Assembly (NCBI RefSeq): GCF_000025505.1
Contig: NC_013849.1
Location: 1,740,001-1,772,000 of the forward strand
Direction of reading: 5' to 3'
Length of the DNA stretch: 32,000 nucleotides
Source of the DNA: Ferroglobus placidus DSM 10642
GTDB lineage: Archaea; Halobacteriota; Archaeoglobi; Archaeoglobales; Archaeoglobaceae
Shown: positions 1-32,000 of the stretch, piece after piece
Layout: every line of letters begins with the position of its first letter
Numbering within the stretch: position 1 is the first letter of the stretch
Notes under the pieces: model-generated
What the model was told of the DNA's origin: nothing
The model's database searches: none
The model's input: the letters and a program-made list of their open reading frames with translations, nothing else
Translations under genes and position numbers: made by a program

Positions 1-1
1 G

Positions 2-427
2 CTGAAAATGGATTCTCTTAAAGTTGAAGGTGTGACAGCTTTCGTCGACACGAACTACAAAGGTTTGGCTAAAGCTGCGATAAAAGCTTTGAGTAAGTAC
101 GACCTCGTCGTTCTTCACACTGAAGGAATAGATGAAGCTGGACATGAAGGTGACGTGGAGCTGAAGGTTGAGGCTATAGAGCTTTACGACGAGAAAATCG
201 TCGGATACATAATAGACAGAATAGATCTCGAAGACACTAAGATCATGCTTCTTCCCGACCACCCTACTCCGATAAAGGTGAGAACCCACGTGGCTGAGCC
301 GGTGCCCGTGGCTATTTACTGCGAAAGAAAGGATGACGTGAAGAGATACAGCGAAAAAGATTGCAGAAGAGGAAAACTTGGACTTGTAAACGCTACGGAG
401 CTAATAAAAATAATGAAAAGGGTTTAA
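2..427 (+). CDS. apgM: 2,3-bisphosphoglycerate-independent phosphoglycerate mutase (archaeal ApgM type), C-terminal part; the 5' end lies outside the window
   Basis: The frame is open to the window edge. Motifs 'VVLHTEGIDEAGHEGD' and 'LLPDHPTP' are typical of the archaeal cofactor-independent PGM / metalloenzyme superfamily. Confidence 0.8.
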   Translation: MKMDSLKVEGVTAFVDTNYKGLAKAAIKALSKYDLVVLHTEGIDEAGHEGDVELKVEAIELYDEKIVGYIIDRIDLEDTKIMLLPDHPTPIKVRTHVAEPVPVAIYCERKDDVKRYSEKDCRRGKLGLVNATELIKIMKRV

Positions 428-873
428 ACTCTTCTCAGCTCCACGAGAGTTAGTTTTTTACCGTTTTTGCAATCGACGTTACCCCCTATAACCTTCTCGA
501 CGACGAAAGCATCGTTTTCGAACTCTATAGGATTGCAGAGGTTGTAATAAACGCAGCTTACGTCCGAGCAATTTCCTTCTATGGATATCTTCATTCCCTC
601 CACAGCCATTTTTGGCTCCACCGCTACTATTAGGGGAACTTCGACCACTTCAACCGCCACAACTCCCTCGTCGTGCAACGGGCACGGATGGACATCTCCG
701 TTCCGTAATCCGACGATCTTGTACTTACCCCCTTTTTTAAGCTTCAAACAAACCTTATTGATCTTGCAATTTTCACACTCCTTTCCACCACCGAGATACG
801 TGAATTCAACTCCAATTTCAGCCCAATCTTTACCGCATACGGTAATTATTTTTTGAGCGTCCATCAGCACCAC
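424..873 (-). CDS. UPF0179-family conserved archaeal Cys-rich protein
   Basis: 149-aa ORF with 'GGGKECENCKINKVCLKLKKGGKYKIVGLR...HPCPLHDEGVVAVEV', which matches my recollection of the UPF0179 family. It overlaps the apgM stop by 4 nt in convergent orientation. Confidence 0.65.
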   Translation of the reverse strand: MVLMDAQKIITVCGKDWAEIGVEFTYLGGGKECENCKINKVCLKLKKGGKYKIVGLRNGDVHPCPLHDEGVVAVEVVEVPLIVAVEPKMAVEGMKISIEGNCSDVSCVYYNLCNPIEFENDAFVVEKVIGGNVDCKNGKKLTLVELRRV

Positions 874-928
874 CTTTGCAGAATTATAGTAAGTTTTTCA
901 TCTGCAAAGTATTAAAATTTGTCTGAAG

Positions 929-1870
929 ATGAAGGTAGCTGAAAAAATTTTGGATGAGCTTAGGAAAAGTAAGGAGCGTGGTTTGCTTCAGTCGGAACTT
1001 GTTAGAAGGATCGGAGCTTCGAAATCAACGGTCTCGGATGTTCTTTCCGAGCTTGAAGGAAAAGGAATCGTCGTGAGAGAGAAGGAAGCTGGAAAATCGC
1101 TGAGGGTTTGGTTAGCCGAGTTTTATCCAAAACCAATAAAAGGTAAGCTGAAACTTGGAATTTTAAAATCCTCCGAGTACGCGTGCCTCTTAAGCAGATT
1201 TAGAGGAATCGTAAGAGTTTACAACAACGCTATGGACTTAACGAGGGATCTCGTTCTCGGAAGAATAGATCTTGCCGCATCTCCTTTCGTAACGCAGGTT
1301 ATGTTTGGCGTAATGATGAAAAACATCAGAATAGTTAGGGGAGTAGCTTACAACGGCTCGGGAGTCGTTTTTGGAGACGAAAAAAATGGAATCTTTGGCT
1401 CGAGCGAACTTTCGGCTATGGAAATAATGCTCAGACTCGTGAAAGACGAAATAGGTTTGAAAAAATTCCGCTACTTCTCATCTCCGGAAGAAATGATCTC
1501 CTCCCTTAAATATTTAAACGGCATAGGTATTTGGGAGCCCTATTTTTCATCTCTGGACAGAGACAAAGTTTTTTTCAAAGACATAATCGGCGATCATCCT
1601 TGCTGCACTCTTGCGGTGAATGTAGAGAGCTTCGAGGAAAACAAAAGCTTAATTAAGGATTTTCTCGCCGACTACGATAAAGCCAAGCCGAACGCTGAAA
1701 AACTCGCTGAAATCTGCGGATTTAGTAAGGAAGATGTTGAGAAGAGTTTGAAAAGCTACATCTTCGTGAAAGAGGTTAGGGAAGATGAGCTCATCGATTT
1801 TTTGAAGCTCGCCAAGATAGAGATTTCGAGGGAGAGCTTAGAGTCCCTCTTTGAACTTCAAAATGTCTGA
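929..1870 (+). CDS. Winged-HTH protein with an uncharacterised ~230-aa C-terminal domain
   Basis: The N-terminus 'GLLQSELVRRIGASKSTVSDVLSELEGKGIVVRE' is a MarR/ArsR-like wHTH. The long ORF is coding-like. I did not recognise the C-terminal domain. Confidence 0.5.
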   Translation: MKVAEKILDELRKSKERGLLQSELVRRIGASKSTVSDVLSELEGKGIVVREKEAGKSLRVWLAEFYPKPIKGKLKLGILKSSEYACLLSRFRGIVRVYNNAMDLTRDLVLGRIDLAASPFVTQVMFGVMMKNIRIVRGVAYNGSGVVFGDEKNGIFGSSELSAMEIMLRLVKDEIGLKKFRYFSSPEEMISSLKYLNGIGIWEPYFSSLDRDKVFFKDIIGDHPCCTLAVNVESFEENKSLIKDFLADYDKAKPNAEKLAEICGFSKEDVEKSLKSYIFVKEVREDELIDFLKLAKIEISRESLESLFELQNV

Positions 1871-2350
1871 AAGCTTCAACACGGAAATTGGATTCAGAGA
1901 ACTTTCTTCTCTGTCAACAGCACAGGAGAAAGCCACGACTTCAGCGTTGAATTTTTTCAACCTCTCCTCTATCGATTTGGCTGATGAGCCAGTTGTGATA
2001 ACGTCTTCAACTACGAGGAACTTCTCCCCACTCCTAACTTCTCCTACGAATTCCTCTTCAGCTCCGTACTCCTTCTTTTTCTTCCTGAAAATCACGTAAT
2101 CTTTCTCCAGATCTAAAGCCACCGCAACAGCTAACGGAACTCCTCCAAGCTCTATGCAAGCTATTTTATCGAAATCGAAGTTAATTTTTGAAATTAACTC
2201 CTTAGCAAAGGTTTTGAGGATTTTAGGCTTCGTCGAAGCTTTTTTGAAGTCTACGTAAACGTTGCTTCTCTTTCCAGACGAGAGAACGAATTCTCCAAAT
2301 TTCACAGCTCCGGCATCATATAGCATCTTCACAAGTTCGAACTTCTCCAT
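1838..2350 (-). CDS. pyrE: Orotate phosphoribosyltransferase
   Basis: 170-aa ORF with 'FGEFVLSSGKRSNVYVD' and the PRPP-binding loop 'FLVVEDVITTGSS'. Confidence 0.85.
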   Translation of the reverse strand: MEKFELVKMLYDAGAVKFGEFVLSSGKRSNVYVDFKKASTKPKILKTFAKELISKINFDFDKIACIELGGVPLAVAVALDLEKDYVIFRKKKKEYGAEEEFVGEVRSGEKFLVVEDVITTGSSAKSIEERLKKFNAEVVAFSCAVDREESSLNPISVLKLSDILKFKEGL

Positions 2351-2356
2351 TTTTCA

Positions 2357-2896
2357 TCACCACGGAACGTCTTTCAGCTTCAGCAGATAAGCTATTCTGT
2401 TCGTCAGAACGTGCAAAATCGGTGTTATGAGGAAAGCTATTAAAACGTTCTCGAAGCTGAACACCTTCCAAAATGCTTCGGAGAAGGAAGCTATTAAGAG
2501 AGCGAAAACCAAAAAGTCGAGCTGGTCTAAAATCGGAGCCTTTTCTCCCCTCATCAGTCCAATTCTCCTTTTAATAAAACTTCCAGTTAAATCTCCAAGA
2601 AGAGATCCGAAAGAGAGGAGAAAAGCGAGCTGGAGAAACTGGAAATACTGGAGAGAAGAGAAGATTGTAAAACCTGCGAACTTCTCAACAAAAAGCTGAA
2701 GGTGAGCGACGAAAATTCCGCCGATCAAGCCGGAGAAAAAACCTCTAAAGGTTTTACCGTCACCGAAAATTCTCCTGCCGTCGACAAATTTTTTTCCGAA
2801 GTCAATCGGAAATCCTCCTCCGAAAACGACGGCGAAATTATTAGGGGTGTAAGCGGGAAGGAGAATCCAGATAGTTTTTAATATCTCAAGGAGCAT
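2357..2896 (-). CDS. carS: CDP-archaeol synthase (CarS, DUF46 family)
   Basis: Polytopic membrane ORF with 'LLPAYTPNNFAVVFGGG.PIDFGKKF.DGRRIFGDGKTFRGF', characteristic of CarS. Confidence 0.85.
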   Translation of the reverse strand: MLLEILKTIWILLPAYTPNNFAVVFGGGFPIDFGKKFVDGRRIFGDGKTFRGFFSGLIGGIFVAHLQLFVEKFAGFTIFSSLQYFQFLQLAFLLSFGSLLGDLTGSFIKRRIGLMRGEKAPILDQLDFLVFALLIASFSEAFWKVFSFENVLIAFLITPILHVLTNRIAYLLKLKDVPW

Positions 2897-2965
2897 ATTT
2901 CCAGCTGACGAAACGTTATTATATCTCTTTCGCAGTCCACATTTTATAAAAAGGGAGGTGGAATA

Positions 2966-5455
<2,490 letters not shown>

Positions 5456-5605
5456 AGGACTGGCTGACGTACGTTGAGGGAAAAATAACTCTGAAGGAGT
5501 TCGTCGAAAAGTGGAAAAGCGAAGGAAAGGACTGGAAAGCCTACATAAGAGTTTTGAGGTACAGAATTTCCAAGAAGTACGACATAATGCTTAAAGATCT
5601 CTTAC

Positions 5606-6592
5606 TCATGAAGAAGTTTCTTGATTTGGATCTTCACCCTTAACGATTTTTGCGACGAAAAAACCTGAGCAGCGATGCTTGTGCGGATAAAGCCTCTTAG
5701 CTTTTCTCAACTCGGAGCTGAGTTTGACGTCTCCGATTTTCGTCAAAGCCTCTTCTCCGAATTTAACTTCTTCGAGTCTTATTTCGAAGTTTTTTAGAGC
5801 CCAGTCTATTACGAATTCGTTTTCCTCCGGAGTTAGGGAGCAAGTAGAGTAGATTAGCACTCCTCCGGGCTTTAAAGACTTTATTCCCGCTTCGAGCATT
5901 TGCTTTTGGAGGGAGGTGCAGAACAGTATGTCCTTCACCCCTCTGCTCCACTTTCTCGTAGGATCTTTATGTATTATCCCCTCTCCAGTGCACGGGGCGT
6001 CGAGGAGGATTTTGTCTGCTTTAATTCCGAGGTTGTGAAATTTTGCGGAGTTCATTCTTAATACAATCGCGTTCATGACGCCCATTCTGTGGATGTTGTC
6101 TATCAGCGGAGGTATTCTCTCCTCGTTGCCCTCTATGGCAATTAGGACTCCTTTGTTTTTCATCAGCATAGAAATCATCGTCGCTTTTCCTCCCGGAGAG
6201 GCTGCCATGTCCACAACGAGATCGCTCTCTTTCGGATTTAGCTCAATTGGCGGTATGCACGAGCTTTTGTCCATGACGTAGTAGTATCCCATGAGAAATT
6301 CCGGAGTAGCTCCTATGCTGTAAGGTTCCTCAACAACCTCGTAGCAGAAGGGGACTTCCGTCTTATTTAAAACAAAGCCTCTCTCTTCAAGCCTCTCAAC
6401 GAGTTCATCCTCGCTTATTTTTATCGTGTTAACCCTTATGTACTTCGGAACTTTTTCCATTCCCTCGACGAGTTTTGCAGCTTCCTCTTCTCCGAAAATG
6501 TTTACCCACCTTCTGATTATGAACTCGTCGTAGCCGTACTTTTTCGCAAGCCTCTTCGAAAAATCTGTGGAAGGAAAATCAAGAACTCTCAT
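5606..6592 (-). CDS. NOL1/NOP2/Sun-family RNA (cytosine-C5)-methyltransferase
   Basis: SAM motif 'VVDMAASPGGKAT', catalytic 'DAPCTGEG' and 'YSTCSLTPEENE'. Confidence 0.85.
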   Translation of the reverse strand: MRVLDFPSTDFSKRLAKKYGYDEFIIRRWVNIFGEEEAAKLVEGMEKVPKYIRVNTIKISEDELVERLEERGFVLNKTEVPFCYEVVEEPYSIGATPEFLMGYYYVMDKSSCIPPIELNPKESDLVVDMAASPGGKATMISMLMKNKGVLIAIEGNEERIPPLIDNIHRMGVMNAIVLRMNSAKFHNLGIKADKILLDAPCTGEGIIHKDPTRKWSRGVKDILFCTSLQKQMLEAGIKSLKPGGVLIYSTCSLTPEENEFVIDWALKNFEIRLEEVKFGEEALTKIGDVKLSSELRKAKRLYPHKHRCSGFFVAKIVKGEDPNQETSS

Positions 6593-7125
6593 CTGTCGAA
6601 GAAGGGGCTTTTCGAAAGAGATGCTAAGGGAATTCCCATAACGACGTCAGCCTTAGAAATTCCAAGAAGTTTTGCAGCAGCTCCAATTCTGTACATAACC
6701 CTCGAATCGACTCCGATCATTGCACCGAGCTTCACAGCTGAACCAATAGCTATTCCCAAATCGAGGAGCTTGAAAGCGCAGCTCGGTCCTTTAAAGACGA
6801 CTTCCTTTCTTTCAGCCTTCGCAAACTCTTTGCAGCTTTCAAATCCGCAAGCTCCGCAGTTCATCCCTATGCTTCTCTCTCCGTAAATTCCGAGGAGAAT
6901 AAGACCGTCTGACTTTCTCAAGCTGTTTGCGTCTCTTACAAAATTTTTATCTCCGGTCTTTTCAGCCAGTTCCTCCATTTTTTTCGCTATCTCCTCGAAA
7001 TCGGAGAGGTACATAACTTCGAGGCTATCCTCTCCCTTCGACTTCGGAGCAGTTTGGGCGGAAGCTATCATAAGCTTTGCAGCGAGCTCAACAACCTCTT
7101 TCCTAATTTTTTCCTCCAGCATCAA
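6589..7125 (-). CDS. DUF2148-type ferredoxin-like Cys-cluster protein
   Basis: 178 aa with 'SAQTAPKSKGED' and 'GMNCGACGFESCKEF'. It is translationally coupled (4-nt overlaps) to both neighbours. Confidence 0.65.
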   Translation of the reverse strand: MMLEEKIRKEVVELAAKLMIASAQTAPKSKGEDSLEVMYLSDFEEIAKKMEELAEKTGDKNFVRDANSLRKSDGLILLGIYGERSIGMNCGACGFESCKEFAKAERKEVVFKGPSCAFKLLDLGIAIGSAVKLGAMIGVDSRVMYRIGAAAKLLGISKADVVMGIPLASLSKSPFFDR

Positions 7126-7961
7126 ATCACCCCCAGCAAGAAAGCTAACATTCCTAAAGCCATCGCCGACATCGTTCTCTTTCTGAGAGAATAAATTTCT
7201 TCCCTTTTAACACCCCTCAACAACTTGAAAGCTGATAGAAGCAAAATAGAGTCGCAAGCCAAAACCGGAATTAGATATTTGATATCCTGAAATTCGGGGA
7301 AAAGGAGAGCTAAAAAGCTAAGAGAAGCAGCTAATATAAAAAGTAAAGCTGAGATTTTAGCGGCAAATTCTTCTCCGTAAAGGATTGCGACGGTTTTAGC
7401 GTTCCTTATCTTATCTCCTTCCACATCTTCAATACTCTTCATTATCTCCCTTCCAAGCCCGGAAATAAAAGCTAAAGCAGATAGCAATATTATGGCTTCG
7501 TTGAGCCTCTCCACTATTATCCCGCCGAAGAGAAAAGGGGCAGCCATCGTCGTGGCTATGTAAGCGTTGCCGATCAGTCCAAACTCCTTGAGCTTGAGAT
7601 CGTACAAAATTCCGAGGAGGGAAATCAGGAGAGCGAAGACGAAAGCGAGGGGAGAAATTAAATAGGAGAAAATTAATCCGAGCGGAAATAGAAAAATTCC
7701 GGATAATAGTGCCTCTTTTCTGCTTATCTCCCCAGTTACGAGCGGTCGATCAAGGCGTTTATTTGCCAAATCCACTTCGTAGTCAAAGTAATCGTTCAGA
7801 GCGAAAGTCGAGGACTGTAAAAATACTGCCGTGAGGAAGCCGAAAAGCGCTTCTTCTAAAGGAAGGTTTTTGGCTGCGATAAATATTCCTACCAGAACTC
7901 CGAATCCGTACATAATTCCGTGATCGATTCTGAAAAGCTTGAGGTAAGCTCTCGCTTTCAT
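7122..7961 (-). CDS. Digeranylgeranylglyceryl phosphate synthase (UbiA-family prenyltransferase)
   Basis: Polytopic ORF with the UbiA Asp-rich motif '[11 protein letters not shown]'. It lies immediately downstream of GGGPS. Confidence 0.85.
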
Positions 7962-8644
7962 GGAATCGTATCGAGGTAGCTTTCGATTCCTCTTTCGTAA
8001 ATTACGTTTCCGACGACTATTGCATCAGCCGCCGAAAGCATCTCCAAAGCTCTCTCCTTGCTGTTGATTCCTCCTCCGTAGAACAGCTTCGCTTTTTTCA
8101 GCTTGCTTTTAACCTCCCTTACCAACTCTGGGTCTCCGTAGGTTCCGCTGTACTCTACGTAGATTATCGGTAGCTTCAGGATTTCCTCTCCAACTACTGC
8201 AAAGCTTGCCGCCTCTTCTTTTTTCAAGTCGCATATAGCTTCGGTCACTCTTCCAACAGCCGAGTTTTCGTTGAGAACTATGTACCCTTCGAAGTAAATC
8301 TTTCTGTCGAAAAGCTCTCTGAAAGCGTCGAGTTTTTCGTAGTTCATCCTTATCCATTCCGCGTGCTTTCCTGTAATCCACTCTCCCCTCTTCGAGTTGA
8401 GAACTACGGGAACGAAGACGTAATCTACATCGTAAACAACGTTTGAAGGATCTGAAGGCTCCATTATTATTGGCTTGTCTCCCTCCTTCAGCATTTTCAG
8501 AAGCTCCATTACCTTTTCTTTCGTCACATTCTGAGTGCCGGAAACCATTATAGCGTCCGTGTTACTTTCCAAAACAGCTTTAACAATCTTTTCATCGTTC
8601 TTTCTGTCTGGATCGAGCTTAGTGATGTGTTTCCAATCGAACAT
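7958..8644 (-). CDS. Geranylgeranylglyceryl phosphate synthase (PcrB/GGGPS)
   Basis: '[15 protein letters not shown]...', '[11 protein letters not shown]' and 'LFYGGGINS'. The ORF track extends to 8749, but the ATG at 8644 gives the canonical N-terminus and sits 22 nt downstream of a TTTATATA box. Confidence 0.85.
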
Positions 8645-8665
8645 CTCTTTAGAGGGTTGCGAAAG

Positions 8666-8673
8666 TATATAAA
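8666..8673 (-). promoter_or_regulatory. TATA box (TTTATATA on the minus strand) for the GGGPS-DGGGPS-DUF2148-NSUN operon; implies a near-leaderless mRNA
   Basis: The plus strand reads TATATAAA at 8666..8673, 22 nt upstream of the ATG at 8644. Confidence 0.4.
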
Positions 8674-8776
8674 AAATTAGCGACGCAATTTCTGACGGAC
8701 TTGCGGAGAATCGTGAAAGGGTTTTTGCATAAGCTTTCAATTCCAGCAAGTTTTAAATAACTTAACGGGGTTAAGC

Positions 8777-9967
8777 TTGGAGATGAATCTCGATAGATAT
8801 TCCCCGCAGAATCTGAGAAGACCGTCGAGTGGAATGATAAACGTTCACCCGATTCAAAGGGGAGGTATACTTACTGAAGAGGCGAGACAAGTTATTTTGG
8901 AGTGGGCTGACGGCTATTCAGTCTGCGACCTATGTTTGGAAGGAAGAGTCGACCTCGTTAAGAATCCTCCCATTGCCGAATTCAAAAGAGATGTGGCTGA
9001 GTTTTTGAACATGGACGAAGTGAGATTCACGGCTGGAGCGAGACATGCAAAGTTCGTTATAATGTCCGCTTTTAAGGAAAAGACGATCGTCGTTGACTCA
9101 CTTGCCCACTACACGTCCTACATAGCTGCCGAATTGAACGACATGAAGGTTTACGAAGTTCCTAATTCCGGCTACCCCGAATTTAAAATCGAGCCGGAAA
9201 AATATGCGGAGACATTCGAAAGGGTTAAGGAAGAAACGGGGAAGTATCCGGACTTGGCTTTACTCACTCACGTGGATTATCGTTACGGAAACTTAGCTGA
9301 CGCTAAAGAAGTTGGAAAAATTTGCAGAGAGTACGGAATTCCTCTAATTTTAAACACAGCCTACAGCTCCGGAGTTATGGAGGTGGACGGAAAAAAGCTT
9401 AACGCTGATTTCATCGTTGCGAGCGGTCACAAAAGCTGGGCTGCTACGGCTCCAATTGGAATTCTGGCTACGAACTACGATTTCGTTGACGATGTTTTCA
9501 GAACGTCTAAAACGAGAGGAGAGTGGAGCGGAAGAGCTTTTACGAAGAAAGAAGTTGCTTTGTTCGGATGCTCCCCCGTTTACGGACTTCCGATAATAAC
9601 GCTGATGGCATCTTTTCCAGCTGTCGTGAGAAGAATTAAGAAGTGGGAAGAGGAGGTTGCGAAGGCGAGGTGGTTTGTGAAAGAGATGGAGAAGATAGAA
9701 GGAGTGCAGCTAATAGGGGAGAGACCGAAGAACCACACTCTTATGCAGTTTGAATCTCCAGCCTTCCACAGCATAGCGAAGAGGCACAAGAAGAGAGGGT
9801 TCTTCTTGTATCATGAGCTGAAGAAAAGGGGAATCGTGGGAGTCCAGCCGGGTATGACTAAAAACTTCAAGATAAACGTATACGGCTTAAGCTGGGAAGA
9901 AGTTGAGAAGGTTGCGGAAGCTTTTAAGGATATAGCCGAAAGTTACGGACTGGAGGTGGAGGATTGA
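8777..9967 (+). CDS. pscS: O-phosphoseryl-tRNA:Cys-tRNA synthase (SepCysS)
   Basis: PLP-enzyme ORF with 'INVHPIQRGGILTEEAR' and 'ASGHKSWAATAPIGIL' (PLP lysine), as in the archaeal SepCysS family. The start is either the TTG at 8777 or the ATG at 8783. Confidence 0.85.
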   Translation: MEMNLDRYSPQNLRRPSSGMINVHPIQRGGILTEEARQVILEWADGYSVCDLCLEGRVDLVKNPPIAEFKRDVAEFLNMDEVRFTAGARHAKFVIMSAFKEKTIVVDSLAHYTSYIAAELNDMKVYEVPNSGYPEFKIEPEKYAETFERVKEETGKYPDLALLTHVDYRYGNLADAKEVGKICREYGIPLILNTAYSSGVMEVDGKKLNADFIVASGHKSWAATAPIGILATNYDFVDDVFRTSKTRGEWSGRAFTKKEVALFGCSPVYGLPIITLMASFPAVVRRIKKWEEEVAKARWFVKEMEKIEGVQLIGERPKNHTLMQFESPAFHSIAKRHKKRGFFLYHELKKRGIVGVQPGMTKNFKINVYGLSWEEVEKVAEAFKDIAESYGLEVED

Positions 9968-10881
9968 GCTTCAGAAGGTATTTCCAAATTCCTTATCAGC
10001 CAGTGGCTGTGAAAATTTTGAAAGAGCACGTTAAAGCTACAGAGGAGAACTTAAGGTTCTGCGAAGCTGTGAGAAGAGCAGCTGGCGGAGAGAGAATAGT
10101 TCTTGATGAGATCAACCTCATCTGTTCCGGAGCCCTCGTCTCTTTGGGATTCGTTAGAGGAGTGTTTTCCGAGGATAGCGAAGAAACCAAAGCTGTTATT
10201 GTGGAACCATATAAAGGACAGGAGTGCGACGTCGTTTTAATAATAGCAACTCCCGACAGAGTGATGAAAATCGCCTCCTTCTACTCCCAGCTGTTCGGAG
10301 AAGAGCTTAGAGCCGAGTTCAGCGGAGAAAATGCGGTCTGCGGAGAAGCCACAGCCAGAGTTAAGAAGGAAGGTAAGCCGAACGTTTCCTTCTTGTGTGA
10401 AGGAGCGAGGGAGTACGCTGGTTACAAGAGGGAGGAGGTCGTGATAGGCTTCCCCTACGAAACTTTCAGGAGAATGGAAGAGGCTATAAAAAAGGAGGAA
10501 ATCAAGTCGATGTGCGGCTGTTTGATGGACGATTTGCCGAGAGATGTCGTCGAAAAATTCGAGAGCATGGGATTTGACAAAGCTACCGATCACTTCTTCG
10601 GATTTTACAACGGAAAGACTGTGAAGGTGTACATTTTCAGAGATACCAACGCTTTGGGCTTGTACACTTCAGTTAAGTTCAAAAGCGAGGAGGAGGCGGA
10701 AAAAGCTGTTGAAAAATACAAAGGTGATTACGTTCTTCTCAAGAGAGAAAACTGGGTCGACGTCAGCAAGATTCTCGATGTGGATGTTATCAGCGAGATT
10801 AGGAAAGGTAAATTTGAAGAACTTTTAAATTCAGAGCTTGAGAAGATTGTTAGAGAAGCTAAGAAACTGAAGTCGCTATGA
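9964..10881 (+). CDS. DUF169-like Cys-rich protein with a C-terminal extension
   Basis: The N-terminus '[12 protein letters not shown]' and conserved cysteines resemble DUF169/COG2043. A TTG start overlaps the SepCysS stop, and its stop overlaps the thiI ATG. Confidence 0.5.
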
Positions 10882-11987
10882 TATACGTCGTTCACTACGG
10901 AGAGATAGCCCTAAAAGGGAAAAACCGGGACTTTTTTGAGAGGAAGCTGATGGAAAACATAAAAAGAAAGATTGACGGGAGAGTTAGAAGAAGGTACGGA
11001 AGGATTATCGTTGAAGCTGAAAATGCTGAAGAAAAGCTGAAGAAAATTCCCGGAATAAAGTATTTCGCCAAAGCTGAGGTTTGCAGTTTAGATATAGAAG
11101 AGATAAAGAAAGTTGCTCTTGAAGCAGTTGGCGATGTAAGCAGCTTTAAAGTTGAGACGAAGAGGAGCAATAAAAACTTCCCCCTCACGTCTATAGAAGT
11201 AAACAGAGTTGTGGGAGAGTTCGTCAAAAACAGCAAGGGGATTAAAGTGGATTTGAAGAATCCTGAAAGGACGATTTACATCGAAATAGGAGAGAAGGAG
11301 TGCTACATCTATACCGAGAAAATCCCCGGAGTTGGCGGATTGCCCTGCGGAGTTTCGGGGAAAGTTGTGGCTCAGATTTCCGGAGGAATAGACAGTCCTG
11401 TTGCTGCTTTTTTGGCTATGAAGAGGGGGGCAGAAGTTATAGCGGTTCACTTCTTCAATCAGACTCTCCACTCTCCGCAAGTTAGAAAGAAGATCTTGGA
11501 CTTGGCTGAGAAACTGTCCGAATTTCATAAAGTAAAGCTGTACATGGTTCCCTTTGAGGAGGTGCAGAGGGAGATAATCAGGGTAATTCCAGCGAAGTAC
11601 AGAATGATAGTCTATAGAAGAAGCATGATGAGGATGTCGAACGTAATCGCGAAAAAAGAAAATGCGAAGGCTATAGTTACCGGAGACTCGCTTTCCCAAG
11701 TTGCGAGCCAGACGTTGGATAACATCAGAGTTATTTACTCAGCCTCGGAGCTTCCGGTTCTTCCGCCACTGATAGGATTCGACAAAGAGGAGACTATAGA
11801 AATAGCGAAGAAGATAGGGACTTACGAGATTTCAATTCTGCCCTACGAAGATTGCTGCACTTTGATGATAGCTAAGCATCCTGAAACGAGAGCTAAGCTC
11901 GAAGACGTGGAGAGGATGGAAAGCTTTGCCGAATTCAAAGAGGAGGAAGCCGTCGAAAAAGCTGAGATCTTCGAATTCGACAGCTAA
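10878..11987 (+). CDS. thiI: tRNA 4-thiouridine synthase ThiI (no rhodanese domain)
   Basis: '[13 protein letters not shown]' (N-terminal ferredoxin-like/THUMP), PP-loop '[10 protein letters not shown]', '[12 protein letters not shown]' and 'EDCCT'. Confidence 0.85.
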
Positions 11988-12580
11988 GAAATTTTCTTCA
12001 AAAGCTCGTCCGATTTTTTAGCCACGATAGCTGAGAGCAAATCGCTTTTCGTTCTCTCTATTGAGTTTCTCGCGACATCAAGCTTCGGTCTCAGGTTTCC
12101 GGTGATTTTGTCGTGGAACGTGAACTCCACAAGTTTGAAGTAAAGCTCCTCCATCAGCTCGAGAACCTTTTTCGCTACTTCGACGTTATTTTTTACTAAA
12201 AGCGTTAGCGCGTACCTCCTCATCTCTCCTATCGAATCGGCGAATCCTCCAAGAATCGGAGCTGGCTCCAAGCCTTCCGGCAGCTCAACCTCTAAGCTGA
12301 GATTCTCAACGACGTTCTTGAACACAATAGCCTCAACGAATTCTTGCATAGCGTCAAAAGATAAGTAATATATGTCCCAGAACTTCTCCTTAAACTTCTT
12401 TATCCTCTCAAAAACCTCTTCAGCTTTTTTTAAATGCTTCTCAGCCTTCTCAAAGTTCCCGGCGTGAATGTAGGCTATAGCCTTGCTCGAATTTAACCTC
12501 ATGTCCCTCGAGAGCTTTATAAGCTCTTCTCTCGCAGCCTCCTTTTCTTCGAGAATTTTCTTGAGTTCTTCGAGCATCAT
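11984..12580 (-). CDS. Translin/TRAX-like (archaeal C3PO-like) protein
   Basis: 198-aa all-helical ORF beginning '[50 protein letters not shown]', which resembles archaeal translin-family proteins. From memory only. Confidence 0.55.
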
Positions 12581-13443
12581 CTCACCAGAAGAACTACTCT
12601 ACTTACCTCAGACTCGTCTTTAATTTCATATCCGGTTAGCTTAGCGAGTTCTTCAGCAAATCTTCTTACATCTTCGTGCTCCGGCATGTTCTCCGCCTTT
12701 AACCTCCTCCTCGAGTAGCCGAGGTACATGTAAGCTTTAGCCTCAACGAAGTCTGGGGAAGCTTTGTCTATAATTTCCGCAAATTTTTCGGGCTTCATGT
12801 TCACGTCCTTTATTAAAGTTAATCTGATAACCGTCCTGAAATCAAGATTTGGAAGAATTCTCAGGCTTTCTTCTATCTTATCCCACTTATTTCCTTGCAA
12901 AGCTTTGTGGCTTTCTTCGTCGTAAGCTGTGAGGCTCAAGTAAAGCTGATAAGGTTCGACTCTCTCCAAAGCCTGCGGATTAGTTCCGTTCGTCACGAGG
13001 AATGTCGTAAAGTTCCTTTTCTTGTACTCATCCACGAGCTCATCGATTCTCGGATACAAAGTCGGCTCTCCGATGAGGCTTATCGCCACGTGCTTCGGAT
13101 TCAAAGCTTCTTCAAGTTTCCTTCTGTTCACGCCAGCTGTCCCAAAGAAACCGCTCAGCAACCTTCTCTGAGCTTTTATGCTCTCCTCAACTATAAATTC
13201 CGGCTCATCCCACTCCTTAAACGGTGGCATCAAATCGAGGGGTCTCCAGCAGTGAACGCATGAAAGGTTGCAGATTAAAGCTGGTGACATCTGGAGGCAG
13301 CGATGAGATGGAATACCGTAAAACTTCTGCTTGTAACAGTAACCTTCATCTTTTAACGACTTCTTGAGCCAGAGGCACGTTTTTACAGCCGAATGTTTTC
13401 CAACTATGTGGTAACCTTTCAAATCCGCTAAAGTTTTTGCCAT
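12577..13443 (-). CDS. taw1: tRNA 4-demethylwyosine synthase (Taw1/TYW1, radical SAM)
   Basis: 'GKHSAVKTCLWLKKSL...YCYKQKFYGI.SHRC' and the radical-SAM cluster 'CNLSCVHC'. Confidence 0.85.
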   Translation of the reverse strand: MAKTLADLKGYHIVGKHSAVKTCLWLKKSLKDEGYCYKQKFYGIPSHRCLQMSPALICNLSCVHCWRPLDLMPPFKEWDEPEFIVEESIKAQRRLLSGFFGTAGVNRRKLEEALNPKHVAISLIGEPTLYPRIDELVDEYKKRNFTTFLVTNGTNPQALERVEPYQLYLSLTAYDEESHKALQGNKWDKIEESLRILPNLDFRTVIRLTLIKDVNMKPEKFAEIIDKASPDFVEAKAYMYLGYSRRRLKAENMPEHEDVRRFAEELAKLTGYEIKDESEVSRVVLLVR

Positions 13444-13488
13444 AATGTTTTAATTAAGAGCAATGGAGTTAAAAATTTGACCGTCCAA

Positions 13489-13725
13489 TTACGGCGCTCT
13501 GAAAAATAGCCCTTCATCCGCATCGAGTATCAACCCGTCGAGAAAAGCTTTAGCGTCTTCGTCTAAAACGAACAGTATCCCATCGATCTCCTCTCCTTCC
13601 TCATCAATCTTCTCTTTGAACACTTCGATTTTAGCGTAGATGGAGCACGTCCAAACTAAGCTGATTTTAACTGCCTTGATACCGTTCTCCTTCAGGTACT
13701 CCAACGCTTTCCTCGTCACTTCCAT
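13489..13725 (-). CDS. Hypothetical small protein (78 aa)
   Basis: ORF with coding-like composition. No motif recognised. Confidence 0.4.
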   Translation of the reverse strand: MEVTRKALEYLKENGIKAVKISLVWTCSIYAKIEVFKEKIDEEGEEIDGILFVLDEDAKAFLDGLILDADEGLFFRAP

Positions 13726-13818
13726 TCTTCAGCCCCTATAACTATTAGCTCCAACCAAAAATAACCTTTATCTTGCGAAAATGGAAATCGTTTTAACTTT
13801 CCACGACTCTTTTTCTCT

Positions 13819-14580
13819 ATGAACGTCTGCGTTAACGGAGCGGCTGGGAGAATGGGTAGGCTCGTTGTAAAAAATGCAGTCGAGGCTAACCATAAAGTCG
13901 TTCAGGCTTTTGACGTTAGAGAAATTGGTAAAGATGCCGGAGAGCTTGCCGGAGTTGGGAAGATAGGCACGTTAATTCAGGAAATGAGCGATTTAAACTG
14001 CGACGTCGCAATAGACTTTTCCGTTCCGGAAGCCACCATAAAGCTCGTTGAGCTTGCTTTGAAATCCAACACTAAGCTCGTGATAGGAACAACCGGATTT
14101 AACGATGAGCAGAAAAGAGTGATTGAAGAGGCAAGCAAGAAAATTCCGATAGTAATGAGTCCCAACTTTAGCGTTGGCGTGAACGTTTTCTGGAAAATTA
14201 TAGAGGAGGCTTCAAAACTGCTTAGAGATTACGATGTGGAGATATTGGAGATTCACCACCGCTTTAAGAGAGATGCGCCGAGCGGAACCGCTTTAAAAGC
14301 TGCGGAAATCGTGAAGAATGAGATTGGTGTTGAGAAACTCGTTTTCGGAAGAAGCGGAGAGTGCTTGAGGGGAGACGAAATCGGAGTCATGGCGATTAGA
14401 GGAGGAGACGTCGTTGGAGAACACTATGTCATGTTCATAGGATTTGGTGAAAGAATAGAGATCAATCACAAAGCTTGGAGCAGGGAAATCTTTGCGAGAG
14501 GAGCGATAAAAGCTGCTGAATGGGTAATGAATGTTGACAAACCCGGACTTTACGGGATGAGGGACGTTTTGGGGGTTTGA
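13819..14580 (+). CDS. dapB: 4-hydroxy-tetrahydrodipicolinate reductase
   Basis: 'GAAGRMG' Rossmann loop and 'EIHHRFKRDAPSGTA', the DapB signature. Confidence 0.9.
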   Translation: MNVCVNGAAGRMGRLVVKNAVEANHKVVQAFDVREIGKDAGELAGVGKIGTLIQEMSDLNCDVAIDFSVPEATIKLVELALKSNTKLVIGTTGFNDEQKRVIEEASKKIPIVMSPNFSVGVNVFWKIIEEASKLLRDYDVEILEIHHRFKRDAPSGTALKAAEIVKNEIGVEKLVFGRSGECLRGDEIGVMAIRGGDVVGEHYVMFIGFGERIEINHKAWSREIFARGAIKAAEWVMNVDKPGLYGMRDVLGV

Positions 14581-15401
14581 AGATGGTGAGTAGAGAGGAT
14601 GTTGTAGAAGCTGTAAAAAAGATTCTTCTTGAGGCTGAGACGAAGCTAAGCGATGATGTTGTCGAAGCTATAAAAAGAGCTTACGATGAGGAGGAAGGTT
14701 ACGCAAAAGAAATTCTGAAAGCGATTCTTGAGAATGTCGAGTACTCTTCGAAGAATAAAATTCCCATGTGCCAAGACACCGGCATTCCCGTGTTTTTCGT
14801 CGAGCTCGGAAGAGAGCTATGCTTGGACTTCAACCTTTATGATGCTATCAGGGAGGGAGTTGTAAAAGCAACTAAGGAAATCCCACTGAGACCTAACGCG
14901 GTGCATCCGATTACGAGGAAGAATTCTGGAGATAACACCGGAATGCACATGCCGCTTATAAGCGTTGACATCGTCGAAGGGGATAGGATGAAAATAGCCG
15001 TGATGCCGAAAGGAGCTGGAAGCGAGAATGTATCAGCTCTTAAGATGCTTTTACCGAGTCAGGTAAACGAGATAAAGAAATTCGTTGTCGAGGTTGTTAA
15101 AAATGCCGGTGGAAAGCCTTGTCCACCGATTTTCATTGGAGTTGGAATTGGTTCAACCTTCGACGGAGCTGCGAAACTTGCTAAAAAAGCGCTTCTTAGA
15201 AATGTTAATGAGATGAACGAATTTGAGCTGGAGATACTCAATGCCGTCAACGAGCTCGGAATAGGGGCTGGTGGGCTCGGAGGAAAGTATACAGCTTTAG
15301 CCGTCCTCGTTGAAATGGGTCACTGCCACACCGCTTCTTTGCCTGTGGCGGTTAACGTTCAGTGCTGGGCTAACAGAAGAGCTTGGATTGAGTTGAGGTG
15401 A
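14577..15401 (+). CDS. Class I fumarate hydratase / tartrate dehydratase, alpha (N-terminal) subunit
   Basis: '[14 protein letters not shown]' and 'PKGAGSEN' motifs. Coupled to the beta subunit gene. Confidence 0.85.
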
Positions 15402-15405
15402 TAGT

Positions 15406-15984
15406 ATGCTGCTGCGAACACCTTTAAGGGAGGAGGATTTGCTAAAGCTTGAGGTGGGAGAAGCTGTTTACATTTCCGGAGAAATAATAACTGCAAGAGA
15501 CGCGGCACACGTGAGAATTCTCGAGTTTTTTGAAAGAGGAGAGAAGCTACCTTTTGAGCTGAACCGCTCGGTCGTTTACCACTGCGGACCGATAATAAAA
15601 AAGAATCACGAGTTCAAAGTCATCTCAGCAGGTCCGACAACTTCTGCGAGAATGAACCCCATGACTCCGAAAATTCTCGAAAAAGTGGACTGCTTGGCTA
15701 TAGTTGGAAAAGGCGGAATGAGTGACGAAGTAATCGAAGCTTTAAAGGGGAAGGGAGTTTACCTCGCTTATCCGGGTGGAGCGGGAGCTTTGGCAGCGAA
15801 AGCAATAAAGAGGGTGAAAGCGGTTTACTGGGAAGATCTTGGAATGCCGGAGGCAGTGTGGGTTTTCGAGGTCGAAAACTTCGGACCGTGCATAGTCGGA
15901 ATTGACGCTAAAGGAAACAGCATATACAAAAAAGTTGAGAAAGCCGTCGAAGAGAACTTCAGAAAAATTATATCTCAGCTATGA
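15406..15984 (+). CDS. Class I fumarate hydratase, beta (C-terminal) subunit
   Basis: '[11 protein letters not shown]', 'YHCGP' and 'AGPTTSARM' motifs. Confidence 0.85.
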
Positions 15985-16378
15985 GTCCGTCTATCATTCC
16001 TTTCACGTCTACTGGCGAAGCTCTCTTCCAGAAGTAGTAAAAGACGCTCTCGCACCAGTCGACAACTTCCTTGTTTTCGCTTCGAAACATCGGTGAGTAC
16101 GTGTGGTAGTATTGGAAGTAGACGAGTTTACCGTCGAGAACTCCGAGTAATAAAGGCGTGTCGTAAACTCTGATTTCTATCTTATCCCTAACTATTTTCA
16201 GTTCTTTTTTACTCAAGTCCATGTCGATCAGTACTTGCCTTATCGTTTCGAGTCTGTCTTTTAAAGTGTCTCTGCTCGAAATAACCTTCTCGGAAGCTCC
16301 CTGAAGGTTTAAATTCACCATTAACTTGTATATGTCGTAGTTAATTATTCTGTCAATGTACAATCCGTACTCCCTCAC
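15968..16378 (-). CDS. C-terminal half of a DUF1724-type regulator (separate ORF, GTG start)
   Basis: The C-terminal '[16 protein letters not shown]' resembles the conserved end of DUF1724/FilR1-type regulators. It begins 1 nt after the stop of the upstream wHTH ORF, in another frame. Confidence 0.5.
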
Positions 16379-16379
16379 T

Positions 16380-16781
16380 TTAGAAAAGGTCTTCGAGACC
16401 CTTCATTACTCCATCTAAGAACTCGAATTTTTCTGAAAATCTGAGCACGAGAGGAAATCCGTGCTTTAAGTACGGAGGAAGCATTTTTAAGAATTCTTCC
16501 GCTTTTTTTATCTCTTCTTCGAACTCGAAAGATTCGAGAAGGTTTTCGAAAGTCGTGAGGATCAGATCTCCGTAGGAGCTGATCTCGTAAACTTCTCCTC
16601 GCTTTCTGATCATCTCAAGCTTTTCCAGTCTGCTTAACGCTCTCGAAACTGTAGACTTCGGTGCTTTTAACTCTTCTACAATTTCAGAAAACTTGCACTT
16701 CTTTTTAGACAGCAGTTCGAGAATCTGATACCTCCACGGGTTGAGACACTCTTTTATCAGTTCAAAGCATTTCTCCCTCAC
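16380..16781 (-). CDS. ArsR-like winged-HTH protein (N-terminal half of a DUF1724-type regulator)
   Basis: 'RYQILELLSKKKCKFSEIVEELKAPKSTVSRALSRLEKLEMIRKRGEVYEIS'. A TATA-like 'TTTTATAAAT' lies upstream on the minus strand. Confidence 0.7.
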   Translation of the reverse strand: MREKCFELIKECLNPWRYQILELLSKKKCKFSEIVEELKAPKSTVSRALSRLEKLEMIRKRGEVYEISSYGDLILTTFENLLESFEFEEEIKKAEEFLKMLPPYLKHGFPLVLRFSEKFEFLDGVMKGLEDLF

Positions 16782-17131
16782 ATCGACATCTCTTACGCTC
16801 TAAATTTATAAAATTTTTTTAAAAGACTAACTGAGTAATCGAATAGTTAAAGTTTCGGCGATAATTTTTGCGATAGCGCCTACCTCAAATTTGCTCTGAA
16901 TTTCACGAGATTACACATAAACGATTGTTTATATGTCGCTTTAAAGTTGTTTGCGGTTGAAGTTCTTGGTATAAAATTCGATCTCGCTGTAGTTAAGTTG
17001 ACAACTACATCCTGAGCGTAAACTTTTTATGCCACTTTGTCACTTTGATACACAATTACAAAGAGGTGGTAAAAATGGATGAAAAAGAGAAGCTGAAGGA
17101 TCCGAAGATCTTCGCTCCAACGTAACGGAGC

Positions 17132-17353
17132 TCAGCTAACTTCCCCTCCGAACTTATAACCAATTTTTTCAATCTTTTCAGCTATTTTATCGACGTTTAC
17201 AAGTTCGTCGTCAAATTTAACTCTCGCAACTCCCTCCTCTAACTTCACTTCAACCTCTTTGACCCCTTCTAACGACCTCAATGCGTTTTCAACAGCTTTT
17301 GCGCAGCCAGCGCAACTCATACCTTCAACCCTTACAATTTTTTCAACTATCAT
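17132..17353 (-). CDS. copZ: Heavy-metal-associated (HMA) copper chaperone
   Basis: 'GMSCAGCAKAVENAL' MxCxxC motif. The ATG at 17353 gives the canonical ~73-aa HMA domain; the track ORF extends to 17398. Confidence 0.8.
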   Translation of the reverse strand: MIVEKIVRVEGMSCAGCAKAVENALRSLEGVKEVEVKLEEGVARVKFDDELVNVDKIAEKIEKIGYKFGGEVS

Positions 17354-17432
17354 ATCCCAGTCTTTTCCTTCCGACGAGAAATACTTCACCGCTAACAAAT
17401 TGTTAAACCGGTAGTGTTTTCTTTAGAAACTA

Positions 17433-18089
17433 ATGCTTTCTTCCATGGAAGTGGACGTCGTTAAATTTAAAAGGCCTAAAAAGCACAACGCGCTCGATTT
17501 AGAGCATTTGAAAGAAATCTACGAGGATTTCGAGTCTTGCAAGAATGCGGTGGTGATTTACGGAGAGCCGAGCTTTTGCTCAGGCATAGATCTCGATTAC
17601 TTCAGAGAAGCTGAAGAGGATGAAATTGTAGAATTTGCGGAACTCGCCAACTCGCTGATTTTGAAAATCTGCTCCCATCCGAAGCCGGTTGTTGCGTTCG
17701 TAAAGGGGTATGCGATTGGGGCTGGGTTCAGCATAGCTTTAGCCTGCGATTCGATAATCGCTGACGAGAATGCAGTATTTTCAACGGGTTTTGCAAAACT
17801 TGGAATCGCTCCAGACATGGGCGTTTCATACTTGCTACCGAGAGTTGTTGGATTAAAAAAAGCGCTTTACCTCCTCATGAGTGCGGAGAGGATTACAGCG
17901 GAGAAAGCTTACGAGTTGGGGATTGTTCAAAGTTTTGGAGAGCTTGAGGATGCTATCAAGGTTGCAAGAGAGCTCAACGGAAATTCGGTTAAGTACATTA
18001 AAGAACTCGTTTATTCTGGACTGAAAGAGCACATAGAAAAGGAAAAAACTCTTGCGTTAAAGTCGATTGGGGAGATTAGAGGGAAATGA
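17433..18089 (+). CDS. Enoyl-CoA hydratase/isomerase (crotonase) family protein, short form
   Basis: 'FCSGIDL' and 'GYAIGAGFSIALACD' oxyanion-hole motifs. Confidence 0.8.
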   Translation: MLSSMEVDVVKFKRPKKHNALDLEHLKEIYEDFESCKNAVVIYGEPSFCSGIDLDYFREAEEDEIVEFAELANSLILKICSHPKPVVAFVKGYAIGAGFSIALACDSIIADENAVFSTGFAKLGIAPDMGVSYLLPRVVGLKKALYLLMSAERITAEKAYELGIVQSFGELEDAIKVARELNGNSVKYIKELVYSGLKEHIEKEKTLALKSIGEIRGK

Positions 18090-18120
18090 TTGATTAACGC
18101 TTTAAAATAAAGGATAAAGG

Positions 18121-18504
18121 TTAGTCATAGTCGCAGGAAACGACGGGAATGCTCACTTCGATCTCATCGTAGGGAACGACAGGAACCTTTCTTCTCCTCT
18201 TACCTTTTTTCTCTTCCACGAATTTGACGAGTCCGAGCATTTCGAGAATTTCCAGATCCTTGATCACGTTCCTCCTGTTCCTCCCCAACAACTTAGCCAG
18301 TTCGTAAACGCTTTTCGGATTCTTCTCTTTTATCACGTGCAGAATCTTCAACCTTTCCGGAGTCAGAATTTTTCTGAGCGCTTCGTAACTCTCGAAAACG
18401 ATTCTCTCGAACTCCACATCCTCTCCTTCATCGATTCTCCTCGCTACCTCCAAAAGTTCCTCCCTACTATCTCTCCTCCCGATCTCAATCCTCAACTTTA
18501 CCAT
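18121..18504 (-). CDS. HTH DNA-binding protein, putative antitoxin partner
   Basis: 'LTPERLKILHVIKEKNPKSVYELAKLLGRNRRNVIKDLEILEMLGLVKF' is a wHTH. The ATG at 18504 overlaps the 3' end of the upstream toxin-like frame. Confidence 0.6.
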   Translation of the reverse strand: MVKLRIEIGRRDSREELLEVARRIDEGEDVEFERIVFESYEALRKILTPERLKILHVIKEKNPKSVYELAKLLGRNRRNVIKDLEILEMLGLVKFVEEKKGKRRRKVPVVPYDEIEVSIPVVSCDYD

Positions 18505-18799
18505 ACAGCACCTCCTCCACGATTTTAACATCCTCGAAGAACCTCTCAATCAGCTTTTCGACGCTTTCAAACTCTATTCCCTCCTCTTTATCGAAGAAGT
18601 GTCTGTGGTGTCCTTATCCCCTTTCGTTGTCGTAGCCGAGAACTCTCCTGTAGCTTTCGCCTTCAACGTGAACGTAAGCCATCGAGTACTTCACACCTCG
18701 GGAAAATCCTCGGACTTCGGAACCCTTCAAATATTGATCCGAATAATGTCCCCATGATCGTTGACCTCCTTGTAATCCACGAGCAATTTTGCCATTCAA
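18485..18799 (-). pseudogene. DUF6516-like putative toxin gene interrupted by an in-frame TAA
   Basis: The frame reads '...KYSMAYVHVEGESYRRVLGYDNERG*GHHRHFFDKEEGIEFESVEKLIERFFEDV...'. The stop (18614..18616) sits between the 'YDN' and 'HHRH' halves of the family motif, and the reading frame continues for 42 more codons. Confidence 0.5.
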
Positions 18800-18853
18800 T
18801 ATGTGTTATGTAAGCACACATATTTAAAGCTATCGAGTTTAGGCAGCTCCCCC

Positions 18854-18892
18854 TCGTTATCACCTTAGAACTCGCTAAGGTTTTGGTGCAAA
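18854..18892. repeat. Copy 1 of a perfect 39-bp direct repeat (TCGTTATCACCTTAGAACTCGCTAAGGTTTTGGTGCAAA)
   Basis: Identical to 20196..20234. It contains the hairpin ACCTTAG-aactcg-CTAAGGT followed by TTT. Confidence 0.95.
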
Positions 18893-18925
18893 CCTTTTTA
18901 TTCTTAAAAAAGGGTAAGAGAGGAT

Positions 18926-19930
18926 TTGTGGAGGAAATTGAAGCAAATTGCTGAATCTCTGAACGCCAACATTTCAGATCTACTCGAAACGAAGATTATC
19001 GAGCTAATAGCAGTTTACGAATCGTTTTTGGGAACGGGCCGGGAGGGATTTGAACCCCCGACCGCGGGATTAAGAGTCCGTCAGAGCTTCGTTTCCTTTG
19101 ACCTCCGTGAATTTTACTCCAAACACGAATCGGAGTTCAGAGAATGGCTCTACGGTAGAATGTCCAAGAAATCCGCTGATCAGTATTTGAGCGCCATAAA
19201 AAGGTATTTACCTCACGGAGTTAGCGAACCGAAAGACCTCGACCGTTTAGTGACGAAAACCAAGTACCTCCCCTTAGGAATAAGGAATTTCTTAAACTTC
19301 CTCGAAGATCAGTACTACATGGACAACCTTGGGGGATTCAGCTTCGCCATATGGAGGAAGCACTTACCGACGAAAACCGGAAACAAGAAAGGAGAAAAGA
19401 TCTTCTTGACCGATAAGGACGTCGTGAAATGCTTTAAGCTGATAAAAGAAAAGTGGAACGACGAAGTAACGATAAACCTCTACAAACTCCTCGTATTCTC
19501 GGGGATAAGACTTGAACATGCTTACAGACTCCTCGAAAGCTTCGATAAACGAAAACTGATAATAGAGGGTAAAGTAGCCATGTATCCGATCGAGGAAATT
19601 ACGAAAGGACATAAGAAGGGTTACTTTGCTTTCCTACCGGCGGAATTTGCCAGAAAGTTGGAAAAATATGACATGATGAAACTCGCAGCCTACAAAAGCA
19701 GATTAACTCCTAAACAATGGAAGCCACCGGTTGACAGTCCGGTTTCCCCGATTAGAATTAGAGCGTGGTTCCAGAACTTCGCCATCGAGCATGGAGTGAA
19801 GACCGAAGCTCTTCGCTTCATTGTCGGACATTCCCCGGCAACCGTCGGAGAAGCTCACTACTACAACCTCAAGAAGATCGCTAAGGAGGAGTACAAGAAG
19901 ATCGTGGACAAGTTCCCAATACCACCTTGA
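18926..19930 (+). CDS. int: SSV-type tyrosine recombinase; chimeric ORF of a foreign int(N)-like remnant, attL and int(C) of the resident element
   Basis: 334-aa ORF with a TTG start. The C-terminal 'IRIRAWFQNF...LRFIVGHSPATVGEAHYY' is a tyrosine-recombinase catalytic region. Codons 36-52 are the tRNA-derived att sequence 'GTGREGFEPPTAGLRV'. Confidence 0.8.
   Translation: MWRKLKQIAESLNANISDLLETKIIELIAVYESFLGTGREGFEPPTAGLRVRQSFVSFDLREFYSKHESEFREWLYGRMSKKSADQYLSAIKRYLPHGVSEPKDLDRLVTKTKYLPLGIRNFLNFLEDQYYMDNLGGFSFAIWRKHLPTKTGNKKGEKIFLTDKDVVKCFKLIKEKWNDEVTINLYKLLVFSGIRLEHAYRLLESFDKRKLIIEGKVAMYPIEEITKGHKKGYFAFLPAEFARKLEKYDMMKLAAYKSRLTPKQWKPPVDSPVSPIRIRAWFQNFAIEHGVKTEALRFIVGHSPATVGEAHYYNLKKIAKEEYKKIVDKFPIPP
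19031..19079. repeat. attL: 49-bp copy of the tRNA-Lys 3' part
   Basis: Base-for-base identical to 27663..27711 (GGAACGGGCCGGGAGGGATTTGAACCCCCGACCGCGGGATTAAGAGTCC). Confidence 0.95.
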
Positions 19931-20195
19931 GATTCAAGCTTCCGTTCATTCCTCACAACCAAGAGTTTGAGCTTATTGATCTGTTGATATACGAGGCTAA
20001 GAGGTGGTGGACATATGCAAGCTTCATCACAGTCTTTTTGAGGTCCAATGGCAGTTCCTACGATGAAAACGGTATACCGCAAAACAAGGACTCGAGTCCT
20101 GAGACAAACAGTATACCATTTCTTCCACCAAATCTCAACGAGAAAACCAGAGGAAAACACGCGAACTGCCCTACCTTTTTCCCTTTGTTACCCCT

Positions 20196-20234
20196 TCGTT
20201 ATCACCTTAGAACTCGCTAAGGTTTTGGTGCAAA
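20196..20234. repeat. Copy 2 of the perfect 39-bp direct repeat
   Basis: Identical to 18854..18892. It lies 266 nt downstream of the int stop. Confidence 0.95.
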
Positions 20235-20538
20235 ACTCGACTCTGATCAATATCGATAAACGTGCATGTTGAAAAATATAGATAAATCCATACATATATG
20301 CCGAGAGTCGGAACTAATCTACGAAAATATAATAATAGGCTTAAATATTTTGCAAATTGGCATAAAGGCTCGAATCGGTAAAGCTTTTAACGTTCAGGCT
20401 ATAATAAGCTATTGAACATAAAAGCTATTGAATAAAAATTATAAAATTCTTTTTATATTATTCAACTCTGCGATAAATTTTTAAGAATCTGGCTCTAATG
20501 TTTAATGATCTTGTGTTTGGCAAGGAGGTGAGAACCGG

Positions 20539-20799
20539 GTGTTCGGTAGGTTGAAGCTTGCCTGGAGAATATACAAAGCTTACATGCAGTTCGTCAAGGA
20601 GACCAAGGGTGAAATGACGCTCGTGGACTGGATCAAAGGAGTCATCATACTTTCGGTGCTCGGAGTCGGTGTCGGCTTGCCGATCGTGATAAAGACGATT
20701 CAGAGCGTGAACATCACAGACCCAACGACGTCGCTCGTCGTGAACTTCATTCCAGCTATCGTTGCCGTGGCTTTGCTTCTCGGCTACCTCGGGAGATAG
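20539..20799 (+). CDS. Small two-helix membrane protein, candidate spindle-virus-type major capsid protein
   Basis: GTG start 8 nt after AAGGAGGTGA. Two hydrophobic helices ('GVIILSVLGVGVGLPIVI' and 'LVVNFIPAIVAVALLLGYL') flank the polar loop 'KTIQSVNITDPTTS', which holds an N-x-T sequon. It is the only plus-strand gene in this part of the element. Confidence 0.6.
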   Translation: MFGRLKLAWRIYKAYMQFVKETKGEMTLVDWIKGVIILSVLGVGVGLPIVIKTIQSVNITDPTTSLVVNFIPAIVAVALLLGYLGR

Positions 20800-20835
20800 A
20801 AAAAGCGGCGATTGCAGAGGGCTTGAAGCTTTAAC

Positions 20836-20851
20836 TTCTTTTCTCTTTTTT
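20836..20851 (+). terminator. Oligo-T tract (TTCTTTTCTCTTTTTT) downstream of the 86-aa gene
   Basis: A T-rich run about 35 nt after the stop. Archaeal termination typically uses oligo-T. Confidence 0.35.
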
Positions 20852-20957
20852 GTGCCGGTTGATAATATATTAAATTGAGGAAATATTCTGCAGATCTGCC
20901 TATCAATTCAATAAAAATATTAAAAACCTCGAAGTATTATGCGATTTTGCAACTTTG

Positions 20958-21200
20958 TCAAACCACCTCTCTCTCTTTCTCCCTCTTCCTTAGATGCCGT
21001 CCGTTGAATTTAGCTTCGATCAGATTCAAGAGCTTCTCCACAGCCTCGATAACCTTTTCCGGCTCTTCGCCGTCGAATCTTACGGAGATCTCTACTCCTC
21101 CACCATCCTCATTAATTCCGGCTTTGAGAACGACTTCCCGAACTGGATAATCCTCCTGAACAATCTCCTCAGCTTCTTCACCGGTTTCCTCCCTCCTCAT
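20958..21200 (-). CDS. Hypothetical acidic protein (80 aa), last gene of the element's minus-strand operon
   Basis: Its start overlaps the upstream stop by 4 nt. The opposite-strand ORFs are S/L-rich shadows. Confidence 0.45.
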   Translation of the reverse strand: MRREETGEEAEEIVQEDYPVREVVLKAGINEDGGGVEISVRFDGEEPEKVIEAVEKLLNLIEAKFNGRHLRKREKEREVV

Positions 21201-21364
21201 AGATATCCCCTCCTCCTTAGAAACTCCTCAAGAGCTAAGTTGATAGCGTCGGAGAGCTTCAAGCCGTTTCTTTTGATCGCATTCACAAGCTCTCTTTCAA
21301 TCCTCACCGTAGTTTTTACTCTGTCTTTTTTCTCCAGCTTGAGGAGTCTTTTTTTAGTTATCAT
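21197..21364 (-). CDS. Ribbon-helix-helix (CopG/Arc-like) protein
   Basis: 'VKTTVRIERELVNAIKRNGLKLSDAINLALEEFLRRRG' has the beta-strand plus two-helix RHH pattern. The ATG at 21364 overlaps the upstream stop (ATGA). Confidence 0.6.
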   Translation of the reverse strand: MITKKRLLKLEKKDRVKTTVRIERELVNAIKRNGLKLSDAINLALEEFLRRRGYL

Positions 21365-21555
21365 GCTTGAGCTTCTTTCAACCTCCTCATAACCGTCCAC
21401 TTTGAAACTTCGTAACCTAACTGGGTGAGCTTCCACGCTATCATCTCGTAACTGTAACCTTTAGCTCTCAACTCCTTAGCTAAGGAGATGGGGAAAGTTT
21501 TCGGCTTCCTTCCTCCTCTCTTGGTTAGAAGAATCTCAGCTTTCATTTTCACCAC
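21361..21555 (-). CDS. Small HTH protein (resolvase/Hin-like HTH)
   Basis: 'GRKPKTFPISLAKELRAKGYSYEMIAWKLTQLGYEVSKWTVMRRLKE'. Confidence 0.6.
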   Translation of the reverse strand: MVKMKAEILLTKRGGRKPKTFPISLAKELRAKGYSYEMIAWKLTQLGYEVSKWTVMRRLKEAQA

Positions 21556-21566
21556 CTCTAAAAAAA

Positions 21567-21794
21567 TTAGGGAGAAGAGGTTTCCTCTATTTCTTTGAGC
21601 TTCTTGTTAAACTCTTCAACTCTGGGAATGAACGCTTTTAAGCTTTTCAAATAGTCTAAGTCACTTTTCACGTTCTCTATGATGCACTCCTCTAGATATT
21701 CGGTAAAGTCTTTCCCTGCCCATTCGCAAAACTCTTTTACCAACTCGTACAGCTCTTTCGGAATTTCCAGCTCCACCTTCACCCTTTCTTCCAT
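21567..21794 (-). CDS. Hypothetical acidic helical protein (75 aa)
   Basis: An ORF within the co-directional operon. No motif recognised. Confidence 0.45.
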   Translation of the reverse strand: MEERVKVELEIPKELYELVKEFCEWAGKDFTEYLEECIIENVKSDLDYLKSLKAFIPRVEEFNKKLKEIEETSSP

Positions 21795-21811
21795 ACTACC
21801 ACCCCAAAGAA

Positions 21812-22018
21812 TTAAAGGTGAAGTTCGGCAGTGCTCAAAGCCTTCTTAAGCTCCTCGAAGCTCTCTGAATCCATTTCTAAGGTTATGCTGTTTCCGATTC
21901 TCAAAACTGCTTTGTCGCTGAATTTCTCGACGCTCACGCCCCCTTCATATACATAGACGCCGATCTCCGCCAAACCATCTTTTCCGCTCACTTCCAACTT
22001 CGCCTTAACCCATCTCAT
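21812..22018 (-). CDS. Hypothetical protein (68 aa)
   Basis: An ORF within the operon whose start overlaps the upstream stop by 4 nt. Confidence 0.45.
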   Translation of the reverse strand: MRWVKAKLEVSGKDGLAEIGVYVYEGGVSVEKFSDKAVLRIGNSITLEMDSESFEELKKALSTAELHL

Positions 22019-22236
22019 ACCTTCTCACCTCCTCTCCTTTTTCTTCCTCCCCTTTTAACGGGAGGAGCGTAATCCGGGCATATTTTAGCACGTCCGCAAC
22101 TCACGACAACTTTCCAACGGAAGCAGTAAACGTAACCGGGTGTTTCCGCTTTCGAAGATTCCAAACAGTTAAAGCAATTCTGTTTTGGCTTCTTCTCCCT
22201 CTTCTGCTTCCGAACAACCTTAACGGGAGAGATCAA
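22015..22236 (-). CDS. Basic Cys-rich (zinc-finger-like) protein (73 aa)
   Basis: 'CFNC...C...C...C' flanked by K/R-rich tails ('RKQKREKKPKQ' and 'KRGGRKRRGGEK'). Confidence 0.5.
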   Translation of the reverse strand: MISPVKVVRKQKREKKPKQNCFNCLESSKAETPGYVYCFRWKVVVSCGRAKICPDYAPPVKRGGRKRRGGEKV

Positions 22237-22242
22237 TGAAGC

Positions 22243-22482
22243 TCACCCACTAAGGTCGTATTCGATTTCTTCCGCTTCCTCCACCTTAGGTTTTGATTCC
22301 CGGACCCAGAAAGCACCTACTTCTTTCCATCCGTCTCCTTCCCTGATCACCAATCGAAAATCAGGCTGTGATTTGCTCGATTTCTTCTCGTTCTTGAAGA
22401 GAAACGCCTCCCTCTCCCCCAAAACTCCGAAATCCAGATATCCGGCTAAAAACTTCTTACCGTTTCCTCCCACCTCTACCAC
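22243..22482 (-). CDS. DUF736-like protein
   Basis: 'FLFKNEKKSSKSQPDFRLVIREGDGWKEVGAFWVRES' follows the DUF736 pattern (N..K.s..PDyRi....g.e.GAaW.k.s) as I recall it. The start is more likely the GTG at 22473, 6 nt after GGAGGTG. Confidence 0.45.
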   Translation of the reverse strand: MVEVGGNGKKFLAGYLDFGVLGEREAFLFKNEKKSSKSQPDFRLVIREGDGWKEVGAFWVRESKPKVEEAEEIEYDLSG

Positions 22483-22903
22483 CTCCTAAGGGGTTTTCCT
22501 CCCTTGAGGGAGGAGCTTGAGAGATGAAACGGGAGAAAATATACTCTCCGAACTCTTCAACGCTTCCGGAGAAGACGGGGAGAAGTTGAGAAGCCTTCAA
22601 AAAGGGAGAGGATTCAACTTTTTGAGAAGTGTCATACTCATAGAGTTTGACCTGATCTCCTTCCCTTTCGATGTAAAATAGGGGGACCCTCAAGCATCGA
22701 GCTATTTTTTTGAGAGTTACAGCTTGATAGCCTCTTATCCTCAGATGACCGTTCTTTTCCTCGAATATTGCCACTATTCTTGGACCTACTTCCAAAACTG
22801 CGTCGATGTTTGTTATGACGACCTTTCCGGATCTATCTTTGTAAGGCTGAAGAGCTTCCCAGAGGGTGTTTTCGATGTATTGACCGCAGTGAGGACACTT
22901 CAT
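22457..22903 (-). CDS. Zinc-ribbon protein with a possible PD-(D/E)xK nuclease-like core
   Basis: N-terminal 'CPHCGQ', then 'ITNIDAVLEVGPRIVAIFEEKNG' (D...E-x-K spacing), and a Gly/Arg-rich tail. Its ATG shares one nucleotide with the prim-pol stop. Confidence 0.5.
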   Translation of the reverse strand: MKCPHCGQYIENTLWEALQPYKDRSGKVVITNIDAVLEVGPRIVAIFEEKNGHLRIRGYQAVTLKKIARCLRVPLFYIEREGDQVKLYEYDTSQKVESSPFLKASQLLPVFSGSVEEFGEYIFSRFISQAPPSREENPLGGGRGGRKR

Positions 22904-25551
22904 CAGCTCATCACCTCGGACATGTCCCAGCTCTCGTAATCTCCCTTAGAATCGAATTCTTCCTCCTCTGAACCGGTAAGGAAGTTGACGAATTCGGAAA
23001 ATGAGACAACAGCAGCCCAAGGAGTCTTATTTCCAATTCTAACCTTTCCATATCTCCACCCGAACCTCTCAGCTAAGGATTTGAGGGAATCGACCGGCAG
23101 ATCTTTGAGCACTTTCAAAACCGAGTTTGTTATCACGACGTCCTCTCCTTTCAGGAAAGCCCACGGAATGAAGTTCTCCTTTAGCAAAGCCTCAAGCCTA
23201 TACCTCAAGTCCGGAGCGTAAGAAGTTCCGTTCTCCAACACAACCTCAACCTTAGAAACATGCTTCGAATACCTGGAGTTGATGTCTTCAAGGAGCTTCG
23301 ACCTGATTTCTTCGTTGATTATCTCGGTTATTTCCTCCAAACTTTCTCCTTTATGCTCTTCTTCGATCCACTCCGGAATTTCAAGCTCAGCAAACTCGAA
23401 AGCCTCTCTAAGGAGTTGAGAGGAAAGTTCCCTCCAGTCTTTTTTGAGGAGTTCCGGATTTTCGGAAATTCTCCTGAAAACGAAATACCCTAAAAACCTC
23501 AGGTCGTAAATCCTCGGTAAAACTTCCCTTTCGAACTCTCTAGCCTTATCCTCCTTCACCCTGTCGGAAATCGTGAAGAGAATTCCGATGAACCTCCTTA
23601 GCAAAGCGTCATCAGCCGGGTAAGCTTTGTTTGTCGTGAAAATCATCGGAGACAAAGCCGGCTCTTCGACGTAAACTCCCTGAACGTATCTTCCTCTTGC
23701 GAAGAGCGTTTCAATCGAGGATTTCAGAACTTCCCTGATCGAGTCCTTGGCTAAAACTTCAGCAACCTCGTTTATCAAAACCGGGAAAGTGCTTTCGGAA
23801 ACTACTTTCCCGAATCTTGGAACCGTGTCGATATGGCTTCCTCCCTTCTCCTCCGGAGGGAGATTCCAGATCGCTCTTATTATCTTCCCTAAGGTGGATT
23901 TGCCGGTGGAAGCCGAACCGTGTAGTAAAAGCCAAGGAAAGTGGATTCCGTAAGTTCCCCTTATCTGTTTGATCGCATAAGAGAAAGGAGCGATTATTCC
24001 CCATTTTATGACGGTGGTGAACCTTTCGGCTAAGTGCTTATACCACTCCTCCCTTAGCTCTCTAAGGAGGAGAAGAGCTTTCCTGAGGTCTTCCTTCGTG
24101 AATTTTTCAGCGTTCCACTTTACAGCTTTTATTTCTCCGTCGATGTAGTAGAAACCGGGTTTTTCGAGCTCTCTTCTTATTTCAGCTTTCCCGTTCCTTA
24201 TGAAAGCGATGATCAAAGAGGAGAGAGCATCATCAACCAATCTCTTGTGCTTAACGACAGCTTCAGCTTTAAGCCTTGAAGCTATCGTTTCGAGATCTGC
24301 CGGACCTATTGTTTTCTTCAATAATCCATCGAATTCTATTTCGAACTTCCTGACTCCTCCGAGGGGATCCTCGTAAACGACAACCCTAACAGGACAGCAT
24401 TCAGCTATCAATTCTTTGTAAACAATTCCTCCGTTCTTTGAATCTTCGTAAGCTCTGGCAATTATCCCCTTTCTCGGATTTGCGACGTAGTAGAGCTTTC
24501 TTGAGAAGTCAATCAAGCTGAAAATGGAGTCTCGGAAGGGGGAAGATCTTCCCAGCTTCTCCTCAAGCCTCCTTATCAGTTCTAAGGATTTTTCCTCTCC
24601 GAAGAGCTTTTCCGCTATTTCTTGTAAACCTGTCTTACCTTTCAACTCTTCTTCACTCGGTGGATTTCCCCTTAGTCCGTAGGTCCTATCCAAAACATAG
24701 ATTCTGAGGTCTCTTTCCTCATCCTTTTCCGAAAGCAGATCGACGATTTTCTTCGCCGATTTGTAACTTATTCCGGCTTTCCTCAACCAGCCCGTGAGGA
24801 AGAGAATGATGTAATTCCTGAATCCAGGTCGATAAATCGGCTTGAGCAAATTGACGATTTCCAGAATTTCGGATTCGGAAAGCTCTCTTTCATCCTTGGA
24901 CGTCAAAGAATCTTTGGCTGAAATTTCTTCTGTTAATCCCTCTTCTGGAAGAGTCTCGTTCCTCTCCAGAATTCTAAGGAGGGTGAGGTATTCCTCCCAG
25001 CTCAATTCAGCTATCTTTTCAGGTTTGTTAACGAAACGATATTGTTTCCCGGAGGGATGAGGGGAAGGAGGAGCGACGACGAAACCTCCTTCGGCTCTTA
25101 TGTCGATCCCTTCTCTTATTCCTATCCTGTTGTGGAAGAGTTTAGGATCCGGATCCTTAACCCTTAGATAATAGTGGAAACCTTTCCCGGTCTCAACTAC
25201 CCAGGTGTTGATGAACTTCTCGTATAGGTTGCTATCCGATTCGTAAAGTTCGGCTAAGAAGTCGGATAAAACCTCTCTGTTGTCGAAATCGATCACTGCC
25301 AAATTTCCGGAAACGCTTCCGGTTACGATGGCTATTCCGATCTTGTTTCCCTTCCTTATGGCTTCAAACTGCTCTGGATTTTCAAACCAGCTCCTAACCT
25401 CTTCTAAGGTGGGAGGAGAGAGCTGGTATTTCTTCCAGTCCACTAAAGCTGGCTTTCTCGATCTGCCATCGGGTAACCTGATTAAAGCGACGGGGATAAC
25501 CGAAAATCCTTCCCGGAGGTATTCCTCAGCAGCTTTTAATAACTCCTCCAT
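22903..25551 (-). CDS. Replication protein: bifunctional primase-polymerase (prim-pol) fused to an SF3/D5-like helicase (pRN1 ORF904-like)
   Basis: 882 aa. N-terminal 'GFSVIPV', 'AVIDFDN', 'GFHYYLRV' and 'GIDIRAEGGFVVAPPSPHPSGKQYRF' are prim-pol motifs. It also has Walker A 'LLLHGSASTGKST' and Walker B-like 'FPVLINEV'. GGAGGT lies 9 nt upstream of the ATG. Confidence 0.9.
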   Translation of the reverse strand: MEELLKAAEEYLREGFSVIPVALIRLPDGRSRKPALVDWKKYQLSPPTLEEVRSWFENPEQFEAIRKGNKIGIAIVTGSVSGNLAVIDFDNREVLSDFLAELYESDSNLYEKFINTWVVETGKGFHYYLRVKDPDPKLFHNRIGIREGIDIRAEGGFVVAPPSPHPSGKQYRFVNKPEKIAELSWEEYLTLLRILERNETLPEEGLTEEISAKDSLTSKDERELSESEILEIVNLLKPIYRPGFRNYIILFLTGWLRKAGISYKSAKKIVDLLSEKDEERDLRIYVLDRTYGLRGNPPSEEELKGKTGLQEIAEKLFGEEKSLELIRRLEEKLGRSSPFRDSIFSLIDFSRKLYYVANPRKGIIARAYEDSKNGGIVYKELIAECCPVRVVVYEDPLGGVRKFEIEFDGLLKKTIGPADLETIASRLKAEAVVKHKRLVDDALSSLIIAFIRNGKAEIRRELEKPGFYYIDGEIKAVKWNAEKFTKEDLRKALLLLRELREEWYKHLAERFTTVIKWGIIAPFSYAIKQIRGTYGIHFPWLLLHGSASTGKSTLGKIIRAIWNLPPEEKGGSHIDTVPRFGKVVSESTFPVLINEVAEVLAKDSIREVLKSSIETLFARGRYVQGVYVEEPALSPMIFTTNKAYPADDALLRRFIGILFTISDRVKEDKAREFEREVLPRIYDLRFLGYFVFRRISENPELLKKDWRELSSQLLREAFEFAELEIPEWIEEEHKGESLEEITEIINEEIRSKLLEDINSRYSKHVSKVEVVLENGTSYAPDLRYRLEALLKENFIPWAFLKGEDVVITNSVLKVLKDLPVDSLKSLAERFGWRYGKVRIGNKTPWAAVVSFSEFVNFLTGSEEEEFDSKGDYESWDMSEVMS

Positions 25552-25711
25552 TCCTGATTACCTCCCTCAGTAAGCAGAATTCGGAGAGGAAGTAACCGCA
25601 AAGAGTAGAATCGGTTCGACAGATCGAGGGAAGATCCGATAACTTTATAACGGTGCATTTCCTCCTTTTCTTAGGGATCAGCACACTTCCAGGGGTTTGC
25701 GACCTTCTCAT
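25526..25711 (-). CDS. Hypothetical small Cys-containing ORF bridging the RHH and prim-pol genes
   Basis: It fills the 156-nt gap, and its start overlaps the RHH stop (ATGA). No motif, so it may not be translated. Confidence 0.3.
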   Translation of the reverse strand: MRRSQTPGSVLIPKKRRKCTVIKLSDLPSICRTDSTLCGYFLSEFCLLREVIRNGGVIKSC

Positions 25712-25917
25712 CCTTGATCCTCCCTTATTTTTTCAAAATCGACTCCGAGAAACATGGCATAGTGTTCGATTGCTCTTCTTAGAATCTCAGAAACGGATTG
25801 ATGGGCTATAGGCTTCGAATATTCTCCTCTAAGGATGAGTTCGAGGAGTTTAGCGTGTTCTGGGTAAACTGTGGCTGTGATCTGGATTTTGTTCCACTTG
25901 GTTTGGATCCCGACCAT
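25708..25917 (-). CDS. Ribbon-helix-helix (CopG-like) regulator upstream of the replication gene
   Basis: 'IQITATVYPEHAKLLELILRGEYSKPIAHQSVSEILRRAIEHY' fits the RHH pattern. GGTGA lies 7 nt upstream of the ATG at 25917; the track starts at the GTG at 25923. Confidence 0.65.
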   Translation of the reverse strand: MVGIQTKWNKIQITATVYPEHAKLLELILRGEYSKPIAHQSVSEILRRAIEHYAMFLGVDFEKIREDQG

Positions 25918-25932
25918 TTTCACTCACCTATT

Positions 25933-25999
25933 GAAGTTACTCACACTTTGAAGAAATTTGGATAACAATATTTAAATACTTTTCGATGTGAGTAACTTC
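25933..25999. promoter_or_regulatory. Divergent promoter/operator: a 13-bp perfect inverted repeat (GAAGTTACTCACA / TGTGAGTAACTTC) flanking the TATA box TTTAAATA (25971..25978)
   Basis: The repeat arms are at 25933..25945 and 25987..25999. The TATA box lies 22 nt upstream of the ATG at 26000. Confidence 0.55.
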
Positions 26000-26572
26000 A
26001 TGAGTCGAGAAACTATAGGGTTGATTGTTGAAGCTTTATCAGAAGGTCCTAGGGGGTGGAAAGAGTTAAAGGAAAGAACTGGTCTTTCAGATGGGACTTT
26101 AGCCAAGTATTTAAAAAAATTAATTGAAGAAGGTCTCATATCAGAAGAGATTGATAAAAAAGATCGAAGAAAGAAAATCTACAAGCTAATACCCACTGAA
26201 AAAACGTTTGAGTTATCTTTGCAAAGAGTTATTGCTAAACTATTTTTGATTTATTTAAGGTCAGTTTTGGAAGAAAATGAAAAGATGGAAGACCTTGAGA
26301 GAAAAACTGGTAAAATTGTTTTGATCTGCCTCTTTGGAGGCGATAGAGGTAAGGAAATCTGCAGAATTATGGTGGAAAACTTCCAAGAATTTATGAAGGA
26401 CTTAGAGAGCGATATTCCTGAACGTTACAATAGAGAGTTTAATGAATTATGGGAAGACTTCTCTAAAGAAATAATGGAGTTGTTTAAATCTGAACTCAGA
26501 ATAGATCCCAAACTTCTCGATCCTAAGAAGTATTGGATAAGGTTCGACATAGATACTACTGAAGATGACTAA
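26000..26572 (+). CDS. Winged-HTH (MarR/ArsR-like) regulator with a C-terminal helical domain
   Basis: 'GPRGWKELKERTGLSDGTLAKYLKKLIEEGLISEEIDKKDRRKKIYKLIP'. The ATG at 26000 is favoured as a leaderless start; the track begins at the GTG at 25988. Confidence 0.7.
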   Translation: MSRETIGLIVEALSEGPRGWKELKERTGLSDGTLAKYLKKLIEEGLISEEIDKKDRRKKIYKLIPTEKTFELSLQRVIAKLFLIYLRSVLEENEKMEDLERKTGKIVLICLFGGDRGKEICRIMVENFQEFMKDLESDIPERYNREFNELWEDFSKEIMELFKSELRIDPKLLDPKKYWIRFDIDTTEDD

Positions 26573-26614
26573 AATCCATTTCAAAAATTTTGTATAAAAT
26601 AATTTTTTAAATCT

Positions 26615-26892
26615 GTTCCACGGGAATAACAGAGCTTTATTCCGAAAACTAAGGGAGAATATTGCCTAGATTTTAAAACAACCTATGTTCCGCAATATGG
26701 AACCTTACGGAACAAGGTTATTTTCCCTCAGTTTTCGATTTGGAGTGATTTGATGGGTTTTTTGATGTTGTGTTCCGCACCTTATTAGAGGATACCCCAA
26801 ACTTTTTGATGAGTTCACAATTCTTTACGGAACAGTGGAACAATGGAACACTAAGAATGGGTGGAACCTACGGAACAACGGAACATTGGAAC
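26615..26892. repeat. Iteron field: 9 direct GGAAC(A) copies and 3 inverted GTTCC copies in a non-coding 436-bp gap
   Basis: Direct GGAAC starts at 26699, 26709, 26829, 26837, 26845, 26863, 26872, 26880 and 26888. Inverted GTTCC starts at 26615, 26687 and 26772. TACGGAACA occurs three times and TGTTCCGCA twice. Confidence 0.85.
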
Positions 26893-27008
26893 ATTTTAAT
26901 TCATATTTTATTAAATTAAAAAGAAAGAAACTCTCTCTCATCCCTTAGTGTTCGCATGCCAAACTTGAAATCCCAAACCCTTTTAACATTCTTGATGAAT
27001 TAAGAAAC

Positions 27009-27227
27009 ATGCAAGAAGCGAAGGTGAAGGAAGTCATCTTCCTTGTCGAGGAGACGGATGAAGGATTTACGGCGAGGGCTTTAGATTACTCGATCTACAC
27101 TGAAGCCGATACGCTTGATGAGCTAAAGGAAATGATCAAGGATGCCGTGAAATGCCATTTTGATGAAGAGGAGAGACCGAGAATCATCCGACTTCACATC
27201 GTTAAGCAAGAGGTTTTGACGTTATGA
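27009..27227 (+). CDS. hicB: HicB-like antitoxin
   Basis: 'VIFLVEETDEGFTARALDYSIYTEADTLDELKEMIKDAVKCHF' matches the HicB N-terminal fold pattern. It overlaps hicA by 4 nt. Confidence 0.7.
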   Translation: MQEAKVKEVIFLVEETDEGFTARALDYSIYTEADTLDELKEMIKDAVKCHFDEEERPRIIRLHIVKQEVLTL

Positions 27228-27466
27228 AGCTTCCGAGAGACATTAGCGGTCTGGAACTTGCGAAACTCCTTAGGAAATTCGGTTACGAAATTACAAGACA
27301 GACTGGAAGCCACATTCGTCTTACTACCCGTTTGAAGGGAGAACATCACATCACGATCCCGAAACATAGAAATCTCAAACCGGGAACGTTAAACGCCATT
27401 TTGAAGGATGTTGCCGATCATTTAAGAATCGATAAAAAGGAACTGATACGGGAATTGTTCGGATAG
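27224..27466 (+). CDS. hicA: HicA-family mRNA interferase toxin
   Basis: 'LELAKLLRKFGYEITRQTGSHIRLTT...HHITIPKHRNLKPGTLNAILKDV' carries the HicA/YcfA signature, including GSH and P.H..L..GTL..IL. Confidence 0.8.
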   Translation: MKLPRDISGLELAKLLRKFGYEITRQTGSHIRLTTRLKGEHHITIPKHRNLKPGTLNAILKDVADHLRIDKKELIRELFG

Positions 27467-27503
27467 TCGCAACTTTTATTTTTATTCACACGTATGAATC
27501 AAT

Positions 27504-27662
27504 ATGCCCCGTCAAAGTCAGGACAAGGTGAAATTAACATTAACCATAAATAAAAACGTTCTCGAACGAGCTAAGGAATTAATCCCCAACCTTAGCGCCT
27601 TCGTCGAAATGAAGCTTCGAGAATACGTAATTTTGGCAGAACACGGGTTATTCGACGAAAAT
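27504..27662 (+). CDS. int: int(N): N-terminal fragment of the element's partitioned integrase (RHH-like), reading into attR and the tRNA
   Basis: 'VKLTLTINKNVLERAKELIPNLSAFVEMKLREYV', then the att-encoded 'GTGREGFEPPTAGLRV'. Codon 54 starts exactly at att, the same phase as at attL. Confidence 0.75.
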
Positions 27663-27711
27663 GGAACGGGCCGGGAGGGATTTGAACCCCCGACCGCGGG
27701 ATTAAGAGTCC
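27663..27711. repeat. attR: 49-bp repeat (4 nt plus the 3'-terminal 45 nt of tRNA-Lys)
   Basis: Identical to 19031..19079. Confidence 0.95.
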
Positions 27712-27740
27712 CGCGCTCTACCTGGCTAAGCTACCGGCCC
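27667..27740 (-). tRNA. tRNA-Lys (anticodon CUU), 74 nt, no encoded CCA
   Basis: The hand-folded cloverleaf is GGGCCGG / GCTT-GAGC / CGGGA-CTCTTAA-TCCCG / GGGGG-TTCAAAT-CCCTC / CCGGCCC-G. The anticodon loop CT-CTT-AA gives CUU. Confidence 0.9.
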
Positions 27741-27798
27741 ACTAAAAACTAAGCTCGTTTCTCGATTTATCAAGTTTTTGGTAATTGAAAAAGCCCTG

Positions 27799-28435
27799 TC
27801 AACTTAACCACCTCAGATGATTGTAATAGAGCATGAAGAGTTTGCAGAATAGATTCCAGTTTTTAATTGGATTTTTAGTGGAAATCGAACAGAAGAACAG
27901 CTTAACTCTCTGTTTAAATGAGCTGAACGTCGCTTCAACCAGACTTCTCTTTCCGAAAGGTTTCATGCTTAAATTCCAAGCCTAAACTTTCTATTGCTTT
28001 TCTCAGCCATGGTGCTTTGTCTATCAAAAACTTGGGTTCGTTCTCGCAGTAATTAAGAACTTCTTTGACGAAAGACCTTGCTGTAAGAATGTTTCTCGTC
28101 GTGTAAACCCTCATTAAAATCAGCTCGTTCCTTTCAACGTCTACCGCGGCAAAAATGTAGAACTTCTTTTTGTTAGCTTTGACAATCGTTTCATCTATTG
28201 CAACAAGATTTCTCCGCTTCTTCTCAGTAGAAATTGGTAACTTCTCTTCAAACTTCTTTATCCATTTCCACACAGCCGTATGGGAGACCGGACGAAACTC
28301 CGAGAGAATTTTAACCGTTCTCCTCGTCGAAGAAGTTTGAACGTAAGTGGCTACGCCAAGAATTCTAATGTCGTTCGGAACTCTTTCCCTCTCAAACAAC
28401 TCAAGCTCCTCTATAAGCTTCTTCAACTTCATCAA
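27799..28435 (-). pseudogene. IS6-family DDE transposase, frameshifted
   Basis: 'LVAIDETIVKANKKKFYIFAAVDVERNELI...FLIDKAPWLRKAIESLGLEFKHETF', then a stop. Another frame continues 'GKRSLVEATFSSFKQRVKLFF...', the conserved E-containing C-terminus. The frame switch is near 27950..27956. I could not define terminal inverted repeats. Confidence 0.7.
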
Positions 28436-28524
28436 AATTGTCTGAATAATATTCTGGGAAGGTAAAGTTTACGGGTCTGAAAGGTAAGCGTACAAGAACG
28501 GAGTCCTACGGAAAGAGTTAGCGA

Positions 28525-29106
28525 TCATCCTAACTTTTCTCCAAAAAGATACCACGCCGCAAAAACTGCTATGGAAAGCCCAACGCCGATGCTTATTCCT
28601 TCCGCGAGGGCGGATTTCACCTCAGCAGAGAGATTCGTAACGTCTATTAACAAAACCATTGAGATGAGAAGAATAATAAGGGTCAGGAAATTCTTCATCT
28701 TCTCCTCGATAGCGAACCTCTCAATCAGCCTTGTAATCGCTATGAAAACGAACACTATAAGAAGAAGAACGCTGAGAACTCTCGAAAAATAGTCGAGGAT
28801 CGAATTTGCGGTATCGATAAATTCCGGAAAAAGTAAACCGACGATTGAGTAAAAAGCCGTTAGAGCTACTGCCATGTTAACGATCCAGAGAATTATCGAT
28901 GTAAAAGAGATCGACACGCCTAAAGTTCTAACAAGCGGCTCGAATATCTTCTCAACATCTAGCGTGGAGAATATCCTCGTCAACGCTCTGTTCAAAATTA
29001 CCGCAAAGACGAAGAAGACGCAAATGATAACTATAGCACCTAACAATTTTGGAGCGAGCATTTCGATGTCTTTTAGCGCGAGCATCACGGCTTCACGCAG
29101 ATCCAT
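28525..29106 (-). CDS. Hypothetical polytopic membrane protein (193 aa)
   Basis: Four to five hydrophobic segments. No catalytic motif recognised. Confidence 0.55.
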   Translation of the reverse strand: MDLREAVMLALKDIEMLAPKLLGAIVIICVFFVFAVILNRALTRIFSTLDVEKIFEPLVRTLGVSISFTSIILWIVNMAVALTAFYSIVGLLFPEFIDTANSILDYFSRVLSVLLLIVFVFIAITRLIERFAIEEKMKNFLTLIILLISMVLLIDVTNLSAEVKSALAEGISIGVGLSIAVFAAWYLFGEKLG

Positions 29107-30376
29107 GGATGAGATAATACGAGACTCTGTATAAAAACGTTAACAGCAAAAAGACGGTAAATAGGACAGCCAACCTTACGGCGAGAAGGGCTGTTTCGGT
29201 TGTTAGGGTGATTGAAAAAGTGTAAGCCGACAAGCTGATACCGTAGAATATCCTCGAATAAATTCTCGCCTTTTCGACGTCGTAAGCAACTTCCGGAATT
29301 GCGAGGATCGAAATTAGCAATGAAAAAGCAAAGAGAAATGCAGAAGCGACGAACATCAGCGATCCAGCAAAGATCGCAACCGCTACTCCGGTGAGCTGTG
29401 AAAGTGATGAAGCGAAAGATAAGAAGAACGCGACGACTTCTCTGCTCTTCGAAAGCTCGGCGAAGAGGAAAGATGCGAGCATTGAGGAACCATTCATTGA
29501 AAACGCGTAGAGAACGGCTATCGCAACGTGAAGTTCGGGGATTTTCGTTGCCGCTATAAGCAAAGGAGAGGTTGCCGCCAAAACTATGGCAATTCTGAAA
29601 CTTCTGTAACTTCTCTTAGCCCAAAAGAACGGAGAGAATATGGTTGTGATAGTTTGAGCGGTGCTTATGGCGACAGCTATATAGTCGGCAGCTTTGAGGG
29701 ATTTCATTACGTACGGCTGCCAGACCGCTCCGATTAAAGCGGAAGCCGATGATAAGAATAGCAGAAAGAGAAAGACGTTTACGGATTTGATCCTCTCCTC
29801 CTCTCCCATTTCTTCCCCGTGTTTCACAGCGAATTCCGTCATTGAAACGAGGAGCGAGGAAATCATGCCAAAAGCTGCGGCTATTGCGTAGAGGTAAAAG
29901 TACTTCGCGGTGCCTTCCATCGAAGCTACAACGAGAAAAGCAGTTATCGATCCGACGAAGTTTGAGAATGAGCCGAAAGATGAGCGATAGTATAGGGTTT
30001 TCTTAACTTCTTCTCCCTCAAGCGAGTAGATTGCGATGTTTAGGAGGGAGGACGTCGGGACGGTCGTCATTACCGCTAAAGAATAGCATAAAGGCAGAAA
30101 GCCGAGAACGTGCGAGATGGGTATTAAGCCCCAGAAAACTCTTTCGAGAACGTGGGACGTTAACAGAACTTTTTTGAGATTGTTGAGCAGAATTCTCCGA
30201 ATTTTAAAGAGCACGTAAGCTAAAAGAGTTGCCGCAGCGTAAGCCTGAAGGTTTAGCCAAAGTATGTCGTAGATCGAATATCCTATCGCAGCAAGGAATA
30301 CCGGTGCGAGGCTTCTGGTTATGTTCACGTAAAATCCAGCGGCAAGTGACTCAAGAGAGAGCTTGTTCACCGACAT
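29093..30376 (-). CDS. MFS-like multi-pass membrane transporter (427 aa)
   Basis: About 12 hydrophobic segments with MFS-like size and organisation. Substrate unknown. Confidence 0.6.
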   Translation of the reverse strand: MSVNKLSLESLAAGFYVNITRSLAPVFLAAIGYSIYDILWLNLQAYAAATLLAYVLFKIRRILLNNLKKVLLTSHVLERVFWGLIPISHVLGFLPLCYSLAVMTTVPTSSLLNIAIYSLEGEEVKKTLYYRSSFGSFSNFVGSITAFLVVASMEGTAKYFYLYAIAAAFGMISSLLVSMTEFAVKHGEEMGEEERIKSVNVFLFLLFLSSASALIGAVWQPYVMKSLKAADYIAVAISTAQTITTIFSPFFWAKRSYRSFRIAIVLAATSPLLIAATKIPELHVAIAVLYAFSMNGSSMLASFLFAELSKSREVVAFFLSFASSLSQLTGVAVAIFAGSLMFVASAFLFAFSLLISILAIPEVAYDVEKARIYSRIFYGISLSAYTFSITLTTETALLAVRLAVLFTVFLLLTFLYRVSYYLIHGSA

Positions 30377-30463
30377 CGTAGTCTCTTCAAATCAGTGGCA
30401 TTTTGCTTGTAAACTTTGCGTAGTCTCAAAAGAATTATATCTGGTCAATCAGAAAAAAATATT

Positions 30464-31507
30464 ATGCACATTTCAAAAGAGCTCGAAAAGAAAATAGCTT
30501 TGCCTCCCGCTACACCAGTATTCGTTGGAGAAAAGAAGTCGGAGGAAGTAAAAATCACGGCAGCGATTTACGACGAGAAATCTGCGGAATTCGAGGAGCT
30601 AAAAGTTGAAGATCTGGAAAATATACTTAATTACGATAAAAAGCTCTGGATAGACGTTACTGGCATTCACGACGAGGAAGCGATCTCTAAAATCTGCGAT
30701 ATTCTCGGAATTCACCCCCTCGCCGCTGAAGACGTTCTCAACACAGCCCAGAGGGTGAAGGTTGAAGACTACGACGATCACCTCTTTATAGTCCTAAAAA
30801 TTCTTCTTTACGATGATAACCTCGAAATAGACCAGCTCAGCGTGGTTTTGAAGAAGAACCTTGTTGTGACTTTCAAAGAAAGAGAGTACCAGATTTTCGA
30901 TTTGATTCGTTCAAGGCTGAAGAAGGGAGGTAGAATAAGAAAATTCGGCGTCGATTATCTTGCCTACGCAATAATGGATGCGGTTGTCGACAGCTACTTC
31001 GAAGCGCTTCTGAAAATATCGAGTGAGGTTGAGGTTCTGGAAGATGAGGTCGTTTCCGGAAATAGCGCCCTCATCGGGAAAATTCACGGTCTGAAGAGAG
31101 AAATACTCGCTTTCAGAAACGCTGTATGGCCTCTTAGAGACGTTCTCAGCTTCTTTACAAGAGTCGAGCACGATTTAATAGGAGAGGAGGTGAAAGTGTA
31201 TTACAGAGACGTTTACGATCACGCCGTCAGGCTTATGGAAGTCCTCGAAACCCAGAGGGAGCTTGTTGTCGGTCTGAGAGAGCTGCTACTGTCGGTACTG
31301 AGCAACAAGCTGAACGAGATTATGAAGGTTCTGACGATGATCGCAACGATCTTTATTCCTCTCAGCTTCATCGCAAGCGTATACGGCATGAACTTCAAGT
31401 ACATGCCGGAGCTTGAGTGGGAATACGGATATCCCACAGTCCTGATCGTAATGGCTGTCATTGCCTTGGTTGAAGTAGTATTCTTCAAGAAAAAAGGGTG
31501 GATCTGA
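30464..31507 (+). CDS. corA: CorA-family Mg2+/Co2+ transporter
   Basis: The C-terminal 'YGMNF' signature between two TM helices. The ATG at 30464 is preferred over the TTG at 30416. Confidence 0.9.
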   Translation: MHISKELEKKIALPPATPVFVGEKKSEEVKITAAIYDEKSAEFEELKVEDLENILNYDKKLWIDVTGIHDEEAISKICDILGIHPLAAEDVLNTAQRVKVEDYDDHLFIVLKILLYDDNLEIDQLSVVLKKNLVVTFKEREYQIFDLIRSRLKKGGRIRKFGVDYLAYAIMDAVVDSYFEALLKISSEVEVLEDEVVSGNSALIGKIHGLKREILAFRNAVWPLRDVLSFFTRVEHDLIGEEVKVYYRDVYDHAVRLMEVLETQRELVVGLRELLLSVLSNKLNEIMKVLTMIATIFIPLSFIASVYGMNFKYMPELEWEYGYPTVLIVMAVIALVEVVFFKKKGWI

Positions 31508-32000
31508 TGGTGAGAGTCAGAAAGAAGGACGGAAGACTTGAGGAGTTCGACAGGACGAAGGTTCTGAAAACTTGCTTAAGGAGCGGGGCAAACGTTGAGA
31601 TTGCTGAGAAGGTTTTGAGGGATGTGGAAGAAAGACTTTACGACGGAATAACCACCGACGAAATACTCGAAATCGTGATCGAATCTTTGCTAAAGCACGG
31701 ATACGAAAAAGCCGCTACTTACGACCTCAAGCAATCTTTACTCCGCTTAGGTCCGGCTGGCTTCAACTTCGAAAAGTTCGTGGCGAGAGTTCTTGAAGAA
31801 TGGGGTTACAGCACGGAGACAAACGTGACTATGAAAGGTAGATGCGTGATGCAGGAAGTCGACGTGATCGCGAGGAAAGATGAAGAGGTTTACATGATCG
31901 AGTGCAAGTTCCACAACCAACCGATTTACACGGGGCTTAAGGAAGTGATGTACACCTACGCCCGCTTCCTCGATCTTTCCGATCACTTTACCGCCGCCTG
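31507..32000 (+). CDS. ATP-cone domain protein with a PD-(D/E)xK (restriction-endonuclease-like) domain; the 3' end lies outside the window
   Basis: 'VRKKDGRLEEFDRTKVLKTCLRSG...ITTDEILEIV' is an ATP-cone. 'EVDVIARKDEEVYMIECKFH' has the D...E-x-K pattern. The ATG shares one nucleotide with the corA stop. It is absent from the track because it has no stop in the window. Confidence 0.7.
   Translation, partial: MVRVRKKDGRLEEFDRTKVLKTCLRSGANVEIAEKVLRDVEERLYDGITTDEILEIVIESLLKHGYEKAATYDLKQSLLRLGPAGFNFEKFVARVLEEWGYSTETNVTMKGRCVMQEVDVIARKDEEVYMIECKFHNQPIYTGLKEVMYTYARFLDLSDHFTAA

Follow-up and report, generated by a model that had tools for sequence, protein, structure and literature searches.

Introduction

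Integrases of the pT26-2 class, called 'suicidal', carry attP inside their own reading frame and target the 3' portion of tRNA genes, so that integration leaves one part of the integrase gene, Int(N), at one end of the element and the other, Int(C), at the opposite end (Badel et al., 2020; PMC7253208). Int(pT26-2) needs no cofactors to integrate and excise in vitro, and integration/excision at att without accessory factors has likewise been shown for Int(pTN3) and Int(SSV2) (PMC7253208). The integrase of SSV1 (Fuselloviridae), a virus of Sulfolobales, is also self-partitioning, with att in a tRNA gene. A plasmid counterpart is provided by the integrated plasmids of the pXQ1/pRN family of Saccharolobus, reportedly described by Peng and colleagues in 2000, in which a small PrimPol-helicase replicon and RHH/wHTH regulators accompany an SSV-type partitioned integrase in a tRNA gene.

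We analysed a window of 32,000 nt (NC_013849.1:1740001-1772000) from the finished 2.2-Mb chromosome of Ferroglobus placidus DSM 10642. Positions 19031-27711 very probably represent a cryptic plasmid of 8,632 bp in its integrated form. The host of this plasmid-like element, a member of Archaeoglobales, belongs to a different phylum from the hosts of the pXQ1/pRN family, with which the element shares a general plan: a small PrimPol-helicase replicon, small RHH-like and winged-helix regulators and a partitioned SSV-type integrase in a tRNA gene.

Results and discussion

An integrase gene divided at tRNA-Lys(CUU)

The element is bracketed by a perfect 49-bp direct repeat, with attL at 19031..19079 and attR at 27663..27711, 8,632 bp apart start to start. 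attR lies within an intact tRNA-Lys(CUU) gene, the integration target, which was placed at 27666..27741 on the minus strand by ARAGORN and at 27667-27740 by Rfam RF00005 (69 bits). At attL the 3' part of this tRNA is present without the remainder, and no tRNA was predicted there by ARAGORN. The repeat covers the last 45-46 nt of the tRNA, starting at the anticodon stem and running to the 3' end, together with 3-4 nt more. Its 28-nt core occurred twice in the window, compared with 0 occurrences in 100 shuffles, and a search of the window allowing three mismatches revealed no third copy. Both att copies are read, in one shared frame, as GTGREGFEPPTAGLRV.

On the plus strand, int(N) (27504..27662) supplies the first 53 codons of an integrase and encodes an RHH-like domain; while the element is integrated, the int(N) frame continues through att into the tRNA gene and ends at 27752. 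It gave a CcdA/RHH match in Pfam of 22.6 bits (cutoff 22.4), was matched at 2e-27 by a profile HMM made from type-A int(N) sequences at other loci, and folds as strand-helix-helix in the predicted structure model. int(C) (19080..19930, plus strand), whose frame is continuous from att, supplies residues 70-352 (283 codons), comprising a helical core-binding-like domain and the entire catalytic domain. When 27504-27711 was joined to 19080-19930, one open frame of 352 codons resulted. att corresponds to codons 54-70 and falls in a predicted disordered linker, with the N-terminal RHH-like domain on one side and the core-binding and catalytic domains on the other. The repeat with its exact coordinates and spacing, the identity of its right copy as the tRNA 3' end (to within 1 nt), the common codon phase of the two halves and the 352-aa product had all been put forward in a first-pass annotation and were verified.

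As judged from its sequence and predicted structure, the rebuilt protein is a tyrosine recombinase of the SSV/pT26-2 type. Residues 177-347 matched Pfam PF16795, the family of the SSV1 integrase, at 3e-39 (134.9 bits; cutoff 27), and a PHROG integrase was matched at 2e-36. Identity was 32% over 96% to t26-1p of pT26-2, 28-31% to the integrases of TPV1 (28%) and of the Archaeoglobus profundus and A. veneficus pleolipo-(pro)viruses (31%), but only 24-27% to SSV integrases. SSV1 Int chains in the PDB (3VCF, 3UXU, 4DKS) were matched in sequence at 1e-5, and the predicted model resembled their catalytic-domain fold with a TM score of 0.79-0.83 and an rmsd of 2.4-3.2 Å. The catalytic set R213/K248/R297/H320/Y330 is conserved, as is R..K..R..H..Y between this integrase and Int(pT26-2). 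In a family alignment including pT26-2 and SSV-RH, R213, K248, R297 and H329-Y330 were invariant, H320 was invariant too among closer relatives, and Y330 aligned with Y314 of SSV1, the position of the nucleophilic tyrosine. In the KxxR motif of the SSV1 type, the 'K' position is variable in the pT26-2 class; it is occupied by Ile294 in F. placidus and by Asn in pT26-2.

Homologues at other loci provide both intact and divided forms of the gene. An uninterrupted metagenomic homologue of 356 aa (L001/P0006), 53-59% identical, carries the F. placidus att (45/46 nt) in the matching frame, and the 330-aa integrase gene of locus L030 also holds att internally. In a scan of 185,579 species genomes, att was matched in Archaeoglobi assemblies only, 25 of the 26 matches lying inside a full tRNA-Lys(CUU). 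A complete int(N) abuts tRNA-Lys(CUU) in six other Archaeoglobi assemblies, and attL-int(C) junctions were found at L002 and L003. The SSV-style partition proposed in the first-pass annotation is thus backed by the intact homologue and by both kinds of junction elsewhere. The L030 integrase is 68% identical to that of F. placidus in its N part and 32-34% in its C part, resembling in this the pT26-2 class, whose two moieties differ in history.

The first-pass annotation also remarked on the occurrence of partition in a genome of Archaeoglobus-like gene content, which is not new. The mechanism is already documented in Archaeoglobales, where 14 integrases of the 'suicidal' class were reported in a study whose main text does not name Ferroglobus (Badel et al., 2020; PMC7253208), and int(C) is identical to ADC66173.1, which bears the GenBank name 'SSV1 integrase, C-fragment'. 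Given that name and that class, the F. placidus element is therefore a new or unreported representative of a documented class of integrase.

The arrangement suggests the following course of events. On the free circle, a single 352-aa tyrosine integrase would carry within its own reading frame an attP of 49 bp identical to the tRNA-Lys(CUU) 3' part. Recombination between attP and the tRNA gene (attB) would insert the circle and regenerate an intact tRNA at attR, dividing the integrase gene so that int(N) adjoins the tRNA and int(C), at attL, lies 8.6 kb from it. The reverse reaction, excision, would rebuild the gene. We infer integration by the 352-aa enzyme, a circular form and a continuing ability to excise.

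Cargo and sister elements

Read from its sequence, the cargo is a plasmid replication and maintenance module. The replicase (22903..25551, minus strand; 882 aa) has an N-terminal PrimPol domain (PF09250, 2e-29) and a C-terminal helicase-like half, and 68 homologues were found. It is 33% identical over 96% to that of pORA1, 36% to HAV2 ORF909 and 28.5% over 78% to that of pIT3, and its C-terminal half matches t26-22p of pT26-2 (28%). The free plasmids pORA1 and pIT3 are better matches than a Sulfolobus islandicus plasmid of pRN size (H40), to which identity was 27.6% over 18% of the query; the replicase of the pRN family is of the ORF904 type, a PrimPol with a helicase. Apart from the replicase, pORA1 and the F. 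placidus element have nothing in common.

Assignment to the pT26-2 plasmid family was considered and rejected. In searches of pT26-2 with the integrase and the replicase, matches were limited to t26-1p and, for the C-terminal half of the replicase, to t26-22p; the replicase is closer to those of pORA1 and HAV2.

Immediately downstream of rep lies orf148 (22457..22903, minus strand), a conserved backbone protein of 148 aa identified by homology, 36-71% identical in the related elements L030, L043, L044 and L047 and 33% identical to AvPV1_gp26. Upstream of rep are an RHH-like protein of 71 aa (25708..25923, minus strand; 74% identical in L047), with a weak RHH_1 match below the cutoff, and a winged-helix regulator of 194 aa (25988..26572, plus strand) matching HTH_27, HTH_5 and MarR. 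The regulators typical of the pRN family (pRN1, pRN2, pHEN7, pDL10 and pXQ1), PlrA (ORF80) and CopG (ORF56), could not be demonstrated here: PF05584 (PlrA), the Sulfolobus pRN regulator, matched the winged-helix protein at 20.8 bits, exactly its cutoff, and the CopG-like/RHH_1 match was below threshold. An AT-rich intergenic region follows (26600..26900; GC 0.34) with 12 copies of GGAAC/GTTCC in 300 bp compared with 0.7 expected (Poisson P ~2e-11), a candidate origin or regulator-binding region.

Next to int(N), on the plus strand, a HicA toxin is encoded at 27224..27466 (HicA_toxin PF07927, 3e-15, 56.6 bits; cutoff 27). The 72-aa ORF that overlaps hicA (27009..27227, plus strand) matched no family in Pfam or NCBIfam, and its position and overlap are consistent with a HicB-type antitoxin, which it may be. 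At the other end, an ORF of 86 aa (20539..20799, plus strand) without a family or PHROG match has in translation apparently two hydrophobic segments, which suggests a small membrane protein. Seven small ORFs (80, 79, 64, 75, 68, 73 and 79 aa) occupy 20958..22482 on the minus strand and have homologues in L030, L043, L044, L047 and L050; on that strand they include an HTH protein (21361-21555; NCBIfam resolvase-HTH, 1e-8), an Arc/RHH-like protein (21567-21794; PHROG Arc-like, 8e-4) and a Cys-rich protein (22015-22236). The description of most of the element's genes as ORFans was partly borne out: many small ORFs matched nothing in Pfam, PHROGs or NCBIfam, but about 10 of the proteins have homologues in related elements of Archaeoglobi assemblies, and many or most of the presumed ORFans have relatives there.

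These sister elements (L030, L043, L044/L047, L050 and P0048 on the A. profundus chromosome) encode replicases 58-80% identical to that of F. placidus and share with it orf148, several small ORFs and type-A int(N). They differ in their int(C) modules, in their cargo, which includes TnpB, ParE and a nucleotidyltransferase, and in part in their tRNA targets: L030 is integrated at tRNA-Lys, L043 at tRNA-Val and L044/L047 at tRNA-Ala, with a 45-bp direct repeat. In the literature and databases searched, no name or description of them was found.

Status of the inserted copy

The insertion looks recent and undecayed, because the two att copies are identical (49/49) and rep and both integrase halves are open. 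A different reading grants the shared origin but holds that the element is a permanently trapped fossil, decaying chromosomal DNA that its split integrase could not excise. The split means that a full-length integrase is not encoded in cis, and the window contains no intact integrase gene. Split halves were called inactive pseudogenes by Badel et al. (PMC7253208), and decayed relatives are common: int(C) is frameshifted and the element body deleted at L007, and at least four Archaeoglobi assemblies (L004, L012, L020 and L026) retain only an int(N) tail, with no element, next to tRNA-Lys(CUU). In the F. placidus copy both halves are free of stops and frameshifts, the catalytic residues are intact, and hicA is open as well as the 882-aa rep. 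An integrase could, moreover, come in trans or from an in-frame ORF at attL (see below). We give permanent trapping a real but minor chance.

That the element is a provirus, pleolipovirus-like or fusellovirus-like, rather than a plasmid is very improbable. The resemblance of the integrase to those of the Archaeoglobus pleomorphic (pro)viruses and TPV1, that of orf148 to AvPV1_gp26, the possible membrane protein and the replicase match to 'Hyperthermophilic Archaeal Virus 2' (HAV2) all point towards a virus. HAV2, however, was itself assembled from a metagenome and is not known to form a virion. When all element ORFs of >=40 aa were compared with the ApPV1 and AvPV1 genomes and with PHROGs, no virion genes were found, neither homologues of the VP3/VP4-like structural proteins of these Pleolipoviridae-like Archaeoglobus proviruses nor a spike or capsid protein. 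At 8.6 kb the element is smaller than the compared viruses (14.7-21.6 kb), and the genes that the sister elements have in common are for replication and regulation only. The idea that the repeat arose by chance, through misassembly, or as a local copy of the tRNA 3' end made without site-specific recombination is effectively refuted. Metagenome contigs do often break at att, but the source chromosome is finished, and in an independent Logan assembly (run SRR019238) 3.5 kb from inside the element was recovered at 99.94%. The repeat also falls exactly at the joint between the halves of a single recombinase frame, and the architecture recurs in unrelated assemblies.

A probable relic of an earlier element beside attL

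The element contains a 47-nt hairpin motif, D3 (20191..20237, plus strand), with the core ACCTTAGAACNNGCTAAGGTTTTGGTGCAAA. D3 is specific to this element family; in the sister elements L047 and L050 its core is invariant and its flanks have diverged. An origin, an operator and a terminator are candidate roles. A second copy, 96% identical (8e-15), lies outside the element at 18849-18895 on the plus strand. It begins a stretch adjoining attL (18849..19030, plus strand) that also contains a TATA-like box, TTTTTATTC (18894-18902, plus strand), 24 nt upstream of a TTG, and N', a stump of 35 codons (18926-19030, plus strand) that is in frame with att and int(C). N' resembled type-A int(N) better than shuffles did (0-12/500); with the type-A int(N) HMM it was not significant. 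Plain chromosome was rejected as an account of this flank in view of the family-specific D3 and the probable int(N) stump. The left flank is, on this sequence pattern, probably the relic of a related element that would have used the site earlier, leaving D3 and N' to the left of attL.

N', att and int(C) together form an ORF of 334 aa, annotated in RefSeq as 'integrase' (WP_048086629.1), which retains the entire core-binding and catalytic domains. If this ORF were expressed and active it might allow excision, and the split would not be a dead end here; we think this rather unlikely. Were it true, the scars that past elements leave at a tRNA gene would re-arm 'suicidal' elements that integrate there later, enabling them to excise, and such scars would also generate hybrid integrases.

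Some other loci have related arrangements. At L002 a truncated int(N) lies directly upstream of att and int(C), in the same layout as in F. placidus, and att there has a 1-nt deletion that shifts the frame. At L035 a complete N-att-C gene directly adjoins host genes. In the deposited contig of L030/L009 the junction of a tandem array holds an intact integrase; a tandem configuration of this kind was described as never observed (Badel et al., 2020; PMC7253208). The element-free int(N) tails, L002, L035 and the L030/L009 array form a pattern that was counted as support for re-arming.

Anatomy of the integrated element

A perfect 49-bp direct repeat was located at 19031–19079 (attL) and 27663–27711 (attR), with a spacing of 8,632 bp. 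Its 28-nt core was present in exactly two copies in the window, as compared with none in 100 shuffles, and no third copy of the repeat with up to three mismatches was found in the window. The sole tRNA of the window is a tRNA-Lys(CUU) on the minus strand, placed at 27666–27741 by ARAGORN and at 27667–27740 by Rfam (69 bits); the Rfam search matched only this tRNA. From this placement, attR comprises the 3'-terminal 45–46 nt of the tRNA, starting with the anticodon stem, and 3–4 nt further. The left repeat has no attached tRNA. Both att copies are read in one common frame, translated as GTGREGFEPPTAGLRV, and joining 27504–27711 to 19080–19930 gives an open frame of 352 codons, composed of int(N) (27504–27662), att and int(C) (19080–19930). 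The first-pass annotation had proposed this arrangement, and all of its coordinates and numbers for the repeat, tRNA, frame and 352-aa fusion were reproduced on re-computation. With identical att copies and reading frames still open, the insertion looks recent.

The open reading frame (ORF) at 18938–19930 is identical to ADC66173.1, 'SSV1 integrase, C-fragment', of F. placidus DSM 10642 (chromosome of 2,196,266 bp). The label indicates that the split nature of the gene was recognised by the genome annotators in 2010. A slightly longer version of 334 aa, starting at TTG 18926, is in RefSeq as WP_048086629.1 ('integrase'). No record was found for the 82-aa int(N) ORF. The Logan assembly of run SRR019238 reproduced window positions 27129–23674 at 99.94%.

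Self-partitioning integrases have long been known from SSV1, pXQ1, pTN3 and pT26-2. Badel et al. (2020; PMC7253208) extended the pT26-2 class to Archaeoglobales, with 14 integrases that use nine tRNA targets and occur in half of the closed genomes, and a 2021 review includes Archaeoglobales among the hosts. Ferroglobus is named neither in the main text of Badel et al. (2020) nor in that review, and the F. placidus genome paper (PMC3236036) does not mention the element. As the mechanism is known and Ferroglobus is unnamed in these texts, the element appears to be new, or at least undescribed, within a known kind. The genome paper describes the strain as deposited 'containing plasmid XY', yet the genome as having 'no plasmids'. 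The former could be left over from an unedited template, or could hint at a plasmid, possibly the free element, that was once seen; we give it little weight.

The rebuilt integrase has a conserved active site and an SSV1 Int-like fold

The rebuilt integrase matched PF16795 'Archaeal phage integrase' in Pfam (3e-39) and an integrase family in PHROG (2e-36). It is 32% identical to the pT26-2 integrase t26-1p over 96% of the length, 30% to a Pyrococcus abyssi plasmid integrase, 28–31% to the integrases of TPV1 and of Archaeoglobus veneficus/profundus pleomorphic (pro)viruses, and 24–27% to SSV integrases. The sole significant match in a sequence search of the PDB was the SSV1 Int catalytic domain. 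R213, K248, R297 and H329-Y330 were invariant when the protein was aligned to intact homologues, Int(pT26-2) and an SSV-RH integrase, and H320 was likewise invariant among the closer relatives. Y330 aligned with SSV1 Y314, the proven nucleophile.

An AlphaFold model of the rebuilt protein (mean pLDDT 72) consists of a strand-helix-helix N-terminus (residues 10–46), a disordered linker (44–74), a helical domain (78–163) and a catalytic domain (181–342). The N-terminus is a low-confidence part of the model and agrees with a borderline CcdA/RHH Pfam match. The best Foldseek matches were SSV1 Int structures (TM 0.79–0.83, rmsd 2.4–3.2 Å), followed by XerA, XerH, lambda Int and IntI, which covered both domains. 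Residues 54–69, encoded by att, lie in the predicted linker. Partition therefore removes only the small RHH-like domain, and both DNA-binding/catalytic domains stay in int(C).

Intact and split homologues use the same tRNA

Several of the 29 protein homologues of the integrase are uninterrupted (P0006, P0012, P0013 and P0028), and many others start with a tRNA-derived peptide, as C-fragments should. P0006, on contig L001, has 356 aa and 53–59% identity, and carries the same att (45/46 nt) within the gene and in the same frame. This is the attP state predicted by the partition model. On contigs L002 and L003, att is followed directly by int(C), with 76% and 67% int(C) identity respectively. The att sites of all three contigs and of the window element derive from tRNA-Lys(CUU).

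An exact-pattern scan for the 44-nt att, with one genome per species, returned 26 loci, all in Archaeoglobi assemblies and 25 of them within a full tRNA-Lys(CUU). By reading each flank in the att frame, a complete int(N) was called next to the tRNA at six loci (L007, L009, L011, L014, L018 and L021), and truncated int(N) tails adjoin tRNA-Lys(CUU) at at least four further ones (L004, L012, L020 and L026). Two types of int(N) share the tRNA-Lys(CUU) att: type A (MPRxxQDKVKLTLTINKN...NLSAF...), found in the window element, L009/L030, L014, L018 and L002, and type B (RLHITL...WLK...NxSxF), found in L001, L007, L011, L012 and L021. Between the L030 integrase and that of the window, identity is 68% in int(N) but only 32–34% in int(C), a modular and hybrid make-up like that which Badel et al. 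(2020) described. The partition model of the first-pass annotation is borne out by the intact attP-state homologue and the split homologues, which use the same tRNA. With the window element, a cultured Archaeoglobales strain with a finished genome offers a clean, undecayed textbook case of SSV/pT26-2-type integrase self-partitioning.

A genome scan with the integrase found no relative, in a collection that evidently lacked the source genome. None of the tRNA-Lys loci compared has flanks in common with the window locus, so that synteny cannot define the ancestral empty site. Fumarase genes lie about 3 kb to the left of attL in both the window and L003; the intervening genes differ.

Cargo and nature of the element

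The largest cargo gene encodes an 882-aa PrimPol-helicase (Rep, 22903–25551; PF09250 at 2e-29). It is accompanied by orf148, a conserved 148-aa protein (22457–22903), a 194-aa winged-helix regulator, a 71-aa RHH-like ORF, and seven small ORFs, among them HTH, RHH-like and Cys-rich proteins. Just ahead of HicA (PF07927 at 3e-15), and overlapping it, is a 72-aa ORF, possibly HicB. The AT-rich gap between the winged-helix gene and this 72-aa ORF contains a GGAAC/GTTCC cluster (26600–26900), with 12 copies in 300 bp as against 0.7 expected (P ∼2e-11) and a spacing that is partly 8 nt; it may be an iteron or origin region.

Rep shares 33% identity over 96% with the pORA1 replicase of Sulfolobus neozealandicus, 36% with ORF909 of 'Hyperthermophilic Archaeal Virus 2' and 28.5% with the pIT3 replicase, and its C-terminal half matches pT26-2 t26-22p. 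Its 68 homologues in a large protein database, many at 58–80% identity, came from Archaeoglobi metagenome-assembled genomes (MAGs), hot-environment metagenomes and the A. profundus chromosome. Scans of IMG/VR with the replicase, the integrase alignment and D3, a 47-nt hairpin motif, gave no matches. When the element ORFs of at least 40 aa were compared with Archaeoglobus pleolipo-proviruses, no structural gene was matched; the only matches were the integrase and orf148. 'Integrative cryptic plasmid' is the most fitting name for the element, which is a functional analogue of Saccharolobus pXQ1 but not demonstrably a member of the pRN or pT26-2 family.

The first-pass annotation had described the element's genes as mostly ORFans. 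This is too strong, because contigs with sister elements share a common backbone of Rep, orf148, several small ORFs and a type-A int(N). These sister elements target tRNA-Lys (L030), tRNA-Val (L043) and tRNA-Ala(GGC) (L044/L047). In L047 (7336–19370), the insertion in tRNA-Ala(GGC) has a perfect 45-bp direct repeat around 11,990 bp, and Rep is 80% identical. Its int(N) is of type A, but its int(C) has no detectable similarity to that of the window; its extra cargo includes ParE and a nucleotidyltransferase. The small PrimPol plasmid backbone turns out to be widespread in Archaeoglobi metagenomes.

From this gene content and the att anatomy, an 8,632-bp circle would have integrated through its own integrase and would be replicated by the PrimPol-helicase, for which the iteron region, D3 or both would be the putative cis sites. 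HicA and its possible partner may stabilise the element. Excision could be possible with an integrase supplied by an episomal copy, by a related element or by the ORF formed by N' (a 35-codon stump left of attL), att and int(C). For work on Archaeoglobales, the element could serve as a vector backbone and integration system, and it is a cultured test bed for how 'suicidal' integrases persist.

A probable relic of an earlier element to the left of attL

The two copies of D3, one just outside the element to the left of attL (18849–18895) and one inside it (20191–20237), are 96% identical over 47 nt (8e-15). The D3 core, ACCTTAGAACNNGCTAAGGTTTTGGTGCAAA, is a 7-bp hairpin whose loop varies, with a TTTT run behind it. 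It is invariant in L047 (15530–15560) and L050 (6746–6776), where Rep is ∼80% identical and the surrounding non-coding DNA has diverged, and is absent elsewhere among the 50 loci; it is thus a family-specific cis element. Candidate roles are origin, operator or terminator. A structured RNA was rejected, as fold z-scores were unremarkable (−0.7 to +0.5).

A TATA-like TTTTTATTC is positioned between the outer D3 and attL, 24 nt before TTG 18926, and the same 9-mer occurs at 27479–27487, 17 nt before the ATG of the resident int(N). N' (18926–19030) is an open frame in phase with att and int(C), the whole forming the 334-aa ORF, and it aligns in register with the helices of type-A int(N). In pairwise tests, the score was reached in 0/500 shuffles against L014, 2/500 against L018 and 9–12/500 against the resident copy and L009. 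Profile searches among 924 six-frame segments were not significant (HMM E 7.8 for type A and 56 for type B); a type-B remnant, which had been suggested by eye from WLK...NISxF, was rejected. Since only the pairwise alignments to type-A int(N) beat shuffles, homology of N' to int(N) is graded as moderately probable rather than established. That the D3 copy left of attL is a relic of an earlier element appears quite likely from its sequence. Most simply, the tRNA would have been occupied by an earlier related element that decayed to its tRNA-proximal end, after which the present element entered the still-intact tRNA. In L002 (9741–9872), a truncated type-A int(N) lies directly upstream of att and int(C), the att having a 1-nt deletion.

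The locus holds a further remnant of a mobile element directly 5' of tRNA-Lys, a truncated IS6-family transposase (27935–28435, minus strand; 166 of ∼202 aa; 113 bits, cutoff 125). The segment 15968–18549, which separates the fumarase genes from the relic, encodes a 136-aa unknown protein, an ArsR-type regulator, an HMA copper-chaperone-like protein, a short (218-aa) enoyl-CoA hydratase and a winged-helix HTH protein. GC content falls to 0.39 in this segment, which may be older inserted material.

Decay stages and possibly rebuilt integrase genes

The truncated int(N) tails beside tRNA-Lys(CUU), 10–35 codons long, have no attached element, and in L007 (4224–5691) a frameshifted int(C) and an int(N) remain with the element body deleted. 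These int(N)-only tails, L007 and L002 are stages of element decay.

Contig JALWDS010000008.1 (GCA_027036775.1; L030 1–10915, L009 1–1607) has a different layout: an att, an 8,724-bp unit and a second att within an intact 330-aa integrase gene. The unit is a sister element with a PrimPol of 59% identity and an added TnpB. After the second att, 2,106 nt are identical to the unit start, and the unit end recurs beside tRNA-Lys(CUU); the overlapping parts are 100% identical. This is an apparent tandem array of the sister element; according to Badel et al. (2020), tandems of suicidal-integrase elements have never been observed. The same layout is explained equally well if the assembly ran through a co-existing episome.

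In L035 (9887–11125), a complete type-B int(N)-att-int(C) frame of 412 codons directly adjoins host genes (carbamoyl-phosphate synthase and acetylglutamate kinase). Its att has a different tRNA origin, and its int(N) nearly matches the one beside tRNA-Lys in L021. This suggests target switching and a gene rebuilt in a chromosomal context. Taken with the apparent tandem array and the attL relic, the L035 sequence hints at a speculative reading, of low probability, in which integrase genes would be rebuilt from the scars that earlier occupants left. The int(N) stumps, the attL hybrid ORF, D3 and the apparent MAG tandem bear on the published model of hybrid-integrase formation.

An ∼11.8-kb element with the same tRNA-Lys att was seen in L023/L029. 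An RHH-like ORF in L023 (413–514, minus strand) reads toward att (342–385) from the opposite strand, and the integrase gene there may have the opposite orientation relative to the tRNA. Seven MAG contigs (L005, L010, L013, L017, L019, L027 and L028) begin or stop within a few bases of att. Such ends would be expected if a repeated att, shared by co-existing integrated and free or empty forms, interrupts assembly.

Follow-up and report, generated by a model that had tools for sequence, protein, structure and literature searches.

Elements with an SSV-type integrase destroy their own int gene upon integration. How elements with such 'suicidal' integrases persist and diversify is under open discussion (PMC7253208; PMC8371274). 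For Sulfolobus, partition of the SSV1/SSV2 integrase and 'gene capture' have been described (She et al. 2001, 2004, cited through PMC3718332 and PMC8371274). The Ferroglobus placidus locus analyzed here shares with these cases a captured element that is flanked by a split int, as well as a homologous catalytic domain (structures 3UXU, 3VCF and 4DKS). The SSV integrases nevertheless belong to a different clade, with about 25% identity, and unlike them the F. placidus integrase appears to have an N-module of the ribbon-helix-helix type.

In the Int-pT26-2-related integrases of Thermococcales and Archaeoglobales, the att site lies within the int ORF and matches the 3' portion of a tRNA gene, so that integration splits int (PMC7253208), as is the case in F. 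placidus. The N and C moieties of this family were argued to be naturally interchangeable, and in the hybrid-integrase model of Badel et al. (2020; PMC7253208) moieties of different origin meet at att, as they do at our locus. That model generates hybrids by homologous recombination between elements, whereas the F. placidus hybrid would have been generated at attL by site-specific integration beside a relic; that study, which covered 73 integrases, reported no case in which a single site had received multiple or tandem integrations (PMC7253208).

Lone intN fragments that overlap tRNA genes have been described as footprints of past integration in Sulfolobus islandicus, where one tRNA, Glu-TTC, has entries for an intN fragment as well as for an integrated plasmid (PMC3718332). 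These orphan fragments resemble the F. placidus relic; the host is a crenarchaeon, and an in-frame fusion to the int(C) of another element is not described in PMC3718332. The question of how captured elements with a split int excise also underlies the trans-complementation reported for pTN3 Int with TKV4 and for SSV2 (reviewed in PMC8371274), in which a complete integrase is provided by a second, episomal element. Unlike these helpers, the F. placidus relic would provide at most a truncated N-module in cis.

The resident element and its target tRNA

The locus is from F. placidus AEDII12DO and was analyzed as one 32-kb stretch of DNA, referred to below as the window. A perfect 49-nt direct repeat (49/49) at 19031-19079 and 27663-27711 brackets an 8.6-kb prim-pol element, and the right copy of this repeat is the 3' part of tRNA-Lys(CTT). 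The tRNA is intact (69.4 bits), with att spanning its 3' 46 nt and the whole tRNA being regenerated at attR. The features of the element and its target are:

19031..19079, no strand: attL, 49-nt copy of the tRNA-Lys(CTT) 3' part plus 3 nt, translation GTGREGFEPPTAGLRV
19080..19930, + strand: int(C) of the resident element, core-binding and catalytic domains of a predicted SSV/pT26-2-type tyrosine recombinase
19080..27662, no strand: body of the resident element, with small ORFs, prim-pol/helicase, wHTH, HicB-like/HicA and its own int(N)
22903-25551, - strand: prim-pol/helicase of 882 aa, within the resident element
25988-26572: wHTH protein, within the resident element
27009-27466: HicB-like/HicA pair, within the resident element
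27504..27662, + strand: own int(N) of the resident element, full module of apparent ribbon-helix-helix type with ATG and promoter present
27663..27711, no strand: attR, same sequence as attL
27666..27741, - strand: tRNA-Lys(CTT), intact, the integration target

As int(C) begins at 19080 and int(N) finishes at 27662, att is located inside the int ORF with one moiety at each end of the element. Joining the own int(N), att and int(C) indeed yields the 352-aa ORF that an earlier note on this DNA had reconstituted, and this ORF is collinear with the full-length homologues P0006, P0011 and P0012. In the integrated state, the ORF of the own int(N) continues through attR into the tRNA and ends at 27752. 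This int(N) matches Pfam CcdA with an E of 1.3e-5, which is above the cutoff, and shows 76% nucleotide identity to the int(N) in locus L005. Judged by its sequence and the att layout, the resident integrase is an SSV-type (suicidal) tyrosine integrase related to Int-pT26-2. Its integration appears to be recent, given the identity of the two att copies and the intactness of the ORFs and own int(N).

No third att copy, not even a degenerate one, was found within the window, in line with the caveat of the earlier note that a second att marking the far end of an older element is not visible. With two att copies only, instead of the two complete elements and three att copies of a tandem array in the model of Badel et al. 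(2020, Fig. 8A/B), the locus consists of a relic and one element and is not a tandem. A look-up of the prim-pol gene returned only two Logan contigs, with breaks at a 47-nt repeat (described below) and inside the HicB-like gene, while exact-protein contig look-ups of the 334-aa and 330-aa forms of the hybrid ORF and of an enoyl-CoA hydratase returned no contigs.

The int(N) relic and the left flank

The DNA directly left of attL contains one further int-related feature:

18908..19030, + strand: apparent int(N) relic of an older element of a different subfamily, 5'-truncated, 41 codons, with secure homology from 18911

In the P0024-type module, the residue equivalent to position 18911 is number 14. 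A phmmer search with 18908-19078 against 1.84 billion representatives gave exactly two matches, P0024 (E 2.4e-8, 55% identity over 49 aa) and P0025 (E 7e-4), both of which are int(N) fragments, adjoining tRNA-Ala(GGC) and tRNA-Ser(GCT), respectively. Comparison by hhalign of the relic subfamily with seven other int(N) sequences, the own int(N) included, gave a probability of 97% and an E of 1.2e-10. Moreover, an int(N) HMM that was built without the relic detected two places only in the six-frame translated window, the own int(N) (E 6e-28) and the relic (E 1.1e-6), the latter aligning to HMM positions 15-47 of 53. The relic also weakly matched an Arc-like repressor PHROG (E 0.0045, profile positions 11-46 of 50). 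Since the phmmer, relic-free HMM and hhalign matches all point to int(N), we consider the 41 codons to be a genuine int(N) relic. It would represent a different subfamily, as the relic subfamily (P0024/P0025) and that of the own int(N) (L005/L008) are 16% identical in the profile alignment. At attL, the int(N) of one element is joined via att to the int(C) of another. The earlier note had claimed homology between the codons before attL and the own int(N), which turns out to be real, yet detectable by profiles only: when the att peptide was left off, BLASTP of one int(N) segment against the other gave nothing at E<=100. The matching int(N) sequences for which that note proposed to search are P0024 and P0025, along with another relic of this subfamily that adjoins the same att in the metagenome contig L023.

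The tRNA-derived att stretch is read in one frame, as GREGFEPPTAGLRV, by every int in this study that carries it, and this frame is common to the two junctions of the window, P0006, P0017/L024, L023, L025, L005, L008, L011 and L004. When full-length P0006 and the chimera were modelled with AF2, the residues encoded by att formed a linker of low confidence that joins a two-helix N-module to the folded core. Because the ints that carry this att share its frame, the fusion of the relic to int(C) is automatically in frame, and the in-frame order of relic, att and int(C) that had been noted before is thereby both borne out and expected. At other attL junctions (P0017 and P0007), the frame stays open across 30-47 codons that lack homology. 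Neither the in-frame fusion nor the open frame is evidence of selection, since the att frame is shared and int(C) comes from a recently integrated element with 49/49 att identity.

Further to the left, and once more within the resident element, the following features were identified:

18121..18549, - strand: HVO_A0114-type HTH gene (PF25212 E 1e-26; phrog_11214 E 1.5e-23)
18849..18895, + strand: 47-nt repeat copy 1, palindrome ACCTTAG-N6-CTAAGGT, just upstream of the relic
18889..18905, + strand: putative BRE/TATA remnant of an old int promoter, GCAAACCTTTTTATTCT, like GCAAACCTTATTTTATTCT upstream of int(N) in L017
20191..20237, + strand: 47-nt repeat copy 2, in the resident element, 260 nt past the int(C) stop

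The two copies of the 47-nt repeat are identical at 45/47 positions (96%), and Logan contig L001 terminates inside copy 2. The palindrome was found in these two copies only, the repeat core had no copy in IMG/VR, and the repeat was present in none of the fetched loci, matched no Rfam family and showed no notable fold. This shared block apparently ties the left flank to the same pool of mobile elements as the resident element. The repeat is near-identical though the int(N) sequences are very divergent, an observation that counts against the explanation favored below. An origin of the locus by homologous recombination at the repeat was rejected, as crossing-over yields a gene order unlike that observed.

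A motif at 18895-18902 is TATA-like and similar to the int promoters of L017 and L018; it is located about 24-31 nt before TTG 18926, or about 22-27 nt by a second count. We tentatively read the segment 18889..18905 as a remnant of the old promoter, from which transcription would start near 18925. The likeness to the L017 and L018 motifs would also suggest, again tentatively, a ~49-nt internal deletion reaching from a retained TATA box to codon 14, although this is not supported by the MAFFT alignment, in which the motifs of 18889..18905 and L017 are not paired. Homologues of the HVO_A0114-type HTH gene sit on haloarchaeal and bacterial plasmids, and the gene is accessory-type DNA that may be all that survives of the older element apart from the relic. 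For the small ORFs at 18599-18863, no Pfam match was obtained, DUF6516 included. Because the housekeeping genes dapB and fumarase start 3 kb left of attL and a third att is lacking, the older element must be essentially gone. A homologue of the 16.8-19.0 kb part of the window was found in none of the MAGs from our genome scan, all of which are more distant than Ferroglobus strains.

The hybrid open reading frame and its possible activity

The relic, att and int(C) together form one ORF:

18926..19930, + strand: chimeric ORF of 334 aa with a TTG start at 18926; alternative annotation of 330 aa from TTG 18938

The 330-aa (P0001) and 334-aa (P0026) forms both exist as annotated proteins. The frame is bounded upstream by a TAA at 18905-18907, and the usable starts are limited to TTG 18926 and TTG 18938, the latter being preceded by a GGAGG at 18930-18934 with a gap of 3 nt only. 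The C-terminal part of the ORF matches PF16795 (E 3e-39, residues 159-329), while matches were also obtained to the SSV1 integrase structures 3UXU/3VCF/4DKS (E 8e-6) and the phrog_5127 integrase (E 1.6e-36), and the family-invariant R195, K230, R279, H302 and Y312 are all present. In a tblastn comparison with pT26-2 t26-1p (GU056179.1), the chimera showed 31.6% identity over residues 5-328 (97% coverage, E 1e-24), which passes the threshold of >25% identity over 60% of the protein that Badel et al. used for relatedness to Int-pT26-2 in their network. No relatives of the hybrid integrase were found in IMG/VR, either by single protein or by profile. The AF2 model of the chimera is folded from about residue 60, and its N-module consists of two helices with a pLDDT of about 60 in this single-chain model. 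The relic retains both helices of the putative ribbon-helix-helix N-module, of about 53 residues, while 18-22 residues that include the conserved MPRKP start and the β-strand are missing. The 334-aa ORF with a TTG start that was proposed in the earlier note is open, and its C-terminal part is that of an archaeal SSV-type integrase; the description of this chimera as apparently intact goes too far, since homology begins at module residue 14 and the native start is among the missing residues.

It seems unlikely to us that this hybrid is expressed as a working integrase, with the relic N-module re-arming the split int and permitting self-excision without a related superinfecting element. The 330-334 open codons would encode both N-module helices and, in full, the linker, core-binding and catalytic regions, but an open frame is expected without selection, as the read-through at the P0017 and P0007 junctions illustrates. 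Expression might be favored by the promoter-like motif and by the GGAGG ahead of TTG 18938, but the starts are exclusively TTG and the GGAGG spacing is short. The N and C moieties of these integrases have mixed histories, and hybrids have been proposed to be active (PMC7253208; PMC8371274); moreover, Int(C) alone recombines weakly in vitro, while SSV1/SSV2 Int multimerises through its N-terminal part (PMC8371274). The exact sequence of the reconstituted 352-aa episomal Int was absent from a collection of 15 billion proteins, so that no assembled circular form is recorded, which is weak negative evidence. As the hybrid is without the native ATG and the 18-22 N-module residues including the β-strand, it would have at most a partial, Int(C)-like activity, and full activity is unlikely. 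We infer that efficient excision of the resident element depends on an integrase in trans. As attL x attR excision would restore the original int, the hybrid would stay behind when the element leaves.

Slightly less likely still is a more general reading, in which orphan int(N) relics would be 'landing pads' that re-arm incoming suicidal integrases, the hybrid being transcribed from the TATA-like motif, multimerising by its two helices and catalysing attL x attR excision. If true, a captured element could escape without a helper, and the 'suicidal integrase paradox' would be resolved in a natural way.

Probable repeated use of the tRNA-Lys gene

A scan of genome contigs with the 35-nt tRNA-Lys core identified 14 MAG loci. 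In the Archaeoglobaceae MAG locus L009, the tRNA-Lys is unoccupied and located about 20 nt from a NOL1/NOP2/Sun-like gene, and in the closely related L011 a lone, promoterless and 5'-truncated int(N) of about 190 nt is inserted exactly there. A shorter int(N) remnant is present beside the tRNA-Lys in L013, and L014 likewise has a lone relic beside an otherwise empty tRNA-Lys. Such a lone relic in related MAGs appears to be the precursor state of the F. placidus junction. The earlier note had held that finding the segment next to an unoccupied tRNA-Lys in relatives would make it ordinary chromosomal DNA, which was mis-specified: this is the predicted precursor, and lone relics do exist (L011, L013). 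Junctions that parallel the one in the window were found on two metagenome contigs. In L023 (Ga0164311_10001836), a decayed relic of the same subfamily shares its reading frame with the att, which is that of the window, and with an int(C) that is only 41% identical to that of the window. In L030, the int(N) lacks an ATG and contains an in-frame stop, and it is followed by att and then, in the +1 frame, by int(C).

The most probable history, and one in which we have considerable confidence, involves two uses of tRNA-Lys(CTT), with the 8.6-kb element becoming fused to the relic of an older one and the hybrid being incidental. The tRNA gene would have been used at least two times by SSV/pT26-2-type ('suicidal') elements with att inside int. 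A first element with an int(N) of the 'MPRKPSGRIDVCLRI...' subfamily would have integrated and then have been lost, presumably through deletion or decay rather than site-specific excision, leaving beside the tRNA an int(N) relic that lacked its 5' end and possibly as much as ~3 kb of accessory DNA. The second element, with its prim-pol replicase, HicAB and a different int(N) subfamily, would then have recombined its internal attP with the tRNA and placed its int(C) directly downstream of the relic, upon which the att-encoded flexible linker would be read in the shared frame to give a hybrid ORF of 330-334 codons. The former presence of the first element is suggested by the relic, which is accompanied by neither a far-end att nor an element body, and we likewise infer the order of events and the route of loss. 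Of the serial integration proposed in the earlier note, the part that stands is that the present element integrated beside an int(N)-att junction left behind by a related one, in agreement with the relic subfamily and with L011/L013 and L023/L030; the part that falls is the 'intact' hybrid.

A reversed order, in which the element of the relic entered the attL of the resident element later, or a true tandem of which the left element was mostly deleted, is quite improbable. Either att of an integrated element can be re-targeted (Badel et al., PMC7253208), attL is a full 49-nt target, the anatomy alone gives no order of events, and the 96% identical 47-nt repeat suggests recent relatedness of the left flank and the resident element. 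However, the left element is nearly all gone and its int(N) truncated, whereas the right element has remained intact and its att copies are identical, and a faster decay of the younger element is less parsimonious; the relic-first state is, moreover, common (L011, L013, L014). Finally, that the segment before attL is ordinary chromosome with a coincidental int(N) likeness and a chance read-through, for which one could cite the blank BLASTP, a stop-free run of ~40 codons that by our own estimate occurs by chance in roughly 10% of cases in this composition, and the commonness of attL read-through ORFs, is effectively refuted by the phmmer (with int(N) fragments beside tRNA genes as sole matches), hhalign and relic-free HMM results and by the same-subfamily relic at the same att in L023.

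Under the favored history of two successive integrations, the hybrid gene is a predictable by-product of the integration mode and a new instance of a known phenomenon rather than a new mechanism. Taken together, this locus, L023, L030 and the MAG relics show what appears to be the reuse of one tRNA-Lys, at which int(N) relics persist in decayed form and later arrivals become fused to them, seemingly in frame where the att frame is conserved. For annotation, this means that the F. placidus 330/334-aa 'integrase' is a composite of two elements, and the composite N-terminus is unfit to serve as a native one in phylogenies or expression constructs. The F. placidus locus, L023, L030 and the lone relics provide material for the questions of N-module interchangeability and hybrid activity.

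The resident element and the segment left of attL

The sole tRNA in the window (G+C ~44%) is a tRNA-Lys(CTT) gene at 27666-27741 on the minus strand, the 3' 46 nt of which, together with 3 flanking nt, form a 49-nt perfect direct repeat that is copied at 19031-19079. The 8.6-kb unit between these copies (attL on the left, attR on the right) is a classic example of an integrated element that carries a 'suicidal' integrase of the SSV/pT26-2 type, with the integrase gene split at att into the moieties int(N) and int(C).

Features of the 8.6-kb resident element, from left to right
19080-19930 (+): int(C), at the left end
right of int(C): small ORFs, then the gene for an 882-aa prim-pol protein
right of the prim-pol gene: the gene for a wHTH protein, then a HicB-like/HicA pair
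27504 (start, +): resident int(N) ORF, at the right end, reading through attR

Joining the resident int(N), one att and int(C) yields a 352-aa protein that is collinear with full-length homologues. The C-terminal part of this integrase is PF16795 (E 3e-39) and matches the catalytic-domain structures of the SSV1 integrase (E 8e-6), and the integrase shares 31.6% identity with that of pT26-2 over 97% of its length. Directly before the int(N) promoter, the region 27009-27466 contains a HicA toxin gene (PF07927, E 2.8e-15), preceded with a 4-nt overlap by a 72-aa ORF that lacks a Pfam match and was taken as its HicB-like partner. A break of the Logan contig L001 at 27129 suggests that this region has a further copy at another place in the genome.

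On the other side of attL, the 41 codons from 18908 read KRVREDLWRKLKQIAESLNANISDLLETKIIELIAVYESFL, and the frame upstream is closed by a TAA at 18905-18907. The earlier note had claimed by eye that the codons before attL are homologous to int(N). With the common att peptide removed, BLASTP of this segment against the resident int(N) gave no match, so the similarity seen by eye is not significant by itself. The homology was borne out by three independent tests. An exhaustive phmmer search with the segment over 1.84 billion representative proteins returned exactly two matches, P0024 (E 2.4e-8, 27/49 residues identical) and P0025 (E 7e-4), which both begin MPRKPSGRIDVCLRI and then continue into the reverse reading of a tRNA gene (tRNA-Ala(GGC) in locus L017 and tRNA-Ser(GCT) in L018, respectively); these proteins represent junctions of int(N) and attR from other elements. 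In a profile-profile comparison, the segment plus P0024 and P0025 matched seven further int(N) modules, the resident one among them, with 97% probability (E 1.2e-10). Finally, an int(N) HMM built from nine int(N) sequences with the segment left out, run on the six-frame translation of the window, gave two significant places only, namely the resident int(N) (E 6e-28) and the segment (E 1.1e-6), which covers positions 15-47 of 53. By these sequence comparisons, the segment left of attL is a real int(N), hereafter the relic. A match to Pfam CcdA for the resident int(N) (E 1.3e-5), and one to an Arc-like repressor PHROG for the relic, beginning at profile position 11, suggest a module of the ribbon-helix-helix type.

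Just upstream of the relic lies one copy (18849-18895) of a 47-nt direct repeat (family D3 in the repeat search), the other copy of which (20191-20237) is located in the resident element, where it follows the int(C) stop by 260 nt. The two copies are 45/47 identical with a 39-nt exact core and, at a spacing of 1342 bp, bracket the whole chimeric gene. The repeat has no Rfam match and no notable fold, is absent from IMG/VR and from all fetched loci, and holds a palindrome, ACCTTAG-N6-CTAAGGT, that occurs nowhere else in the window or these loci. By the near-identity of its copies, this block shows the left flank to belong to the same pool of mobile elements as the resident element; that it serves as an operator is a guess. 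The second copy is followed by a 300-nt AT-rich non-coding stretch (20238-20538) with tandem 16-nt repeats AAGCTATTGAAYAWAA at 20406-20437, a candidate origin or promoter region of the resident element.

Reading frame, completeness and function of the hybrid

The hybrid ORF at 18926-19930, composed of relic, att and int(C), is open and has two annotated versions, P0001 of 330 aa and P0026 of 334 aa. Att is translated as (G/A)GREGFEPPTAGLRV in every examined int or int fragment that carries it (the two window junctions, P0006, P0017/L024, L023, L025, L005, L008, L011 and L004), and because of this common reading frame any serial integration at this att gives an in-frame hybrid by construction. 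The att copies of the resident element are still 49/49 identical, and int(C) simply belongs to that element. Since other attL junctions are also called as ORFs that read 30-47 codons into non-homologous flank (P0017, P0007), the openness of the hybrid ORF is no evidence of selection.

The earlier note's description of the chimeric integrase as intact was overstated. The alignment of the relic begins at residue 14 of the P0024-type module, and the only possible translation starts are TTG 18926 and TTG 18938, the latter being the start in one annotation and lying 3 nt downstream of a GGAGG. Of the ~53 N-module residues, 18-22 are consequently missing from the product, among them the conserved MPRKP start and the whole beta-strand, while helix B is kept completely and helix A for the most part. 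AlphaFold models of the full-length P0006 and of the chimera both display a two-helix N-module followed by a low-confidence att-encoded linker (in the chimera, residues 31-55 with pLDDT < 50), with the folded core of the chimera starting from ~residue 60.

As for a promoter, the 3' end of the left 47-nt copy runs into GCAAACCTTTTTATTCT, a sequence similar to the BRE/TATA region that precedes int(N) in L017 (GCAAACCTTATTTTATTCT) and L018. A MAFFT alignment did not pair these motifs, and a promoter remnant is for this reason proposed tentatively. If the resemblance reflects homology, TTG 18926 may still have a TATA box ~24-31 nt upstream of it, and a small deletion may have removed the start region together with 13 codons.

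The N-terminal portion of the SSV1 and SSV2 integrases has been assigned to multimerisation, and Int(C) alone recombines weakly (PMC8371274). With its heterologous, truncated N-module, non-ATG starts and uncertain promoter, the hybrid is expected, by analogy, to be at most partially active. That it is usefully active and lets the element excise itself seems improbable to us, and the functional consequence previously proposed for it is not supported. Excision by attL x attR recombination would restore the original int on the circle, with the relic staying beside the tRNA, so that the hybrid itself would be no route to new mobile integrases.

Probable serial integration at tRNA-Lys

The history that we regard as probable starts with a first integration at tRNA-Lys by an element that would then have decayed to the int(N) relic, after which another element, integrating recently through attP x attB recombination, would have created the hybrid as a by-product. 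Site-specific excision would remove int(N) completely, and the relic thus points to loss of the first element by deletion. As the earlier note had cautioned, the window holds no third att copy, which also applies when degenerate copies are searched for.

The serial-integration reading was supported by lone relics and parallel junctions elsewhere. Among 14 Archaeoglobaceae MAG loci with this tRNA-Lys, the site is unoccupied in L009, where a NOL1/NOP2/Sun-like gene ends ~20 nt from the tRNA. In its close relative L011, precisely this position is taken by a lone int(N) of ~190 nt that is promoterless and 5'-truncated, and L013 carries a shorter remnant, also between this gene and the tRNA; truncated int(N) tails are present in L014 and L003 as well. 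Arranged as L009, L013 and L011, these close relatives form a decay series of empty site, short tail and 190-nt int(N), with the insertions exactly between gene and tRNA. Sulfolobus islandicus, too, is known to have orphan intN fragments at its tRNA genes (PMC3718332). The earlier note took such a segment beside an unoccupied tRNA-Lys as evidence against serial integration; this is mis-specified, because the model predicts exactly that precursor state, as in L011. As to parallel junctions, the metagenome contig L023 has a decayed int(N) of the subfamily of the window relic (...SSRINVCPCIKV*..., then ...SITDLIEPKLIELIALYEAGFLS), the last codons of which share one reading frame with the same tRNA-Lys att and an int(C) only 41% identical to that of the window. 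In L030, positions 5409-5700 comprise an int(N) that lacks an ATG and contains an in-frame TAG, then the att of another tRNA (PGPGFEPGTMRSSA) and int(C) in the +1 frame; this arrangement represents either an N-att-C junction that was disrupted or a full-length int that has decayed.

Since the housekeeping genes dapB and fumarase lie at 13.8-16.0 kb, at most ~3 kb could stem from the first element. This interval includes an accessory-type HTH gene of the HVO_A0114 type (18121-18549, minus strand; PF25212; near full-length match to phrog_11214, a viral family, E 1.5e-23) with homologues on plasmids, which could represent accessory DNA of a toxin-antitoxin-like kind and, possibly, a piece left over from the older element. 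The match to its product on Roseomonas plasmids covers annotated features that include a DUF6516 family protein.

Further observations concern the surroundings. At the border of the housekeeping genes and an AT-richer accessory stretch (G+C 0.39 over 16-17 kb), two adjacent ORFs at 15968-16781 (minus strand), with an HVO_A0261_N HTH and a weak match to the FilR1-type middle domain, look like one regulator gene split by a frameshift. Within ~60 nt of the tRNA-Lys 5' end, an IS6-family transposase gene (27799-28435, minus strand) is broken into two ORFs in different frames, one N-terminal (166 aa; NF033587, E 1e-32) and one C-terminal (55 aa); 63 nt of its 3' end (27816-27878) are 78% identical to L023 1814-1875, adjoining the L023 relic. 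The tRNA-Lys neighbourhood is rearranged between lineages, with pyrE ~3 kb right of the tRNA in five MAGs (L003, L005, L007, L010 and L016) and, in the same relative orientation, 17 kb left of attL in the window (1838-2350).

Relation to known integrase families

Badel et al. 2020 surveyed 73 integrases of the pT26-2-related family, 14 of them from Archaeoglobales, and reported no case in which a single site held multiple or tandem integrations; according to these authors, a tandem insertion that reconstitutes the integrase has never been seen, yet such events were proposed in their model (PMC7253208). F. placidus is not mentioned in this context in the literature searched, which for that survey was the article text. 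The F. placidus locus does not contain three att copies and two complete elements and is therefore not a tandem, and, in contrast to the homologous-recombination model of Badel et al., its hybrid would be no source of new mobile integrases. Rather, the locus bears a hybrid N-att-C junction and is a footprint of one tRNA being used repeatedly, and as such a fresh instance of a known, predicted phenomenon. It is of moderate interest, chiefly for specialists in archaeal mobile elements, and carries a practical warning for annotation.

Follow-up and report, generated by a model that had tools for sequence, protein, structure and literature searches.

The capsid protein VP1 of fuselloviruses (SSV1; SSV19, PDB 7xdi; PF06281) is small and hydrophobic, has a helix-turn-helix layout and begins with a leader; it carries a K-G-E at its maturation site, a conserved proline in helix 2 and, in the loop, an N-x-S/T sequon. 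Fuselloviruses of Sulfolobus also have satellites: the plasmids pSSVx and pSSVi, which spread only with a helper fusellovirus. Both are primase-helicase replicons of the pRN/pORA1 type, and pSSVi has in addition an SSV-type integrase targeting a tRNA gene. A capsid protein is missing from both; two other genes of SSV, the ATPase gene among them, are found on pSSVx. Among haloarchaea, small circular elements named SRCEs, in which a capsid protein and/or an ATPase is combined with a replicase of plasmid type, have been read as satellites (bioRxiv 10.1101/2025.02.15.638363); they are known only from metagenomes. In the class Archaeoglobi no virus was described until 2024, the first being the pleomorphic AvPV1 (PMC10919331).

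The locus described here lies in a 32,000-nt window (the whole stretch of DNA that was analysed) of Ferroglobus placidus DSM 10642, and shares traits with each of these satellites. Like SRCEs (2.7-9.0 kb, against 8.6 kb here) it encodes a replication protein, a class that in SRCEs includes primase-helicases, and the rest of the virion module is missing. It differs from them in being integrated through an SSV-type integrase, in having a capsid protein without an ATPase and in its hyperthermophilic host. With pSSVx and pSSVi it has in common the type of replicon, and with pSSVi the type of integrase, yet unlike both it carries a capsid-like gene.

The capsid-like gene and its expression signals

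The features of the gene and its surroundings are as follows.

20539..20799, plus strand: Ferp_2039, very probably an 86-aa VP1-type capsid protein homologue (GTG start at 20539, stop at 20797-20799)
20522..20531, plus strand: Shine-Dalgarno AAGGAGGTGA, 7 nt before the GTG start of Ferp_2039
20238..20538, plus strand: AT-rich intergenic region (~29-31% GC), presumed promoter of the capsid gene
about 20836..20855, plus strand: T-rich run CTTCTTTTCTCTTTTTTGTG after the stop codon, possible archaeal oligo-T terminator

The original prediction, made from the letters alone, saw at 20539-20799 a lone 86-aa membrane protein with two helices and a sequon in the loop between them. Its coordinates and quoted sequence are correct, and the ORF is identical to Ferp_2039. 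A word-indexed search with this protein alone retrieved nothing except itself, and an exhaustive phmmer search was required to find its relatives: 17 homologous clusters, with E-values from 2e-20 to 9e-4, which show that Ferp_2039 is a real gene. Both the two-helix layout and the sequon stood up to examination. Hydropathy exceeds 1.6 over residues 26-55 and 62-86 (Kyte-Doolittle, 19-residue windows), and the AlphaFold2 model (mean pLDDT 85.3) has three helices (2-22, 28-56 and 62-84), the last of them broken at P72. The protein thus starts with a short basic helix, followed by a K-G-E at 23-25, a hydrophobic helix 1, a loop with the sequon N-I-T and a hydrophobic helix 2, and is by hydropathy and model alike a small protein with two hydrophobic alpha-helices arranged as a hairpin.

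These traits are those of a family. An N-x-S/T sequon is found in the loop of 75 of the 86 members, and a [KR][GA][EQ..] motif in 70 of them. The ORF is intact and retains every family-conserved position (W31, G42, G44, P48, P72, the K-G-E motif and the sequon), conservation extending along the entire mature length; virus-encoded forms have a much longer N-terminal leader. Short forms of 86 aa, belonging to the same clade as Ferp_2039, also occur in two contigs without a virus module (L008 and L028).

The expression signals were mostly as predicted. The Shine-Dalgarno sequence, which had been called the strongest in the element, is indeed a strong site; it is not unique, since an equal core, GAGGAGGTGA, precedes a 68-aa ORF starting at 22018 on the minus strand. 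The AT-rich upstream region was confirmed: positions 20250-20529 have 28.9% GC, a value that puts them in the bottom 0.1% of 280-nt windows across the 32,000 nt, and TATA-like runs are present in the intergenic region, which is the presumed promoter. As for the proposed oligo-T terminator, the T-rich run is there and may act as one, while a scan for hairpin-plus-T terminators gave none on the plus strand at this run.

Relationship to spindle-virus capsid proteins

The main claim of the original prediction was that this protein resembles the SSV1 VP1/VP3 and His1 VP21 capsid family. Curated models do not recognise it: PF06281 (VP1_VP3), PF25665 (His1_capsid) and PHROGs 11172 and 5402 matched neither Ferp_2039 nor 27 of its relatives (E <= 1 or <= 10), while SSV1 VP1 and VP3, used as positive controls, do match them. 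Searches with the single protein were equally negative: tblastn gave no meaningful match in 50,697 records of phages and archaeal viruses, and phmmer none in the PDB. Two scans of IMG/VR showed no close relative, the one match (28%, inside a 342-aa ORF) being spurious.

The relationship appears when profiles are built from the family itself. Searched with these, the SSV19 VP1 (7xdi_A) ranks first of 177,635 PDB sequences (E 1.2e-4 and 1.8e-5), and SSV1 VP1 is the best foreign ORF among 1,551 ORFs, at 32.4 bits. An hhalign comparison of the family with the VP1/VP3 alignment gave 89% probability (E 2.3e-6) over 64 columns, from the K-G-E to helix 2. The core of SSV1 VP1 scores 26.7 bits, and composition-matched shuffles of this core reach at most 14 bits. 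In a BLASTP alignment, the K-G-E-M-T of Ferp_2039 falls on the K-G-E-A-T of SSV1. Profile search, hhalign and shuffle control together establish a significant sequence relationship between the family and an established capsid protein. The reverse search is less symmetrical: a VP1/VP3 profile gives only ~4 bits for the Ferp_2039 subfamily, which it does not match, though it does match an adjacent VP3-like paralogue (E 2e-5).

Structure comparison points weakly to the same protein. The first PDB match of the Ferp_2039 model in Foldseek is again 7xdi_A (probability 0.87, TM 0.50/0.61, rmsd 2.8 A over 60 columns), with an E-value of only 0.9, a helical hairpin being a simple fold; against BFVD, Foldseek returned nothing informative. 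Fusellovirus VP1 is the best match by profile, by hhalign and by Foldseek, and Ferp_2039 shares with it a leader, the aligned K-G-E, the sequon in the loop and a proline in helix 2. The two nonetheless differ: Ferp_2039 is only ~25-29% identical to VP1, has a shorter loop and is too distant for PF06281 and the PHROGs models to detect; the host is a euryarchaeon of the Archaeoglobi, not a member of the Sulfolobales, and Ferp_2039 stands alone on a plasmid backbone. The resemblance to His1 VP21 is less clear. This protein, from the Halspiviridae, has the two-helix architecture and is the second foreign match after SSV1 VP1 among the 1,551 ORFs of the virus test, at a marginal score (10.4 bits, E 0.036) and with no match to PF25665; it is closer to a different ~80-aa paralogue of the provirus modules described below than to Ferp_2039. 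The predicted likeness to the SSV1 proteins held at profile level only. Judged from sequence comparison, the capsid resemblance of Ferp_2039 is real but remote, and we consider it very probable that the protein is a homologue within the spindle-virus capsid family.

One could object that two hydrophobic helices will resemble VP1 by chance, and that Ferp_2039 is an ordinary small membrane protein with a convergent likeness. The silence of the curated models and the non-significant Foldseek E-value are what such a protein would give. The profile matches are, however, specific to VP1 among all PDB sequences and the shuffles fall far below the real score, and the gene neighbourhoods of the relatives (see below) speak against convergence too; we regard this explanation as already largely refuted and give it very little weight. 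A conjugative or Ced-type pilin was also considered and rejected: the PDB profile matches include no pilin, and no VirB4/HerA ATPase lies nearby.

Relatives at the head of provirus modules

Homologues of Ferp_2039 open provirus modules in genomes of Archaeoglobi, Hadarchaeota and haloarchaea. The modules carry AAA+ ATPases of phrog_5484, the family of SSV1 B251 (E 1e-27 to 1e-37), together with a VP2-like protein (PF25632), proteins of 700-1,344 aa and SSV-type integrases. ATPase and virion genes adjoin the homologue in six loci (L002, L016, L017, L019, L026 and L029); in L006 and L007 the ATPase is assigned from gene order, and L020 has the same order with no ATPase gene identified. Complete relatives all keep the AAA+ ATPase and large terminal proteins beside the capsid gene. 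In haloarchaeal loci and in L029 a VP3-like paralogue follows directly, so that the homologue is, as VP1 is in fuselloviruses, the first structural gene of an operon and is followed by a VP3-like gene. Three of the virus loci (L016, L017 and L026) show the order integrase, then capsid gene.

The company of a B251-type ATPase and a VP2-like protein at the head of these modules supports the capsid reading. It also bears on convergence, since neither the conserved neighbourhood with a fusellovirus ATPase and VP2 nor the adjoining VP3-like paralogue is expected of a chance hairpin. The original prediction had named, as an outcome that would speak against it, homologues that are ordinary chromosomal membrane proteins outside mobile elements, and this was not seen.

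The closest relative of Ferp_2039, at 60% identity over 73 aa, belongs to a provirus of a cultured archaeon.

CP001857, about 1,417,066-1,429,100: fusellovirus-like provirus of Archaeoglobus profundus DSM 5631, with the capsid homologue 60% identical to Ferp_2039

This locus is distinct from the pleomorphic provirus ApPV1 of the same genome, which lies at 1,493,663-1,508,372 (against ~1,417,000-1,429,100) and differs in gene order and with respect to the B251-type ATPase. We looked for an att site and tRNA of the fusellovirus-like provirus and found neither, and found no description of it in the literature searched. Members of the spindle-virus capsid family, and entire fusellovirus-like proviruses, are present in Archaeoglobi and Hadarchaeota. 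The A. profundus provirus and its relatives in Archaeoglobi and Hadarchaeota MAGs share with the F. placidus element the capsid homologue, an SSV-type integrase upstream of it and a small RHH gene. In contrast to that element, they lack a primase-helicase and have the full module, made up of a 3-TM protein, a B251-type ATPase, a VP2-like protein and proteins of 730-895 aa.

The integrated element and its way of life

The gene lies within an element whose features are listed below.

19031..19079: attL, left copy of a 49-nt attachment site (duplicated 3' part of tRNA-Lys)
19079..19930, plus strand: C-terminal catalytic part of an SSV-type ('suicidal') integrase (PF16795, 3e-39)
20191..20237, plus strand: copy B of a 47-nt repeat with the palindrome CCTTAG-N6-CTAAGG, between the integrase stop and the upstream region of the capsid gene
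20958..22903, minus strand: eight small genes for RHH/Arc-like, HTH, zinc-ribbon and DUF736-like proteins, common to related plasmid contigs
22903..25551, minus strand: 882-aa primase-polymerase and helicase, a plasmid-type replication protein (PF09250, 2e-29; match to pRN1 ORF904)
25988..26572, plus strand: winged-helix regulator of 194 aa, weakly matching a regulator of Sulfolobus pRN plasmids
27009..27466, plus strand: toxin-antitoxin pair (27009-27227 and 27224-27466), tentatively named HicB-HicA
27504..27662, plus strand: N-terminal part of the split integrase (RHH/CcdA-like), reading into attR
27663..27711: attR, right copy of the 49-nt attachment site, inside the intact tRNA-Lys gene
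27666..27741, minus strand: tRNA-Lys(CTT), the integration target, overlapping attR

Two identical (100%) 49-nt direct repeats, spaced by 8,632 bp and the right one lying in tRNA-Lys, bound the element and bear out the predicted size of 8.6 kb; the window holds no third copy. The integrase is split by the integration, as in SSV-type integrases, with its C-terminal part starting at attL and its N-terminal part ending at attR. The primase-helicase aligns with its pORA1 counterpart at 33% identity and 96% coverage (E 3e-123). Of the toxin-antitoxin pair, the second ORF (27224-27466) matches the phrog_353 toxin (5.6e-13), and the first (27009-27227), which matches no family, is called an antitoxin from its position. 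The 47-nt repeat was considered as a structured RNA and rejected, having no Rfam match and folding no better than its shuffles (z -0.62).

Nothing else in the element points to a virion. When the family profile and the proteins of the virus modules were compared with the ORFs of the window, only the integrase and one small RHH protein matched besides Ferp_2039, as expected for a gene described as lone. The element has no virion ATPase, VP2-like, VP3-like or large protein, so that in the window itself the capsid gene has no signature AAA+ ATPase or virion gene beside it. The remark that a large adsorption protein and an ATPase gene are missing is therefore sound, the sole NTPase being the helicase part of the primase-helicase. 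The eight-gene block encodes no membrane protein, and Ferp_2039 is the only one of the element.

Two contigs, L032 and L033, share the backbone of the element at 69-77% identity. No capsid gene is seen in the available sequence of either, both being incomplete contigs whose remaining parts may differ; in L033 the corresponding position, from the 47-nt repeat to the RHH gene, has none. The element is thus a small replicon (8,632 bp) with a plasmid-type, pORA1-like replication protein and a single spindle-virus signature gene in place of a full module, as satellites have. Of the possibilities that the original prediction offered, a plasmid-virus hybrid fits best, given the pORA1/pRN-like replicon and the related contigs, whereas a minimal autonomous provirus is unlikely. 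We favour a satellite-like plasmid-virus hybrid with a VP1-type capsid gene as its only structural gene, an assignment that we regard as evenly balanced between right and wrong; for a satellite lifestyle as such our confidence falls just short of even. On this reading the element would need a helper virus to spread. Cultured F. placidus DSM 10642 would then hold a hyperthermophilic, integrated counterpart of the haloarchaeal SRCEs, in the form of a plasmid with a capsid gene only. In the literature searched, no description of the element was found, and it may have been catalogued before.

The element presumably replicates by its primase-helicase and integrates and excises through the split integrase, with HicAB as a putative addiction module. 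Ferp_2039 would enter the membrane as a helical hairpin, its leader presumably being cut at the K-G|E motif, a conserved site that in alignment falls on the one where SSV1 VP1 is matured, and the asparagine of the loop, to judge from the motif, may be glycosylated. In the presence of a fusellovirus-like helper of Archaeoglobi, possibly of the type integrated in A. profundus, the plasmid could be packaged in spindle-shaped particles made of its own capsid protein and helper proteins, the helper supplying the large terminal proteins, a VP3-like and a VP2-like protein and a B251-type AAA+ ATPase. The ATPase profile gave 32 matches, none of them from F. placidus, a weak negative since the search was word-indexed and not a whole-genome scan, and word-indexed searches likewise gave no second member of the capsid family from F. 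placidus.

The apparent lack of a helper in this genome suits two other readings. In the first, Ferp_2039 alone wraps the 8.6-kb DNA with host membrane, making the element a self-sufficient minimal virus or vesicle-forming plasmid; that Ferp_2039 is the only membrane protein agrees with this. But in all complete relatives the capsid gene has the AAA+ ATPase and the large terminal proteins for neighbours, and capsid protein plus ATPase form the signature morphogenetic module (bioRxiv 10.1101/2025.02.15.638363), and we find self-sufficiency highly improbable. Hardly more credible is its variant in which Ferp_2039, host membrane and host glycosylation produce spindle- or vesicle-like transfer particles of the excised plasmid; if true, such a capsid-only replicon would stand, as a living intermediate, between plasmids and viruses, and no smaller spindle-type 'virus' would be known.

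The second reading starts from the integrase. Its N-terminal part is 47% identical to the counterpart in L033, whose C-terminal recombinase is unrelated to that of F. placidus. For the C-terminal part, the nearest matches are integrases from capsid-encoding proviruses and from TPV1 (34% identity to L017, 32% to L016 and 30% to TPV1). From these comparisons the integrase looks like a hybrid of a plasmid-like N-terminal and a virus-like C-terminal part, and an older integrase N-terminal part, of virus type, has left a scar to the left of attL. It is probable that the plasmid acquired the capsid gene along with the C-terminal half, and the hybrid suggests a concrete route of capture, by recombination between plasmid and virus at a shared tRNA att site. 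Capture might also be the whole story, the capsid gene being a by-product of recombination that has no role and has not yet decayed. The hybrid integrase, the integrase-then-capsid order of the virus loci, the scar and the undetected helper all accommodate this view. Against it, the ORF is intact with all family-conserved positions, it has a full Shine-Dalgarno and an AT-rich upstream region of its own, and 86-aa forms of the same clade persist in L008 and L028 without a virus module. We judge a mere by-product unlikely, though deserving of serious consideration.

With its strong expression signals, a leader far shorter than virus-encoded forms have and no other particle genes in the element, the solitary structural gene could also serve the immunity of the plasmid or of the host, a membrane-inserted capsid copy blocking the entry or poisoning the assembly of incoming spindle-shaped viruses. 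We consider such interference improbable: the literature searched offers no precedent, no defence genes are seen adjacent to it, and the whole mature length is conserved, as expected of a functional capsid subunit. The F. placidus and A. profundus strains are both cultivable, which makes helper-satellite packaging and the transition from plasmid to virus directly testable.

The Ferp_2039 gene and its relation to spindle-virus capsid proteins

The gene under study, originally predicted to encode a spindle-virus-type capsid protein, is an intact ORF in the integrated plasmid:

20539-20799, plus strand: Ferp_2039, GTG start, 86 aa

Translation reproduced the predicted protein exactly, and the product matches Ferp_2039 of Ferroglobus placidus DSM 10642, a hyperthermophile of the Archaeoglobales, at 100% identity. 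The two proposed hydrophobic helices fall at residues 26-55 and 62-86, and an AlphaFold2 model (pLDDT 85.3) shows a leader helix followed by a helical hairpin. The gene is rightly called 'lone', because it is convergent with its neighbours; its product is also the sole membrane protein of the element. The 280 nt upstream are AT-rich, as had been stated (28.9% GC, in the lowest 0.1% of same-size windows across the window). The strong Shine-Dalgarno was also found (AAGGAGGTGA, 7 nt 5' of the start), but it shares the rank of strongest in the element with an equal core (GAGGAGGTGA) 5' of a minus-strand ORF of 68 aa that starts at 22018. A bacterial-type terminator scan found no terminator 3' of the gene; transcription would end at a T-rich run after the stop codon.

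The claimed likeness to the SSV1 VP1/His1 VP21 capsid family is missed by curated models and emerges from profile and hhalign matches. Ferp_2039 matched nothing in Pfam (PF06281 VP1_VP3 and PF25665 His1_capsid included) or PHROGs, nor by tblastn of virus records or phmmer of the PDB, while SSV1 VP1 and VP3, our positive control, strongly match the capsid models that miss it. Exhaustive phmmer retrieved 17 homologous clusters (E 2e-20 to 9e-4). Among 177,635 distinct PDB sequences, the top match of the family profile was 7xdi_A 'VP1' (E 1.2e-4 with an 18-sequence profile and 1.8e-5 with an 86-sequence one), the 84-aa capsid protein of fusellovirus SSV19, whose sequence agrees with the SSV19 VP1 gene. 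Likewise, from 1,551 ORFs of SSV1, His1, PAV1, TPV1, APSV1 and the window, the profile picked SSV1 VP1 (32.4 bits, E 4.7e-9), with His1 VP21 next. Comparison by hhalign with 12 fusellovirus VP1/VP3 proteins gave 89% probability (E 2.3e-6) over 64 columns, from the K-G-E motif through helix 2; other alignments of the family gave 65% and 78%. The likeness to SSV1 VP1 is not compositional, since the core of that protein scored 26.7 bits and the best of its 2,000 full and 2,000 block-preserving shuffles only 14 bits.

BLASTP aligned K-G-E-M-T of Ferp_2039 with K-G-E-A-T of SSV1, whose Glu we take to be the first residue of mature VP1. In 70 of the 86 family members a [KR][GA][EQ..] motif stands before helix 1, and 75 of the 86 carry an N-x-S/T sequon in the loop. 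SSV19 VP1 was also the top PDB match of the model in Foldseek (prob 0.87, TM 0.50/0.61, rmsd 2.8 Å), at a weak E-value of 0.9 that is expected because the fold is so simple. We therefore regard Ferp_2039 as very probably homologous to the spindle-virus capsid family; that it is an unrelated membrane protein is largely excluded. Scans of 2.9 million IMG/VR contigs returned nothing closely related to the thermophilic capsid subfamily, and the virus group that carries it seems to be missing from IMG/VR.

Provirus modules around the homologues

Independently of the sequence matches, the capsid relationship is supported most strongly by the gene neighbourhoods of the homologues. The homologue heads a conserved operon in MAG contigs assigned to Archaeoglobaceae (L016), to Hadarchaeota (L017) and to further Archaeoglobi (L019, L020, L002, L029), often with an SSV-type integrase directly upstream. 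The operon encodes a 3-TM protein of ~107 aa, followed by proteins of ~130 aa, 235-265 aa and 127 aa, and further a P-loop ATPase (244-324 aa), a basic VP2-like protein, and large proteins (700-900 aa) that flank a hydrophobic one of 80 aa. In PHROGs the ATPases fall into phrog_5484, the SSV1 B251 family (E 1e-27 to 1e-37; 5e-101 for B251 itself), and the basic protein exceeds the Pfam threshold of PF25632 Fusello_VP2_Capsid. In Archaeoglobus profundus DSM 5631 too, the homologue is the first gene of the operon, here in the chromosome within a fusellovirus-like provirus:

CP001857, about 1,417,066-1,429,100: A. profundus DSM 5631 provirus (L026), roughly 12 kb

This provirus encodes an SSV-type integrase, a 131-aa VP1-like protein, a B251-type ATPase, and proteins of 854 aa and 730 aa (Laminin_G_3). 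Its VP1-like protein shares 60% identity with Ferp_2039 across 73 aa (E 7e-33), and a simple NJ tree places it nearest to Ferp_2039. We looked for att sites and a target tRNA of the provirus and found none. The pleomorphic provirus ApPV1, already published, is a different element ~65 kb away.

Haloarchaeal homologues (Haloplanus, Halobacterium) lie in proviruses that carry an integrase and MCM, have their genes in an analogous order and encode a protein of 1,333-1,344 aa. At two haloarchaeal loci and in L029, a paralogue (PF27730, UCP028589) directly follows the VP1-like gene:

L006, 10360-10803: VP3-like paralogue
L007, 10361-10807: VP3-like paralogue
L029, 10393-10767: VP3-like paralogue

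The paralogue has VP3 architecture (no leader, long loop) and is found both with the profile of fusellovirus VP1/VP3 (E 2e-5) and, at up to 34 bits, with that of the Ferp_2039 family. The fusellovirus arrangement of VP1 then VP3 is thus reproduced, and the VP3 likeness suggests a function for the uncharacterised PF27730. Family profiles and homologue context together support the original interpretation of Ferp_2039 as a spindle-virus capsid relative.

The ~80-aa hydrophobic protein that separates the two large proteins of the provirus module was located as follows:

L016, 16166-16408
L017, 11735-11980
L026, 14642-14884
L008, 1112-1357

It starts with K-K-G-Q-F-T-I, resembling a class III (prepilin-like) signal, and a phmmer search with His1 VP21 ranks it first (E 0.005). 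On the short contig L008, which has no virus module, it comes immediately after an 86-aa capsid homologue.

The integrated plasmid, its capsid gene and possible packaging

The element is a plasmid replicon with a split integrase, from which the rest of the virion module is absent; of the readings first offered for it, a plasmid-virus hybrid fits best. Its boundaries, and the repeats in and beside it, are:

19031-19079 and 27663-27711: identical 49-nt direct repeats (attL and attR), spacing 8,632 bp
27666-27741, minus strand: tRNA-Lys(CTT), its 3' part being the right 49-nt copy
18849-18895 and 20191-20237: 47-nt repeat, two copies 96% identical, either side of the integrase ORF

The SSV-type integrase (PF16795, 3e-39) is split by integration, its catalytic part beginning at attL and its small RHH-like (ribbon-helix-helix) N-terminal part ending at attR. 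An 882-aa primase-polymerase/helicase (PF09250) has its best plasmid match in pORA1 of Sulfolobus neozealandicus (33% identity, 96% of length, E 3e-123), and weaker ones in pRN-type plasmids, Thermococcus plasmids and pRN1 ORF904 structures. The interior further holds a winged-helix regulator, a toxin-antitoxin pair assigned to HicAB, and several small genes in a block, of the RHH, HTH and zinc-ribbon types. The 47-nt repeat contains the palindrome CCTTAG-N6-CTAAGG, has no Rfam match, folds as RNA no better than shuffles (z -0.62), and may be a protein-binding site.

Two metagenomic contigs, L032 and L033, share six to seven small genes with the element, and their primase-helicases are 77% and 69% identical to its own; they represent a family of integrative plasmids. 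L032 (Ga0256830_1004989) and L033 (Ga0180302_10003918) adjoin tRNA-Pro and tRNA-Ala genes, L033 being integrated at the latter. In L033, a diverged copy of the 47-nt repeat (~6313-6350, 6 mismatches in 38) lies 3' of the recombinase gene, and there is no capsid gene at the corresponding position between this copy and the RHH gene. The N-terminal part of the element integrase is 47% identical to its L033 counterpart, whereas the C-terminal recombinase of L033 is different and unrelated; the C-terminal part of the element integrase is closest to integrases of capsid-encoding proviruses and TPV1 (30-34%). From these comparisons the integrase looks hybrid, of a kind documented by Badel et al. 2020 (PMC7253208). 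The simplest history is that a pORA1-like integrative plasmid took att, the integrase C-terminal part and the capsid gene from a fusellovirus-like virus by att-site recombination; the integrase precedes the capsid gene in virus genomes, which fits such a joint capture. That the capsid gene is an inert by-product of recombination we consider unlikely, and a role of Ferp_2039 in interference or immunity improbable.

The lack of an ATPase or large adsorption protein, noted at first, was borne out: provirus-module proteins have no counterpart across the 32-kb window, bar the integrase and one small RHH protein. A helper-free particle-forming plasmid appears highly improbable. A helper-dependent satellite lifestyle is quite possible, if somewhat short of probable. 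Ferp_2039 would insert into the membrane, be trimmed at K-G|E and be glycosylated in the loop; with an A. profundus-type helper virus, it could help wrap the 8.6-kb circle, once excised, into small spindle-shaped particles. Such packaging would mirror the case of pSSVx/pSSVi, satellite plasmids of Sulfolobus fuselloviruses, and that of the SRCE of haloarchaea and nanohaloarchaea, 2.7-9.0 kb circles with a capsid protein and/or ATPase plus a plasmid replicase (bioRxiv 10.1101/2025.02.15.638363). The satellite reading is weakened by the lack of an evident helper: of the 32 proteins that matched the ATPase profile, one belongs to A. profundus and none to F. placidus.

Neither the capsid family nor the satellite concept is new in itself. 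The novelty lies in the host lineage, Archaeoglobi (whose first virus was described only in 2024; PMC10919331), in the pairing of a capsid gene with an integrated state, and in the evidence on gene capture. The element may already be catalogued as an integrated element; in our literature search, which covered such catalogues only partly, we found no description of its capsid gene.

Surroundings of the tRNA-Lys site

To the left of attL, positions 18926-19030 encode a truncated N-terminal piece of an integrase. It shares 57% identity with the N-terminus of the virus integrase in L017 and is fused in frame to the C-terminal part of the element integrase, giving a chimeric 334-aa ORF. Beside it, on the minus strand, is a gene for a winged-helix protein of 142 aa (18121-18549; phrog_11214, 1.5e-23). 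The region 18121-19030 has the appearance of a scar left by an earlier element at this tRNA-Lys; there is no third att copy in the window. Directly right of this tRNA, a 166-aa ORF (27935-28435, minus strand) resembles an IS-type transposase fragment.

Follow-up and report, generated by a model that had tools for sequence, protein, structure and literature searches.

A dense field of GGAAC repeats in Ferroglobus placidus DSM 10642 is probably (roughly a two-in-three chance) the iteron-type replication origin of an integrated pORA1/pRN-type plasmid of 8.7 kb, where it would be bound by the plasmid's own replication protein (Rep). The origin reading is supported by the enrichment of the repeats, a scaffold conserved among related elements, the co-variation of the repeat word with a short hairpin (wing) of Rep, the AT-rich flank, the predicted fold of Rep, and repeat arrays found with distant relatives. 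The window, i.e., the whole stretch of DNA analysed, comprised 32,000 nucleotides, and all positions are given in its coordinates.

On the forward strand, GGAAC starts at 26699, 26709, 26829, 26837, 26845, 26863, 26872, 26880, and 26888, and GTTCC at 26615, 26687, and 26772, giving 12 copies within 278 bp (26615–26892), where approximately 0.55 would be expected. The expectation was taken from the remaining 31.7 kb of the window, which contains 63 copies (0.55 per 278 bp; Poisson P ~1e-12). When the window was simulated 200 times with a first-order Markov model, no 278-bp stretch exceeded six copies. The dense iteron field described in the earlier note was thus borne out, and all coordinates given there proved exact on recheck. 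The repeat unit is YGGAAC(A/C), with GGAACA in 10 of the 12 copies. Longer identical words, also claimed previously as one triple and two doubles, were present and could be located: TTACGGAACA occurs twice (26705 and 26825), TGTTCCGCA twice (26686 and 26771), and, with CTACGGAACA at 26868, TACGGAACA three times in the field.

The main array consists of seven same-strand GGAAC copies in 64 bp, with start-to-start steps of 8, 8, 18, 9, 8, and 8 bp. Its first block (26829–26850, + strand) has three direct YGGAACA copies at 8-bp spacing (26829, 26837, and 26845), and a 3 × 8 bp block of this kind is also found at the corresponding position in 12 relatives, each with its own word. The second block (26863–26893, + strand) has four direct GGAAC(A/C) copies spaced by 9, 8, and 8 bp (26863, 26872, 26880, and 26888). 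Directly 3′ of the array lies an AT-rich stretch of 8% G+C (26893–26929), a candidate DNA-unwinding element, and a CCCTTAG motif (26942–26948, + strand) closes the candidate origin module. On the other side, 57 bp before the array, an inverted iteron (GTTCC at 26772) abuts the TATA-like sequence CCTTATTAGA at 26780–26789, the two together occupying 26772–26789 (− strand). Further upstream, an inverted TGTTCCGCA (26686) faces the direct copies at 26699 and 26709 in a cluster spanning 26686–26714, and the outermost inverted copy, TGTTCCAC (26614–26621, − strand), has a matching copy in the related element L004 at an offset of −213/−214. An 8-bp step corresponds to a turn of ~274 degrees, which places adjacent sites ~86 degrees (about a quarter-turn) apart, and Rep domains bound at 8-bp steps would spiral round the DNA. 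The proposal that sites 8–9 bp apart lie on slowly rotating faces of the helix was therefore incorrect.

The field is situated in a non-coding gap of 436 bp (26573–27008). As had been stated, this gap has no credible ORF (the longest found has 49 aa), and no other non-coding stretch in the element is as long, the runner-up being an AT-rich one of ~300 bp at 20238–20538 (31% G+C). The 49-aa ORF (26770–26919) was rejected as coding: its similarity to L004 consists of the shared repeats only, a period of 8 bp does not fit a triplet frame, and elements with other words do not conserve the ORF. The Rfam search over 18500–28500 gave tRNA only, with no RNA family in the gap, and a scan with bacterial-type promoter and terminator models, which are not applicable to archaea, returned nothing. 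A pRN1-like stem-loop was also considered and rejected. A possible stem-loop at 26643–26737 is made of the inverted repeats, i.e., the hairpin potential stems from the inverted iterons, and its z-score of −2.3, with −0.9 and −1.6 in relatives, was unconvincing.

The integrated plasmid is bounded by a 49-nt exact direct repeat, attL (19031–19079) and attR (27663–27711), which covers the 3′ part of tRNA-Lys(CTT). Integration has split an SSV-type integrase into Int(N) (27504–27711) and Int(C) (19080–19930), which share the same frame through att. The Rep gene (22903–25551, − strand) encodes 882 aa with an N-terminal AEP primase-polymerase, a central P-loop ATPase, and a predicted C-terminal winged helix, and it follows an RHH (CopG-like) gene (25708–25923, − strand) with a weak RHH_1 match. 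The ORF at 22457–22903 overlaps the rep stop codon, and there is no non-coding DNA directly downstream of rep. A wHTH gene with Pfam HTH_27/ArsR/MarR matches (25988–26572, + strand) is the neighbour of the repeat field, and hicB-like and hicA genes (27009–27466, + strand; Pfam match for HicA) lie between the origin module and Int(N). Among the 13 elements, only the one from Ferroglobus has this hicBA insertion at the array/Int(N) boundary, owing to which its array is ~770 bp from att; the distance is 250–300 bp in most relatives. When the element was compared with PLSDB by Megablast, nothing matched.

Searches of genome, metagenome, and protein collections yielded at least 12 further non-redundant elements with Rep proteins 59–80% identical to that of Ferroglobus, among them one from the completely sequenced Archaeoglobus profundus and others from Geoglobus and Archaeoglobus MAGs. 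GGAAC was not enriched in the first two relatives examined (L001 and L002); they carry syntenic 8-bp-period arrays of their own, TGTGTCCT and GTTACCTG, respectively, read on the locus strand. Across the 13 elements, the scaffold is kept to within a few bp. All 13 have an inverted copy at −55 to −63 that abuts a conserved C(C)TATATAG / TTATTAG / TTATACA box, 10 of the 13 have a direct copy at about −120, and the relatives have two or three inverted copies at −134 to −154. The array itself begins with three direct copies spaced by 8 bp and, after a gap of 18–30 bp, continues with three or four copies at 8–9 bp; the exceptions are L018 and L028, with six uninterrupted copies, and L023, with only four. 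The 40 bp after the array have 3–25% G+C in 12 of the 13 elements, and a CC(C)TTAG motif was seen 3′ of the AT-rich stretch in the relatives read. Wherever a relative's sequence includes the flank, Int(N) and the tRNA att site come straight after the array.

The word carried on this scaffold varies, with seven types among the 13 elements: GGAACA (Ferroglobus element and L004), GGACACA (L001 and L023), GGTAAC (L002, as GGTAACC, and L014), TGTAAC (L018), GGTTACA (L011 and L013), GGTAGCG (L016 and L025), and GGTCACA (L027 and L028). Within one element, direct and inverted copies all carry one word, which implies that the element itself encodes a protein specific for that sequence.

Among the element proteins compared, the word tracks only an 18-residue hairpin of Rep, as judged from the aligned sequences. 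This wing (Rep residues 833–850, RYGKVRIGNKTPWAAVVS; codons at 23002–23055, − strand) is modelled as a beta-hairpin. Plain window-wise identity along the whole of Rep gave no co-variation signal. In a per-column scan of the Rep alignment, T843 was the sole strictly co-varying column, and it sits in a hypervariable stretch just C-terminal to the invariant SLKSLAERFGW helix. When a 15-aa sliding scan was run (875 windows), the top 12 windows all fell at Rep residues 830–841. Identity there was 0.78 for same-word pairs vs 0.30 for different-word pairs, and the best difference in an unrelated window was 0.28. When nearest neighbours were assigned by wing, 12 of 12 shared the word, against 2 of 12 when they were assigned by the rest of Rep, and the observed value was reached in 0 of 20000 label permutations. 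The co-variation as a whole draws on only six same-word pairs, of which L016/L025 are close relatives.

The wings grouped by word as follows. Those of GGAACA elements read RYGKVRIGNKTPWAAVV and KYGKVRIGKKTPWAVKV, those of GGACACA elements EYKSIR(T/V)NGRFSKGVKV, those of GGTAAC elements EYKNVK(I/V)(N/G)G(K/V)QGKRIVV, and those of GGTAGCG elements KYGVH(R/K)VNGRNCKSIKV; the single TGTAAC wing is EYGNIKVNGSQGRRIQV. GGTTACA is accompanied by GYGPVRNEARVIKAIKV (L011 type) and KYGSVRNGNTVSKSIKV, and GGTCACA by SYGSVRTGSKFVKAAKA (L027 type) and DYSSVRIGSTKFVKGIKV, with a within-pair wing identity of only ~60% in both of these pairs. Apart from the wing, the Reps of L011 and L027 share 92% identity; their wings differ, and so do their words (GGTTACA vs GGTCACA). 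Small changes in the wing accompany single-base changes in all 10–12 iterons at once, as with GGTTACA and GGTCACA. Predictions of the word made beforehand were borne out on the two contigs on which they were checked, P0007 (GGACACA) and P0017 (GGTAGCG; closely related to L016), the contigs of P0009 and P0004 being without the upstream region. Simple linkage is a poor explanation, since the wing codons are 3.9 kb from the iterons with recombination breakpoints between them, the ATPase core of L004 is only 32–40% identical to that of the Ferroglobus Rep, and wHTH genes have been swapped among elements.

The fold of Rep was assessed by sequence matches and by models. The N-terminus of Rep matched Pfam Prim-Pol (E 2e-29), and the ORF904 prim-pol domain was the only solved structure to which Rep could be matched by sequence. 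The best full-length plasmid match was pORA1 RepA (33% identity over 96% of Rep length, E 3e-123), and t26-22p of pT26-2 aligned to Rep residues 503–869. For D5_N/SF3, Rep gave no Pfam match at E ≤0.01 and no NCBIfam match. An AlphaFold2 (AF2) model of Rep 740–882 had a pLDDT of 84 overall and >95 over the C-terminal domain, with the topology helix, hairpin, short helix, helix 823–830 (LKSLAERF), strand 833–836, loop 837–844, strand 845–850, and helix. This is a winged-helix-like layout in the model, and the co-varying residues would form the wing. With the isolated C-terminal domain, the best Foldseek match was the wHTH protein TcpK on oriT DNA, a weak one (E 0.025, probability 0.98). The model of Rep 470–882 (pLDDT 88) matched SCCmec Cch, SaPI Rep1 with dsDNA (7pds), and MCMs (E 1e-6 to 6e-4), and further the C-terminal region of NrS-1, papillomavirus E1 (1.9e-4), and SV40/JCV large T antigen (6.3e-4). 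The proteins matched by the ATPase half are ring helicases that either are initiators themselves or work together with one. On these models, Rep joins a primase-polymerase to an ATPase of MCM/SaPI-Rep-like type and ends in a winged helix.

The strongest competitor of the origin reading accepts that the repeats bind Rep and takes them for a control region, acting in handcuffing, copy number, incompatibility, or repression of the TATA-like promoter or the integrase. It was considered rather unlikely. The inverted copy that abuts the TATA-like box in 13 of 13 elements and the position of the array directly upstream of Int(N) in most relatives both speak for control, dual-role iterons are common in bacterial plasmids (established knowledge; cited in PMC2926602), and the second AT-rich gap at 20238–20538 also fits. 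However, very AT-rich DNA adjoins the end of the array in 12 of 13 elements, as in a classic origin, the scaffold is unchanged in Ferroglobus although hicBA stands between array and int, and the arrays of pORA1, pIT3, and L214 adjoin rep with no int gene alongside. Nor are control and origin roles mutually exclusive.

Three options had been offered for the field in the earlier note, namely origin, centromere-like site, and operator array of the adjacent wHTH protein. The first is favoured by the wing/word co-variation and the AT-rich flank; the other two did not hold up. That the repeats are an operator array or a centromere for the adjacent wHTH protein, PlrA/ORF80- or AspA-like, was judged very improbable, even though its gene is the immediate neighbour in every case and the protein weakly resembles Sulfolobus_pRN/ORF80 families. 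It scored 20.8 bits with PF05584 (Sulfolobus_pRN/ORF80 type), exactly at the cut-off and below generic wHTH models, and 13.3 bits (E 0.057; cut-off 95) with NCBIfam ORF80_fam. The operator option is contradicted by related wHTH proteins that go with different words and unrelated ones that go with the same word. Same-word pairs were dissimilar (Ferroglobus/L004 align over 26 residues, L011/L013 gave no match), whereas the closest wHTH pairs carry different words: the L002 and L027 proteins are 67% identical over 295 aa, yet the words are GGTAACC and GGTCACA, and those of L016 and L028 are 48% identical, yet the words are GGTAGCG and GGTCACA. A better target for the wHTH protein is a distinct inverted repeat that each element has in the divergent promoter between the RHH and wHTH genes. 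A centromere is unsupported because the only ORFs of at least 200 aa between attL and attR are the integrase ORF (18926–19930, which starts just left of attL) and Rep, leaving no room for a ParA-type partner.

Other small proteins of the elements were examined as readers of the word and rejected. The slot of the RHH (CopG-like) protein is filled by an AbrB-type protein in L004 and L018, and the DNA-facing residues of this RHH protein are identical in L002 and L011, where the words are different. A small Cys-rich ORF (25526–25711) is near-identical in the Ferroglobus element and L011, whose words differ, and differs between L011 and L013 despite their common word. The recognition helix of the 64–66-aa HTH protein is invariant, a second RHH (21197–21436) is common to L004 only, and the RHH-like part of Int(N) does not track the word.

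That the repeats are arm-type sites of the SSV-type integrase, forming an intasome next to attP, is the least credible reading, for although the array is 250–300 bp from the att core in most relatives and the Int(N) N-terminus has an RHH-like strand-helix-helix pattern, L004, L002, and L011 have near-identical Int(N) and the same tRNA target with three words, the DNA-facing strand residues are identical in L004 and L011, the Ferroglobus element and L004 share a word with different Int(N) and tRNA targets, and hicBA moves the Ferroglobus array away from att.

The origin reading, by comparison, combines features that were each found computationally and that together characterise iteron origins: clustered repeats in both orientations, an AT-rich flank, an element-encoded initiator with a predicted ring-helicase ATPase and C-terminal winged helix, and matched specificity. 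From the co-variation and the precedents of SaPI Rep, P4 alpha, and pRN1 ORF904, we infer how Rep may act. Each YGGAACA would be recognised by a Rep monomer through its wing together with the LKSLAERFGW helix just before it. Once bound along the three plus four direct repeats and the inverted copies at fixed offsets, several Rep molecules could assemble into a ring helicase, as ORF904 hexamers and SaPI Rep suggest, and the ring would open the adjacent 8% G+C stretch at 26893–26929, after which Rep's own AEP primase domain would prime DNA synthesis. The inverted copies, which face the direct ones, may serve to load a second ring or else to regulate the TATA-like promoter. Several observations count against an origin at this place. 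The field lies ~1.3 kb upstream of the rep operon, while it is downstream in pORA1, pIT3, and SaPIs, the origin of pRN1 has no iterons, and initiation could instead take place in the second AT-rich gap at 20238–20538.

The staphylococcal SaPI islands provide a close parallel. SaPI Reps are self-loading helicases whose C-terminal WHD reads 5–6-nt iterons, present in 6–12 copies flanking an AT-rich region, and in SaPI5 a primase is fused to Rep (PriRep5) (PMC9371898). The Ferroglobus system shares with SaPI Rep/ori a helicase initiator with a (predicted) C-terminal winged helix, short iterons in both orientations, and an AT-rich neighbour, and each island likewise has its own iteron word (PMC9371898). 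In contrast to Ferroglobus, the SaPI host is bacterial, the SaPI ori is immediately downstream of rep, and the AT-rich region is at the centre of the iterons; the Ferroglobus direct blocks all lie to one side of their AT-rich stretch and have a period of 8 bp. No sequence similarity to SaPI Rep was detected.

In the alpha protein of phage P4, as is predicted for Rep, one polypeptide comprises a primase, a ring helicase, and a C-terminal winged-helix origin binder (PMC2777425, PMC4234260), and the P4 origin is also made of 8-nt type-1 repeats (TGTTCACC), direct and inverted and clustered, in ori and crr. The P4 primase is, however, DnaG-type and not AEP, and the P4 repeats are 9–11 bp apart and fall into two distant regions, ori and crr. 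The C-terminal domains of P4 alpha and the Ferroglobus Rep have no sequence similarity.

In ORF904 of the Sulfolobus plasmid pRN1, which forms hexamers, the C-terminal winged helix binds DNA and was proposed as the origin binder, and its cognate site was never found (PMC2777425). Genetic work placed the pRN1 origin in an iteron-free stem-loop that follows rep on its downstream side (PMC4234260). Like the pRN plasmids, the Ferroglobus element carries an operon of an RHH (CopG-like) gene and a prim-pol rep gene and, close by, a small wHTH gene, and integrated pRN forms also use an SSV-type integrase. Unlike pRN1, which has a D5-type SF3 helicase, its Rep has an ATPase half of the pORA1 / pT26-2 t26-22p type, and there is no large stem-loop origin directly downstream of rep. 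A t26-22p-type half replaces the SF3 helicase in pORA1 and pIT3, and the Thermococcales plasmids pTN2 and pT26-2 have repeats 'reminiscent of iterons' in their largest intergenic region (PMC2926602).

The repeat plus AT-rich type of array, with looser spacing, also occurs beside rep in pORA1, pIT3, pTI1, and L214. RepA of pORA1 (Sulfolobus neozealandicus), which has the same prim-pol and t26-22p-like ATPase half, can be aligned with the Ferroglobus Rep over its full length. Approximately 180 bp downstream of repA, pORA1 has five GGC(A/T)ACA repeats at 8–9 bp, then AT-rich DNA, with inverted copies upstream. In pIT3 (S. solfataricus), 3 + 6 ATGTCCAT repeats with an 11-bp period lie just downstream of repA. 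The two differ from the Ferroglobus element in their crenarchaeal hosts and in having arrays directly downstream of repA, and pIT3 also in its 11-bp period. Thermococcus indicus pTI1 has 3 + 3 ACCACCTA repeats and inverted copies next to rep. Iteron-triplet scans of IMG/VR returned mostly unrelated phage DNA and two contigs with a distant Rep relative beside a matching array. On the IMG/VR contig L214, a gene product with 28% identity is homologous to the half of Rep that holds the ATPase and winged helix, and just after the gene an inverted GGTTACA and a CCTATAG box precede 3 + 3 TGTAACC at 8 bp. Its wing, HYEPVKIDGKTARVMRV, has the VK(I/V)(N/D)G pattern, as in the GTAAC-word group.

Archaeal plasmid origins and the recognition of DNA by their initiators are poorly known. 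By sequence and by analogy, the Ferroglobus field would be an archaeal addition to a known class, iteron origins read by a winged-helix initiator-helicase. The matched wing/word pairs, in seven flavours, make origin recognition testable in this plasmid superfamily. As a tentative extension, held to be slightly less likely than not, the Rep wing may be a compact, evolvable code that defines at least seven mutually orthogonal replicon specificities, and the conserved origin geometry and the arrays beside distant rep genes may point to an ancient primase-helicase loading machine in archaea. If so, the winged helix of replication proteins of the pRN superfamily would also have gained the specific site that has long been missing for it. 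Small, mutually compatible replicons of this kind could become shuttle vectors for Archaeoglobales and Thermococcales, and the system would provide a mechanistic link between archaeal primase-polymerase plasmids and the bacterial SaPI and P4 satellite replicons.

Inside the element, the upstream iteron cluster lay within a 19-nt inverted repeat (window 26643-26737; 89% complementary, 57-nt loop) that was similar in dimensions to the stem-loop of the pRN1 origin. The folding z-score of this stretch was only −2.3, and relatives gave values of −0.9 and −1.6. The element had a second non-coding gap (20238-20538; 31% G+C), which was located upstream of a small membrane-protein gene and contained two copies of the direct repeat AAGCTATTGAA. 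No iteron array was present in this gap, where GGAAC occurred as a single copy; the gap may be an alternative site of initiation.

Short-period arrays next to rep were also found in more distant Rep relatives, namely Sulfolobus, Saccharolobus and Thermococcus plasmids and an IMG/VR contig: pORA1 (L030, 3040-3290), pTI1 (L031, 7340-7500), pIT3 (L032, 50-260) and the contig L214 (2790-3060). Each had an array of its own, with inverted copies and an AT-rich flank.

The divergent promoter region of the RHH and wHTH genes was 41 bp long, AT-rich, and bracketed by an inverted repeat of 18–23 nt (CTCACCTATTGAAGTTACTCACA / TGTGAGTAACTTCATGAGTCGAG, window 25923-26009). Most relatives carried their own inverted repeat, of varying length, in this intergenic position, and the repeat in the window is likely an operator for the RHH or the wHTH protein. 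A small Cys-rich ORF of 61 aa (25526-25711, minus strand) was situated between the RHH and rep genes, both of which it overlapped. Its motif, VIKLSDLPxxCxTDSxxCGxFLxxxCxLREV, was present in eight of the nine related elements with upstream ORFs listed; among these nine, it had diverged in L001 and L013. In the related element L002, an AbrB-like protein took the place of this ORF. The ORF had no Pfam match, and could be either a genuine small protein or a conserved leader.

The hicB-like/hicA pair (27009-27466) was an insertion separating the origin module from Int(N). It was found at this position in none of the relatives read; the related element L026 had a hicAB pair at another place within its own sequence. 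At its N-terminus (KVKLTLTINKNVLERAKELIPNLSAFVEMKL, window 27504-27600, plus strand), the split integrase had a strand-helix-helix pattern resembling an RHH domain, which was likewise present in the relatives; this N-terminus did not co-vary with the iterons. A second RHH-like gene (21197-21436, minus strand; C-terminal 55 aa: KKRLLKLEKKDRVKTTVRIERELVNAIKRNGLKLSDAINLALEEFLRRRGYL) was common only to the window and the related element L004 (50% identity).

Outside the element, two oppositely oriented GGAAC pairs with 9-bp spacing (18173/18182, plus strand; 18268/18277, minus strand) were observed at 18173-18281 within an HVO_A0114-type wHTH gene, probably a chance occurrence in coding sequence. 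The tRNA-Lys used as the attachment site was directly adjoined by an IS-type transposase gene (DDE_Tnp_IS240; 27935-28435, minus strand). On the attL side, a 47-nt repeat containing the palindrome CCTTAG-N6-CTAAGG was present in two copies with 96% identity, one inside the element (20191-20237) and the other outside attL (region 18849-19030). An in-frame reading from 18926 to 19030 continued into attL and was similar to the C-terminal part of an A. profundus-type Int(N). This is probably the leftover of an earlier element that had integrated in the same tRNA-Lys.
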